From positions 9,858,001 to 9,922,000 of the forward strand of contig OZ024744.1 in assembly GCA_964016885.1 (NCBI GenBank): a stretch of DNA of 64,000 nucleotides, given 5' to 3'. The notes beneath the pieces are model-generated. The model was given only the letters and a program-made list of their open reading frames with translations. It was not told the DNA's origin and ran no database searches. A program made the translations under genes and the position numbers. Origin of the DNA: Eledone cirrhosa. Lineage: Eukaryota. Positions within the stretch are counted from its first letter, which is position 1. Every line of letters begins with the position of its first letter. Below are positions 1 to 64,000 of the stretch, piece by piece.

Positions 1-2556
1 TCACTTTACAGTGTGGGCTGGGTGCTTTTTTGCCATGGCACCTCCACGACCACTTTACAGTGAGTGCTGGGTGCTTTTTTGCCATGGCACCTCCACGACC
101 ACTTTACAGTGAGTGCTGGGTGCTTTTTTGCCATGGCACCTCCACGATCACTTTACAGTGAGTGCTGGGTGCTTTTTTGCCATGGCACCTCCATGATCAC
201 TTTACAGTGTGGGCTTGGTGCTTTTTTGCGTTGGCACCTCCACGATCACTTTACAGTGAGTGCTGGGTGCTTTTTTGCCTTGGCACCTCCACGATCACTT
301 TACAGTGAGTGCTGGGTGCTTTTTTGCCTTGGCACCTCCACGATCACTTTACAGTGAGTGCTGGGTGCTTTTTTGCCATGGCACCTCCACGACCACTTTA
401 CAGTGTGGGCTGGGTTCTTTTTTGCCTTGGCACCTCCACGATCACTTTACGGTGAGTGCTGGGTGCTTTTTTGCCATGGCACCTCCACGATCACTTTACA
501 GTGAGTGCTGGGTGCTTTTTTGCCTTGGCACCTCCACGATCACTTTACAGTGAGTGCTGGGTGCTTTTTTGCCATGGCACCTCCACGATCATTTTACAGT
601 GAGTGCTGGGTGCTTTTTTGCCATGGCACCTCCACGATCACTTTACAGAGTGGGCTGGGTGCTTTTTTGCCTTGGCACCTCCACGATCACTTTACAGTGT
701 GGGCTGGGTGCTTTTTTGCCTTTGCATCTCCACGATCACTTTACAGTGTGGGCTGGGTGCTTTTTTGCCATGGCACCTCCACGATCACTTTACAGAGTGG
801 GCTGGGTGCTTTTTTGCCTTGGCACCTCCACGATCACTTTACAGTGTGGGCTGGGTGCTTTTTTGCCTTGGCATCTCCACGATCACTTTACAGTGTGGGC
901 TGGGTGCTTTTTTGCCTTGGCATCTCCACGATCACTTTACAGTGTGGTCTGGGTGCTTTTTTGTTTTGGCAGCTCCACGATCACTTTACAGTGAGTGCTG
1001 GGTGCTTTTTTGCCGTGGCACCTCCATGATCACTTTACAGTGAGTGCTGGGTGCTTTTTTGCCTTGGCACCTCCACGATCACTTTACAGTGATTGCTGGG
1101 TGCTTTTTGCCTTGGCACCTCCACGATCACTTTACAGTGTGGGCTGGGTTCTTTTTTGCCTTGGCACCTCCACGATCACTTTACAGTGAGTGCTGGGTGC
1201 TTTTTTGCCTTGGCACCTCCACGATCACTTTACAGTGAGTGCTGGGTGCTTTTTTGCCATGGCACCTCCACGACCACTTTACAGTGTGGGCTGGGTTCTT
1301 TTTTGCCTTGGCACCTCCACGATCACTTTACGGTGAGTGCTGGGTGCTTTTTTGCCATGGCACCTCCACGATCACTTTACAGTGAGTGCTGGGTGCTTTT
1401 TTGCCTTGGCACCTCCACGATCACTTTACAGTGAGTGCTGGGTGCTTTTTTGCCATGGCACCTCCACGATCATTTTACAGTGAGTGCTGGGTGCTTTTTT
1501 GCCATGGCACCTCCACGATCACTTTACAGAGTGGGCTGGGTGCTTTTTTGCCTTGGCACCTCCACGATCACTTTACAGTGTGGGCTGGGTGCTTTTTTGC
1601 CTTTGCATCTCCACGATCACTTTACAGTGTGGGCTGGGTGCTTTTTTGCCATGGCACCTCCACGATCACTTTACAGAGTGGGCTGGGTGCTTTTTTGCCT
1701 TGGCACCTCCACGATCACTTTACAGTGTGGGCTGGGTGCTTTTTTGCCTTGGCATCTCCACGATCACTTTACAGTGTGGGCTGGGTGCTTTTTTGCCTTG
1801 GCATCTCCACGATCACTTTACAGTGTGGTCTGGGTGCTTTTTTGTTTTGGCATCTCCACGATCACTTTACAGTGAGTGCTGGGTGCTTTTTTGCCGTGGC
1901 ACCTCCATGATCACTTTACAGTGAGTGCTGGGTGCTTTTTTGCCTTGGCACCTCCACGATCACTTTACAGTGATTGCTGGGTGCTTTTTGCCTTGGCACC
2001 TCCACGATCACTTTACAGTGTGGGCTGGGTTCTTTTTTGCCTTGGCACCTCCACGATCACTTTACAGTGAGTGCTGGGTGCTTTTTTGCCTTGGCACCTC
2101 CATGATCACTTTACAGTGTGGGCTGGGTGCTTTTTTGACTTGGCACCTCCACGATCACTTTACAGTGTGGGCTGGGTGCTTTTTTGCCTTGGCACCTCCA
2201 CGATCACTTTACAGTGAGTGCTGGTTGTTTTTTGCCTTGGCACCTCCACGATCACTTTACAGTGTGGGCTGGGTGCTTTTTTGCCGTGACACCTCCACGA
2301 CCACTTTACAGTGTGGGCTGGGTGCTTTTTTGCCATGGCACCTCCACAAACACTTTACAGTGTGGGCTGGGTGCTTTTTTGCCGTGACACCTCCACGATC
2401 ACTTTACAGTGAGTGCTGGGTGCTTTTTTGCCATGGCACCTCCACGATCACTTTACAGTGTGGACTGGGTGCTTTTTTGCTGTGACACCTCCACGACCAC
2501 TTTACAGTGTGGGCTGGGTGCTTTTTTGCCGTGACACCTCCACGATCACTTTACAG
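1..2556. repeat. 49-bp minisatellite (about 52 units, runs off the left edge) expanded from the body of a CORE-SINE, with an 881-bp higher-order duplication
   Basis: Unit TCACTTTACAGTGAGTGCTGGGTGCTTTTTTGCCATGGCACCTCCACGA. Variant markers recur 881 bp apart (TGGGTTCTTT at 411/1292, GATTGCTGG at 1091/1972). Confidence 0.95.
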
Positions 2557-2681
2557 TGGAATGATAGGGACTCCAGTCCCTATCATCTCATTTCTACAGC
2601 TGAGTAAACTGGAGCAATGTGAAATAAAGTGTCTTGCTCAAGGAAACCACATCACTCGGTCTGAGAATTGAACTCACAACT
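2557..2681 (-). mobile_element. Head (B box + CORE domain) of the tRNA-derived SINE that hosts the minisatellite
   Basis: Reverse complement reads GTTGTGAGTTCAATTCTCAGACC...CCTTGAGCAAGACACTTTATTTCACATTGCTCCAGTTTACTCAGCTGTAGAAATGAG, matching the copy at 17275. Confidence 0.85.
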
Positions 2682-3220
2682 TTTCCATAAAATAAACTAC
2701 CAGTAATGCACTGGATAACTGCTGGCCTTGTGCCAAAAGTAGAAACAATTATTATTATTACAATAGTAAAAAAAAAAAACAGTAGAAAATCCTGAAAGGA
2801 TTTTCTCTCAGAATAAGATCAGAACACCATCTTGATGTAATAATGTTACACACAAACCACTTCTATCTATATCTCCTTCATAATTATCTTCTCTTTCTCA
2901 TGTTAGGAGAAAGATGTTAGTTCCAATACACAATTCACGATTGCTACTGCTATCTCTTAAATGCTGGTAGCACTTCTTAACCAACACTTAGGCAAAACTG
3001 AGGTACTATTCTGAAGTAGATCATAATAAACCAAGCATCCTTATATTTGAGTGTATGTGCATTTGTATATACATTATATATATATATATATGTGTTTATG
3101 TGTATGTGTTTGTGTGCATTTATATATATATATGTATATGTGTGTGAGAGTGTTTGTGCATTTGTATATACATTATATATATATATGTGTTTATGTGTGT
3201 GTTTGTGTGCATTTATATAT

Positions 3221-3677
3221 ATCATCATCATCATCATCATCATCAACGTTTAACGTCCGTGTTCCACGCTTGCATGGGTTTGGACGGGGGTAGTCCCACT
3301 TGAGGCAAGAGTGATTGTCTTGCTCGCATAGGACTGTCTGGCAGGTTTTCTACAGTTGGATGCCCTTCCTAACACCAACCACATTTACAGGGTGGGTCTG
3401 GGAGGTTTTTACCGTGTTGCCTACACGGCCACATTACAGCGTGGACTGTGTGTTTTTTTGTCGTGACACCTACACGATCTCATTTGTTTCGGCCTGGATG
3501 GCGCGGCACCAACATAACTTTACATAAGACGGGGTGGTGTGGATGGGTGGGGGTGGTGGCGGGACGGGGTGTATTTTGTTAGAGATGCCTACTGGCAAGG
3601 CGGGTCTTCTCTGTTACTGAGTACCGCCAAAGGTCTCGGTCCAGTGTCATTGTCTTGGAGAGGTATAAGTGTGTGAG
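3221..3677 (-). mobile_element. RTE LINE subfamily A 3' fragment (ORF end, 3' UTR, (GAT)n tail)
   Basis: Encodes ...LDRDLWRYSVTEKTRL. The UTR is nearly identical to the reverse complement of 22600-23141. Confidence 0.85.
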
Positions 3678-3784
3678 ATATATATATATATATCTATATA
3701 TATGTGTGTGTGTGTGTGTGTTTGTGCATTTGTATATACATTATATATATATGTGTTTATGTGTATATGTGTGTGTTTGTGTGC

Positions 3785-3862
<78 letters not shown>

Positions 3863-3929
3863 TTGTGCATTTGTATATACATTATATATATAGATATGTG
3901 TTTATGTGTATATGTGTGTGTTTGTGTGC

Positions 3930-3989
<60 letters not shown>

Positions 3990-4074
3990 ATGTGTTTTGT
4001 GCATTTGTATATACATTATATATATAGATATGTGTTTATGTGTATATGTGTGTGTGTTTGTGTGCATTTATATA

Positions 4075-7033
4075 TCATCATCATCATCATCATCATCAAC
4101 GTTTAACGTCCGTGTTCCATGCCTGCATGGGTTTGGACGGGGGTAGTCTCACTTGAGGCAAGAGTGATTATCTTGCTCGCATAGGACTGTCTGGCGGGTT
4201 TTCTACAGCTGGATGCCCTTCCTAACACCAACCACATTTACAGTGTGGGTCTGGGAGGTTTTTACTGTGTTGCCTACACGGCCACATTACAGCGTGGACT
4301 GTCTGGCAGGTTTTCTACAGCTGGATGCCCTTCCTAACACCAACCACATTTACAGTGTGGGACTGGGACGTTTTTACCGTGTTGCCTACACGGCCACATT
4401 ACAGCGTGAACTGTGTGTTTTTTTACGTGACACCTACACGATCTCATTTGTTTCGGCCTGGATGTTGTGGCACCAACATAACTTTACATTGAAAGGGGCG
4501 GTGTGGATGGGGTGGGGGTGGTGGGACGGGGGTGTATTTTGTTAGAGGTGCCTACTGACTGTAGTAGGTTTTACTTTGTATTTAGGTAAGGCGGGTCTTC
4601 TCTATTACTGAGTACCGCCAAAGGTCTCGGTCGGGTGACATTGTCTTGGTGAGGTGTAAGTGTGTGAGGTCGGAATTTATCAGCTCGTCCCAGGTTTTTC
4701 TGGGTCTGCCTATTCCGTGGCTACCGTCTATCTTTATTGCCCTGCACTTTGTTATACAGCTATCGTCCTTCATGCGCATCACGTGACCATACCAACGTAG
4801 CCTTCTCTCGAGTAAACAACATCTGATCCCTCTTATTTCTAATTTTTTCCTTAGTTCGTTTATGCTTTGCCGTTCACGTATATTACTATTACACATCCAG
4901 CGGAGCATGCAAGCTTCGTTTCTCTCTAGTCTGCGTATATCCTCTGCATACAATGCCCAGGTCTCACTGCCATGCAACATTGCTGTTCGTATGCAGGCAT
5001 CGTACAACCTGCCTTTCATTTTTAGGGAGAACCCTTTAGCGGCTAATAGTGGTATAAGCTCTCTGAACTTTTTCCATCCAGTTCTGACTCTAGCTACTGT
5101 ACTTTCAGAGCACCCTCCCCCACTGCTGATTTTGTCACCCAGGTAACGGAAGCTGTCCACTGTTTCTATAGAACCCTCTGCGCAGTTGAAAGAGCTAGTA
5201 TTTTGTGAGCACTTGCTGCTACTTATTGCACCAGAGCACCGGCCACATGTAAAATCTATGTTCTTAGTTAGCTTACCTGTGATCCCACTACATCTTTTAT
5301 GCACCCAAACTTTGCATTTGGGACACAAAATGGAGTTTCTACCTACGCCTTTCCTACACACTGAGCATGGCCACTTCCCGGAAGGGACCGCCGCCTTATT
5401 TTCTTTCTTACAAACTAGAACTTTAGTCTTAGCCAGGTTAATTTTAAGGCCTTTTGATTCTAGGCCGTGCTTCCATGTTTGGAATTTCTTCTCTAGCTCG
5501 GCCATTGATTCAGCTATGAGTGTTGGGTCATCTGCGTATAGGAGTTCCCATGGGCAACCGGTCTTGAACTCCTCTGTTATAGCCTGAAGGGCAATAATAA
5601 ATAGTAGGGGGCTAAGAACAGAGCCCTGATGGACACCAACTTTTACGCTAAACTCTTCACTATATTCGTTGTTAATTCTAACCTTACTGACTGTTTCTTT
5701 ATACATGGCTTGTATAGCTCTCACAAGCCATTCGTCAACACCTAGTTTTCTAAGAGCCCACCAGATAATGGAACGGGGGACTCTGTCGAAGGCTTTCTCC
5801 AAGTCGACAAAAGCTAAGTATAGGGGTTTACTTTTAGCTAGGTACTTCTCCTGTAGTTGTTGTACAATGAAAAGAGCGTCTGTGGTACTTTTGCCTGACA
5901 CAAACCCGAACTGCATTTCATCTAGATCAATTCTCTCTCTGATTAGTTGCGCTATTACTTTTTACGTGACCTTCATGACCTGGTCGATTAATTTAATGCC
6001 TCTATTGTTACTCCTATCTAGGGCATCTCCTTTACCCTCATAACAGTTAACGATGGTGCTTCTACGCCAGTCGTTCGGAACAACCCCATTCTGTACGACT
6101 TGGTTAACTATCCGGGTGACCATGGTGTGTCCCACCGTACCGGATGACTTCAGCATCTCGGCAACTATTTCCGAAGGCCCAGCCGCCTTACCTGTCTTCA
6201 TATCTTTGATTGCCTTACTTATTATACTACCCTCGACTAACACTGCTGGTCCCTCTATTGGGTCGATGTGGGGGAGACTGTCTTTCTCCCATTTATTTCC
6301 TCATTTAGTAGCCTTTCATAGTGACACTTCCAAGCTACCTTCTTATCAGCGTCGGTGATGGCAAGTACGCCGTCATCATTAAGTACACACTTCTCCCCGA
6401 CAATATCACGGTTTTCCTTGACACATTGCCTAGCAATCCTGAACACCTCACGTTTTTGGTCCTCGTGTTGTAGAACATGCTTGAACTTTCTTTCCTCTGC
6501 TTCCCTTCTTGAGAAGTACACTTGTCTCCTAGCTTCCCTCCTGGCCACTTGATAGTCTTCTCTGCTTCCCCCATCCCGCCATACTTTCCAAGCCTGCTTT
6601 TTGGCCTTAATTGACCCCTCCACCTTACTGTTCCACCACCATGTTACTCTCCTCCTGCCTACAGGCCTGCTCCAGCCACAGACTTCGTCTGCCGCCATCA
6701 GCAGGTTTGCCTTCAGGAATTCCCACTGTCCCTCTATATTGTCCGACTCTAAATGCTCTTCCTTACTGTCGAAAGCATCAAGTAATATGCTTTGGAATTT
6801 ATTTCTGGCTGTGGGGTCCTTTAGCCTCCATATTTTTCTCCTGAGGATAGTCCTCTTCTGCTGTCGAGTATGTCTCGTCCTGACTATGAGGTTGCTAATT
6901 ATCAGTCTATGTTGGGAGGTGCATTCTTCATGGGGGAGGGATTTAGTGTTTACAACAGACACTCTGTCGCGTCTTCTGGTAAGGATATAATCTACCTGGC
7001 TTGTGTGTTCCCCGGATCTATAGGTGATCAGGT
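4075..7033 (-). mobile_element. RTE LINE subfamily A, 5'-truncated and frameshifted (partial APE endonuclease + RT + 3' UTR)
   Basis: ORFs 6255-6962, 5962-6243 and 4582-5916 carry QFGF, FVDLEKAFD, GVHQGSVLSP, YADD, FRYLG and RRLRWYGHV; (GAT)n tail at about 4075-4097. Confidence 0.95.
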
Positions 7034-7034
7034 G

Positions 7035-7067
<33 letters not shown>

Positions 7068-7415
7068 TTGTGTATTTGTATATACTTTATATATATATAT
7101 GTGTGTATATGTGTGTGTGTGTGTGCATTAATATATATATATATATATATAGCGGCGATGAATTAGTTTTGCGAGGTTTTTTATATGAAATTGTGTGTCG
7201 AAACAAATATTGTTATACTTGGGGAGGGTCATATTTGTGTAATATTGCCAGAATTAATAACAGAACACACTCACTGTTTGGTTGGTTTTCGCTTCTCGCT
7301 TCTGTGTCTTTTATATCGGTAATCTAACTTACTCGGTCCTCAATGTTGCCATTGACTGACCGACGGTCAAAAATAATACAGATACAATATAGACACAAAC
7401 ACATATATATAGTTT

Positions 7416-7457
7416 ATCAAAGTTCTTTCGTTGCACATCTGCAACATTGTCAGTGGT
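7416..7457 (-). ncRNA. Degenerate minimal type I hammerhead ribozyme in the PLE family 1 pseudo-LTR
   Basis: Minus strand reads ACCA CUGACAA U GUUGCA-GAUG-UGCAAC GAAA GAACUU UGAU; G8 is changed to A. Confidence 0.65.
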
Positions 7458-7701
7458 GTTATCGTTTCCTCCTGTTGTATTATATGTCTACGCCATTTTT
7501 ATTCAGTCTGTCTATATATTTATTTATTTGCTTGTTTGTTTATTTTATTTTGTCTTCTTTGCTCATGCGTTTGCGTGTGTGTATAGTGTTTTGTTTGCTG
7601 TGTGATGGGTGACTAGTGTGTGTTTATGTGCTTGTTGTTATTGTGTTTGTGTATGTATTTATTTATTTATTTATTTATTTTATTTTATTTTATTTACTTA
7701 T

Positions 7702-10587
7702 TTATACTTCTGTTAGGTCAGTGTTGTTTGTTTGGGTGTTGTTGTTATTCCATTCATTCTTTCTGTTTAGTCTTGGCCTTCTAATTTCTATTTCACTGGC
7801 CTCTGATTTGCCTATCTGCTGGGTCATTTCTATGTTTAGATATTATTCTAATTTCTATGTTGTCTATGTTACCGTCATGTTGTTGTCGTATAGTACTGAC
7901 CCGTTTTTTCAGCCTTTTAGTTGCCCCAGTGTTGGTCTATCCTTTCACCTATGCTACGAGCTGTCTCACCTATGTATGTTGTTGTCATGTTTCTGCAAGT
8001 ACCCTCTGTACATCTTATGCTATAGACTACGTTTCTAGTTTTACAGTTTATCCGGGGGTTTACCTTACATATGATACACTTCCTATTGGTACAGTGGGTT
8101 TTCTTAAAAGGGTAGGTTTTGCTGATCAGGGATTTTATGGTGGTTCCTGGCTTTTCTACCACCTTAATTTTTAAGTGGGTCTTTCTCAGGGCCTTTCTAC
8201 ACTGGTTAGCTAATTTCCCTCCGGGGGTAGCGTCCACAAACATGACACTCTGGTATCTCTGGTATCTCTGGTATCTCTGGTTGTCGTACCATGAGGTGGC
8301 TTTCCCTATCTTATGTCTAGCCCTATCTAAGCTATTCCATGATTTGCTCCTGTATAATGGGCAAATTCCTTTCATGTCCAGTTCTATGAGGGTCTTATAC
8401 TTCTCCATGGCTCCTTCGTATACTCTAACTCTGTCTCTTTGGTTGTAGCCAGAGAACTGCATGCGGTTGATGAAGTGTTGGATGTGTCTTTCCATTTCTG
8501 TTGGGTCGCACATGCGGGACACATTCTTCATCACTCGTACCAAATCTGCGATCAGAATATTAAACTTAGCACTACTGGACATTGCTGAGTTTTTGAGTAT
8601 CAGGTATTTGGAGGCCATGGGTTTAGCATAGTGTGAGTGGAGAATTTGGGCTCTCTCGTCTATAGTGTTAATCCAGAGTTCTGTGTCTAATACAGGTAGT
8701 CTATTGTTAGGGTGTTTGGAAGGGAAGTCGATAGTTACAGTTATACTCTGGTGTATGGAATTATCTATCTGCTGGATGCTTTCCATCGTGCTACGTTCTA
8801 AATCAAACTTGTTAGTGCTCTCTAGTGGGGATGTTCTTATAACTATATTGATATCGTCTACATAACGAGAGTACATGATGAGGTCTATGGAGCTCTCATT
8901 AAGGAAATCTTTAAGTCTCCTTTCCCACCATACCATGAAAAGGTTGGCAACATCACCAGCTATGCTGAGGCCAATGGCTGCTCCCTCATTTTGGGTGTAG
9001 ATCTTCTCGTTGAACTTAAATATGTGGCCTTTTAGGGTAGTTTTGATACTAGCCCCTATTGCATGTGCGACCATTTTTCTTACCTGATCATTGTTTTAGG
9101 GGGTCTGTATAGCTTTGGTCCACCCAATCCACCTTCCCATGGGAGTCTTTTTTGCCATTGAGGTTATGGTGGGGGGTCTACCTCTTATAGGTCTACTGGG
9201 GCAGAAACGTCTAAGGTCATGGCTGTCTAGGTAGTCAGTGTCGTAGGTAAGTCTAAGTAGGAGGCCCAGTTCGTCTGTGTCGACTTCGCAGAACTCCACC
9301 TCACTCTCAATGATCATCTCCACACATCTTTTCACAGCAAAATCAATGTTAATGGATGGGTACAGTGACACCACATCCATGCTGCCTATTATGCAGTCGG
9401 ATAGGTTCCTGTTTTTGTTGCACTCACTGATTCTGCTGAGGAGGTCCTCTGTACTGTCACATGCATCTGGGGAATCTTGATTATGGGGCGTATAACCATT
9501 GAGAGGAAGTAGGAGATCCTGTAGTTACTAGCTATATTAGCTCCGCATACGGGTCTTGTTGGTGGTCCTGTTGTCGGGTCGTCGACTGTCTTGTGGTCTT
9601 TGCGGAGCCCATACAAGGGTGGTATGCCATTGTTAGACGCCTGGAAGTTGTTGGCAGTGCGTCTGCTTGGCTTTAGGATGTCAGTCCACATCATCATGTG
9701 AGCATTGAGGATTTTCTCTCTCCCATCGTGTGTTTGTTGTGCAATTTCGCTCGTGTTGGTGATGTGGGGTTGCATAGCCTTGATATAGTTCGGCATGCTA
9801 TCTATTGACATCCTACCAGACTTATCCGTGGGTAGACATACTACCTCACCATCCCTTGTGCGCTGCTTGAGGCTAACCAAGCCTTCTACAGGTTTCCTCC
9901 CAAGTTGTTGGGCCTCTGGTCTGCTCTGTCTCTTAGTATACCTGTCTACTATTTGTCTAATCTTATTTCTAGCTATGGTGAACTGTGCCTCTGTCTCGTC
10001 ATCTATTTGTTGTGGTATGCAAACTCTTTTATTAAAGGGTAACCTCGTAGGATAGATATTACCCATCTTATATGTTTTGTCAGCTGGGTTGAAAAATAGT
10101 TTCTCTAAGGGGTTGTCATTATATCTATCGTCATAGTTGTGTGTGTTGCTATTGTTGTTATCAGGGTGGTTGTTGTTGTTTCTATCATTAGCATTATTAT
10201 TATTGTTATGATTGCTAGATGTATTGTTGTTTACTTCACCGTTATTGTTGTTGTTACTGTTATTTCTACCATTCTGGTTGTTACTTTTATTATGTTTCTT
10301 GTTTTTGTTGTGTCTATCATTGATGTTGCTACATGTACTATTTCCATTATTACCAATGTGGTTATTGTTGTTGTTGTTCGTATTGTTACCGTTATTACTA
10401 CTGTGGTCACTGTTGCTGTGTCTGTGGTTAATGTTTCTATTATTATTATTATTGTGGTTGTTGTTGTTGTTCTGTCTATCGTTAGTATTTTTACCATTAT
10501 TACTATTTCTCACTTTCCTGCTATTGTTATAGTTATGGCTGTTATTTCTATACTCAGAGTTATTGTTTATATTACTACTACCGTTAT
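7702..10587 (-). pseudogene. Disrupted PLE RT/GIY-YIG ORF
   Basis: ORF pieces 9389-10587, 9096-9380 and 7917-9074 are separated by a frameshift and stops; the frame continues to NRKNEWNN...EV* at about 7702. Confidence 0.85.
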
Positions 10588-12258
10588 TAAAGAGCGTCTG
10601 TGGTACTTTTGCCTGACACAAACCCGAACTGCATTTCATCTAGATCAATTCGCTCTCTGATTAGTTGCGCTATTACTTTTTCCGTGACCTTCATGACCTG
10701 GTCGATTAATTTAATGCCTCTATAGTTACTCCTATCTAGGGCGTCTCCTTTACCCTTGTAACAGTTAACGATGATGCTGCTACGCCAGTCCTTCGGAACA
10801 ACCCCATTCTGTATGACTTGGTTTACTATCCGGGTGACCATGGTGTGTCCCACCGTACCAGATGCCTTCAGCATCTCGGCAACTATTTCCGAAGGCCCAG
10901 CCGCCTTACCCGTCTTCATATCTTTGATTGCCTTACTTATTATACTACCCTCGACTAACACTGCTGGTCCCTCTATTGGGTCGATGTGGGGGAGACTGTC
11001 TTTCTCTCATTTATTCTCCTCATTTAGTAGCCTTTCGTAGTGACACTTCCAAGCTACCTTCTTATCAGCATCAGTGAAGGCAAGTACGCCATCATCATTA
11101 AGTACACACTTCTCCCCGACAATATCACGGTTTTCCTTGACACATTGCCTAGCAATCCTGAACACCACACGTTATTGGTCCTCGTGTTGTAGAACATGCT
11201 TGAACTTTCTTTCCTCTGCTTCCCTTCTTGCGAAGTACACTTGTCTTCTAGCTTCCCTCCTGGCCACTTGATAGTCTTCTCTACTTCCCCCATCCCGCCA
11301 TACTTTCCAAGCCTGCTTTTTGGCCTTAATTGACTCCTCCACCTTACTGTTCCACCACCATGTTACTCTCCTCCTGCCTACAGGCCTGCTCCAGCCACAG
11401 ACTTCGTCTGCCGCCATCAGCAGGTTTGCTTTCAGGAATTCCCACTGTTCCTCTATATTGTACGACTCTAATTGCTCTTCCTTACTGTTGAAAGCATCAA
11501 GTAATATGCTTTTAAATTTATTTCTGGCTGTGGGGTCCTTTAGCTTCCATATTTTTCTCCTGAGGATAGACCTCTTCTGCTGTCTAGTACGTCTCGTCCT
11601 GACTATGAAGTCGCTAATTATCAGTCTATGTTGGGAGGTGCATTCTTCATGGGAGAGGGATTTAGTGTTTACAACAGACACTCTGTCACGTCTTCTGGTA
11701 AGGATATAATCTACCTGGCTGGTATGGTCCCCTGATCTGTAGGTGATCAAGTGATTAACTCGTTTTTTGAAGTTAGTGTTACAGATAGTTAGATTATTTG
11801 CATCACAGAATTCCAGGATTCTGGAGCCTTCCTCATTTCTAGTACCAAACCCATAGCCTCCATGGATTCCGTCATAGCCATCATAATGTTGTCCAACGTG
11901 GCCATTTAGGTCGCCAGCAATAATTATATAGTCACTGTCGGTTATTTGGGAGGTAGTGAGCATCAGTGTCTCATAGAATCTGTCTTTTATAGCGCCAGGC
12001 AGTCCGGATTGGGGCGCATACGCAGATATTACTGTCGCAGTAGTTCTATTTAGAACAAGTCTTATTTTAATTATTCTGTCGTTCACTCTATTTACGTCTA
12101 TTATCTTATCCACCCATTTTGCTGCTAACATGATTCCTACCTCACCTATCTCATTGCCATTTCCCACCCAGAAAAGCTTATAGCAACGTTTTTTACTCAC
12201 AATGAATCTAGCAGGCCTGCCCCTCCACCTGGTCTCTTGGATACAACAAACATCTCCG
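10588..12258 (-). mobile_element. RTE LINE subfamily A 5' portion (APE endonuclease to RT start), 3'-truncated at the PLE junction
   Basis: DVCCIQETRW, SAYAPQ, GDLNGHVG and SQVDYIL motifs (ORFs 11172-12275 and 10587-10961). Confidence 0.92.
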
Positions 12259-12380
12259 AGGGTTATAAACCCCACTATCAGGCTAGAAATTTCTTTAGTC
12301 TAAAATACGGTGAAAGCTTATAATTTCTAATTTCTAATATATATATGTGTTTATGTGTATATGTGTGTGTGTTTGTGTGC

Positions 12381-12448
<68 letters not shown>

Positions 12449-12517
12449 TTGTGCATTTGTATATACATTATATATATATATATGTGTTTATGTGTATATG
12501 TGTGTGTGTTTGTGTGC

Positions 12518-12552
<35 letters not shown>

Positions 12553-12644
12553 CGTGTGTGTGTGTTTGTGCATTTGTATATACATTATATATATATATAT
12601 GTGTTTATGTGTATATGTGTGTGTGTTTGTGTGCATTTATATAT

Positions 12645-14334
12645 CATCATCATCATCATCATCATCAGGTTTAGCGTCCGTGTTCCACGCTTGCATGGGT
12701 TTGGACGGGGGTTTTCCCACTTGAGGCAAGAGTGGTTGTCTTGCTTGCATAGGACTGTCTGGCGGGTTTTCTACAGTTGGATGCCCTTCCTAACACCAAC
12801 CACATTTACAGTGTGGGGCTGGGAGGTTTTTACCGTGTTGCCTACACGGCCACATTACAGCGTGAACTGTCTGGCGGGTTTTCTACAGCTGGATGCCCTT
12901 CCTAACACCAACCACATTTACAGTGTGGGGCTGGAAGGTTTTTACCGTGTTGCCTACACGGCCACATTTACAGCGTGGACTGTGTGTTTTTTGTCGTGAC
13001 ACCTACACGATCTCATTTGTTTCGGCCTGGATGTTGTGGGACCAACATAACTGTACATTGAAAGGGGCGGTGTGGATGGGGTGGAGGTGGTGGGACGGAG
13101 GGGGGGGGGTTGATAGAGATGCCTACTGACTGTAGTAGGTTTTTACTTTGTATTTAGGTAAGGCGGGTCTTCTCTATTACTGAGTACCGCCAAAGGTCTC
13201 GGTCCAGTGACATTGTCTTGGAGAGGTGTAAGCGTGTGAGGTCGGAATTTATCAGCTCGTCCCATGTTTTTCTGGGTCTGCCTACTCCGTGGCTACCGTC
13301 TATCTTTATTGCCCTGCACTTTGTTATACAGCTGTCGTCTTTCATGCGCATCACGTGACCGTACCAACGTAGCCTTCTCTCGAGTAAACAACATCTGATC
13401 CCTCTTATTTCTAATTTTTTCCTTAGTTCGTTTATGCTTTGCCGTTCACGTATATTACTATTGCACATCCAGCGGAGCATGCAAGCTTCGTTCCTCTCTA
13501 GTCTGCATATATCCTCTGCACACAATGCCCAGGTCTCACTGCCATGCAGCATTGCTGTTCGTATGCAGGCATCGTATAACCTGCCTTTCATTTTTAGGGA
13601 GAACCCTCTAGCGGCTAATAGTGGTATAAGCTCTCTGAACTTTTTCCATCCAGTTCTGACTCTAGCTACTGTACTTTCAGAGCACCCTCCCCACTGCTGA
13701 TTTTGTCACCCAGGTAACGGAAGCTGTCCACTATTTCTATAGAACCCTCTGCGCAGTTGAAGGAGCTAGTATTTTGTGGGCACTTGCTGCTACTTATTGC
13801 ACCAGAGCACCGGCCACATGTAAAATCTATGTTCTTAGTTAGCTTACCTGTGATCCCACTACATCTTTTATGCACCCATACTTTGCATTTGGGACATAAA
13901 ATGGAGTTTCTACCTATGCCTTTCCTACACACTGAGCATGGCCATTTCCCAGATGGGACTGCCGCCTTATTTTCTTTCCTACAAACTAGAACTTTAGTCT
14001 TAGCCAGGTTAATTTTAAGGCCTTTTGATTCTAGGCCGTGCTTCCATGTTTGGAATTTCTTCTCTAGTTCGGTCATTGATTCAGCTATGAGCGTTAGATC
14101 ATCTGCGTATAGGAGTTCCCATGGGCAGCCGGTCTTGAACTCCTCTGTTATAGCCTGAAGGGCAATAATAAATAGTAGGGGGCTAAGAACAGAGCCCTGA
14201 TGGACACCAACTTTTACGCTAAACTCTTCACTATATTCGTTGTTAATTCTAACCTTACTGACTGTTTCTTTATACATGGCTTGTATAGCTCTCACATGCC
14301 ATTCGTCAACACCTAGTTTTCTAAGAGACCACCA

Positions 14335-14335
<1 letters not shown>
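12645..14335 (-). mobile_element. RTE LINE subfamily A 3' half
   Basis: ORFs 13666-14442 and 13154-13591 (YADD, RRLRWYGHV), followed by the UTR and (GAT)n tail. Confidence 0.92.
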
Positions 14336-14386
<51 letters not shown>

Positions 14387-14407
14387 TTGTGCATTTGTAT
14401 ATACATT

Positions 14408-15191
14408 AACAGCAATGTTACATGGCAGTGAGATCTGGGCATTGTGTGCAGAGAATATACGCAGACTGGAGAGAAACGAAGCTTGCATGCTCCGCTGGAT
14501 GTGTAATAGTAATATATGTGAACGGCAAAGCATAAATGAACTAAGGGAGAAATTAGGAATAAGAGGGATCAGATGTTGTTTACTCGAGAGAAGACTACGT
14601 TGGTATGGTCACGTGATGCGCATGAAAGACGACAGCTGTATAAAAAAGTGCAGGGCGATAGAAATAGACGGTAGCCACGGAGTAGGTAGACCCAGAAAAA
14701 CCTGGGACGACTTGATAAATTCCGACCTTACACACTTACACCTCTCCAAGACAATGTCACTGGACCGAGATCTTTGGCGCTACGCAGTAATACAGAAGAC
14801 CCGCCTTGCCTAAGTACAAAGCGAAACCTACAGTCAGTAGGCACCTCTAACAAAATACACCCTCGTCCCACTACCCCCACCCCATCCACACCACCCCTTT
14901 TAATGTAAAGTTATGTTGGTGCCACAACATCCAGTCCGAAACAAATGAGGTCGTGTAGGTGTCACGACAAAAAAACACACAGTCCACGCTGTAATGTGGC
15001 CGTGTAGGTAACACGGTAAAAACCTCCCAGTCCACACTGTAAACATGGTTGGTGTTAGGAAGGGCATCAAGCCGTAGAAAACCCGCCAGACAGTCCTATG
15101 CGAGCAAGACAACCACTCTTGCCTCAAGTGGGAAAACTCCTGTCCAAACCCATGCAAGCGTGGAAGATGGACATTAAACGATGATGATGAT
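14408..15191 (+). mobile_element. RTE LINE subfamily A 3' fragment, inverted relative to 12645-14335
   Basis: ORF 14379-14813 ending ...QKTRLA*, then UTR and GATGATGAT tail. Confidence 0.9.
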
Positions 15192-15322
15192 TTAGTGAAA
15201 AATGGAACGGGAACAAAACAGAGGCAGTACAAACAAAGGTTTATTAGTTTCACGCTCTTGAGAGTGGGGAAAGGGGGAATGTATATATATATGTTTGTGT
15301 ATATGTGTGTGTGTTTGTGTGC

Positions 15323-15397
<75 letters not shown>

Positions 15398-15424
15398 CGT
15401 GTATGTATATATATATATATATAT

Positions 15425-15775
15425 GTCACGCAGTAATACAGAGTACCCGACCTCCCATGGGTACATGCTGAAGCATATAAACAATATGCCCCCACACCCC
15501 CCACCGCAAGGTGGTCGTGGAGGTGCCACGGCAAAAAAGCACCCAGCCCACACTGTAAAGTGGACGTGTAGGTGCCACAAAAAAGCACCCAGCACTCACT
15601 GTAAATGAGGTTGGTGTTAGGAAGGGCATCCAGCTGTAGAAATCAAGCCATATCAGTTCCTGTATGAGCAAGGCATGGTCAGCCGACCAGACACTGCACA
15701 CAACAGGACAACCCGTCTAACCCATGCTAGCATGGAAGAACGGACGTAAAACGGTGATGATGATGATGATGATGA
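15425..15775 (+). mobile_element. RTE subfamily B 3' UTR fragment
   Basis: Reverse complement of 16020-16370; ends GGACGTAAAACGGT(GAT)n. Confidence 0.8.
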
Positions 15776-16019
15776 TATGTGTGTGTGTGTATATATATAT
15801 ATAAATGTGTGTGTGTGTGCATGTATGTATATATATATATGTGCGCGTGTTTGTGTGCGTATATATATATATGTGTTTGTGTGTGCATGTATATATGTAT
15901 GTGTGTGTGTGTGTTTGTGTGTTCATGTATATATATATATGTGTGTGTTTGTGCATGCGTATATATATATACGTTTGTGTGTGCATGTATATATATATAT
16001 GTGTGCGTGCGTGTATATA

Positions 16020-17092
16020 TCATCATCATCATCACCGTTTTACGTCCGTTCTTCCACGCTTGCATGGGTTAGACGGGTTGTCCTGTTGTGGGCAGTGTCT
16101 GGTCGGCTGACCATGCCTTCCTCATACAGGAACTGATTTGGCTTGATTTCTACAGCTGGATGCCCTTCCTAACACCAACCTCATTTACAGTGAGTACTGG
16201 GTGCTTTTCCGTGGTGCCTACACGTCCACTTTACAGTGTGGGCTGGGTGCTTTTTTGCCGTGGCACCTCCACGACCACCTTGCAGTGGGAGGTGTGGGGG
16301 CATATTGTCTATATGCTTCAGCTTGTACCCATGGGAGGTTGGCTACTCTGTATTACTGCGTGACGCCAGAGGTCACGGTCATCGCCTTTGAGAGGTGTAA
16401 TTGGGTAAGGTCTGCTTTTATCACCTCATCCCAGGTCATCTTGGGTCTCCCCACTCCGTGGTTTCCATCAACTTCTAGTGCTCTGTACCTTTTTATGCAG
16501 CTGTCATCCTTCATACGCATCACATGTCCATACCAACGCAACCGCCTCTCCTGCACACAGCATTTGATTCCTCTTATGCTCAGTCTCTCTCTCAATTCAT
16601 TTATGCTTTGTCATTCACGTATATTACTGTTACACATCCATCGGAGCATGCAGGCTTCGTTTCTCTCTAATCTACATAAGTCTTCCACCTTCAGTGCCCA
16701 GGTCTCACTATCATGTAACATTGCTGTTCGGATACACGCATCATACAGTCTGCCTTTCATTTTGAGGGAGAAGCCTTTTGCAGCTAGCAGTGGCAGTAGT
16801 TCCCTGAACTTCTTCCATCCCGTTCTCACCCTAGTTATTGTAATTTCTGAACACCCACCTCCGCTGCTAATTCGATCACCTAGGTAGCAGAAGCCCTCCC
16901 AGAGATTGGTGGTACTAGTTTCCTGTGGCTGTTTGCTGCTTGCTGTCCCAGTACAGCTGCTGCATGTGAAGCCTACACTCTTAATTAAGCTTCCTGAGAT
17001 CCCGCTACATCTCTTGTGTACCCATTGTTTGTAATTGGGACAGAGAATGGAGTTCCTACCTACACTTTTCCTACATCCTGTGCAAGGCCAAT
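16020..17092 (-). mobile_element. RTE LINE subfamily B 3' fragment
   Basis: RTGWKKFRELLPLL and ERLSIRGIKCCVQERRLRWYGHV motifs, UTR and tail. Confidence 0.88.
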
Positions 17093-17116
17093 GGAAAAAG
17101 ATGAGTATTGACGTAC

Positions 17117-17261
17117 ATGTACGTCAATACTCATCTTTTTCCATTTATCTGAGGGTTCTAAACCCCGTTATCAAGCTAAAATTCCTTTAGTCAAAAATAC
17201 GGTGAAAGCTATATATTTTCTAATTTTAAACTGGCTCACTGTTTCAAAACATACTTACTTA
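17117..17261 (+). mobile_element. Short dispersed repeat ending at (TA)n, probably a 5'-truncated tRNA-SINE; other copies at 12258-12338, 21769-21821 and 24740-24898
   Basis: Shared ...GAGGGTTCTAAACCCC...GGTGAAAGCT...GTTTCAAAACATACTTAC. The 24740 copy starts with a B-box-like GTGGGTTTGACTCCCA. Confidence 0.6.
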
Positions 17262-17274
17262 TATATATATATAT

Positions 17275-17618
17275 GGAGGCACATGGCTTAGTGGTTAGAG
17301 CATTGGCCTTGCAATCGAAAGGTTGTGAGTTCAATTCTCAGACCGGGTGATGTGTTGTTTCCTTGAGCAAGACACTTTATTTCACATTGCTCCAGTTTAC
17401 TCAGCTGTAGAAATGAGATGATAGGGACTGGAGTCCCTATCATTCCACTGTAAAGTGGTCGTGGAGGTGCCACGGCAAAAAATCACCCAGCACTCACTGT
17501 AAATGAGGTTGGTGTTAGGAAGGGCATCCAGCTGTAGAAATCAAGCCAGAATCAGTTCCCGTCCCACCCTTGCAAGCAGGGAAAAGCGGACGTAAAATAA
17601 TGATGGTGATGATGATGA
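17275..17618 (+). mobile_element. Full-length tRNA-derived CORE-SINE with an RTE-derived 3' tail
   Basis: A box TGGCTTAGTGG, B box GAGTTCAATTC, CORE-like CCTTGAGCAAGACACTT...CAGCTGTAGAAATG. Tail CCCACCCTTGCAAGCAGGGAAAAGCGGACGTAAAA(TGA)n is identical to the RTE subfamily C end. Confidence 0.9.
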
Positions 17619-17651
17619 TATACACATATATATATATATAAATACATATAC

Positions 17652-17689
<38 letters not shown>

Positions 17690-17712
17690 TCATCATCATT
17701 TCATTTTACGCC

Positions 17713-18371
17713 TTAACACTGTACGGCATAAAATTCAGGCTGTTCAGTTTGTTTACAAACGAACAAAGCGGCGTTATAATAAGCGTCCGCTAAACTGATA
17801 CGTGCATATATGTATGTGTACCTGTATGTATATATATATATATATATATATATGCATGCTACTGTACGTCTGTATACATATATGTATGTACGTATACACA
17901 CATACTTACATTTAAGTAAGTGCCGTACTAAGAGTGAGAAATGAAATTTCGTTTTCAATTTATTTCAACTTATCGTTTTCGGTATGCCTGACCGACTTGA
18001 CTCACTCGATATGCAAATTAGGCTGCTCAGCCGTTAATTTTCATAAGGAAAGTATATACTTTCGAACGTTCAACTATCTGGCAGAAGGGTATACGGTGCT
18101 GATGATAGCTAACAAGCTTGAAACTAGTACATCGTTCCTGTGTCAGTGTTGAACAAAAAGGTGACGTGGTTGCCTTAACACTGTATGGCATAAAATTCAG
18201 GCTGTTCAGTTTGTTTACAAACGAACAAAGCGGCGTTATAATAAGCGTCCGCTAAACTGATACGTGCATATATGTATGTGTACCTGTATGTATATATATA
18301 TATATATATATATATGCATGCTACTGTACGTCTGTATACATATATGTATGTACGTATACACACATACTTAC

Positions 18372-18450
<79 letters not shown>

Positions 18451-18855
18451 CATATATATATATATACATATATGCAAATTGGGCTACTCAGCTGTTAATA
18501 TGCATAAGGTAAGTATATACGTTCAACAATCTGGCAGGAAGGTATACGTTGCTGACGATAGCTAATAAGCTTGAAACTAGTACAGTGTTCCTTTGTCAGT
18601 GTTGAACAAACGAGCAACGATGGTTGCTGGACACTACGGCTTAATACGGGATGTTTGTTTACAAACACACCGAGCATTGTAATAAATGTTCTGTGAATCC
18701 ATACGTACATATATATATATGTGTGCCTGTATGTATATATATATACATACTACTGTACGTCTGTATACATATATGTATGTACGTGTACATACTTATATTT
18801 AAGTAACAGCCGTACTAAGAGTGGGAAATGAAATTTCGTTTCATTTTTTCCGTTC
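17713..18855. repeat. Unclassified composite repeat with a 462-bp-offset tandem duplication; related inverted copy at about 53598-53790
   Basis: TTAACACTGT...CGTGCATATA occurs at 17713 and 18175. CCGTACTAAGAGTG(A/G)GAAATGAAATTTCGTTT occurs at about 17923 and 18810, and reverse-complemented at about 53610. Confidence 0.7.
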
Positions 18856-18873
18856 ATATATATATATATATAT

Positions 18874-18996
18874 ATAGGATCCAGTAAGACACCGACAGCT
18901 GAGCTCAAGCCGTTTCGACGGCTAATTCTGGACTCAGTCCAGAATTAGCCGTCGAAACGGCTTGAGCTCAGCTGTCGGGGTCTTACTGGTTCCTAT
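18874..18996. repeat. 123-bp near-perfect palindrome containing the 3' half of a hammerhead ribozyme
   Basis: 61-bp arms around a single C at 18935, with 2 mismatches. The right arm reads GAAA CGGCU UGAGCUC AGCUGU C GGGGUC. Confidence 0.85.
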
Positions 18997-19089
18997 TACC
19001 CACTCTACTACCTCAAGTATTGAGTACTTTGGTGCGTTATGGTCCACCTGGTTCCTTACCACATTTCCTTCGTTATATATATATATATA

Positions 19090-21758
19090 TTACCTCCCAA
19101 ATAACCGACAGTGACTATATAATTATTGCAGGCGACCTAAACGGTCACGTTGGACAACATTGTGACGGCTACGACGAAATCCATGGAGGCTATGGGTTTG
19201 GTACTAGAAATGAGGAAGGCTCCAGAATCCTGGAATTCTGCGACACAAATAACCTAACTATCTGCAACACTAACTTCAAAAAACGAGACAATCACTTGAT
19301 CACCTACAGATCAGGGGAACATACTAGCCAGGTAGATTATATCCTTACCAGAAGACGTGACAAAGTGACTGTCGTAAACACTAAATCCCTCCCCCATGAA
19401 GAATGCACTTCCCAACATAGACTGATAATTAGCGACCTAATAGTCAGGACGAGACGTACTAGACAACAGAAGAGGACTATCCTCAGGAGAAAAATATGGA
19501 AGCTAAAGGACCCCAAAGCCAAAAATAAATTCCAAAGCATATTACTTGATGCTTTCGACAGTGAGGAAGAGCAATTAGAGACGTACAAGGTAGAGGAACA
19601 GTGGGAATTCCTGAAAGCAAACCTGCTGACGGCGGCAGACGAAGTCTGTGGCTGGAGCAGGCCTGTAGGCAGGAGGAGAGTAACATGGTGGTGGAACAGT
19701 AAGGTGGAGGGGTCAATTAAGGCCAAAAAGCAGGCTTGGAAAGTATGGCGGGATGGGGGAAGCAGAGAAGACTATCAAGTGGCCAGGAGGGAAGCTAGGA
19801 GACAAGTGTACTTCGCAAGAAGGGAAGCAGAGGAAAGAAAGTTCAAGCATGTTCTACAACGCGATGACCAAAAACGTGAGGTGTTCAGGATTGCTAGGCA
19901 ATGTGTCAAGGAAAACAGTGATATTGTCGGGGAGAAGTGTGTACTTAACGATGACGGCATACTTGCCATCACCGACGCCGATAAGAAGGTAGCTTGGAAG
20001 TGTCACTATGAAAGGCTACTAAATGAGGAGAATAAATGGGAGAAAGACAGTCTCCCCCACATCGACCCAATAGAGGGACCAGCAGTGTTAGTCGAGGGTA
20101 GTATAATAAGTAAGGCAATCAAAGATATGAAGACAGGCAAGGCGGCTGGGCCTTCGGAAATAGTTGCCGAGATGCTGAAGGCATCTGGTACGGTGGGACA
20201 CACCATGGTCACCCGGATAGTCAACCAAGTCATACAGAATGGGGTTGTTCCGAAGGACTGGCGCAGCAGCATTACCGTTAACTGTTATAAGGGTAAAGGA
20301 GATGCCCTAGATAGGAGTAACTATAGAGGCATTAAATTAATCGCCCAGGTCATGAAGGTCACGGAAAAAGTTATAGCGCAACTAATCAGAGAGCGAATTG
20401 ATCTAGATGAAATGCAGTTCGGGTTTGTGTCAGGAAAAAGTACCACAGACACTCTTTTCATTGTACGACAACTACAGGAGAAGTACCTAGCTAAAAGTAA
20501 ACCCCTATACTTAGCTTTCGTCGACTTGGAGAAGGCCTTCGACAGAGTCCCCCGTTCCATTATCTGGTGGGCTCTTAGAAAACTAGGTGTTGATGAATGG
20601 CTTGTGAGAGCTATACAAGCCATGTATAAAGAAACAGTTAGCAAGGTTAGAATTAACAACGAATATAGTGAAGAGTTTAGTGTAAAAGTTGGTGTTCATC
20701 AGGGCTCTGTTCTTAGCCCCCTACTATTTATTATTGCCCTCCAGGCTATAACAGTGGAGTTCAAGACCGGCTGCCCATGGGAACTCCTATACGCAGATGA
20801 TCTAACGCTCATAGCTGAATCAATGGCCGAGCTAGAGAAGAAATTCCAAACATGGAAGCACGGCCTAGAATCAAAAGGCCTTAAAATTAACCTAGCTAAG
20901 ACTAAAGTTCTAGTTTGTAAGAAAGAAAATAAGGCGGCGGTCCCCTCCGGGAAGTGGCCATGCGCAGAGTGTAGGAAAGGCGTAGGTAGAAATTCCATTT
21001 TGTGTCCCAAATGCAAAGTTTGGGTGCATAAAAGATGTAGTGGGATCACAGGTAAGCTAACTAAGAACATAGATTTTACATGTGACCGGTGTTCTGGGGA
21101 TATAAGTAGCAGCAAGTGCTCACAAAATACTAGCTCTTTCAACTGCGCAGAGGGTTCTATAGAAATAGTGGACTGCTTCCGTTACCTGGGTGACAAAATC
21201 AGCAGTGGGGGAGGGTGCTCTGAAAGTACAGTAGCTAGAGTCAGAACTGGGTGGAAAAAGTTCAGAGAGCTTATACCACTATTAGCCGCTAAAGGGTTCT
21301 CCCTAAAAATGAAAGGCAGGCTGTACGATGCCTGCATACGAACAGCAATGTTGCATGGCAGTGAGACCTGGGCATTGTGTGCAGAGGATATACGCAGACT
21401 AGAGAGAAACGAAGCTTGCATGCTCCGCTGGATGTGTAATAGTAATATACGTGAACGACAAAGCATAAACGAACTAAGGAAAAAATTAGAAATAAGAGGG
21501 ATCAGATGTTGTTTACTAGAGAGAAGGCTACGTTGGTATGGTCACGTGATGCGCATGAAGGATGATAGCTGTATAACAAAGTGCAGGGCAATAAAGATAG
21601 ACGGTAGCCACGGAATAGGCAGACCCAGAAAAACCTGGGACGAGCTGATAAACTCCGACCTCACACACTTACACCTCTCCAAGACAATGTCACTGGACCG
21701 AGACCTTTGGCGGTACTCAGTAATAGAGAAGACCCGCCTTGCCAGTAGGCATCTCTAA
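19090..21758 (+). CDS. RTE LINE subfamily A ORF (C-terminal part of APE endonuclease, RT, PHD-like finger); open frame, 5'-truncated at (TA)n
   Basis: About 889 uninterrupted codons with GDLNGHVG, QVDYIL, QFGF, DLEKAFD, QGSVLSP, YADD, FRYLG and RRLRWYGHV. The first ~23 aa of the 912-aa track ORF come from flanking DNA. Confidence 0.93.
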
Positions 21759-21835
21759 CAAAATACAGGCTATATATTTTCTAATTTTAAACTGGCTCAC
21801 TGTTTCAAAACATACTTACTTATATATATATATAT

Positions 21836-22167
21836 GGAGGCACATGGCTTAGTGGTTAGAGCATTGGCCTTGCAATCGAAAGGTTGTGAGTTCAATTCTC
21901 AGACCGGGTGATGTGTTGTTTCCTTGAGCAAGACACTTTATTTCACATTGCTCCAGTTTACTCAGCTGTAGAAATGAGATGATAGGGACTGGGGTCCATA
22001 TCATTCCACTGCAAAGTGGTCGTGGACGTGCCACGGCAAAAAAGCACCCAGCACTCACTGTAAATGAGGTTGGTGTTAGGAAGGGCATCCAGCTGTAGAA
22101 GTCAAGCCAGAATCAGTTCCCGTCCCACCCTTGCAAGCAGGGAAAAGCGGACATAAAATGATGATGA
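21836..22167 (+). mobile_element. CORE-SINE copy
   Basis: Nearly identical to 17275-17618, including about 65 bp of upstream flank. Confidence 0.9.
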
Positions 22168-22377
22168 TATATATATATATATATATAAGGAGATTATTGA
22201 AGTTTGCTTGAAGCATTGTGGAATAATAACATTTTTTTTTTTTTTGGTCGTTTTGGAAGCCTCAACAATGCAGATGAGTAAATCTCCAGGTAACAAAATC
22301 CGGTGGTGAAGAGAGAGATGTAAGAGGAAATGTAGAATGAGATGTATAGTGTGTAGAGGAACGTAGGAAAGAGCATA

Positions 22378-22578
22378 AATAATAAAAATAATTGTTTCTA
22401 CTTTTGGCACAAGGCCAGGAATTATCCCAATGTATTACTGGTACTTTATTTTATCGACCCTGTAAGGATGAAAGGCAAAGTCAACCTCGGCAGGATTTGA
22501 ACTCAGATCGTAAAGGGACGTAACTATGCTAGAAAGCATGGCGTCCAACCCTGTACCGATACTGCCAATCCACCACCT
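22378..22578 (-). mobile_element. Second tRNA-SINE family with a Meta-domain-like body
   Basis: Reverse complement: GGTGGTGGATTGGCAG...GAGTTCAAATCC...GACTTTGCCTTTCATCCTTACAGGGTCGATAAAATAAAGTACCAG...GGCCTTGTGCCAAAAGTAGAAACAATTATT. Confidence 0.75.
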
Positions 22579-22599
22579 TAAAAAATAAAAATAACACGA

Positions 22600-23141
22600 G
22601 ATAGAGTTGGAATGGGCAGACCTAGAAGGACCTGGGACGAGCTGATGAGCTCCGACATCACACACTTGCACCTCTCCAAGACAATGTCACTGGACCGAGA
22701 CCTTTGGCGGTACTCAGTAACAGAGAAGACCCGCCTTACCTAAATATATAGTAAAACCTACTCCAACCAGTACGCATCTCTAACAAAATACACCCCGTCC
22801 CACCCCCACCACCCCCACCCCATCCACACCACCCCGTTCTATGTAAAGTTATGTTGGTGCCGCGCCATCCAGGCCGAAACAAATGAGATCGTGTAGGTGT
22901 CACGACAAAAAAACACACAGTCCACGCTGTAATGTGGCCGTGTAGGCAACACGGTAAAAACCTCCCAGACCCACACTGTAAATGTGGTTGGTGTTAGGAA
23001 GGGCATCCAACTGTAGAAAACCTGCCAGACAGTCCTATGCGAGCAAGACAATCACTCTTGCCTCAAGTGGGACTACCCCCGTCCAAACCCATGCAAGCGT
23101 GGAACACGGACGTTAAACGTTGATGATGATGATGATGATGA
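22600..23141 (+). mobile_element. RTE subfamily A 3' fragment
   Basis: GRPRRTWDELMSSD...EKTRLT*, UTR and (GAT)n tail. Confidence 0.85.
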
Positions 23142-23142
23142 G

Positions 23143-23614
23143 AGTTACCTTTGGAGAGATTTAATTGTCCCTATATTTCGGATTTCGCATCCATCAACTG
23201 GGAGGGTTTTTTGGGGGGTGGGGGGAGTTATCTGTCGGAGAGGAACAGTACGTGGCCTCTGTTGTCCGCGGTTTGTGTGTAACTGAGATATTCTGTAGAG
23301 CACACGTGCGCGTGGAATAGGTGCGGTCAAGCAAAGGTCGAAGCAGCTCCTTTTTATTGTAGGAGTGGGATGGCGCTAGCTGTCAATCCATTGTACTGCT
23401 TATATTCAGTCTTTGGTACTATCAGTGTAGTAGTCTGTCTGGTCGCTTGTTGGTCGGTGGAAGGTGGGGGCGCTAAACACAAACAATCGTTTCAATGCCA
23501 CTGTGTGTGTGTTGTTGTCTCGTTTGTTTACACCAGCCACCTCGTCTTACTTCTCTCGGATCGGTTATTTATTTGTGGTCCTTGGCGTTTGATCCAAAGT
23601 GCTTCCTTGATATA
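23143..23614 (-). mobile_element. Penelope-like 3' remnant (family 3): GIY-YIG C-terminus plus UTR with a degenerate hammerhead at 23168-23204
   Basis: Minus frame 23614-23528 encodes YIKEALWIKRQGPQINNRSERSKTRWLV*. Downstream: CUCC CAGUUGA U GGAU-GCGAA-AUCC GAAA UAUA GGGA. Confidence 0.6.
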
Positions 23615-23656
23615 TATATATATGTGTGTGTCTATATATATATACATATATATATA

Positions 23657-24040
23657 TCATCATCATCATCATCATCATCATTTTACGTCCGCCTTTTCCC
23701 TGCTTGCAAGGGTTGGACGGGAAATGATTCTGCCTTGATTTCAACAGCTGGATGCCCTTCCTAACACCAACCTCATTTACAGTGAGTGCTGGGTGCTTTT
23801 TTGCCGTGGCACCTCCACGACCACTTTGCAGTGGAATGATATGGACCCCAGTCCCTATCATCTCATTTCTACAGCTGAGTAAACTGGAGCAATGTGAAAT
23901 AAAGTGTCTTGCTCAAGGAAACAACACATCACCCGGTCTGAGAATTGAACTCACAACCTTTCGATTGCAAGGCCAATGCTCTAACCACTAAGCCACATGC
24001 CACATGCCTCCATATGCTCTAACCACTAAGCCATGTGCCT
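23657..24040 (-). mobile_element. CORE-SINE with a duplicated 5' end
   Basis: Reverse complement of the 17275 copy; the A-box segment is repeated at about 23976-24040. Confidence 0.88.
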
Positions 24041-24397
24041 ACATATATATATATTTATATATATATTTATATATATATAGACGCACACACATACATATAT
24101 ACATGTAAATATGCCTCCTTAATTATTGTTATATAACTCTTAATAAACTCTTATGATCTGCTAATACTTCTGGATTGCCATAGAAATTGTATGTATGGCT
24201 ACATACTGTACACTTATGCAGATATTAATCATATCAAGTACTGAACAAGTACTGAACACTTGAGGGCATATAATGGCAATATTTTGCTTTTACTTCATCT
24301 TGCTTGTAATTCATGGAAATCCATGAGTTGATTTGTTATACATGGCAGTATATCATCATCATCATTTTACGTCCACTTTCTTGGTGACATTATAGTT

Positions 24398-24739
24398 CAT
24401 CATCATCATCATCACCGTTTTACGTCCGTTCTTCCACGCTAGCATGGGTTAGACGGGTTGTCCTGTTGTGGGCAGTGTCTGGTCGGCTGACCATGCCTTG
24501 CTCATACAAGGCTTGATTTCTACAGCTGGATGCCCTTCCTAACACCAACCTCATTTACAGTGAGTGCTGGGTGCTTTTTCGTGGCGCCTACACGTCCACT
24601 TTACAGTGTGGGCTGGGTGCTTTTTTGCCGTGGCACCTCCACGACCACCTTGCGGTGGGGGGAGTGGGGGCATATTGTTTATATGCTTCAGCAGGTACCC
24701 ATGGGAGGTCGTGTACTCTATTACTGCATGACGCCAGAG
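24398..24739 (-). mobile_element. RTE subfamily B 3' UTR fragment
   Basis: Matches 16020-16370. Confidence 0.8.
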
Positions 24740-24896
24740 ATGTGGGTTTGACTCCCATGTACGTCAATACTCGTCTTTTTCCATTTCTCTGAGGGTTCTA
24801 AACCCCACTTTCAGGCTAAAATTTCTTTAGTAAAAAAATACGGTGAAAGCTTCTATTTTCTAATTTCAAACTTGCTCGCTGTTTCAAAACATACTT

Positions 24897-24960
<64 letters not shown>

Positions 24961-24965
<5 letters not shown>

Positions 24966-26200
24966 GAAAATAACAGGAGGCTGGACTGGTGTAAATCCTT
25001 GAAAGGTTTATTATACTATGATCATTTCAATGACCGGGTTCGGTATGAATCCGGTGATATCATCAGGTATTCGAAATATAACAAAGGAATATAGCAGATA
25101 AAATCTATGGGGCTGAAAATCAGAGACAAGAGGACGACCAACTATTTAGCAGCTTCTACCTCTGTCGGTCGCCCTCGAGTGTTGATTATTAAGTCTACTT
25201 AAGACCATCTGGTGAGGGGCGTAAGCTTATAAGGTGCTACAACCTCCCCGTCAAAGAGAAAAGGTCATGCCACAATCGGGCTGAAATTGCCGCGAAAAAT
25301 GTTTTTTCCAAAGCACATATATCTTTAACAAAGGCGTCTGTATGGTTTAATGTGTGAACAGAAATTTTGGTTAGCAATTAGGAATGTTAAACTTATGTTT
25401 AGAGTTATAGGATGAAATTAGAAAAATAAGAGAAATAAGGTTTACGGTTTGGGTTGTGAGATTTAGTTAAAGAATTTACAGAAAGAGTCTTTTACGAAAA
25501 GGTTTAAGTGTATTATAGATAGTCTTGATAAGTTTTCAGAGTAGGATATAGAGTAAAGATTAAGCCCTTGTTTAGTAGTCAATAATCAGCGACGATTGCA
25601 GATCCCGGCCAGCCCTTCCAAACCACGTGTCAGCCGTTCCGAGCGATATCGTCTAGCGAAAGAAATGGAAATTAATTTTTCTGAGCACTCCAGGAATGTA
25701 ACTGTGTTAGGAGTCGGGTGTGCTAGCGGGAAGTCCGCCATCGCCGGCTAGCCATCGACTATACCAAACGAATACTATTAATTCACGCAGGAGAGGGATT
25801 TATTTACGTGCAGTAGAGGGAGGCATGATACAGCTAATAGTTATGATTAAGCCTAGAAATTTAAAGGTACTATTTGGTGGTCAAAACCGGCGGTGCGGCG
25901 GGCCCCGGGACGAAGCAGCCGTCCCGAGTAATTTCGTTTACCAAAAGAAGGGGAAATTTGTTTTTCCAAGCACTCAAGGAAGGCTTATCCACCCAGGCGC
26001 CCGGCATGCAGCCGGGAAAAACCGCCACATCTGTCGGATCATCGCGTGTTACCAAACGATTAGTATATATTCACACCCGTGATGTGAGGTTGAAAGTGGT
26101 AAAACCCGATGAAATGCGCAAAAAGACTATATTTAGTCCCCAGTTAGTCCGGGTTATAGGTAGTGTGGTTCTTAGGGGGGTAGGAGGAGTGAATAAAGAT
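24961..26200 (-). mobile_element. Highly degenerate probable Penelope-like remnant
   Basis: Hammerhead about 50 bp from a (TA)n junction. Weak upstream peptide echoes of PLE C-termini (LEK/HFSRQFQPD across a frameshift). Confidence 0.35.
25013..25070 (-). ncRNA. Minimal type I hammerhead ribozyme motif with palindromic helix III
   Basis: AUAC CUGAUGA UAUCACCGGAUUC-AUACC-GAACCCGGUCAUU GAA AUGAUCAU A GUAU. The conserved core is intact; the base of helix II is mismatched. Confidence 0.7.
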
Positions 26201-26422
26201 AAACAGGTATAAGGGTACAGAGAGTAATATTCTAGTGTCGTGTGCTAATGAGCACAATAAGTATATAATGAGAGTAAAGCGAGTAAATAGATACCTAAAT
26301 AAAAGGAACAATAAGCAAAATACATAAATAAAAAGCAGAATACAAAAATAAAAATTAAACAAATAAATAATAATACATAAATTACATCAATGCCCTAGGG
26401 ACGGCATTAGGCGATTTAGCGA

Positions 26423-26822
26423 TCTCTCTCTATAATTCTTAGTCTTTCTCTTTTTAGATAGATACATACATATAACGTTGCGCCCTTATAATATCTGTCT
26501 GTATGTCTGGCTGTCTGCATTACGTCACTTCCTACAATTCGCTGTGCGTCCAGAATGCGGCCTTATAATATCTGTCTGTATGTCTTGCTGTCTGTATGTC
26601 TTGCTGTCTGCTGCATCCGGTTATTCTGCAACTCTTGCTCAAGACAAATCTCACACTCATTCCCTAAACAGTTGGTAAGTGCCCACAACTTCTTCCTCAC
26701 GTTTACGTACCACCAGACCCTTACTTCTTTGCCAGCCGTGGTTGTGGCAATACTAAGCTTAGCTAAGGCGGTTATATATTTCACAATACCTTATCCCGTG
26801 CAACACCGGGTACCACTGCTAG
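26423..26822 (+). mobile_element. Non-autonomous Helitron-like element
   Basis: 3' end CCCGTGCAACACCGGGTACCACTGCTAG (hairpin + CTAG) followed by T, shared with the element at 52099. The 5' boundary is uncertain. Confidence 0.65.
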
Positions 26823-27176
26823 TAGATAATATATGTAGGTGTCACGACAAAAAAATACAGTCCACGCTGTAATGTAGCCGTGTAGATAACACGCTAAAAA
26901 GTTCCCAGTCCACACTGTAAACGTGGTTGGTGATAGGAAGGGCATCCAGCCGTAGAAAACCTGCCAGAGTCCTATACAAGCGAGACATGGTCACCCAACC
27001 AACCTTGCCTCAAATTGGGACAACTCCCGTCTAACCCATGCTAGCGTGGAAGATAGACGTTAAACGATGATGATGATATATAATCATCATCATCATCAAT
27101 TTACGTCCGCTTTTTTTGCAGTGATACAGAAGACCTGACTTCCCACAGGAACAAGCCGAAGCTGAGGTATATAGAC

Positions 27177-27686
27177 CAGGGGTTCCCAACATTTTTGTCG
27201 TTATCACCCACTTTTCCACACACAAAAATTCCCATCGCCCGCCTGTGCAGTAATTTTAAGGATCCAAAAATAAAGCATTATTCAGAATGGTTGCTTAATA
27301 AATGAAATATTTATTAAGATGAAATATTGCAAAATGGTCATTTGGAGTTGACACGTTATTCAGAAGAGTGAAGTTTTTGATTGCTAAATGTTTCTCAATG
27401 AAACAAAATTGAAAAATGATACATCTCTTAAATGTTCAACAAACTCACCAAGTTTAGTTTTCAGTGTGATCCTTGAGGCTGATGCAACGTAGCTAATGCA
27501 GACACACTAGGGAAGAGTGAATCCGAACTGTGTGATTAGAGCATACCGGCCATTATATGATCAATAACATACTTAATTACCGAAAATCCTTTGTTGCCCA
27601 CCATTTCCTAAAAAATTTGTTCATCGCCCACCAGATAGTTGAAATCACCTACCGGTGGGCGATATCACCCAGGTTGGGAAACCCTG
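27177..27686 (-). mobile_element. Non-autonomous hAT (Buster/Charlie-like) element inserted in an RTE-B 3' UTR
   Basis: TIRs CAGGGGTTCCCAAC / GTTGGGAAACCCTG; 8-bp TSD ATATAGAC at 27169-27176 and 27687-27694; minus-strand remnant ...LHQPQGSH*. Confidence 0.88.
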
Positions 27687-28241
27687 ATATAGACAATAGG
27701 CCCGCACCCCCTCCCACTGCAAAAACAAGGTCAGCCATTTGGACACTGCTGGCAACAGGACAACCCGTCTAATCCATGCTAGCGTGGAAAAACGGAGGTG
27801 ATGGTGGTACAGCAAAAAAGCACCCGAACCACACTGTAAAGTGGACGTGGAGGTGCCATGGAAAAAAAGCACTCAGTACTCACTGTAAATGAGGTTGGTG
27901 TTAGGAAGGGCATCCAGCTGTAGAAATCAAGCCAGAATCAGTTCCTGTATGAGCAAGACAAGGTCAGCCAACTGGGCACTGCCCACAACAGGACAACCCG
28001 TCCTAGAGTGGAAGAACGGTGATGATGATGATGTTGATTTAGCCTGCCTGCAAGGGTGCGACGGGTCCTATTCAGCACAGCATCTCTCCAGTAGTCACGG
28101 TCCTTCGTCATCTCCGTGAGTTTCAGCGATCTGAGGTCAGCTCTCACCACCCTTGCCAATGTCTTCGGCGATCTTGCTATATAATACAGTATATATATAC
28201 ATATATATAAAATATATCTATATATATATAATATATATAGA

Positions 28242-29660
28242 ATATTTCGTTTCTGAATTTGTTTAGTAAGATTCTTTATCTGAAATCGTGTGTTGAAACC
28301 GATATTGTTATACTTTGGGAGGGTCATGTTGCCAATAAGAAACACACGCACCAGTTGCTTTCACTTCAATTTATTATAATAAATTTATAAATTTAGGAAT
28401 TTATAAATTTCCGGTTGGTTGGTTGGTTCCACAACCAGATGGTTGTTTATATATTGTCAAAGTTCTTTCGTCACACATTCTGTGACCTCTTTAGTGACTG
28501 GGGATTCTTTTCTTTGCTTTTGTGCCTCTCCTTTGTTGTCCTACGCCATCTTGTTTCTGTGTGTGTGCTGTGTGCTCAGTCTGCGCATGCGCCACATCCG
28601 GGTGTCTGTGTGTGTTTATATTTGTTTATTTATTTGTTTATTTACATGTTACAGGTTGGTTGTTTGTTCTATGTGCGTGTGTGTTTTCATTTTGTCCTTA
28701 ATTGTAAGTTGTGATGTTGCTGTTCCACTCATGTTTTCTATTTAATTTTGGTTGTAATTCTTTTATGTTTATTGCCTCTGTGATTTGTCTAAACATTGCG
28801 TCTTTTCTGTGTGTAGATTCTATTTTTATTTCTATGTTCTCTAATTTATGTTCTATTTTAGCATGTTGGTAGAGTACAGATGATTCTTTACTATCTTGAA
28901 GGTCTCGCCAGTGTTCATTTATCCGTTCCCCTACACTACAAGCTGTCTCACCTATGTACACTATATTTTTGTCTCTACATTGTCCTTCAGTACATCTTAT
29001 GCTATATACTACGTTTCTAGTTTTACAGTTAATATGGGGGCTTAATTTACAGGTTATACATTTCTTATCTATACAGGGGGGTCTTTGGAAAGGGTATGTC
29101 TTGCTAATAAGTGTTTTTACGGAGGTACCTGGTCCTTCTACTATCTTAATATTGAGTTTATGTTTATCTAGGGCCCTTCTAAATTTGTAAGCTAATTCAC
29201 CTCTAGGGGTTGTATCGATGAACATTACACTCTGGTATTTATTGCTATCATACCATGAGTTTATTCTATTAGCTTTATTCCTAGTTCTTTCTATTCTATT
29301 CCAAAATTTGCTCCTATACAAGGGGCAGGTCCCATTTGTGTCATTATTTACCATTTTTTCCCATTTGGTTCTGGTTCCTCTATACACTCTGATTTTATCT
29401 CTCTGATTGTAACCAGAGAACTGCATACGGTGGATGAAGTGTTGTATGTGTCTCTCTAGTTCTTCGGGGTTGCACATGCGGGACACGTATCTCATCACCC
29501 GTACCAAATCCGCAATCAGTATGTTGATTTTGGTATGGTCCGAAATAGCTGAGTTTCGGAGGATCAGATATTTGGAAGTCATGGGTTTGGCATAATGGGA
29601 ATGGAGGATTTGTTTTTTGTTATTAATGGTATCTAACCAGAGCTCTGTGTCTAGTACAGG
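28242..29660 (-). mobile_element. Inverted 5'-truncated copy of PLE family 2 (RT C-terminus, GIY-YIG, pseudo-LTR)
   Basis: Reverse complement of about 33012-34369 plus ORF-start sequence; ORF 28698-29582 contains VVYSIRC...YIGETA. Confidence 0.92.
28456..28498 (-). ncRNA. Hammerhead motif in the inverted PLE copy, with a core G5-to-A change
   Basis: GUCA CUAAAGA G GUCACA-GAAUG-UGUGAC GAAA GAACUU UGAC. Confidence 0.65.
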
Positions 29661-30011
29661 GTAAATTAGAGAACATAGAAATAAAAATAGAATCTACACA
29701 CAGAAAAGACGCAATGTTTAGACAAATCACAGAGGCAATAAACATAAAATAATTACAACCAAAATTAAATAGAAAACATAAGTGGAACAGCAACATCACA
29801 ACTTACAATTAAGGACAAAATGAAAACACACATGCACATAGAACAAACAACCAACCTGTAACATGTAAATAAACAAATAAATAAACGAATATAAACACAC
29901 ACAGACAGCCGGATGTGGCGCATGTGCAGACTGAGCACACAACACACACACAGAAACAAGATGGCGTAGGACAACAAAGGAGAGGCACAAAAATAAAGAA
30001 AAGAATCCCCA

Positions 30012-30054
30012 GTCACTGAAGAGGTCACAGAATGTGTGACGAAAGAACTTTGAC
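30012..30054 (+). ncRNA. Minimal type I hammerhead ribozyme, upstream pseudo-LTR
   Basis: GUCA CUGAAGA G GUCACA-GAAUG-UGUGAC GAAA GAACUU^UGAC; predicted cleavage after 30050. Confidence 0.78.
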
Positions 30055-30174
30055 AATATATAAACAACCATCTGGTTGTGGAACCAACCAACCAAAAGGA
30101 AATTTATAAATTTATAAATTTATTATAATAAATTGAAGTGAAAGCAACTGGTGCGTGTGTTTCTTATTGGCAAC

Positions 30175-33100
30175 ATGACCCTCCCAAAGTATAACAATAT
30201 CGGTTTCAACACACGTTTTCAGATAAAGAATCTTGCTAAACAAATTCAGAAACGAAATATCGTAAGCCTTAGCCAGGCTAACAAGATACTGAAAACCACC
30301 ATGTTCTGTTGTCTACGAAAAACAATAACATCTCGACAACTACACTTCATAAAAGAATGTGCCTCGTCCCGAGTTTACACCAACACCATTACCGATGTAA
30401 GAAGATTACAACTCACCAAAAAGCAAGCAGATAGGCTAAAACGAACACTAATTCTAAACATAAAAAAGAAGATCTATAGAGAATTAAGTCATCAAGAAAA
30501 ACATAAGCGTAACCTGATACAAGAAACAACTAAGATCACCACACCAAGAGAAAAACTAATATTTATAAACCTTATACGTCCTGAAGAACAGTACATTGTT
30601 CAAGAATGTGATAAGCACTTTAAAAAGAAAGTAAAGTGGCTTAAACAGATAAAACTAAATCAAGATACTTTAGCGAATACCAATAGATATCCCGACAAAA
30701 TTGACAGTATAAATATGGCCAACATCTCATTAACAGATGAGTTCAACAACAACAACATAAATATATACAGCAACACTATGGTCGACTCTGATGAATTATC
30801 TGTATTACAACTACCACCTAAATATGACACATTCAAGAAGGTAAATATGATTAGTTGTTTGTCAGAAATAGAAAAATCATTTACAAAATTACGTTGGAGC
30901 CTCAAAAACAAAAACAAAAACAAAAGTAACAACATACGCACACACACACACATATACAACACACATCCCAACAACAACAGACACAAACAACAATAACAAC
31001 ACACACAACAATAATAACACACACGGAGACAACAACAACACACATCAACAACAGCACACATCAACAACAACAACAACACACACACACATTCTATGCCTCT
31101 CATCACCACCACAATCTTAACAAACACACAGACACAGAAAACAAGTAATTGCAGTAGCACAGAAATAAGGGAAGGTAATAGGATTGAAAGGAGAAGGGAG
31201 ACTATGGACAGCGAAAATAACCAGGACGAACATACAGACACACAAAATAGAGTAGATAATTGTTTCTACTTTAGGCACAAGGCCAGCAATAAACCAGTGC
31301 ATTACTGGTACTTTATTTTATCGACCCCGTAAGGATGAAAGGCAAAGTCAACCTCGGTGGGATTTGAACTCAGATCGTAAAGGGACGTAACTATGCTGGA
31401 AAGCATGGTGTCCGACCCTCTACCGATACTGCCAATCCACCATCCACCATCAAAATAGAGTAGATAATAAGAATGAGCCAGAGGAAAGGGACAGGAGTAA
31501 TAATGAGAGACATAGAAACAACCATGAGGCTGTTGGTGGAAATAGAAACAACACAACTAACAATAACAATAGCACAAGTACACATAAAGCAGCAGCCTGG
31601 AACACTACTTTTTATAATCCCTCCGATAAGTCGTTCGACCTGCGACGAGTCCACGCCACGACTTTACCTTTTAACAAACGCACGCAATTGCCGTCGCAGG
31701 TCGATGAACAAACAGAAGCAAAATTTAGTATAGCTAGATCTAAACTTAGAAATATTATAGAACAGTATAGCAAGAAGCATAATAGAATGGAGACCCAGCA
31801 ACTGGGAGAAAATTCTGCAAATGGCTTGCGTAAGCTCATGCAGCGCTCGCGTAATGGAGAGATAGCATGCTTTCCAACAGACAAGTCTGGTAGAATGTTG
31901 GTTGACAGTCTGCCAAACTACATCCAGGCAATGCAACCCCACATCACTAACACAAGAGCAGTAACACCACAAGAGCATGAGGATAGAGAAAAAGCCCTCA
32001 ATGCCCATATGGTGATGTGGACAAATATAATGCAGCCCAACAAAAGGACTGCCAACAACTTCCAGGCCTGGAACAATGACGTGCCAGCATTGTATGGGCT
32101 TCGAAAAGACCATAAAACGGGCAGTGACCCTGTCACGGGACCACTAACACGGCCAGTCTGTGGGGCTAACATTGCTAGTAACTACAGACTGTCCTACTTC
32201 CTCTCCCTGATCATACGCCCCGTCATTGAAATGTCCCCAGATGTATGTGACAGCACGGAGGACCTCCTCAGCAGAATCGGCGAGAGTAACCGATCTAGGG
32301 ACCTAACAAACTGCATAATAGGTAGTATGGATGTTGTGTCCCTGTATCCATCTATTGACGTGGATTTTGCTGTGGAGAAATGCGTAGAAATGATCAGTGA
32401 GCAATGTTGAGTTCCGTGGGATTGATACCAATGAGCTGGAACTCCTACTTAAACTTACCTATAGTAATAATTACCTAGACACATATGACCTTAGCAACCT
32501 GTGCTCTACAAGACCAGCAAGAGGCAGACCACCTACCATTACCTCAATGGCCAAGAAAACCCACACAGATAGATGGAACGGGTGGACCAGAGCCATACGG
32601 ACACCCGAAAACCATGATGAACTAAAGAAAATGATCGCACATGCGGTGGGGGCCAGCATAAAATTAACCCTTAAGGAACATATGTTCAAATTTAATGGAA
32701 AAACATATGCCCAAGAGGAAGGAGCAGCCATTGGTGTTAGCATTGCAGGCGACATAGCTAACTTATTCATGGTATGGTGGGACAGTAGACTTAAACTTAA
32801 ACTCAAAGAACAATTAGAAGACCCCTTAACCCTGATAATGCACTCCCGCTACGTTGATGATATAAACATCGTAGTTAAAACACCCCCACAAGAGAACAGT
32901 CAGGATTTAGAGAAAAACACAATGGAAAGCATCCAGCAAATAGCTAACTCCATCCACCAGAGTATTAGAGTTACTATAGACTACCCAAGTAAACACCCCA
33001 ACCATCGATTACCTGTACTAGACACAGAGCTCTGGTTAGATACCATTAATAACAAAAAACAAATCCTCCATTCCCATTATGCCAAACCCATGACTTCCAA

Positions 33101-33973
33101 ATATCTGATCCACCGAAACTCAGCTATTTCAGACCATACCAAAATCAACATACTGATTGCGGATTTGGTACGGGTGATGAGAAACGTGTCCCGCATGTGC
33201 AACCCCGAAGAACTAGAGAGACACATACAACACTTCATCCACCGTATGCAGCTCTCTGGTTACAATCAGAGAGATAAAATCAGAGTGTATAGAGGAACCA
33301 GAACCAAATGGGAAAAATGGTAAATAATGACACAAATGGGACCTGCCCCTTGTATAGGAGCAAATTTTGGAATAGAATAGAAAGAACTAGGAATAAGGCT
33401 AATAGAATAAACTCATGGTATGATAGCAATAAATACCAGAGTGTAATGTTCATCGATACAACCCCTAGAGGTGAATTAGCTTACAAATTTAGAAGGGCCC
33501 TAGATAAACATAAACTCAATATTAAGATAGTAGAAAGACCAGGTACCTCCGTAAAAACAATAATTAGCAAGACATACCCTTTCCAAAGACCCCCCTGTAT
33601 AGATAAGTAATGTATAACCTGTAAATTAAGCCCCCATATTAACTGTAAAACTAGAAACGTAGTATATAGCATAAGATGTACTGAAGGACAATGTAGAGAC
33701 AAAAATATAGTGTACATAGGTGACATAGCTCGTAGTGTAGGGGAACGGATAAATGAACACTGGCGAGACCTTCAAGATAGTAAAGAATCATCTGTACTCT
33801 ACCAACATGCTAAAATAGAACATAAATTAGAGAACATAGAAATAAAAATAGAATCTACACACAGAAAAGACGCAATGTTTAGACAAATCACAGAGGCAAT
33901 AAACATAAAAGAATTACAACCAAAATTAAATAGAAAACATGAGTGGAACAGCAACATCACAACTTACAATTAA
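30175..33973 (+). pseudogene. PLE polyprotein (N-terminal domain, Asn/Thr/His-rich linker, RT, Cys motif, GIY-YIG) with frameshifts, a stop and a SINE insertion
   Basis: MTLPKYNN start, RPVCGAN, GSMDVVSLYPSI, GAAIG, RYVDD, LPVLD, PCIDKxCITC, VVY...YIG and EAINIKELQPKLNRKHEW. Confidence 0.9.
31261..31450 (-). mobile_element. Meta-like tRNA-SINE inserted in the PLE linker
   Basis: Same family as 22378-22578; 18-bp TSD CAAAATAGAGTAGATAAT at 31243-31260 and 31451-31468. Confidence 0.88.
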
Positions 33974-34172
33974 GGACAAAATGAAAACACACACGCACAT
34001 AGAACAAACAACCAACCTGTAACATGTAAATAAACAAATAAATAAACGAATATAAACACACACAGACACCCGGATGTGGCGCATGCGCAGACTGAGCACA
34101 CAACACACACACAGAAACAAGATGGCGTAGGACAACAAAGGAGAGGCACAAAAGCAAAGAAAAGAATCCCCA

Positions 34173-34215
34173 GTCACTGAAGAGGTCACAGAATGTGTGA
34201 CGAAAGAACTTTGAC
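34173..34215 (+). ncRNA. Minimal type I hammerhead ribozyme, downstream pseudo-LTR
   Basis: Identical to 30012-30054; predicted cleavage after 34211. Confidence 0.78.
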
Positions 34216-34394
34216 AATATATAAACAACCATCTGGTTGTGGAACCAACCAACCAACCGGAAATTTATAAATTCCTAAATTTATAAATTTATTATAATAA
34301 ATTGAAGTGAAAGCAACTGGTGCGTGTGTTTCTTATTGGCAACATGACTCTCCCAAAGTATAACAATATATATAGAATATATATATATAATATA

Positions 34395-35247
34395 TCTATA
34401 TATCTAAAACAGAGAATGTCTGTCTGTCTCCCTAAATCTCGAGAACCACCCAACGGATTTTTTTCAAACTTTACACATGTAATACTTATTGTCGTGTGAG
34501 TGTTTTGAACAACAAATATTTCAAATTTTCAATGCCTTAGGGACCGCATTAGGCGAAAAACTGCATATTTTAGGCTTTAAAGGCTTTTTTAGGCATAACG
34601 GAACAATAACCACGCGATTTCTTCAAAATTTGCATTACTTATGTCGTTCAAAGTGTTTTGAGCAAAAAAGATTTTTTCATTTTTTGCCCCAATGACCGCA
34701 TTAGGCAAAAAAACGATTTTTTGAAGCATTTTGGTTGTGTTAGTACTCGAGAAGTACCCAACCAATTTGTTTTTAACTTTGCATATAGATTACTTATGTT
34801 TCACAAATTTTCTTGACTGAAAAAGATTTCAAATATTTTCCCGGGGACCACATTGTTTAGTATTTTGGTTGCGTTAGGGCCTGTATGTAACTTAAAAAGT
34901 ATCCAACTAAATTCCTTCATGCTCTCCACCACTGCAGTCCCACATGCTTACTGCTCTGTAACTATTGCTTTCATTGTACCATAGCACAACAAATACATGT
35001 TCTGTTTGTCGAATGCCTTTTTACTTAACTCTATCGTCTTGGCTTTCATGGGTTGAACATTTTACTCTCAGGCCCCCAAGTAAGTTAAACCCCTGGTAAT
35101 CTACGACAAATTTTTTTTATAAGCACAAAATGTAGACACCATTCCCAGGTTGAGATATTCTATACTTCTCTGTACTGTTTCAGAAAGGAGGGATAAACAT
35201 GCCAATCTATGTTTAGAATCCTGAGCAACGCCGGGCCATTCTGCTAG
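34395..35247 (+). mobile_element. Non-autonomous Helitron
   Basis: 5' TCTATATATCTAAAAC...; 3' CCTGAGCAACGCCGGGCCATTCTGCTAG; sits between A and T. Confidence 0.78.
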
Positions 35248-35269
35248 TATATATTATTATCATTATCAA

Positions 35270-35748
35270 CATCATCATCATCATTTTACGTCCGTTTTTC
35301 CCTGCTTGCAAGGGTGGGACGGGTCCTATTCAGCACAGCATCTCTCCACTTGACACGGTCCTTCGTCATCTCCTCCATGAGCTTCAGCGATCTGAGGTCT
35401 GCTCTCACCACCTCTGCCCATGTTTTTCGTGGTCTTCCTCTACTGCGCCTTCCTTCTACTGGGACTTCCTGGCACTTCTTCACCCATCGGTCATCCTCCA
35501 TGCACATCACATGTCCATACTATCACAGTCTTCTCTCCTGCACACCACAACTTATCCCTCTTATACCCAGTTTCTCTCTCAACTCATCTATGCTTGGTCG
35601 TTCACACACATTGACATTGCACATCCAACGGAGCATACTTGCTTCATTTCTCTCCAGCCGTTGCATATCCTCTGCAGTTGCTGCCCGTGTCTCACTATCA
35701 TGCAGCATCGCACATCTCACACAGGCATCATATAACCATCCTTTCGTG
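35270..35748 (-). mobile_element. RTE subfamily C 3' fragment
   Basis: ...RRSRGRPRKTWAEVV...RPTLASREKRT* directly followed by (TGA)n. Confidence 0.88.
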
Positions 35749-35837
35749 TTGAGTTTGTTGATCTATCTGTTTAGCTAGAGTCAGCAATGATACCTCAATC
35801 TTGTGATGCTAAACTCCACCAGTTGCAGATTGCGGAT

Positions 35838-36618
35838 TCATCATCATCATCATCACCGTTTTACGTCCGTTCTTCCACGCTAGCATGGATTAGACGGGTT
35901 GTCCTGTTGTGGTCAGTGCCCAGTCGGCTGACCATGACTTGCTCATATGGGAACTGATTCTGGCTTGATTTCTACAGCTGGATGCCCTTCTTAACACCAA
36001 CCTTTTTACAGTGAGTGCTGGGTGCTTTTTTTCGTGACGCCTACATGTCCATTTTACAGTGTGGGCTGGGTGCTTTTTTGCCGTGCCGTCCATCTATCAC
36101 GTCCCCTGATGAGGATAAAATCTATCTGACTAGAATGCTCCCCTGATCTATAGGTGATCAGATGGTTGTTGGGTTTTTTGAAATTTGTGTTACATATCGA
36201 CATGTCATTGGTGTCGCAGAATTCTAGAAGCCTGAAGCCTTCTTCATTTCTTGTGCCAAACCTGTGGCCTCCATGGACTCTATAGAAGCTGTCACGGTGT
36301 TTACCTATGTGTCTGTTAAAATCTGCAATGATTAGGAAGTCATTGTCGTTTGTTAGGGGAATTGTGTGAATTAGGGACTCGTAAAACCTATCTTAAGTTC
36401 GACTGGCAACCCCGATTGGGGGTGCGTAAGCTGATATTATTGTGGCAATTGTTTTATTCAGGACTAGTCTGAGTTTAATGATTGCGTTCACCCTGTTCAC
36501 TGAGATTACCTTATCTACCCATTTGTCAGCTAATAGTATACCCAGAAAAATTTATAGCACTGACTTTTGCCTACAAGGACTCTAACAGACTCTCCTTTCC
36601 ATCTAGTCTCTTTAACAT
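35838..36618 (-). mobile_element. Degenerate RTE endonuclease fragment joined to a B-type 3' UTR
   Basis: Minus strand IISAYAP, GTRNEEG, LEFCD and SQIDFIL motifs. Confidence 0.7.
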
Positions 36619-36629
36619 GTGATATCCCT

Positions 36630-37460
36630 CTCCACAAAGTTCAGTGAAGAGCAGCAGAATTCAAAGAGCAAAGATTGTGCCCAGTCCATGAATTGACATT
36701 GTCAATCTATTGTTTTTGCTGCCGGCCTCTGCTTCTCTTACCAGCCAACCCTCCTTCCAGGAATATATAATACCTTTCGATCACCAACAGCAGAGTTTAA
36801 AGAGCAAAGATCAAGTCCAGTCCATAAGTTGACATTATCAAGCCATTGTTTTGGCTGCCGGCCTCTGCTTCTTTTACCAGCTAACCTTCCTTCCAGGAAT
36901 ATATAATACCTTTCGATCACCAACAGCAGAGTTTAAAGAGCAAAGATCAAGTCCAGTCCATAAGTTAACATTATCAAGCCATTGTTTTGGCTGCCGGCCT
37001 CTGCTTCTCTTACCAGCCAACCTTCCTTCCAGGAATATATAATACCTTTCGATCACCAACAGCAGAGTTTAAAGAGCAAAGATCAAGTCCAGTCCATAAG
37101 TTGACATTATCAAGCCATTGTTTTGGCTGCCGGCCTCTGCTTCTCTTACCAGCCAACCATCCTTCCACGAGTTGATCTTTTTATATGACCGTATAGTTTA
37201 AGTAATCTTGACTTGACAATGGATGTAGTTGGTCTAAGTTTGGTAATGTTGAGCAACTCACTGATACAGATACGGTCGCTGAGCCACTTGCCAATCATAA
37301 GTCTCATGATGTGGTTCTGGAATATAGAGAGCTTCTGAAGTGACCTTGTCGTCCAGTTAACACAGTCAAGACCATATAACACAACTGGTAGGATGTATGT
37401 ATCAAAGATCTTAGCCTTCAAATGGTAGGAAACTCGTTTGATGTTAGTATTTCCTTGTTC
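36630..37460 (-). mobile_element. 3' fragment of a different LINE family with a 136-bp coding segment repeated about 3.5 times
   Basis: LPVVLYGLDC...LKLYGHIKR, then repeats of EGRLAGKRSRGRQPKQWLDNV at 136-bp period (36738, 36874, 37010, 37146). Confidence 0.8.
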
Positions 37461-37896
37461 TTGTTGATACAAGTTACCTCAAACCTATGATCAAAGGTAT
37501 GCCAGCTATCATATGATTTACTAACTGATGTACCTGGCTTCACCTGGGAGAACAGTTAAGAGAGAGACAGGTAAAAGAGAAAACAACTGTATTGGATGTT
37601 TTGTCTAGCATGAGACCATAATGTGTGTGTGAGAGATAAAAAAACAATCGTAAAACTTCCTTCTTAGGCTGGGGGAGTAAACTACCGATTAAATGGTAGC
37701 ATTGGCCTCAAACCTATGATCAAAGGCATGCCAGCTATCATATATACTAGCTGAGGTACCCGGCTTCGTCCAGGAGAATATTTAAGAGAGAGACAGATAA
37801 AAGAGAAAACAACTGTATTGGATGTGTTGTCTGGTATGAGGTGAGACCATAATGTGAGAGAGAGAGACATAAAAAAAACAATCCTAAAACTTCCTT

Positions 37897-39765
37897 ATCA
37901 TCATCATCATCATCATCATTTTACGTCCGCTTTTCCCTGCTTGCAAGGGTGGGACGGGTCTTATTCAGCACAGCATCTCTCCACTCGTCACAGTCCCTCG
38001 TCATCTCCACTGTGAGCTTCAATGATCTGAGGTCTGTTCTCACCACCTCCACCCATGTTTTTTGTGGTCTACCTCTACCACGTCTTCCTTCAACTGGCAT
38101 TTCCTGGCACTTCTTCACCCATCGGTCATCCTCCATGCGCATCACATGTCCATACCACCTCAGTCTCCTCTCCCGTACACTACATTCTATCCCTCTCAGA
38201 CACAGTTTCTCTCTCAACACATTTATGCTGGGTCGTTCACGCACATTTAGACTGCACATCCAACGGAGCATGCTTGCCTCATTTCTCTCCAGCCGTCGCA
38301 TATCCTCTGCAGTTACTGCCCATGTCTCGCTACCATGCAGCATCGCGCTCCTCACACAGGCATCATACAATCGGCCTTTCGTACGCAGGGAGAAACCCTT
38401 CTTCGTCAACAGAGGAAGCAGCTCCCTAACTTCTTCCAACCCGTCCTTATTCTAGATACTATGGCCTCGGAAAACCCTCCTCCCATGCTAATCTGATCTC
38501 CTAGGTACCGGAAGCTATTCACCACTTCTATAGCGCCCTCTTGCATTTGAAAAATGTGTCTATCAGTGCGACTTCTACTGTCTAATTTCCTTGTACATCT
38601 ACTGCATACATATTTCTCCCTACCTGTTAGTTTGCCTGCTATCCCGCTACATCTCTTGTGTACCCAGAATCTGCATTGTGTGCATTTTATAGAATTTATG
38701 CCAGTTCCTTTTCTGCATATCGAACATGGCCATTTCCCTGACGGAATCAGGGTTTTGTCCTCTTTTCTACTCATCAACACTTTTGTCTTAGCTAGATTCA
38801 CTCTCAGTCCTCTTGCTTCCAACTGCTGTTTCCATAGCCAGAATTTATTCTCTAGCTCCTCTACTGATTCTGCTATAAGAACCAGATCGTCAGCATAGAG
38901 AAGTTCCCATGGACAGCCAGTCTTAAACTCCTCTGTTATGGCTTGGAGGACTATAATGAACAAGAGCGGGCTGAGGACCGAACCCTGATGTACTCCTACT
39001 TTTATCTGGAATTCCTCACTAAACTCCATTCCTACCCTGACTTTACTGAGAGTACCTCTGTACAAAGTTTGCACTGTCCTCGCAAGCCATTCCTCAACAC
39101 CTAGCTTCCTTAGGGAACACCAGATGACAGATCGGGGTACCCTATCAAAGGCCTTCTCTAGGTCAACAAAGGCTAAGTATAGTGGCTTATTCTTCTCTAA
39201 GAACCTCTCTTGCATTTGTCTCACCAAGAAGAGGGCATCTGTTGTACTCTTCCCAGGCACAAAACCAAACTGCATCTCATCTAGTTTGACCCTTTCTCTA
39301 ATTAGTTGTGCTAAAATCCTTTCTGCCACTTTCATAACCTGATCTATCAGTTTTATACCCCTATAATTGCTCCTCTCCAAAGCATCCCCTTTACCTTTGT
39401 AGCAATTTATGAGAATACTGCTGCACCAGTCTTTGGGTATGACACCACCATATATAGCCTGATTGATGATGCGTGCAACCAGTTTAGTGCCTACGTCCCC
39501 TGATGCCTTCAGCATCTCAGCAACTATTTCCGATGGTCCGGCCGCCTTACCATTTTTCATTTCCCTAACCGCCTCTTGGACCCTATATTTGTCAATCTCA
39601 ATAGCTGGTCCCTCTGTCGGATCTACCAAGGGTAATTTCTCTCTCTCCCATTTGTTCTCCACATTCATCAGTCTCTCATAATGACATTTCCAGGCCTCCT
39701 TTTTCTGATCATTCGTGACACTAAGTACACCGGCATCATCCCGGACACATTTATCTCCAACAACG
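37897..39765 (-). mobile_element. RTE LINE subfamily C, 5'-truncated, one frameshift
   Basis: ORFs 38406-39668 (full RT, YADD) and 37921-38439; (TGA)n tail. Confidence 0.93.
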
Positions 39766-40520
39766 CTAAAAAGCTTTCTCCGATATTGTATTTATTTATT
39801 TACTCTTGGTGCAACAGATTTGAAATTCCCGGTATAAGGTTAGGCTTTCTTTGTTTATTTTTTTATATATGAATATTGATTGTTCCTGATATCTCATTCT
39901 GTTATTTTACCCGAGAAAATATCTGTGTGTGTCATCAAATGTACACACATAGATATTTTTTCAATTTCCAATTGAGTTTTTAACAAGTGGCCTGAATTCC
40001 TTTTACAATTCATTATCATGTGCATGTATTGTTTTTTTTTGCGGTAATTTACTTCCTCATTTTTGAATCAGTTTGAGCATTTCTTTAGAACTGCTGGACT
40101 GGCAACCTGACAGATACCTCAGGTACAGATGATGATTATCGCTAAATGCTGATGTTGGTTAGATTATCAATATTAGTATTATTGGGGCACCCACTGATGA
40201 ATTATAGGAGCCCACTTGAATATTATCTGTTGATCCTATACAAGCTCCTACATAAATTGGTATAATTTCACCCAAATTGTAGGAATCCTATAATGAAACG
40301 AGACGTCCGTCTGGGAAGAGATATATTCGATATGTCTCATATGAAATAATACAGCCAATTTTCCACGCAATACATTTAGTTAGCACCCCGAACGCATAAT
40401 TAGGAATATACTCACTTATTTCCTAATGTTTGTTGAGTGAGTTGGAATTTGGCCGAAGTATTGCTAAAAAGCTTTCTCCGATATTGTATTTATATATATA
40501 TATACATATATATATATATA

Positions 40521-41105
40521 CTAGCAGTTTAGCTTGGCATTGCTCGGGTTTGTTCATTTGCTATGAAAAGTTACATACAGGTAAACGTGGCTTGAAAGCG
40601 AATAAGTTTATCAATTAAGTGCCCAAAGGAGTTGAACTAGTTATTAAAAGTTATGAACCAATTAGCATTTTGGACAATCAATGATGGGTTAATAATCTTC
40701 CAATAGCGAATTTAGCAGACCAAAGTTGCAAGATGGTAGCCCTGATGCCGCTGGGTGTCAGATCTGTCCGCCATGGGTGACCCTACCAGGAAATAGTTTT
40801 CCAGACGGCGTAGCTCCAACACCTCCAACACCTGCACCAACATCTATAGCACCTCTTTGTAGACGATATTGCCTGTCATCCCTTGAGGAGTGTAAGCAAA
40901 AAGTCCATTCCTGCTCCCTACGCGGGAACAGTCAACATAAAGTTGGCCATGGGAGAAGCACAGCTCTCCCAAATGGATGCCCGCCACTGACAATGTTTGC
41001 CCTTGTGACTTGTTAATGGACATGGCAAAACATGGTCTCACCGGGAATTGCGATCGCCGTAAATCGAACGGGATATCTGACGCCGAGGGGAAAAGGTTCA
41101 TCCTT
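40521..41105 (-). mobile_element. Helitron 3' remnant with the PIF1-type helicase C-terminus
   Basis: QFPVRPCFAMSINKSQGQTL...FSHGQLYV.CSRV...NIVYKEVL*; terminus CCCGAGCAATGCCAAGCTAAACTGCTAG. Confidence 0.88.
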
Positions 41106-41419
41106 GGCAGTGTATTCGGCAGAATTGCCAGAAGTACAACACTATGGGTGTCGTCATATTAATATTTAACCAATGAAAGTTGTAAAAAATAAATAATTTA
41201 AACATTCCGTTTCATATGTCTATAGCATTAATCTGTTATATGAAATGTTATTTTGCAACACAGTCTCTCTTCAATTTCTGTGTATATTGTCAATTACGAT
41301 ATTATTTGACGTATCATATCTACATGCATGTATATTTGCATATAATATCAATATGCACACTACACATGCTAGCAGAAAAACCTCCTTTCGGTGGTTTTTC
41401 TGCTAGATATAGTACTTAC

Positions 41420-42410
41420 CATCGTCATCGTTGTTGATTAACATCTATCTTCCACGCTAGCATGGGTTATACGGGTTTGTCCCAATTACTGGCAAGTTAG
41501 ATCGGGTGACTCGTTCATGTAGGTGAGTTTCTGGCTGGTTTTCTACAGCTGGATGCCCTTCATAATGCCAACCACGTTGACAGTGTATGCTGGGTACTTT
41601 TTGTCATGACACCTACTTGACCACTTTACAGTGTGGACTGGTTTTCTACAGCTGGATGCCCTTCCTAACGTCAACCACGTTAACAGTGTGTGCTGGGTGC
41701 TTTTTGTCATGACACCTACTTGACCACTTTACAGTGTGGACTGGTTTTCTACAGCTGGATGCCCTTCCTAACGTCAACCACGTTAACAGTGTGTGCTGGG
41801 TGCTTTTTGTCATGACACCTACTTGACCACTTTACAGTGTGGACTGGTTTTCTACAGCTGGATGCCCTTCCTAACGTCAACCACGTTAACAGTGTGTGCT
41901 GGGTGCTTTTTGTCATGACACCTACTTGACCACTTTACAGTGTGGACTGGTTTTCTACAGCTGGATGCCCTTCCTAACGTCAACCACGTTAACAGTGTGT
42001 GCTGGGTGCTTTTTGTCATGACACCTACTTGACCACTTTACAGTGTGGACTGGTTTTCTACAGCTGGATGCCCTTCCTAACGTCAACCACGTTAACAGTG
42101 TGTGCTGGGTGCTTTTTGTCATGACACCTACACGACCACTTTACAGTGTGGGCTGGATGTAGTTTACAGTGTGGACTGGGCACCTTTGTTGTGTCACTGA
42201 CACAACACAGTGGGTTTGGGCACCTTTTCTTTGGGACTCGGGAGGGTGGAGGGGCTTGGGGGAAAAAGACATGGTCAGAGTAGTAGGGAGGTATGGTTAT
42301 CGCTAAGGGAGGTGGATGAGAAGGGTAGCAGGTTGAGGAAGGTGTTGCCTACTAGGTATAAACCTTATCCCGAGAATAATACAGGGTGGGTCTTTCGTAA
42401 AGCTGCCCCC
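41420..42410 (-). mobile_element. RTE-type 3' UTR containing a 103-bp tandem repeat (about 6 units, 41535-42150)
   Basis: CTGGTTTTCTACAGCTGGATGCCC recurs at 41638, 41741, 41844 and onward; RTE-type tail at the left end. Confidence 0.8.
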
Positions 42411-42763
42411 ACCCTCTCTCTCTCTATATATATATATATGATGGTGATGATGATGATGATGTATCTGTGTGTGTGTACATATATATACATACAGTATAGA
42501 TACATCTTTCATTATATTCTACAATGTATTAATTTGGTTTTCTCATCATATATTAAACCTTTGATCTTTTTTCTATAGCCTTAGATGTTTGCTCAAACCT
42601 TTGTAGATTTTGTAAACAAATTATGATGTCATGTTTTTCTACGTTTATAAATCTTTCTAGCAATTTCCTTTATTTACTTGTTGATATAAAATAAAAATTA
42701 AATAGTATACCCCACATATATAGATTTTTACTAGAAATAATTTATTTTGACATAGATAGACTA

Positions 42764-43155
42764 TCATCATCATCATCATCATCATCACCGTTTTACGTCC
42801 GTTCTTCCACGCTAGTATGGGTTAGACGGATTGTCCTGTTGTTGGCAGTGTCCGGTCAGTTGACCTTGTCTTGCTCATACAGGAACTGATTCTGGCTTGA
42901 TTTCTACAGCTGGATGCCCTTCATAACACCAACCTCATTTACAGTGAGTGCTGGGTGCTTTTTAGCCGTGGCACCTCCACGACCACTTTGCAGTGGAATG
43001 ATATGGACCCCAGTCCTATCATCTCATTTCTACAGCTGAGTAAACTGGAGCAATGTGAAATAAAGTGTCTTTCTCAAGGAAACAACACATCACCTGGTCC
43101 GAGAATTGAACTCACAACCTTTTGATTGCAAGGCCAATTTTCTAACCACTAAGCC
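42764..43155 (-). mobile_element. CORE-SINE with a B-type RTE tail
   Basis: A/B boxes, CORE domain and (CAT)n on the plus strand. Confidence 0.85.
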
Positions 43156-43263
43156 TTTACTATTTTTATTTTATTTTATAAAAATCTTTTTTTATATTTA
43201 TTTTATTTTATTTTATTTTATTAATACATTTTTACACTTCTTAATCCAATTTTTAGTATTTAA

Positions 43264-44323
43264 CCCTTTAGCATTCGCATTAATTTTCAAACGTCATGCT
43301 TATCTGTTCACATTATTTTGAGTTAATCATACTCAAGAGGGTTATCAATTTTATTTGTTTGTAATTTTCTTAATTTTCTATGTGCAGGCTTGAAATTTTG
43401 TCAGTATATGTTTAAATAATTTACAAATATATAATTTTACCTGATTTTTTGGGTCAAATTTGACTTTTATGGGCAGGTGAAATTAATTAATGGGGGCATT
43501 TGAAGTATCAACCAGGTGCAAATACTGGTTTAATTTTAAATACGTTGTTTTCGGCATAATACTTGATATATAAGAATCACTAAACCTTATATCAGTGTTC
43601 CAGTAATTCAACAGTCTTGGAAATTGTTTTATACCGAACATAATATTTACGGTAAAAAATGCTTGCATTTCCGCAGGATCTGTCGGTCGTCAAACAGATC
43701 GGGTTTTCCTTGATTTGAAATCTGTTGTTGGGCATATCGATTAATCTTTTCTGCCACAACTTCGAAGAAAGTTTGTGGTAAAAACAAAAAGAAATAATCC
43801 AGTTCTTTATCATCGGGAGCTAATGTGTTGTGGACCAGTATCTTGAATAAAATCGGGAACATATATTGGTGTGGTATTTTTCAACCACGTTCCTGTAATA
43901 TTTTCAATGGCGCCCTGGAGACATCCTTCGTTTTCACTTTCAAAACAATCATCGTCGGACGAAATTTCAGAAATATAAACATCTGATTCATTTGAAGATA
44001 AATCACTAATATTATCTTTTGTTTCTTGTTTATTCTGAATGTCGTCGTGTGTAAAACCTTCAAAGTCGGTATCGCTACTTTCACAAGCCATGTTGATACA
44101 AAAAAAAAATCTGTTCTACTTTCAAAGTTAAAAAAACACTTGTTGTTCCACTATATTAAGTGTTAATTTTCGCGGTAAGGGCCTAATCTCGAATTGATGA
44201 GATTTTGATGATGGTTTGTTTATTTTTAGAACGATTTCTTAGTGTGGGTTTATTCTCGGGCGATTTCGGGCGGTTTGAACAAATGAAGGGGAAACAATTT
44301 CGGGCGATTTCAACACTAAAGGG
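43264..44323 (-). mobile_element. Internally deleted piggyBac with an N-terminal transposase remnant
   Basis: TTAA|CCCTTTAG...CTAAAGGG|TTAA; acidic N-terminus followed by DYFFLFL...INRYA and MFGI...NYWNTD...YLHL motifs (44091-43483). Confidence 0.85.
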
Positions 44324-44784
44324 TTAAACCCAATATAAAATAATATACCCAGTTTCTATATTTAGGCCTCTAATATTTGAATACCGTCTATAATATTCGC
44401 ACATACACCTCATCAATTTACTTTTTAACCGTTTTTTACAGCTGTTTTCATTTTGACAGTGTTCCTGATCAAAAGTCTCTCTCTCTCTCTCCCTTTTTTC
44501 TTCTTTTTATCTCTTCTCTTTCCTTTTCCTTTTTCTCCTCTTCTTAGCTTTCTCCTATTTTCCTATCTATTTCTGACATATGTTGACTTAGCACTTTCCT
44601 TTAAACAAGTGCTATTATGCCTCGTATCATGTTACCTTATTTTATCTGATGAGAACAGAATTTTTGTCCCAGGATGATTTTGTATTCGAAATGCAAATAA
44701 TAAAATATATGGAACTCTTTTAACCATCTTTTAATTTCTTCTTTATTAGATACATATATATATATATAACAAGAATATGAAAAC

Positions 44785-46658
44785 ATAACATCTCAGAGTT
44801 GCCACACTTAATGTTGGCACTCTCACAGGGAGATCTGGTGAAATAGTGGAGATGCTGGAGAGAAGGCATGTGGATGTGTGCTGCGTGCAAGAGATGAGAT
44901 AGAGAGGTGCCTCTGCAAGACTAATTGCAGGCAAACATCGTAGTTATAAGCTTTTCTGAGTGGATAATGATGATGGGTTAGGTGGGGTGGGCATTTTACT
45001 GGCTGAGAGATGGATCAATAAAACAATAGAGGTAGTTCGAGTTAGTAATAGAATAATTAAGCTTAGGTTAGTTGTAGGCAAGAGACTACTGACAATCATC
45101 TCTGCCTATGCTCTCCAAGCAGGCCTAGGTAAAGAAGAGACAGACTGCTTTTACGAGCAACTTTTACAAACCGCCTCAATGACTGAGGACAGAGACATCG
45201 TTATGCTAGCAGGTGACTTCAATGGTCATGTTGGACAGCTCCAGGATGGATACACTGGGGTACATGGTAGGCACGGTTATGGCTCAAGAAATGAAGGAGT
45301 GAGACTTCTTGAATTTTGTGATGCAAGTGCACTAACCATTTGCAACACTAACTTCCAGAAACCTGCCAACCACCTAATAACCTACAAATCAGGCGAGCAC
45401 ATAAGCCAGATTGACTTCTTACTAGTTAGGCAGCGGGACAGACAGATGGTGTCAAATACTAAGGTATAGGTTAGTCGCTAGTGATATCTCAGTAAACAAG
45501 AGACAGAATGAGACACACAGGAAGGTGTGGAGAAGAAAGGTCTGGAAGCTAAAAGACCTTTCACTAAAATATAAATTTAGGAAAGTCCTTCAAGATGTGT
45601 ATGACGAAAAAGAAGACGATTTAGAGTCATATGATATAGATGATAACTGGAATTTCTTATGTGACAACTTACTGCAGGCTACTGATGAAACTTGTGGCTG
45701 GAGCAGAGCTCCAACCAGACAGAGAGTGACCTGGTGGTGGAACAGCACAGTAGATAAGGCCATTAGAGACAAAAGACTATCATGGAAGGCTTGGAAAAAG
45801 GGTGGGAGTAGAGAAGGATATACAGTCGCTAAGAGAGAAGCTAGACGTCAGGTGTACTTAGCACGCAGGGAGGCTGAGAGTAGGAGGTTTGCCAATGTAC
45901 ACAATACAGATCTTGGCTTCACAAAAGATGTAGTGGGATAGCAGGCAAACTAACAGGTAGGGAGAAATACGTATGCAGTAGATGTACAGGGAAAGTTGCA
46001 GTAGTAATCGCAGTGATAGACACATTTTTCCAATGCAGGTGGGTGCTATAGAAGTGGTGGATAGCTTCCGGCACCTAGGAGATCAGATTAGCAAGGGAGG
46101 AGGGTGCTCCGAGGCCATAGTATCTAGAATAAGGGCGGGTTGGAAGAGGTTTAGGGAGCTGCTCCCTCTGTTGACAAAGAGGGGTTTCTCCTTGCGTACG
46201 AAAGGCCGATTATATGATGCCTGTGTGAGATGCGCGATGCTGCATGGTAGTGAGACATGGGCAGCAACTGCAGAGGATATGCGACGGCTTGAGAGAAATG
46301 AAGCAAATATGTTCCGTTGGATATGCAATGTCAATGTACGTGAACGACCAAGCATAGATGAGTTGAGAGAGAAACTGTGTATAAGAGGGGTAAGTTGTAG
46401 TGTGTGGGAGAGAAGACTGAGATGGTATGGACATGTGATGTGCATGGAGGATGACCACTGGGTAAAGAAGCGCCAAGAAATCTCAGTAGAAGGAAGACCA
46501 AGAAAAACATGGGCGGAGGTGGTGAGAGTAGACCTCAGATCGCTTAAACTGAAGGAGGAGATGACAAAGGACCATGACAAGTGGAGAGATGCTGTGCTGA
46601 ATAGGACCTGTCCCACCGTTGCAAGCAGGGAAAAGTGGACATGAAATGATGATGATGA
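44785..46658 (+). mobile_element. RTE subfamily C copy with the endonuclease present and the RT core deleted (junction about 45900)
   Basis: LRVATLNVGTL, DVCCVQE, GDFNGHVG and VTWWWN motifs, then a jump to the C-terminal region ending ...ASREKWT* (TGA)n. Confidence 0.88.
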
Positions 46659-46708
46659 TATATGAATGCGTGTGTGTGTATCTATATATCTGAAGATGTA
46701 TGTGTATG

Positions 46709-47765
46709 CATCATCATCATCATCATTTTACGTCCCTTTTCCCTGCTTACAAGGGTGGGACGGTTCCTATTCAGTACAACGTCTCTCCACTTGACACGGT
46801 CCTTCGTCATCTCCCCCGTGAGTTTCAGTGATCTGAGGTCTACTCTCACCACCTCCGCCCATGTTTTTGTGGTCTACTTCTACCACGTCTTCCTTCAACT
46901 GGCATTTCTTGGCACCCAGTGGTCATCCTCCATGCGCATCACATGTCCATACCATCACAGTCTCCTCTCCCGCACGCTACAATTTATCCCTCTCAAACAC
47001 AGTTTCTCTCTCAACACATTCATGCTGGGTCGTTCACGCACATTGACATTGCATATCCATCGGAGCATGCTTGCCTCATTTCTCTTCAGCCGTCGCTTAT
47101 CCTCTGCAGTTGCTGCCCATGTCTCACTACCATGCAACATCGCGCATCTCACACAGGCATCATATAACCAGGACTTTCGTAGAAACCCTTCTTTGTCAAC
47201 AGAGGAAGCAGCTCCCTAAACTTCTTCCAACCCGTCCTTATTCTAGATACTATGGCCTCGGAACACCCTCCTCCCATGCTAATCTGATCTCCTAGGTACC
47301 GGAAGCTATCAACCACTTCTATAGAACCCACCTGCATTTGAAAAATGTGTCTATCAATGCGACTTCTACTGTCTAATTTCCCTGTACATCTATTGCATAC
47401 ATATTTCTCCCTACCTGTTAGTTTGCCTGCTATCCCACTACATCTCTTGTGTACCCAGGATCTGCATTGTGTACATTCTATAGAATTTATCCCAACTCTG
47501 TTTCTACATATCGAACATGGCAATTTCCCTGATGGAATCAGAGTCTTCTCCTCTTTTCTACTTATCAGCACTTTTGTTTAAGCTATGTTCACTCTCAGTC
47601 CTCTTGATTCCAACTGCTGTTTCCATAGCCAGAATGTATTCTCTAGTTCTTCTACTGATTCTGCTATAAGAACCAGATCGTCAGCATAGAAACCACCTGC
47701 ATTTGAAAAATGTGTCTATCACTGCGACTACGACTGTCAAATTTCCCTGAACATCTACTGCAAAC
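46709..47765 (-). mobile_element. RTE subfamily C 3' fragment, tail-to-tail with the previous copy
   Basis: ORFs 47149-47571 and 46955-47152. Confidence 0.88.
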
Positions 47766-49204
47766 GTAGTGTATGTATGTGTGTGCTTTTTTACACTGAC
47801 TGCAACCATTCAAAAGGTTTAAGCCAGATATATTAATCTATATATATAATACTATTTTATCATGTATATATTTCATCTTCTGGACAATTTAATTAACTTT
47901 CATGTCGTCTTTTGTATATGTATGACAATAGTAAAAATATATAAAAAGCTCAATTGCTTTCTTCCTAACAAATCCTATTATTCTCTCAGCTCCATGTTAA
48001 TCTAAAGAAGTCTATTTTCCAATATTTTTTTCTTTTTCTTTAAATAATGATGTTCTTTATAACTATCTTTGCTCTATTTTATTCTAAGTAAATATGACAA
48101 GCTTAGTTTTTTAATACACATTCAGGCTACTTCAATATATGTATGTGTATATGCGTGTATATATATATGTGTGTATATATGTATGTGTATATATATATAC
48201 ATACATTCTTTTCTCACTTACACTCGCTGCAACTACATAGTCAATCCTATTCTCTCTGTCTCTCTCTCTCTATATATATATACATGCATATATGTTAATT
48301 GACCAGTCCATTAACACAATTGAGATGAATATTCATCATCATCGTTTAACGTCCATCTTCCATACTAGCATGGATTAGGGGGGAATTGTCCCATTTGAGG
48401 CAAGATTGGTCAGGTGGCTGTATCTGGCATGTTTTCTATGCTGGATGCCCTTCCTAACACCAACCACATTTACAGTGTGGAATGGGAGCCTTTTTACCAT
48501 GTCACCTACATGACCACTTTACAGCGTGGACTGGGTGCTTTTTTTGTTGTGACACTTACACTACCTCTTTAGTTTGGACTGGATGTGTGTCCTTAAAAAC
48601 AATTTTGTTCTATATGTAAAAACACACCTACCAACACTGCTGCTGCTATTACCATGACTATGCCCTGGTGGCAAATAAAAAGAAAGTTATATATATATAT
48701 ATATACAAGAGTTCATTTTCCAGTCTCCTCAACAAGGAAGATGAAAAAGACTTGCCTCTTTATTTTAAATCTTTAATTTTTAATTCTTATTAATTCTTTT
48801 TAATTGTAATACTCAATATTTGATAAGATGAATTTTACTAATCAATCAAAATCCGTAATACTTTATATACATTATCATCATCATCTTCGTTTAACGTCCA
48901 TCTTCCACACTAGCATGGGTTAGAGGGGAGTTGTCCCACTTGAGGCAAGGTTGGTCAGGAGACCTTGTCTCACTCATATAGGACTATCTGGCAGGTTTTC
49001 TACGGCTAGATGCCCTTCCTAACACCAACCACGTTTACAGTATGGACTGGGAACATTTTACCGTGTTACCTACACAGCCACATTACAGCGTGGGCTGTGT
49101 GTTTTTTTGTCATGACACCTACATACATACATATATATATACATCCATATATACATATACACACACATATATATATCTATATACATACATATATATACAC
49201 ATAT

Positions 49205-50386
49205 ATCATCATCATTATCGTTTAACGTCCATCTTCCACGCTAGCATGGGTTAGACGGGAGTTGTCCCACTTGAGGCAAGGTTGGTTGGGTGACCGTGTC
49301 TCGCTCATATAGGACTATCTGGCAGGTTTTCTATGGCTGGATGCCCTTCCTAACACCAACCACATTTACAGTGTGGACTGGGAGCCTTTTTATGGTGTCA
49401 CCTACATGACCACTTTGCAGCGTAGACTGGGTACTTTTTGTTGTGACACCTACATGACCACTTTACAGTGTGGACTGGGAACTTTTTACCATGTTACTTA
49501 CACGGCCACATTACAGCGTGGACTGTGTGTTTTTTGTCGTGACACCTACACGATCTCGATCTCATTATCTCATTTATTTGGACTGGATGTTGTGGTACCA
49601 ACTTTACAGAGAGAGGTTGGTGGGAGTGGGAGGATAGGGTAGGGGTAGTGGATTGGGGTGTATATTTGGTTAAGAGGTGCCTACTGACTGTAGGTTTTGC
49701 TTTGTACATAGGCAAGGTGGGTCTTCTGTATTACTGCATAGTGCCAAAGATCTCGGTCCAGTGACATTGTCTAAGGTCAGAATTTATCAAATCGTCCCAG
49801 GTTTTTCTGGGTCTACCTTCGTAACAACCATCAATTTTGATCGCCCTGCACTTTTTTATACAGCTGTCATCTTTCATTCGCATCACATGACCATACCAAT
49901 GTAATCTTCTCTCGAGTAAACAGCATCTGATCCCTCTTATTCCTAATTTCTCACTTAGTTCATTTATGCTTTGCCGTTCACGTATATTACTATTACACAT
50001 CCAATGGAGCATGCATACTTCGTTCCTTTCCAGTCTGCGCAGGTCCTCTGCACGTAATGCCCAGGTCTCACTGCCATGTAGCATTGCTGTTCGTATACAG
50101 CCATCATACTTTCATTTTTAGAGAGAAACCTTTTGTGGCCAACAGCGGTTTTAGCTCTCTGAACTTTTTCCATCCCGTTCTGACTCTGGCTACTGTACTT
50201 TCAGAGCACCCTCCACCACTGCTGATTTCGTCCCCCAGGTAACGGAAAGTGTCTACTATTTCTATAGAACCTTCTGGGCAATAGAAGGTGCTAGTATCCT
50301 GTGGGCACTTGCTACTTATTGTACCTGAGCATCGGCCACATATAAAGTCTACATTCTTAGATAGTTTACCTGTGATCCCACTACAT
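49205..50386 (-). mobile_element. RTE A-related 3' fragment; further UTR-only pieces at about 48333-48590 and 48874-49125
   Basis: FRYLGD, MLHGSETW and RRLHWYGHV motifs, UTR and tail. Confidence 0.85.
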
Positions 50387-50548
50387 ATATAACACATTAT
50401 AAAATAATAAGTAATAGCTATGTACCTGCTTTTTCTTCAAAGTCCCGACTGTACAGTTTCGCTGGTCAGTTTGCAACAATTGCACATTATAGCGTGCAAT
50501 ATTGTTCCGAGGCACACCAGCTTTTCAAGGAACTCCTCATGGAAATAG

Positions 50549-51138
50549 TATATATATGGTATATATCTCTAGCTGTGTGTGAAAAGTGTGTATATATGGT
50601 ATATATCTCTAGCTGTGTGTGAAAAGTGTGTATATATGGTATATATCTCTAGCTGTGTGTGAAAAGTGTGTATATATGGTATATATCTCTAGCTGTGTGT
50701 GAAAAGTGTGCATATATGGTATATATCTCTAGCTGTGTGTGAAAAGTGTGTATATATGGTATATATCTCTAGCTGTGTGTGAAAAATGTGTATATATGGT
50801 ATATATCTCTAGCTGTGTGTGAAAAATGTGTATATATCGTATATATCTCTAGCTGTGTGTGAAAAGTGTGTATATATCGTATATATCTCTAGCTGTGAGT
50901 GAAAAATGTGTATATATCGTATATATCTCTAGCTGTGTGTGAAAAATGTGTATATATGGTATATATCGTATATATCTCTAGCTGTGAGTGAAAAATGTGT
51001 ATATATCGTATATATCGTATATATCTCTAGCTGTGAGTGAAAAATGTGTATATATCGTATATATCTCTAGCTGTGTGTGAAAAATGTGTATATATCGTAT
51101 ATATCTCTAGCTGTGTGTGAAAAATTTATATATATGGT
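50549..51138. repeat. 40-bp minisatellite (about 14 units)
   Basis: Unit TATATATGGTATATATCTCTAGCTGTGTGTGAAAAGTGTG. Confidence 0.93.
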
Positions 51139-51369
51139 AAATTTTGTAGCAAGTGAGAAAATCTCAAAAGGAGGAGGAAGAAATTACCACGTTATCCGCC
51201 GGTCAAGAAAGGGAACTGAATCCCTTGTAGCAGTGAAAAATATCTCAGAAGGTGGTAGGAGAAATTAATACATGATAGAGAGGTTACAGGCAGGTAGTAA
51301 GCTGGACTGAAAATGATTATAGTGTTTACTTAAGAAGCAGTTACTATACTTTCAGATTAACTCAACCAT

Positions 51370-51810
51370 AAGGGGGAGACCCAAGATGACCTGGGATGAG
51401 GTGATAAAAGCAGACCTTACCCAATTACACCTCTCAAAGGCAATAACACACGACCGTGACCTCTGGCGTCACGCAGTAATACAGAGTAGCCGACCTCCCA
51501 TGGGTACAAACTGAAGCATATAGACAATATGCCCCCACTCCCCCCACCGCAAGGTGGTCGTGGAAGAGCCACGGCAAAAAAGCACCCAGCCCACACTGTA
51601 AAGTGGACGTGTAGGCGCCATGGAAAAGCACCCAGCACTCACTGTAAATGAGGTTGGTGTTAGGAAGGGCATCCAGCTGTAGAAATCAAGCCAAATCAGT
51701 TCCTGTATGAGCAAGGCATGGTCAGCCGACCAGACACTGCCCACAACAGGACAACCCGTCTAACCCATGCTAGCGTGGAAGAACGGACGTAAAACGGTGA
51801 TGATGATGAT
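51370..51810 (+). mobile_element. RTE subfamily B 3' fragment
   Basis: GRPKMTWDEVIKAD, UTR and tail. Confidence 0.85.
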
Positions 51811-52098
51811 AAGGAGTTTGAGACAATATCATAATGAGAGGTACACATATATATGTGCATACATACGCGCGTATATATATATTTTCACAAGCATGTGAGT
51901 GTTGTGGTGTCGACCTTAACCAGTTTTGCTCTATGACTACAACAGACAAAATAATCGAAATATTTAAAGAGCATACATCAATTATTAAGTATATTGAAAT
52001 TCACCTAAACTATAGTTAAAATACTATGATAAAATTGCGTTTCAAAACACATCACTTAGAGCAGCCATTATTTTTGGAACAACGTAATATATAAAGTA

Positions 52099-53205
52099 CT
52101 AGCAGTGGTACCCGGTGTTGCATGGGATAAGGTATTTTGGAACACGGGCCGCCAACAGACCTAATCGTGGAAAAACTGCATGCCTGGACAATATGTAAAG
52201 TAAACCGAATACTCTGATGGCTGGATAATCTAAGATTATCCTTGATGAAGCAGGAAAAAGGGAGGTTTTCACCTAATGCGGGCCGTAGAGGATCAAGAAA
52301 ACGAATTTTTTTTATGTGCATAATATGCCTTAAAATTTCAGGCAAATCGGCTAGACATAACGCCTCAAAAAAGCCCTAAAAAGCTGAAAAAATGAAGTTT
52401 TTCACCTAAAGCGGGCCCTAGGCCATAAAAAAGTTGGATTTTCTTTGCTCACAATTTGAAGAAGAGACTGACTAATACCTAGTTACAATTTCAAGGAAAT
52501 CGGTCTGACGTAACACCTAAAAAAAGCCCTAAAAAGCTGGAAAAACACAGTTTTTCACCTAATGCGGGCCCTAGGGGATCAAAAAGTTTAATTTTTTTGT
52601 GCATAACACTCCCTGAAATATAAGTAATACACATGTAAAGTTTGAAAAAGATCGGTTAGGTACTTCTCGGGTTTCACACACATATACACACATACACACA
52701 TACATACATCCTTCTTCAGTTTTATATATATACATATATAGATTAAAATAACAGATTAAAGTTTAAGCAAAGAATCGTTGCTTTCACCCTTAACGGGATC
52801 TTCTGAAACTAAAAACATCAATCTGTGAATGCAGAAGTAAATATTTCGAAAAACATTGCAACCGAAGCAAAACAGGAAGACGATACTTTGGTTCGTGAAG
52901 ACGTTCCCTGGCAATGAACGGATAATAGCGAACATAAAACGTCATCAATGTTCCTCAGAATGTCATAGTGTAGACAGCCAGGCATACAGACAGATATTAT
53001 AAGAGCGCTACGGAGATGGATAACCGGGGACCCCTTTAACACCCCTTTAACAACAGTAAATTGAAAAATAAAAGCTGTAGTTAATATCTTTAGACCGCAA
53101 GGAATATATAAATGCAAGTTTGAAGTCAATTGGAGTAGAAATGTGGATTTGTATAGACTTTGTAAAAATGAGGACACACACAGACATCAGGTTTATATAT
53201 ATAGA
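52099..53205 (-). mobile_element. Non-autonomous Helitron (52099-52742) plus an adjacent second Helitron-like 5' piece
   Basis: Minus-strand 3' end CCCATGCAACACCGGGTACCACTGCTAG; TCTATATAT-type 5' ends at about 52742 and 53204. Confidence 0.72.
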
Positions 53206-53278
53206 TTTCCGGTTTAGATCTATTAGTAAAATTCATCTTATCAAATGTTGAGTATTACAATTAAAAAGAATTAATAAT

Positions 53279-53568
53279 GGAACTGATTCTGGCTTGATTT
53301 CTACAGCTGGATGCCCTTCCTAACACCAACCTCATTTACAGTGAGTGCTGGGTGCTTTTTTTCCGTGGCGCCTACACGTCCACTTTACAGTGTGGGCTGG
53401 GTGCTTTTTGGCCGTGGCACCTCCACGTCCACTTTGCAGTGGAATGATATGGACCCCAGTCCCTATCATCTCATTTCAACAGCTGAGTATACTGGAGCAA
53501 TGTGAAATAAAGTGTCTTGCTCAAGGAAACAACACATCACACGGTCTGAGAATTGTACTCACAACCCT
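53279..53568 (-). mobile_element. Truncated CORE-SINE
   Basis: CORE domain and two 49-bp units. Confidence 0.82.
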
Positions 53569-55021
53569 TCATATATATATATATATACATATATATATGG
53601 AAAAGAATGAAACGAAATTTCATTTCTCACTCTTAGTACGGTGGATACCTAAATATAAGTATGTATACGTACATATATGTATACAGACGCACAGTAGTAT
53701 GTACATATATACATACATGCACACATACATATATGTACGTATGGGTTTACCAAACATTTATTATAATGTTCGGTTTGTCTGTAAACAAACATGTATGTAC
53801 GTATACATACTTATATTTACATATATATATATATATACACGCATATACACATACATATATTGAAGTAGCCTGAATGTGTATTAAAAAACTAAGCTTGTCA
53901 TATTTACTTAGAATAAAATAGAGCAAAGATAGTTATAAAGAACATCATTATTTAAAGAAAAAGAAAAAAATATCGGAAAAAAAGACTTCTTTAGATTAAC
54001 ATGGAGCTGAGAGAATAATAGGATTTGTTAGGAAGAAAGCAATTGAGCTTTTTATATATTTTTACTATTGTCATACATATATGGTGGTGGTGTGCAGAGT
54101 GGTGGTGGTGGTGGTGGTTGTGGTGGTGATGGTGGTTGTGTGCAGGGTGGTAGTGGTGGTGGTGGTTGTGACATGAAAGTTAATTAAATTGTCCAGAAGA
54201 TAAAATATATATTATAGCAGGAAGAGTGGCTATTAAATTATGATGATCTACAGGGTGCGGACGATAATTGTTCGCCAGATTACTGTCTAGGAAAAAGTAA
54301 CACAACACAGTAGTTTTATTTTTTAAGATATATTTATCAAACTTGGGTCAGTTTGTCTTCATGACTTGTTCTTTCGATCTCACTTGATAAACCCGCCATT
54401 GGCTTTGATGACGGCCTCAAGGCGGCCTCGGAACCAGCTACAGGCCTTCGTCACTTTCTTCCGACTTAGGCCCCTAAGGGCACTTGTGATCCTGGCCTTC
54501 AGATTGTCTTTCATATTGCAGCTAGATCTGTTGGTGTCTCGTTCCACTGCGCCCCACACAAAGAAGTTGAGAGGGTTGCAGTCAGGCGAGCTGGGAGGCC
54601 AGATGTCAGGTGAAATGTGGTCAACGAAGTTCACTGACAGCCAGGCTTGGGTCTGTAGCGACTAGCGCCACCTTACCCGGGGAGAAAAAACTAATTGGAG
54701 TTACTTCCCGTTGACTTCTAGAAGATTCCTTGAATTTCCGGTCTAGGGATTATAAAGGAGGGAGAAAAGAGACATCTTAGCTTATTTGGCGACCGGCTCT
54801 CGGACAGTTCACTCACGAGTGAGTTTGTTAACCTTATTATATCTGCATCGAATTTAATTAGTGGTTGGCCTGTAGCGGCATTTACCAAAGTAAATAAACC
54901 TGTGACCAATTCACTAAAGTGGTGACCCCCGTTTGAACATATAATTTCTATCGACGTATGAACATATAATTTCTATCGACGTTTTGAAAAAGAAAATCAT
55001 CTCTCTCGACCAGATTTCATC

Positions 55022-55787
55022 ATGAGCAACACATCATTACCAGCGTATTCTGGCGATGCCAAATCGTGGTTCGCCCAGCTTGATGCGTATTTTGCGGTCA
55101 ACGGAGTACAGGAAAAACAGCAAAAATTAAACGTGCTAATCAGCGGAATTCCAGCTTCACTAGCGATTACAGTAAAAGACATAATCAAGAACCATCCCCA
55201 AGGCGTTTCCTATGAGTCTCTGAAGACAGCGGTACTGTGTAGGAACTGTAGGTCACCTGAGAGTAAATTTTGTTCCTTATTAGAGGATGAAAATCTGGAG
55301 GACAGAACTCCTACAGAGTTTTTACGGCGTATCTGTGAACTCAGTGATGCTGCACCCGAAGATAGTTCCTTCGTAAAAAAAGTTATTCTTCTCCCATTTA
55401 CCAACTAATGTGAAAACCATATTAGCGAATACGGTTGACACCAGTTCGATAGAACAAATTGCTGCCTCTGCAGACAGAATAATTGAATTTTCTAGAGAAC
55501 CTACCTCGGCTGATTCGGTCATTGCCTCTTCTGCTTTCAAAACCCAGCCTGCTTCACCTCGTGAGGACTCAATGTTGAGAGCCATTGACGCGCTAACTAT
55601 GCAAGTAGCTAAACTATGTAGGGATCGAACGCCATCTAGATGCCGTTCACACAGTCGGTCCTCTTCCTTTCACCGTCGCGCCAACCTCCCCGCCAACAAC
55701 TCGTCTTTGTGTTGGTATCACATGTGTTTTCGTGAAAAGGCGAAACATTGTATTCAGCCCTGCTCTTTCGAGACCTCGGAAAACTAA
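55022..55787 (+). pseudogene. gag: Gypsy gag (frameshifted)
   Basis: LPAYSGDAKSWFAQLDAYF, DRTPTEFLRR and CWYH...AKHCIQPC motifs. Confidence 0.85.
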
Positions 55788-55834
55788 AATTGGAGAGTCT
55801 GGATACGGCGGATCTCTCCCTCATTAATTCACCT

Positions 55835-56310
55835 TCATCATCATCACCGTTTTACGTCCGTTCTTCCACGCTAGCATGGGTTAGACAGGTTGTCCTGTTG
55901 TGGGCAGTGTCTGGTCGGCTGACCATGCCTTGCTCATACAGGAACTGATCTGGCTTGATTTCTACAGCTGGATGCCCTTCCTAACACCAACCTCATTTAC
56001 AGTGAGTGCTGGGTGCTTTTTCGTGGCGCCTACACGTCCACTTTACAGTGTGGGCTGGGTGCTTTTTTGCCGTGGCACCTCCACGACCACCTTGCGGTGG
56101 GGGGTGTGGGGGCATATTGTCTATATGCTTCAGCTTGTACCCATGGGAGGTCGGGTACTCTGTATTACTGTGTGACGCCAGTGGTCACGGTCGTGTGTCA
56201 TCGCCTTTGAGAGGTGTAATTGGGTAAGGTCGACTTTTATCACCTTATCCCAGGTCATCTTGGGTCTCCCCACTCCGCGGTTTCCATCGACTTCTAGTGC
56301 TCTGCACCTT
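55835..56310 (-). mobile_element. RTE subfamily B 3' fragment inserted between gag and protease
   Basis: Matches 16020-16490; flanked by CACCTT. Confidence 0.87.
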
Positions 56311-59300
56311 ATCGTGCTTTTTTCATTAGAGACCGAGTTTCAAACAAATCATTCATGGTCGACACAGGATCAAGTTGCAGTATTTGGCCCTTACGGTTCA
56401 ACTCTACCAAGCCAACTCTTCGCGTCATTTCTTTGTATGCAGTAAACCAGTCTCCTATAAAAACTTATGGACAAATATCTTTAACATTGGACCTAGCTTT
56501 AAGTCGACATTTCAAATGGATTTTTGTCATTGCCGACCTACCTCATCCTATTCTCGGTGTTGATTTCTTACAGTACTTTTCACTTTTGGTAGATGTCAGG
56601 AACCAGAAACTTGTGGATAATACCACGTCCTTATCTATGCCTACTCGTTAATCTACCACTACTGCTGTCAGTCCGTCATTTTTTGTGACTGCCGCTGGAA
56701 AACAGTTTCATGCACTCCTTACTTTGTTTCCCGAGTTAACGGATATTTCATTTAAACCTACCCAGGCAGTCCACTCGACTCAACACTTTGTTACAACAAC
56801 TGGTCCACCTGTTTTCTCTCATCCACGAAGGTTGGCTCCGGATAGACTAAAAAAAGCACGAAACGAGTTCAAGCATATGCTCCAGCTCGGTCTTATACGA
56901 CCGCCCACCAGCCCATGGGCATCTCTGCTTCACTTGGCTCGAAAGGGTGAAGCGGATTATAGGCCTGTAGGAGATTATCGACGACTTAATGCCATCACCA
57001 CGCTGGACCGTTATCCTCTACCAAATTTACAGGATTTCTCATCCGTTCTGCATGGATGCAAGATATTTTCCAAAATAGATCTAATACGTGCATACCACCA
57101 GATACTTATGAATCCAGAGGATATATCAAAAACAGCTGTGACCACCTCCTTTGGTTCATTTGAATTCCTGTCCATGCCTTTTGGTTTGCGGAATGCTTCT
57201 AGTATGTTCCAGCGTTTTATCGATGAAGTCACGCGTGGATTCGATTTCGTGTTTGCTTACGTTGATGATCTCCTGATAGCCAGTGATTCGGATGAACACT
57301 ATCATCAACATCTATCTCAGTTATTTCAACGTCTCCAATCGTACCAAGTCAGAATCAACCCAGCTAAATGTGTGTTTGGTACAGATTCACTGGAATTCCT
57401 TGGACATAGTATAGATTCAGAAGGCATACGACCTTTGCCATCTAAGGTAGAAGCGATTCAGCATATCGCACCATCCACCACCCTGAAACAATTACGTCAT
57501 TTCTTGGGATTAATTAACTTTTATCGTCGCTTCATTCCTAACTGTGCGGACAAGTTGTTCCCCTTGACACAGTTTTTAAAGGTTGCGAAAAAGAAAGCTG
57601 CTCCTATTTCACTTTCTGCCGATGCTTTGCAGTCTTTTGAATCTGTCAAGTCTGAGATAGCTGAAGTTTCCTTACTCGCTCAACCTGTTGCAAACGCGAG
57701 ACTTTCTTTATCTGTTGACGCATCCGATCGTGCTGTTGGAGCAGTCTTGCAACATGCGATCGACCACCAGGTTCAACCACTGGCGTTTTTCTCACGCCAA
57801 CTAAAACCAGCAGAGCAACATTACAGTACTTTTGACAGAGAGCTTTTAGCGATTTATCTTGCTGTGAGACACTTCCACCATCTTCTTGAAGGTCGGGAGT
57901 TCACGATATTCACAGACCATAAACCACTCACATTCGCTCTTCAAACAAAGTCCGACAGATACTCTCCAAGGACATACAGACATTTGGATTTCATCTCCCA
58001 GTACACCAGTGACATTCGTCATATAGCTGGAGCTGCCAACATACCCGTGGACACATTATATCAACTTTCTGTGTGTTCTCTTGCGTCTCCTGCACATATC
58101 GATTTAGTTGCCATTGCAACTGACCAACCTACTCTGGATTCGCTGGACATTTCCTCTGACCAGTTCTCCTGCTGCAAATTGGAATATTTACCTCTTCCAT
58201 CTTCTGAAGGAAAAATTCTCTGCGATATTTCTACTGGCTCACCTAAACCACTTGTTCCAGATTGCCGTCAATGTACCATTTTTGATGCACTTCATTCCTT
58301 GTCACATCCCGGCATAGCTGCCACGGTGAAGCTTATTACGGGTCGATTTTTCTGGCCTAATATGCGTTGTTTAATCACCGGTTGGGGACGTTCTTGTTTG
58401 AAGTGTCAGCGCTCTAAGATTTATCGGCATGTCTGCACTCCTCTTGGGAAATTCAGCCCGCCAGACACATGTTTCCGTCATATTCACATGGATATTGTTG
58501 GTCCGTGGCTCGTTAGTCGTGGGTTCACATACATATTGACTTGTATCGATCGTTTCTCTCGGTAGCCTGAAGCCATACCCCTCATGGACATAACAACAGA
58601 GTCCGTTGCCCAAGCTTTCATTTCCAATTGGATTGCTCGCTTTGCTGTTCCTACTAAAATAACTACGGATTGTGGATGCCAATTTGAAGCTTCCTTATTT
58701 CGTGGAAATATCACAACTCTTGGGTGCTCATCACATTCATATGACCAGCTATCATCCAGCCTCCAATGGAATGGTCGAGAGGTTTCATAGACAGTTGAAA
58801 GCTGCACTTCGCGCTACTCCTGATCCGCAACGTTGAACCAAATTTTTGCCAATCGTGCTTCTTGGTTGTTGTTCTGCCATTAAGACAGATTTAGGTTTTT
58901 CTTCTGCTGAACTTCTTTATGGTACCACATTGTCTCTTCCTGGACAAATGTTAGCACCAGTGGATTCATCACATCTTGACCCAGCATTATATGTCACCAG
59001 GATTTTTATTTCTCGGATCTTCCACCAATGAACCCTCGTGACCAGTCTATTTCTTCTGCTGTCCCATCGGACATCTCTATGTGGACACACATTTTCATAC
59101 AGAATGATTCCGTCAAGGGACCTCTTATGTCACCCTACAATGGACCTTTTAGTGTGCTTTCGCACACACCAAAACACTTTACAGTGGCTGTCAATGGTCG
59201 AAAAGAGGTAATATCCGTTGACAGAGAAAAGAAGGCTTTCTCTGAAAGTCTCACATCATTGCCTGACATACCTCGCACATACACTCCCACACAAACACCT

Positions 59301-59402
59301 TCACCTCCACCGCAAACACCACATACCACACAACCATATGTCACACGAAGTGGCAGGACAGTAATATGGCCACGGAAACTCTCAAAAACAATATTCGTCT
59401 AA
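56311..59402 (+). pseudogene. pol: Gypsy pol (protease, RT, RNase H, integrase) with stops and frameshifts
   Basis: VDTG, DYRRLN, YVDD, VDAS, FTDHKPL, H..SHPG...C..C, HMDIVGP and ITTD.G.QF motifs. Confidence 0.93.
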
Positions 59403-60412
59403 CCCCTAGTAGCATTAACTATTTGACTTTGAAAAATTTTGAACTTATTTTGAGCACTATTTTCCTTGCTCCCTTGTACTGTTTTGAATTGTATTGTTCC
59501 AGTTACATTTTTCTGCATGTTTATTTTCATACTTTGCTTCTGTTACAAACCATTGTAATTTATGTACCTTTTGTTTTGCTTGCTCCTTATTCTACGGCTC
59601 CTCGCTACAATGACCTTACGGTTATTATCAACTATCGTCTGTAGGGGAGCCTTGTAGCGACTAGCACCATCTTGCTCGAGGAGAAAAAACTAATTGGAGT
59701 TACTTCCCTAGGGATTATAAAGGAGGGAGAAAAGAGACATCTTAGCTTATTTGGTGACCGGCTCTCAGACAGTTCACTCACGAGCGAGTTTGTTAACCTT
59801 ATTATATCTGTATCGAATTTAATTAGTGGTTGGCCTGTAGTGGCGTTTACCAAAGTAAATAACCCTGTGACCAATTCACTAAAGGTCTTGCGGCTGGTAT
59901 GGCAGGGCGCTGAGTCTTGCTGCCACATGTACGACCTACCTGCAGCTACCTGGTCGATCCAGGGCTTTACTACCTCGCTCAGAACGCGGATGTAGCCATC
60001 GGTGTTCAGCTTGAGGCCCTCAGGGAAGAAGTGAGGTGGCATGACATCACCTTGACTGCTGACGACACCTAAGACCAATGTTGTCGCTAGAAACTTTGTC
60101 TGCATGACTCTGGGCACGTCTTTGGATGAGACAGCGAGCCACCTGCTGTTCTGGGAGTTGATCTTCTGGTCTTATTTGTCCTCCCGGCGCAGATTCCAAG
60201 AAGAACTCTGTGTCTCTTCCACAAATTTGGAGGTTCAAAATTATTCATAATCAATTATTCTGAAAATAAATAATGGAAATATAGTCACTGTTTTTATGAA
60301 GACAAGAGTGACAACGGAAGTAAAAAAAAATTGCATTAAATTAGCAGTTGAAAATTGCGAACAAATATCGTCGACATCCTGTTATAATTTATTAATTTTC
60401 TTTATTTTGTAG

Positions 60413-60512
60413 CCTGCTGATTATGTTTCACCGGTTCCACTTCTAAATAAAGACAAAAACAAGAATGAAAACTTCTTGTTCAAAGAAGAGGACTCAGCTA
60501 AACAGAATTCTG
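60413..60512 (+). CDS. Candidate internal exon of an unidentified host gene
   Basis: TTTTCTTTATTTTGTAG acceptor, G|GTAAGT donor, open frame PADYVSPVPLLNKDKNKNENFLFKEEDSAKQNS, in non-repetitive sequence. Confidence 0.45.
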
Positions 60513-60562
60513 GTAAGTAAAAATGAAAATAATATTTTAAAATATTGTTGAATTTTGGTTGT

Positions 60563-60958
60563 GAAGGCACATGGCTTAGTGTTTAGAGCATTGGCCTTTC
60601 AATCGAAAGGTTGTGAGTTCAATTCTCAGACCAGGTGATGTGTTGTCTCCTTGAGTAAGATACTTTATTTCACATTGCTCCAGTTTACTCAGTTTACTGC
60701 AAAGTAGTCGTGGAGGTGCCATGGCTAAAAAGCACCCAGCCCACACTTTAAAGTGGTCGTGGAGGTGCCACGGCAAAAAAACACTCACTGTAAATGAGTT
60801 TGGTGTTAGGAAGGGCATCCAGCTGTAGAAATCAAGCCAGAATCAGTTCCCGTATGAGCAAGGCAAGGTCAGCCGACCGGACACTGCCCATAACAGGACA
60901 ACCCGTCTAACCCATGCTAGCGTGGAAGAACGGACGTAAAACGGTGATGATGATGATG
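60563..60958 (+). mobile_element. CORE-SINE with a B-type tail
   Basis: A/B boxes, CORE domain, two body units and (GAT)n. Confidence 0.85.
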
Positions 60959-60988
60959 TTAAACAATAATTGAGTATTTACTTTTTTG

Positions 60989-63558
60989 TCATCATCATCA
61001 TCATCATCGCTTAACATCTATCTTCCTTGCTAGCATGGGTTTAGATGGGGATTGTCCCATTTGAGGCAAGATTGGTCGGGTGACCGTGTCTTGGTCGTAT
61101 AGGACTGTATCTGGCAGGTTTTCTACGGCTGGATGCCTTTCCTTACACCAACCACATTGACGGTGTGGACTGGGAGCCTTTTTATGGTGTCACCTACATC
61201 ACCAGTTTACAGTGTGTACTAGGTACTTTTTGTTGTGACACCTACATGACCACTTTACAGTGTGGACTGGGTACTTCTTGTCATGACACCTACATGACCA
61301 CTTTACAGTGTGTACTGGGTACTTTTTGTTGTGACACCTACATGACCACTTTACAGTGTGGACTGGGTACTTTTTGTTGTGACACCTACATGACCACTTT
61401 ACAGTGTGGACTGGGTACTTTTTGTTGTGACACCTACATGACCACTTTACAGTGTGGACTGGGTACTTCTTGTCATGACACCTACATGACTACTTTACAG
61501 TGTGTACTGGGTACTTTTTGTTGTGACACCTACATGACCACTTTACAGTGTGGACTGGGTACTTCTTGTCATGACACCTACATGACTACTTTACAGTGTG
61601 TACTGGGTACCTTTTGTTGTGACACCTACATGACCACTTTACAGTGTGGATTGGGTACTTCTTGTCATGACACCTACATGACTACTGTACAGTGTGTACT
61701 GGGTACTTTTTGTTGTGACACCTACATGACCACTTTACAGTGTGGACTGGGTACTTCTTGTCATGACACCTACATGACTACTTTACAGTGTGTACTGGGT
61801 ACTTTTTGTTGTGACACCTACATGACCACTTTACAGTGTGGACTGGGTACTTCTTGTCATGACACCTACATGACTACTTTACAGTGTGTACTGGGTACCT
61901 TTTGTTGTGACACCTACATGACCACTTTACAGTGTGGATTGGGTACTTCTTGTCATGACACCTACATGACTACTTTACAGTGTGTACTGGGTACTTTTTG
62001 TTGTGACACCTACATGACCACTTTACAGTGTGAACTGGGTACTTCTTGTCATGACACCTATATGACTACTTTACAGTGTGTACTGGGTACCTTTTGTTAT
62101 GACACCTACATGACCACTTTACAGTGTGGATTGGGTACTTCTTGTCATGACACCTACATGACTACTTTACAGTGTGTACTGGGTACCTTTTGTTATGACA
62201 CCTACATGACCACTTTACAGTGTGGATTGGGTACTTCTTGTCATGACACCTACATGACTACTTTACAGTGTGTACTGGGTACCTTTTGTTGTGACACCTA
62301 CATGACCACTTTACAGTGTGGATTGGGTACTTCTTGTCATGACACCTATATGACTACTTTACAGTGTGTACTGGGTACCTTTTGTTGTGACACCTACATG
62401 ACCACGTTACAGTGTGGACTGGGTACTTTTTGTCGTGACACCGACACAACCCCACTTTACAGTATGGACTAGGCGCATTTTGTTGTAACACCTACATGAC
62501 CAATTTACAGTGTGGGCTGGGTGTTTTTTTTTGTTTATGACACCTATACAACCACTACAGTGGGAGTTTCATGGGGGCATATTGTCTATATGCTTCAGCT
62601 TCGGCTTGTACCGGTTGAAACTGGGGTCTTTTGTATTACTGCGTGACGCCAGAGGTCCTGTGACATTGCCTATGAGAGGTGCAATTGGGCAACCTCATCC
62701 CGGTTCTTCTTGGGTTTCCCCACTCCAAGGCTTCTGCTCTGCACCTTTTTATGCAGCTGTCATCCTTCATACGCATCACATGTCCATATCAACGCAACCT
62801 CCTCTCTTGCACACATTTAATTCCTCTTATGCTCAGTCTCTCTCTTAATTCATTTATACTTTGCTGTTCGCGTATATTACTATTACACATCCATCGGAGC
62901 TTAAAGGCTTCATTTCGTTCTAATCTACGCAAGTCTTCTACAGACAGCGCCCAGCTCTCACCACCATGTAACACTGCTGTTTGTATACACGCATCATACA
63001 ATCTGCCTTTCATTTTGAGGGAGAAGCCTTTTGTAGCCAGTAGTGGCAGTAGCTCCCTGAACTTCTTCTATCCCGTTCTTACCCTAGTTACTGTACTTTC
63101 AGAACATCCACCTCTGCTGCTAATTCTGTCTCCTAGATAGCAGAAGCTGTCTACTGTTTCTACAGAGTCCTCTCAGAATTTGGTAGTGCTTTTTTCCTGT
63201 GGTCATTTGTTGCTTACAACTGCTACATGTGAAGCCTACATTCTTAACTAAGCTTCCTGAGATCGCATTACATTTCATGTATACCTACAGTTTGTACTTT
63301 GGGCAGAGGATAGAATTTCTACCCACACCTTTCTACACCTACCTGCGCTGTTAATACAGTGACCCTGGTAGCAGAAGCTGTCTACTGTTTCTACAGAGCC
63401 CTCCTACAGTTTGTTATTGCTGGTTCCCTGTGGTAGTTTGTTGCTTATTGTCCCGATGTAAAGCCTATATTCTTAGCTAAACTTCCTGAGATCCCACTAT
63501 ATCTCTTGTGCACCCATAGTTTGCATTTGGAGCAAAGGATGGAATTTCTACCCACACC
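60989..63558 (-). mobile_element. Degenerate RTE (B-like) 3' part whose UTR contains the 48-bp array
   Basis: MKGRLYDAC...ERLSIRGIKC remnant; tail at about 60989-61008. Confidence 0.8.
61190..62520. repeat. 48-bp minisatellite (about 28 units) with alternating variants (96-bp dimer)
   Basis: TGTGTACTGGGTACTTTTTGTTGTGACACCTACATGACCACTTTACAG alternates with TGTGGACTGGGTACTTCTTGTCATGACACCTACATGACTACTTTACAG. Confidence 0.95.
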
Positions 63559-64000
63559 TGAGCATCAGAGGAATCAAATGCTGTGTGCAGGAGAGGCGGT
63601 TGTGTTGGTATGGACATGCGATGCGTATGAAGGATGACAGCTGCATAAAAATATGCAGAGCACTAGAAGTTGATGGAAGCCTCTGAGTGGGGAGACGCAA
63701 GAAGACCTGGGATGAGGTGATAAAAGCCGACCTTACCCAATTGCACCCCTCAAAGGCGATGACACAGGACTTCTGGCTTCACGCAGTAATACAGAAGACC
63801 CGAGCCTCCACAGGTACAAGCCGGAGCTGAAGCATATAGATAATAATCCCCCATCCCCTCTCACTACAAAGTGGTCGTGGAGGTGTCACAACAAAAAGTA
63901 CTCAGTACACCCTATTAAAGTGGTCACGTGGGTGTCACAACAAAAAAGCAGCCAGTCCACACTGTAAAGTGGACGTGTAGGCACCACAGTAAAAAAGCAC
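63559..64000 (+). mobile_element. RTE subfamily B 3' fragment, inverted relative to the preceding copy; runs off the window
   Basis: SIRGIKCCVQERRLCWYGH...TWDEVIKAD. Confidence 0.85.

What the first reader, a model, noticed from the sequence alone, without database searches (positions are those of the whole stretch)
7416..7457. Helix II covariation of the hammerhead between two diverged PLE families
The UTRs of families 1 and 2 are otherwise not alignable by eye, yet both keep CUGAnxA-N-helix II-GAAAGAACUUUGA. Helix II is GUUGCA/UGCAAC here and GUCACA/UGUGAC in family 2, i.e. two compensatory base-pair changes, which is sequence evidence of selection on RNA structure. CUGACAA could be CpG decay of CUGACGA (inference).
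Basis: partly seen in the sequence, partly recalled or inferred. Interest (0 to 1): 0.72.

Follow-up and report, generated by a model that had tools for sequence, protein, structure and literature searches.

The report
Dead Penelope hammerhead copy, helix covaries
This is one decayed copy of the small hammerhead RNA motif that Penelope-like jumping genes carry in their terminal repeats, a kind already described in 2014. Its second helix differs from a sister family by two matched base-pair swaps that were likely reached through G-U wobble intermediates still present in this genome.

Summary
On the minus strand at 7416-7457 lies ACCA-CUGACAA-U-GUUGCA-GAUG-UGCAAC-GAAAGAACUU|UGAU. A second family (30012-30054, 34173-34215, 28456-28498) has GUCA-CUGAAGA-G-GUCACA-GAAUG-UGUGAC-GAAAGAACUU|UGAC. 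Helix II differs by two double (compensatory) changes.

It is the known "minimal hammerhead" of Penelope-like elements (Cervera and De la Pena 2014): unpaired base after A9, G10.1-C11.1, 6-bp helix II, 4-bp helix I, almost no helix III, sited in the terminal repeats. Rfam models do not detect it.

98 of 100 listed family-1 copies have G8, and CUGACAA makes up about 100 of 10,519 copies, so the A8 here is a minority change at a CpG.

The prediction of a restored helix I is not met. A C.A mismatch at 2.3/1.3 is in all 119 family-1-type copies I read.

The ORF the motif seemed to precede is a LINE. The Penelope ORFs lie upstream on the minus strand, so the motif is in the 3' repeat.

New here: all four helix II changes are transitions at one self-complementary CpG step. 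Wobble intermediates (51 copies) outnumber mismatch intermediates (8) on the same stretch of genome. That favours selection on pairing, though mutation bias is not fully excluded.

Self-cleavage is untested.

The parts
7416..7457 (-). Family-1 minimal hammerhead motif, from helix I to helix I. It carries A instead of G at core position 8 (base 7448). The predicted cleavage site lies between 7420 and 7419.
   Evidence: G8 is present in 98 of 100 listed family copies.
7430..7445 (-). Helix II hairpin GUUGCA-GAUG-UGCAAC, 6 bp. The unpaired U at 7446 precedes it.
   Evidence: It is in the minimum-energy fold, -7.7 kcal/mol.
7488..7496 (-). AUGGCGUAG box, shared with family 2, 34 nt upstream of C3.
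   Evidence: Exact in 78 and with one mismatch in 28 of 127 family-1-type copies.
7150..10588 (-). Family-1 Penelope-like element copy; the limits are approximate. It has no upstream repeat with a second hammerhead, so it is likely 5'-truncated.
   Evidence: Similarity to other genomic copies starts near 7150. LINE sequence resumes at 10589. No second motif was found.
7917..9095 (-). Family-1 Penelope ORF piece: the later part of the reverse transcriptase and the start of the GIY-YIG endonuclease.
   Evidence: 71% identical to family 2 at 32394-33323 and 64% to 28698-29693. Weak RVT_1 hit.
9389..10639 (-). Family-1 Penelope ORF piece: the N-terminal part and early reverse transcriptase. The stop-to-stop frame runs about 50 nt into the flanking LINE.
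   Evidence: 62% identical to family 2 at 31391-32410.
30012..30054 (+). Family-2 minimal hammerhead with an intact core, in the upstream terminal repeat. The predicted cleavage site lies between 30050 and 30051.
34173..34215 (+). Family-2 minimal hammerhead with an intact core, in the downstream terminal repeat, 4,161 nt after the first.
28456..28498 (-). Family-2 hammerhead in the inverted copy. Its core is broken: CUAAAGA, G5 changed to A.
29662..34429 (+). Family-2 element: one 4,161-nt unit plus a repeated end. The pseudo-LTR spans 29662-30260 and recurs at 33823-34429.
   Evidence: Direct repeats D1 and D2. ORF pieces at 30142-30996, 31391-32410, 32394-33323 and 33611-33973.
28242..29660 (-). 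Inverted, 5'-truncated family-2 copy abutting the upstream repeat. It includes the GIY-YIG ORF piece at 28698-29693.
   Evidence: Inverted repeats I1-I4, 97-99% complementary. GIY-YIG hit at E 0.0015.

Best explanation
The stretch is a mutated genomic copy of the minimal type-I hammerhead motif that Penelope-like retroelements carry in their terminal repeats. This copy is predicted to be catalytically dead, because core base G8 has become A.

**Shown**
- The motif sits on the sense strand, about 460 nt downstream of the last reverse-transcriptase/GIY-YIG ORF piece.
- In the full family-2 element it occurs once in each terminal repeat, 4,161 nt apart.
- The core boxes, the unpaired base after A9, G10.1-C11.1 and a 6-bp helix II are kept in two sister families whose proteins are 62-71% identical.
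- The motif is present in more than 24,000 places in this genome.

**Inferred**
- Transcripts that run from one repeat to the next would be cut after U17, at 30050|30051 and 34211|34212 in family 2. This would yield a unit-length RNA with 5'-OH and cyclic-phosphate ends for reverse transcription.
- Helix III is only A-U plus G-C around two bases, so two motifs would have to pair (AGAACU with AGAACU, or AGAUUU with AGAUUU) to form the active fold. This follows the published proposal for this class.

**Likely route of the helix II change**
- The change from GUCACA/UGUGAC to GUUGCA/UGCAAC likely ran GUCACA/UGUGAC, then GUCGCA/UGUGAC, then GUCGCA/UGCGAC, then GUUGCA/UGCGAC, then GUUGCA/UGCAAC.
- Every step on this route is a transition, and every intermediate is still paired, twice by G-U.
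- This points to selection on the sense-strand RNA hairpin.
For: **Anatomy and coordinates:**

**Penelope context**
- RVT_1 and GIY-YIG hits.
- 62-71% protein identity between the families.
- Terminal repeats and an inverted truncated copy.

**Agreement with the published class** (PMC4209133, parts 1-2 of 4 read)
- That paper describes a long helix II, a helix I of 4-5 bp, an unpaired nucleotide between A9 and 10.1, and a conserved G10.1-C11.1.

**Abundance**
- 14,001 matches to the CTGANGA...GAAAGAACTTTGA pattern, against 1 for the control.
- 10,519 family-1 cores.
- These two counts overlap only in the 2,727 family-1 GAACUUUGA copies, so at least 21,793 distinct places.

**G8:** present in 98 of 100 listed copies. 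CUGACAA occurs 100 times.

**Intermediates, counted on one stretch of genome (C1 plus C2 to 394 Mb)**
- G-U intermediates: GUCGCA/UGUGAC 27 and GUUGCA/UGCGAC 24.
- A.C intermediates: GUCACA/UGCGAC 3 and GUCGCA/UGCAAC 5.
- Fully paired GUCGCA/UGCGAC: 10.
- The intermediates carry the old-type flank: 10 of 15 class c copies and 7 of 7 class d copies.

**Mutation-asymmetry control:** in flanking columns of the same old copies, A-to-G is 2.69% against T-to-C 2.02%, a ratio of 1.33. General strand asymmetry therefore does not explain 51 against 8.

**Pair counts:** on 11 rows that I picked as representatives, helix II is 100% paired with 2 doubly changed pairs, and helix I pair 2.4-1.4 is A-U against G-C.

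**Folding:** the helix II hairpin is in every minimum-energy fold. In family 2 and the oldest family-1 subtype the whole junction is predicted.
Against: - No Rfam hammerhead model matches, at gathering score or at E up to 10 on 121-nt cuts.
- Cleavage was not tested here. The published class cuts poorly in vitro even as dimers (PMC4209133).
- Penelope relatives without hammerheads multiply well (PMC8557442, passages).
- Helix I is weak in family 1: a C.A or C.U mismatch at 2.3/1.3 in all 119 copies read. It is absent from the minimum-energy fold of the window copy and of the GAUUUA subtype.
- A dimer through helix III is not the predicted minimum-energy dimer.
- In the family-2 context, wobble (28) and mismatch (33) single changes are equal, so dead copies show no bias there.
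- A family-2 subtype with a G.G mismatch in helix II (GGUGACA...UGUGAC) recurs often, some copies in paired inverted insertions, so it likely spread.
- Counts are copies, not independent events, and the order of states is inferred.
- I tallied the listed rows by eye.
- The rows were chosen by me and leave out the mismatch classes.
Confidence: 0.8

Rival explanations
1. The matched changes in helix II are a by-product of mutation bias, not of selection on structure. The stem holds a self-complementary CpG step (GUCGCA/UGCGAC). Methyl-CpG decay gives TG or CA on each strand, and two of the four double products are the Watson-Crick forms seen in families 1 and 2. A-to-G RNA editing written back by reverse transcription would likewise produce the G-U classes.
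For: - All four differences are transitions at or into one CpG step.
- CpG observed/expected in the window is 0.57, against 0.94 for GpC.
- Under free decay, each lineage has a 1 in 2 chance of ending Watson-Crick, so two lineages give 1 in 4.
- In the family-2 context, wobble 28 and mismatch 33 are equal.
- The two wobble classes are both A-to-G on the sense strand if read from the abundant forms.
Against: - Free decay predicts equal numbers of the four double products. Instead the two paired forms number about 680 copies (84 of the first 100 of 815) and thousands, while on the shared stretch GUUGCA/UGUGAC is seen 8 times and GUCACA/UGCAAC 4 times in the same sequence context.
- Single-step TG products (51) exceed CA products (8).
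- The A-to-G excess in flanking columns of the same copies is only 1.33-fold.
- Editing would be expected to act on the same A in family 2 as well, where no excess is seen.
Confidence: 0.12
2. The conserved hairpin and boxes serve something other than self-cleavage, for instance recognition of the 3' end of the RNA by the element's reverse transcriptase. On this reading the hammerhead-like core is kept by that role or by descent.
For: - The class has low activity in vitro (PMC4209133).
- Hammerhead-free Penelope clades proliferate, and the function of the motif is called unclear (PMC8557442).
- Family-1 subtypes with a weak helix I are abundant in this genome.
- The motif lies in the 3' UTR, where such recognition elements usually sit.
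Against: - The conserved letters are exactly the hammerhead core: C3-A9, G12-A14, A15.1-U16.1 and a non-G at 17, with the spacing of the published Penelope class.
- The same motif stands in both terminal repeats.
- Penelope elements of plants, fungi and protists carry more canonical hammerheads; of these a fungal one was assayed and cleaved as a single ribozyme (PMC4209133).
Confidence: 0.07
3. A chance resemblance: an ordinary hairpin flanked by short words that happen to look like a hammerhead core.
For: No Rfam hit.
Against: - Descriptor hits in shuffles average 0.035 per window, against 2 intact plus 2 singly mutated observed.
- 14,001 genomic matches against 1 for the reversed control.
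- The motif is always in the same place relative to Penelope ORFs.
Confidence: 0.01

Closest known systems
Minimal hammerhead ribozymes (min-HHR) of metazoan Penelope-like elements (Cervera and De la Pena 2014, PMC4209133; parts 1-2 of 4 read: abstract, results, discussion, start of methods)
   Same: - Type-I order of strands.
- CUGANGA and GAAA boxes.
- An unpaired base between A9 and 10.1, and G10.1-C11.1.
- Helix II longer than canonical (6 bp) and helix I of about 4 bp.
- Helix III reduced to 15.1-16.1 and 15.2-16.2 around two bases.
- One motif in each terminal repeat, with nearby copies on opposite strands.
[quoted passage not shown]
   Different: - These particular families come from a genome that the parts of that paper I read do not name.
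- The loop-3 bases AA of AGAACU are not palindromic. One family-1 subtype has AGAUUU, which is self-complementary only with G-U.
- Family 1 carries a fixed mismatch in helix I.
- The step-by-step series of helix II states within one genome is not described in the parts I read.
Small hammerhead variants of Penelope-like elements that cleave as dimers (Lunse, Weinberg and Breaker, RNA Biol 2017)
   Same: By its title, and by how PMC6765202 cites it, it concerns Penelope-associated hammerheads with a very short stem III that are thought to act as dimers.
   Different: The paper itself is not held. I saw only its citation and one paragraph about it in PMC6765202, so I could not compare sequences.
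Canonical type-I hammerhead (Rfam hammerhead families)
   Same: The same catalytic core letters and the same order of helices I, II and III.
   Different: There is no stable helix III, an extra base follows A9, and helix II is longer. No Rfam family matches at gathering score or at E up to 10.
Metazoan non-LTR retrozymes (Cervera and De la Pena 2020, PMC7229834, search listing only; Li et al. 2026 preprint 10.64898/2026.07.22.740005, abstract only)
   Same: Hammerhead-bearing repeats linked to the terminal repeats of Penelope-like elements and thought to be mobilised by them.
   Different: Those are short non-coding tandem units. Here the motif sits in the coding elements themselves.

Membership tests
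Penelope-like element minimal hammerhead (min-HHR) | Hammerhead core: C3 U4 G5 A6 N7 G8 A9, G12 A13 A14, A15.1-U16.1, and a non-G at 17. | tested here: not met
   The window copy at 7416-7457 has A8 facing C3, without the U3-A8 covariation that PMC4209133 mentions. The feature is met in the family majority (G8 in 98 of 100), in the 53 copies of the window's own subtype, and in the two family-2 copies at 30012 and 34173. The copy at 28456-28498 has A5.
Penelope-like element minimal hammerhead (min-HHR) | An unpaired nucleotide between A9 and 10.1, and a G10.1-C11.1 closing pair. | tested here: met
   U (family 1) or G (family 2) before the G...C pair. One old subtype has G10.1-U11.1.
Penelope-like element minimal hammerhead (min-HHR) | Helix II longer than the canonical 4 bp (6-8 bp), maintained by compensatory changes. 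| tested here: met
   6 bp, with two pairs changed on both sides. All cells are paired in the 11 rows I picked. Wobble intermediates number 51 against 8 mismatch intermediates.
Penelope-like element minimal hammerhead (min-HHR) | Short helix I of 4-5 bp. | tested here: inconclusive
   Family 2 has GUCA/UGAC, 4 bp. Family 1 has ACCA/UGAU, 3 of 4, with C.A at 2.3/1.3 in all 119 copies read. The oldest subtype adds a 5-bp outer stem AUAGU/ACUAU, which is lost in later subtypes.
Penelope-like element minimal hammerhead (min-HHR) | Minimal helix III with complementary 15.2-16.2, and a palindromic loop 3 where one is present. | tested here: inconclusive
   G15.2-C16.2 is present (G-U in the GAUUUA subtype). 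The loop AA of AGAACU is not palindromic. AGAUUU is self-complementary only with G-U. A dimer through helix III is not the minimum-energy dimer.
Penelope-like element minimal hammerhead (min-HHR) | Location in the terminal repeats of an element that encodes a reverse transcriptase and a GIY-YIG endonuclease. | tested here: met
   The family-1 copy keeps only the 3' repeat.
Penelope-like element minimal hammerhead (min-HHR) | Self-cleavage, as a dimer. | not testable with these tools
   No RNA run was listed for this genome. A bench assay is needed.
Rfam hammerhead families (canonical type I/III and others) | Score at or above the family's gathering threshold. | tested here: not met
   No hammerhead match in the whole window at gathering score, nor at E up to 10 on 7380-7500 and 29980-30100.

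The most novel reading that the evidence does not exclude
This genome keeps a near-complete fossil series of a four-step compensatory walk in a ribozyme helix. Pair 4 goes A-U, G-U, G-C; pair 3 then goes C-G, U-G, U-A. Every paired or wobble state survives as a multi-copy subfamily, while the mismatch states stay at the level expected from decay. If so, helix II of the minimal Penelope hammerhead is under selection on the sense-strand RNA in vivo, even though the class barely cuts in vitro. Retroelement subfamilies could then serve as a natural record of how RNA stems cross fitness valleys.
Probability: 0.4. Interest if true: 0.45.

Novelty: new member of a known kind. Interest (0 to 1): 0.27.

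Why it matters
As found, it is ordinary. Hammerheads in the terminal repeats of Penelope-like elements, and compensatory changes among their families, were published in 2014.

The check still has value in three ways:
- It corrects the annotation. The motif is on the minus strand in the 3' repeat, and the neighbouring ORF is a LINE.
- It shows that a two-sequence covariation argument can be inflated when the changed pairs form a CpG step.
- It offers a sharper test, wobble against mismatch intermediates among thousands of copies. That test points to real selection on the hairpin in a ribozyme class whose activity in cells is still unproven.

Tried and rejected
- **Rfam.** The whole-window scan at E up to 10 gave only sub-threshold microRNA-like hits on TA/TG repeats among the 150 listed rows; 9 more rows were not shown.
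- **RNA evidence.** No RNA holder is listed for the family-2 element. The 5 rows are Logan contigs of unknown kind. Read laying was not used, because contigs cannot show RNA ends.
- **Private conversion.** I first took the three clustered differences between the window copy and its 29 nearest relatives (GAACUU against GAUUUA) for a private conversion from family 2. I rejected this: 2,727 family-1 copies have GAACUU, and the window's exact subtype exists 53 times with G8.
- **Further helix II types.** I asked for a purine at stem position 3. That gave 264 matches, almost all uncompensated decay products and no new paired family.
- **ORF assignment.** I took the ORFs at 4582-7127 (minus strand) for the family-1 Penelope ORF. 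I rejected this: they show no similarity to family 2, are 68% identical to another LINE-type RT at 38406-39791, and match RVT_1 plus a PHD-like finger.
- **Gapped alignment for mutation spectra.** The 260-nt flank alignment was too indel-ridden (423 columns). I replaced it with ungapped columns next to the motif.
- **Earlier notes of this scan.** Searches by place, by words and by sequence found nothing on this window or these two motifs.

Full report
**What is at the coordinates.** The motif reads on the minus strand. I checked each part letter by letter:
- ACCA, 7457-7454
- CUGACAA, 7453-7447
- an unpaired U, 7446
- GUUGCA, 7445-7440
- loop GAUG, 7439-7436
- UGCAAC, 7435-7430
- GAA, 7429-7427
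- AGAACU, 7426-7421
- U, 7420
- UGAU, 7419-7416

In hammerhead numbering these are helix I, C3-A9, helix II, G12-A14, a two-pair helix III, position 17, then helix I again. Position 8 is A where the core needs G.

The second family reads GUCA CUGAAGA G GUCACA GAAUG UGUGAC GAA AGAACU U UGAC at 30012-30054 and at 34173-34215. An inverted copy at 28456-28498 has CUAAAGA.

**More than chance.**
- A simple descriptor finds the two intact family-2 sites and, with one core letter relaxed, the two broken ones. In 200 shuffles of the window the mean is 0.035 and the maximum 1.
- In the window's own genome (3.0 Gb), CTGANGA-N15-21-GAAAGAACTTTGA occurs 14,001 times, against 1 for the reversed control.
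- The family-1 core with free letters at positions 6-9 occurs 10,519 times, against 0 for the control.

**What the element is.**
- The ORFs just downstream on the minus strand (4582-7127) are not the Penelope gene. They match RVT_1 plus a PHD-like finger.
- They show no similarity to family 2.
- They are 68% identical to another such ORF at 38406-39791, and an AP-endonuclease piece lies at 11172-12299. This is a LINE.
- The Penelope ORF pieces of family 1 lie upstream on the minus strand, at 9389-10639 and 7917-9095. They are 62%, 71% and 64% identical to the family-2 pieces, including the start of the GIY-YIG domain.
- Similarity to other genomic copies of family 1 begins near 7150, and LINE sequence resumes at 10589.
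- The motif therefore lies in the 3' untranslated repeat of a roughly 3.4-kb copy that is likely 5'-truncated.

Family 2 shows the classic Penelope layout:
- a 4,161-nt unit
- a repeated end at 29662-30260 and 33823-34429, with one motif in each
- an inverted 5'-truncated copy at 28242-29660 abutting it

**What is known.** I read parts 1-2 of 4 (abstract, results, discussion, start of methods) of Cervera and De la Pena 2014 (PMC4209133). It describes exactly this:
- "min-HHRs" in both terminal repeats of metazoan Penelope-like elements
- a helix II longer than usual and a helix I of 4-5 bp
- palindromic 15.2-16.2
- a proposed dimeric active form, with low activity in vitro

A review (PMC6765202; passages) says the same and cites Lunse et al. 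2017, which I could not read. Craig et al. 2021 (PMC8557442; passages) note that the function of the motif is still unclear and that Penelope clades without it multiply well.

Rfam's hammerhead models do not detect these motifs. That fits the missing helix III. The kind is therefore known, and these families are further members.

*G8.*
- All 29 copies nearest to the window copy have G8.
- Of the first 100 places of the family-1 pattern, 81 read ACGA, 13 AUGA, 2 AUAA, and 1 each GCGA, ACGC, ACGG and ACGU. That puts G8 in 98 of 100 (tallied by eye).
- CUGACAA occurs 100 times genome-wide, the window copy among them.
- The window's own subtype (flank AUAACACCA with GAACUU) exists 53 times with G8.
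- The change is CG to CA, and CpG observed/expected in the window is 0.57, against 0.94 for GpC.
- This prediction is met.

*Helix I.*
- The majority does not restore it. All 119 family-1-type copies I read keep C at 2.3, facing A (UGAU) or U (UGUUAG, UGUAAAC) at 1.3.
- The oldest subtype (flank AUAGUACCA, then UGAUAGACUAU) can add a 5-bp outer stem. Its whole junction appears in the minimum-energy fold.
- Later and more numerous subtypes lose that stem. Their folds show helix II only.
- Between families, pair 2.4-1.4 does covary: A-U against G-C.
- This prediction is not met.

**How strong is the covariation.**
- Taken naively, two matched changes among six pairs have odds of about 1 in 135 (my arithmetic).
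- But the four changed letters form one self-complementary CpG step. A stem GUCGCA/UGCGAC decays by CpG transitions to TG or CA on each strand.
- Of the four double products, two are exactly family 1 (TG, CA) and family 2 (CA, TG). Free decay alone gives a paired result half the time.
- I therefore looked for the other states in the genome.

An 815-copy group has family-1-type flanks, the unpaired U and a 4-nt loop. Of its first 100 listed places:
- 84 carry GUCACA/UGUGAY
- 12 carry GUCGCA/UGUGAY
- 4 carry GUCGCA/UGCGAC
- none carries GUCACA/UGCGAC

Their flanks are of the old family-1 type.

Two mirror-image patterns then counted all wobble-type and all mismatch-type combinations: 385 and 237 matches. 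The table gives counts on the stretch of genome covered by both lists (contig 1 plus contig 2 to 394 Mb; 100 and 57 rows, tallied by eye).

| State | Sequence context | Pairing | Copies |
|---|---|---|---|
| GUCGCA/UGUGAC | unpaired U, 4-nt loop | G-U at pair 4 | 27 |
| GUUGCA/UGCGAC | unpaired U, 4-nt loop | U-G at pair 3 | 24 |
| GUCACA/UGCGAC | unpaired U, 4-nt loop | A.C mismatch | 3 |
| GUCGCA/UGCAAC | unpaired U, 4-nt loop | C.A mismatch | 5 |
| GUCGCA/UGCGAC | unpaired U, 4-nt loop | fully paired | 10 |
| GUUGCA/UGUGAC | unpaired U, 4-nt loop | double wobble | 8 |
| GUUGCA/UGUGAC | family 2 | double wobble | 3 |
| GUCACA/UGCAAC | both contexts | double mismatch | 6 |
| GUCGCA/UGUGAC | family 2 | wobble | 28 |
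| GUCACA/UGCGAC | family 2 | mismatch | 33 |

Fetching 15 of the 24 U-G copies showed 10 with the old-type flank. All 7 fetched GUCGCA/UGCGAC copies have it as well.

In ungapped columns beside the motif of 42 old-type copies, A-to-G is 2.69% and T-to-C 2.02% per site. General strand asymmetry (1.33-fold) therefore cannot give 51 against 8.

By my rough arithmetic, using those rates and the parent copy numbers, the mismatch classes sit at the level expected from decay and the wobble classes about four to five times above it.

**Reading.** The most economical account is a walk within the family-1 lineage: GUCACA/UGUGAC, GUCGCA/UGUGAC, GUCGCA/UGCGAC, GUUGCA/UGCGAC, GUUGCA/UGCAAC. The starting state is shared with family 2.
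- Every state on this walk is paired, and each survives as a multi-copy class.
- Because G-U on this strand would be C.A on the other, the constraint is on the sense strand, that is on the RNA.
- The order of states is inferred.
- Counts are copies rather than events.
- The 11 rows were picked by me and leave out the mismatch classes.

**Against this reading.**
- Family 2 shows no wobble excess among its decayed copies.
- A family-2 subtype with a G.G mismatch in helix II recurs often, some copies in paired inverted insertions, so it likely spread.
That could feed A-to-G changes into new copies.

**How it most likely works.**

*Shown:*
- position, strand, core, helices and copy numbers
- the two-repeat layout

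*Inferred from the published model:*
- A transcript spanning two repeats is cut after position 17 in each. For family 2 that is 30050|30051 and 34211|34212, which gives a 4,161-nt unit.
- Two motifs pair through their helix III halves to form the active fold.

AGAACU pairs with itself at four of six positions. The AGAUUU of a 1,582-copy family-1 subtype pairs at all six if G-U is allowed. Neither dimer is the predicted minimum-energy dimer.

The window's family-1 copy is predicted to be inactive (C3 facing A8). It lies in a copy whose reading frame is in at least two pieces, so it is a fossil.

**Verdict.**
- It is a known kind.
- The added value is the corrected context, the CpG caveat, and the contrast between wobble and mismatch intermediates.

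Noticed in passing
window 7488-7496 (-), 29961-29969 (+), 34122-34130 (+): A box AUGGCGUAG, often preceded by AAG or AAA, is shared by both families, 34 or 46 nt upstream of the hammerhead. It is exact in 78 and one-off in 28 of 127 family-1-type copies. From memory it resembles a YY1-type site (AAGATGGCG) of the kind that fixes the transcription start in some retroelements. That resemblance was not tested.
   Followed up: partly
window 5871-7034 and 10589-11753: A 1,165-nt direct repeat of LINE sequence (95.9% identical) brackets the family-1 Penelope copy and a TA/TG microsatellite. Whether it is two LINE copies or a long duplication made at insertion is open.
   Followed up: partly
window 4582-5961 (-), 38406-39791 (-), 11172-12299 (-): LINE-type ORFs. 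Two copies with a reverse transcriptase followed by a PHD-like zinc finger are 68% identical to each other. An AP-endonuclease piece is also present.
   Followed up: partly
window 1-2500: A tandem array of a 49-bp unit: about 50 copies, 91-97% alike, with a more diverged stretch near 900-1300.
   Followed up: no
G000 contig 1, e.g. 13257196, 29362625, 100003624/100004095, 348783535/348784507: A family-2 subtype with C changed to G at helix II position 3 (a G.G mismatch) recurs many times, often as nearby inverted pairs. A broken helix II therefore did not stop its spread, or these are duplications.
   Followed up: no
G000 contig 1, 14381871-14394342; loci L132, L133: Family-1 motifs spaced 4,145-4,147 nt apart on one strand point to a tandem array of full-length elements. 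This subtype reads GAAAGAUUUAUGUAAAC, with a one-base deletion in the 3' strand of helix I and an A-run upstream of the AUGGCGUAG box.
   Followed up: partly
window 17284-17341 (+), 21845-21902 (+), 60572-60629 (+), 23934-23997 (-): tRNA-model matches just below Rfam's gathering score (26-28.5 bits against 29). Two have identical scores, so these may be tRNA-derived SINE copies.
   Followed up: no
window, many sites (e.g. 48139-48209, 53654-53860, 15829-16023): Dozens of sub-threshold matches to the mir-297, mir-466 and mir-3149 models fall on TA/TG microsatellite-like sequence. They look like low-complexity noise.
   Followed up: no

What the first reader, a model, noticed from the sequence alone, without database searches (positions are those of the whole stretch)
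30012..34215. Paired hammerhead ribozymes bracket a full-length Penelope-like element
Seen: both direct pseudo-LTRs carry an identical 43-nt motif with helix I GUCA/UGAC, core CUGAAGA, one extra nucleotide after A9, a perfect 6-bp helix II, GAAA and a 2-bp helix III (AG-AA-CU) ending in a CUU site. The copies are 4161 nt apart. Established: PLE terminal repeats often encode minimal type I hammerheads that can act as dimers. Inferred: cleavage at 30050 and 34211 would release a unit-length RNA holding the whole RT/GIY-YIG ORF, possibly able to circularise. The non-palindromic helix III plus the A9 insertion is an atypical variant.
Basis: partly seen in the sequence, partly recalled or inferred. 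Interest (0 to 1): 0.8.

Follow-up and report, generated by a model that had tools for sequence, protein, structure and literature searches.

The report
Hammerheads of a dead Penelope retroelement
Two identical self-cutting-RNA (hammerhead) motifs sit in the end repeats of one broken copy of a very abundant jumping gene of what is likely an octopus, an arrangement already known for this class, and the only odd part is a two-purine loop that is predicted to make the ribozyme weak.

Summary
The motif is real. The identical 43-mers lie at 30012-30054 and 34173-34215, 4161 nt apart, and form a type I hammerhead. Related families keep the core and show compensatory helix II changes. The pair results from the partial-tandem pseudo-LTRs of a Neptune/Nematis-type Penelope-like element, with 5,085 exact 43-mers and 23,295 matches to the 3' half in the genome. 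This copy is dead: it has a ~190-bp insertion, frameshifts and a stop. A third, inverted copy carries a natural G5A. The extra nucleotide after A9 is a published PLE-hammerhead trait, not atypical. The non-palindromic helix III loop (AA, GA or AG) is atypical and lineage-wide; palindromic loops appear only at mutation background. The fossil copies do not support the unit-length or circle model. Their 3' ends lie 150 or 210 nt downstream of the cut, and 5' junctions do not pile up at it (5 of 85). One A-to-G hypermutated insertion has differently marked pseudo-LTRs. Uncut precursors were most likely the templates, as shown in vitro for an anole PLE. Cleavage itself is untested. The scan noted ordinary PLE hammerheads before in two other genomes. 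Verdict: a modest variant of a known kind.

The parts
28242..29660 (-). Inverted, 5'-truncated arm of the same element (RT thumb + GIY-YIG in one open 331-aa frame, 3' UTR, pseudo-LTR and the 60-nt 'tail'), ending in TA-rich DNA
28456..28498 (-). Third hammerhead copy with natural G5A (CUAAAGA), predicted inactive
   Evidence: G5 as an essential core base is recalled knowledge
29662..30200 (+). Upstream pseudo-LTR (5'-truncated partial tandem; its 5' edge differs from copy to copy in the family)
30012..30054 (+). Hammerhead 1 (type I; extra G after A9; 6-bp helix II; helix III A-G-[AA]-C-U; predicted cut 3' of U at 30050)
30175..33973 (+). Broken single ORF: N-terminal region, RT (DKS, KDHK, YVDD), CX4CxxC linker, GIY-YIG with CCHH; five lesions
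30201..30260 (+). Optional 60-nt 'tail': family 3' ends fall at the equivalents of 30200 and 30260 (+26 and +86 of the ORF), both ending in ATAT; inferred RT start sites
   Evidence: interpretation after PMC11167929
31261..31450 (.). Later ~190-bp dispersed-repeat insertion with 18-nt target duplication (SINE-like; that label is recalled, not from a call)
33823..34369 (+). Downstream pseudo-LTR, followed by a (TA)n-rich target
34173..34215 (+). Hammerhead 2, identical to hammerhead 1; predicted cut 3' of U at 34211

Best explanation
The two motifs are the same pseudo-LTR hammerhead copied twice in the partial tandem of a broken Penelope-like element with a Neptune/Nematis-type linker, and the ribozyme is predicted to be a weak, dimer- or protein-dependent cutter that likely left the templates for new insertions uncut. 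Shown: the motif, its family of tens of thousands of copies, conservation of core and helices between families, the purine-purine loop III, 3' ends 150/210 nt downstream of the cut site next to (TA)n, and no excess of 5' ends at the cut. Inferred: RT starts inside the first ~90 nt of the ORF on an uncut, more-than-unit transcript and reads through the hammerhead. A 2-nt loop cannot close helix III in a monomer, and the dimer helix carries tandem A.A, G.A or A.G mismatches, so cleavage would be slow and would need the element's protein or other chaperones. Cutting would then process or limit the RNA and would not make the template. This locus itself is a decaying fossil.
For: Motif and fold. 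5,085 exact copies; 23,295 matches to the 3' half. Between families the 11 core bases are identical; hammerhead identity is 0.77 vs flanks 0.53/0.50 (family C, about 50-65% protein identity) and 0.95 vs 0.69/0.63 (family D). In helix II, 3 of 6 pairs change on both sides. Subfamily differences fall at N7, 9a, loop II, loop III and N17. Dimer helix III: +2.4 (AA), -1.7 (GA), -0.4 (AG) vs -8.3 kcal/mol for a CG palindrome; the double hammerhead is 1.6-2.8 kcal/mol worse than two monomers, against 5.5 better for a palindromic family in the same genome. 3' ends: 38 of 47 exactly at the two sites; 42 of 45 flanked by TA-rich DNA. 5' junctions: 5 of 85 at the cut, 22 of 85 at -3..0 vs 22.7 expected. 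Of 21 long copies, 0 end at the upstream cut and 13 read through it. PMC11167929 (sections read): internal RT initiation at two sites, a protein-assisted HHR, unprocessed RNA the dominant substrate, and no reads ending at the cut. PMC4209133: min-HHRs inactive as monomers, weak as dimers.
Against: No cleavage was measured. Nearest-neighbour energies ignore the tertiary core and loop I/II contacts. Read-through at the cut site is equally expected from a ligated circle. The alignment was picked by a pattern that fixed the core, G10.1-C11.1 and the helix III G/C, and its rows are related, so those invariants and the 0/500 shuffle results are not independent tests. AA, GA and AG differ by single transitions, so 'purine-only' may reflect mutation bias at free sites. 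Clade placement rests on motifs; no tree with named references was built.
Confidence: 0.68

Rival explanations
1. One reading: both hammerheads cut, the unit-length RNA is ligated to a circle, and RT runs more than once round it, which yields the pseudo-LTRs.
For: Explains why 3' ends lie downstream of the cut and why copies read through it. Proposed for PLEs in PMC4209133. The core is conserved between families, so cutting mattered to the master elements.
Against: In the one marked insertion found, the upstream pseudo-LTR and the inverted arm share 35 A>G changes (51 differences in all) that the contiguous downstream pseudo-LTR lacks; one circle copied twice would mark both. Upstream pseudo-LTRs are as short (median 340 nt, max 931, n=16) as ordinary truncated copies (median 265, n=29; p=0.41), although those events had already copied ~4 kb. 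No linear cut products appear as templates. The marked case is n=1 and could be a second insertion or a later conversion.
Confidence: 0.15
2. The fold is kept as a binding site for the element's RT/EN protein, or as a passenger, and rarely cuts; loop III has therefore drifted away from a palindrome.
For: Dimer helix III is unstable for the commonest (AA) form. No palindromic subfamily amplified, although AU and UA are one step away: 202 + 136 copies with a pyrimidine in loop III, against 23,295 matches of the looser pattern, i.e. mutation background. PMC8557442 raises that HHRs may 'simply parasitize PLEs' (passage).
Against: All 11 catalytic core bases, G15.2-C16.2 and a cleavable N17 (U or A; C rarely; not G as a subfamily state) are kept across families whose flanks are ~50% alike.
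Confidence: 0.12
3. A chance look-alike duplicated by the terminal repeat.
For: No Rfam hammerhead match; neutral decay within the subfamily; the two copies are not independent.
Against: Compensatory helix II changes and identical core between families; position in the pseudo-LTR as in other PLEs.
Confidence: 0.02

Closest known systems
Minimal and small-helix-III type I hammerheads of metazoan PLEs (Cervera & de la Pena 2014, PMC4209133; main text parts 1-3 of 4 and supplement file 2 parts 1-2 of 3 read)
   Same: Position in both pseudo-LTRs; CUGANGA-N core; extra base at 9/10.1; G10.1-C11.1; long helix II; short helix I; GAAA-G-NN-C-U-H layout as in their Oikopleura (G-AU-C) and Marsupenaeus (G-CG-C) rows.
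   Different: Loop III is AA, GA or AG, not a palindrome; none of the 56 rows of Fig. S3 shows G-RR-C (a few rows are non-palindromic in other ways, e.g. Hydra, Latimeria 3). The extra base is G (consensus H; G in 1 of 56 rows).
PAc (Poseidon of Anolis carolinensis; Frangieh et al. 2024, PMC11167929; parts 1-2 of 4 read)
   Same: Two 3' ends inside the start of the ORF that define an optional tail; AT-rich targets; hammerhead upstream of the RT start sites.
   Different: PAc is Penelope/Poseidon clade and its cut lies 26 nt downstream of the start codon; here the cut lies 125 nt upstream of the ATG, the tail is 60 nt, and the protein has the CX4CxxC linker.
Neptune and Nematis clades of C-terminal EN+ PLEs (as defined in Craig et al. 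2021, PMC8557442; passages read)
   Same: RT then C-terminal GIY-YIG; CX2-5CxxC linker; CCHH; pseudo-LTRs, inverted 5' arm, tail; (TA)n targeting; HHR in the pseudo-LTR.
   Different: Which of the two clades was not resolved (no named reference proteins on hand).
Newt/axolotl satellite hammerheads acting as dimers (PMC7229834, passages read)
   Same: Very weak helix III, poor monomer activity.
   Different: Those have a palindromic tetraloop, canonical loop I/II contacts and short tandem repeats; here the neighbours are 4 kb apart.

Membership tests
Type I hammerhead ribozyme | Core C3-U4-G5-A6-N7-G8-A9, G12-A13-A14, A15.1-U16.1, H17 | tested here: met
   identical in families A, C, D
Type I hammerhead ribozyme | Helices I and II supported by covariation | tested here: met
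   helix II 3 of 6 pairs change on both sides, 94.6% of cells paired; helix I only 2 bp plus an internal loop in family C (related rows, pattern-picked)
Type I hammerhead ribozyme | Site-specific, Mg-dependent self-cleavage | not testable with these tools
   no assay or raw RNA reads
PLE min-HHR (Cervera & de la Pena consensus) | Extra nucleotide between 9 and 10.1; G10.1-C11.1 | tested here: met
PLE min-HHR (Cervera & de la Pena consensus) | Palindromic 15.2-16.2 and loop 3 | tested here: not met
   15.2-16.2 are complementary (G-C) but the loop is AA/GA/AG in 100 of 100 listed matches; pyrimidine-containing loops total 338
C-terminal EN+ Penelope-like element | Single ORF, RT followed by GIY-YIG with CCHH | tested here: met
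   weak Pfam RVT_1 and GIY-YIG matches, both below curated cut-offs; 43 homologues; motifs in alignment; broken in this copy
C-terminal EN+ Penelope-like element | Pseudo-LTRs, inverted 5'-truncated arm, optional tail | tested here: met
Neptune/Nematis clades | CX2-5CxxC linker before GIY-YIG | tested here: met
   C207, C212, C215 invariant in 10 of 10 aligned proteins
Neptune/Nematis clades | RT phylogeny with named clade members | not tested
Active (autonomous) PLE copy | Intact ORF | tested here: not met
   five lesions here; 0 of 20 long relatives intact

The most novel reading that the evidence does not exclude
This octopod PLE lineage has replaced the Watson-Crick palindrome of helix III with tandem purine-purine pairs (A.A, G.A, A.G), giving a hammerhead that stays off until the element's own protein assembles the dimer. 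Its tens of thousands of fossil copies, including one reverse-transcribed from an ADAR-hyperedited RNA, record that uncut linear precursors and not circles were the templates, which would settle the circle question for a PLE from genome sequence alone.
Probability: 0.22. Interest if true: 0.62.

Novelty: new variant of a known kind. Interest (0 to 1): 0.32.

Why it matters
The function of PLE hammerheads is still open (PMC8557442). The finding as written is an ordinary example. Two by-products are useful. First, a lineage-wide non-palindromic helix III, next to a palindromic family in the same genome, is a natural pair for testing the dimer rule, and Rfam models miss it. Second, a family with more than 20,000 copies lets 5' junctions and template-borne edits test the circle model without bench work. 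The first counts here favour uncut templates.

Tried and rejected
Rfam scan: no hammerhead match. RNA evidence: no RNA holder listed, so expression, ends and circles were not examined. The DNA-type contigs laid only repeat known variants (34193 and 34208 A>G); 37 rows were not shown. Pile-up of 5' ends at the cut: not found. That call used 100 of 139 matches, 96 unique; 11 were dropped because the upstream DNA was still same-sense element, and two kept rows (L147, L225) are borderline deletions. The only peak (+4, 20 of 85) lies in the TATA run. A distal sense-strand partner for helix III: none. An amplified palindromic revertant subfamily: none. Shared rare alleles between the pseudo-LTRs of ordinary insertions: too few to tell circle from tandem. 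ADAR neighbour preference in the hypermutated copy: 5' G not depleted (6 of 34 vs 31 of 204), 3' G mildly enriched (8 of 34 vs 26 of 204), so inconclusive. Literature: Lunse, Weinberg & Breaker 2016/17 (small-stem-III PLE hammerheads) and Arkhipova 2017 are not held. Either may already list G-RR-C variants, so the novelty of loop III is provisional. Supplement file 1 of PMC4209133 was not searchable. Searches (listings) showed no paper on octopus PLE hammerheads or on purine-mismatch helix III. The giant-squid paper counts 235 Hammerhead_1 loci without detail, and the O. vulgaris repeat paper has no occurrence of 'ribozyme'. One search (listing) showed no report of ADAR-edited genomic retrotransposon copies; it was one narrow search. 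No earlier scan notes exist for this genome or sequence.

Full report
Observation. The 43-mer is present and identical at 30012-30054 and 34173-34215, 4161 nt apart; U17 is 30050/34211. It reads GUCA CUGAAGA G GUCACA GAAUG UGUGAC GAA AG AA CU U UGAC. The MFE structure forms helices I and II (-9.2 kcal/mol). Rfam gives no hammerhead at E<=10. The two copies are not independent: they lie in direct repeats 29662-30200 and 33823-34369 (10 substitutions in 539 nt). A third copy lies on the minus strand at 28456-28498 in an inverted arm (28242-29660) and carries a natural G5A.

The element. Between the repeats is one broken ORF from ATG 30175 to the stop at 33973. Its pieces match RVT_1 and GIY-YIG weakly and 43 longer proteins strongly, the best an Octopus vulgaris protein at 70%; the host is therefore likely an octopod (inference). 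The protein has DKS, KDHK, YVDD, a CX4CxxC linker invariant in 10 of 10 aligned proteins, and the CCHH pattern. In Craig et al. (PMC8557442, passages) that linker marks Neptune and Nematis among C-terminal-EN PLEs; no tree was built. This copy has five lesions: a stop at 30994-30996 after indels in a low-complexity tract, a ~190-bp insertion with an 18-nt duplication that 20 of 20 long relatives lack, deletions near 32400 and 33313, and a private TAA at 33608 (24 of 25 aligned relatives have A). None of the 20 long relatives fetched (of 40 listed, 1,084 candidates) has an intact ORF.

Family. The exact 43-mer occurs 5,085 times, the 3' half with free loop and N17 23,295 times, and a downstream 26-mer 15,801 times; reversed controls were 0. 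Of 47 distinct 3' ends, 20 fall at the equivalent of 30200 and 18 at 30260; 42 of the 45 ends at or near these sites run into TA-rich DNA. This is the PLE 'tail', which Frangieh et al. (PMC11167929, parts 1-2 read) traced to two RT start sites inside the ORF.

Is it a selected hammerhead? Among 43 of 97 copies (subfamily A, picked without reference to the motif), the core decays like the flank: 8 of 430 vs 113 of 5,650. Genomic copies, this one included, are therefore fossils. Between families the result reverses. All 11 core bases are identical, and the motif is 0.77 and 0.95 alike against flanks of 0.50-0.69. Family C, about 50-65% identical in protein, has helix II GUUGCA/UGCAAC or GUCGCA/UGCGAC against GUCACA/UGUGAC. 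Three of six helix II pairs change on both sides (rows related and picked by a pattern that fixed the core). Subfamily differences sit at N7, 9a, loop II, loop III and N17.

What is atypical. G at that place is uncommon (1 of 56 rows). They also give a palindromic loop 3 as consensus, and none of the 56 rows shows G-RR-C. Here the loop is AA, GA or AG in 100 of 100 listed matches. Loops with a pyrimidine number 202 + 136 genome-wide, about the mutation background, so no palindromic revertant amplified. Another family in the same genome has a palindromic G-CG-C loop (its PLE identity rests on one endonuclease match, L181). In a dimer the RR loops give tandem mismatches: +2.4, -1.7 and -0.4 kcal/mol against -8.3 for CG, and the double hammerhead is not favoured over two monomers. 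Caveats: the three loop states differ by single transitions; the energy model ignores tertiary contacts; Lunse et al. on small-stem-III variants could not be read.

Does the cut make the template? A linear RNA cut at both sites could template at most 210 nt from the family's RT start sites (inference), so templates were uncut or ligated. If cut RNAs were copied, 5' junctions would gather at the cut. A pattern that selects junctions in a 15-nt window found 139 copies; of the 100 listed, 96 were unique and 85 were kept as true junctions. Five lie at the cut and 22 at -3..0, against 22.7 expected. Of 21 long copies none ends at the upstream cut (nearest -12), 13 read through and 8 stop short of it. 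Circle against uncut precursor is harder to decide. Upstream pseudo-LTRs are as short as ordinary truncated copies (median 340 vs 265 nt, p=0.41). One insertion, the only A>G-clustered segment among 351 unique alignments (0 with T>C or G>A clusters) and unique in the genome, has 35 A>G changes shared by its upstream pseudo-LTR and inverted arm but absent from its contiguous downstream pseudo-LTR. Two laps on one circle would mark both. This is a single case; a second insertion or a later conversion could explain it, and the ADAR neighbour signature is inconclusive.

Mechanism. The best reading (0.68) is that a more-than-unit transcript from an intact master was bound by the RT/EN protein, nicked (TA)n DNA primed at the AUAU-ending sites +26/+86, and RT read through the uncut hammerhead. 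A second priming made the inverted arm (69 of 85 junctions abut inverted element). The hammerhead is kept as a slow, dimer- or protein-assisted cutter with a processing or limiting role. This matches PAc, where the HHR cut only with protein, HHR mutants did not change insertion, and no reads ended at the cut. Priming, protein assistance and role are inferred. The circle model was already proposed in 2014 and keeps 0.15.

Verdict. A real hammerhead pair in a dead PLE copy, of a known kind, with a lineage-wide non-palindromic helix III as a provisional variant. Earlier scan notes on two other genomes reached the same 'ordinary PLE hammerhead' verdict; they were leads only. Interest 0.32.

Noticed in passing
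L273:2380-2751 (-) and L273:4141-4532 (+); partner pseudo-LTR in L103 (G000:C1, about 2.083-2.090 Mb): One insertion of this family carries dense sense-strand A>G changes over ~250 nt around the hammerhead (34 of 55 substitutions vs the nearest copy). They are shared by the upstream pseudo-LTR and the inverted arm, absent from the downstream pseudo-LTR, and unique in the genome. It looks like an ADAR-hyperedited RNA that was reverse-transcribed into the germ line; 5' neighbour bias did not match.
   Followed up: partly
window 28456-28498 (-): Third hammerhead copy with a natural G5A in the inverted arm, whose C-terminal 331-aa frame is still open.
   Followed up: yes
L177, L178, L180-L183, L185, L186, L192, L193, L195 and similar (one search hits): A separate, older hammerhead family in the same genome: helix II GGAUU/AAUCC and palindromic G-CG-C helix III decaying through CpG; L181 has an upstream GIY-YIG match.
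   Followed up: partly
L144:~2915 (-), L173:~475 (-), L265:~7036 (-); L042, L048, L122, L151, L162; L015: Further hammerhead-like families from a descriptor scan of the loci: UGCA-palindrome helix III with 7-bp helix I; a U3-A8 core variant (UUGAAAA) with CCGG; a loopless CG type.
   Followed up: no
window 31261-31450: ~190-bp dispersed repeat with an 18-nt target duplication; it recurs in many unrelated loci.
   Followed up: partly
window 33823: The downstream copy lacks 6 nt present in 22 of 23 relatives, at the very point where the upstream pseudo-LTR begins (29662 equivalent).
   Followed up: no
window 30880-31150 and 31500-31600: Low-complexity CA/AAC tracts inside the ORF (Asn/Thr/His-rich linker) vary in length between copies.
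   Followed up: no
L187:1497-1570 (-): One copy has a deletion from just after the predicted cut site to ~20 nt before the ATG, with TG microhomology; single case.
   Followed up: no
window 28038-28181 and 35296-35442; 36652-37000: Two copies of another repeat flank the element 7.26 kb apart, and a 136-bp tandem repeat starts at 36652.
   Followed up: no
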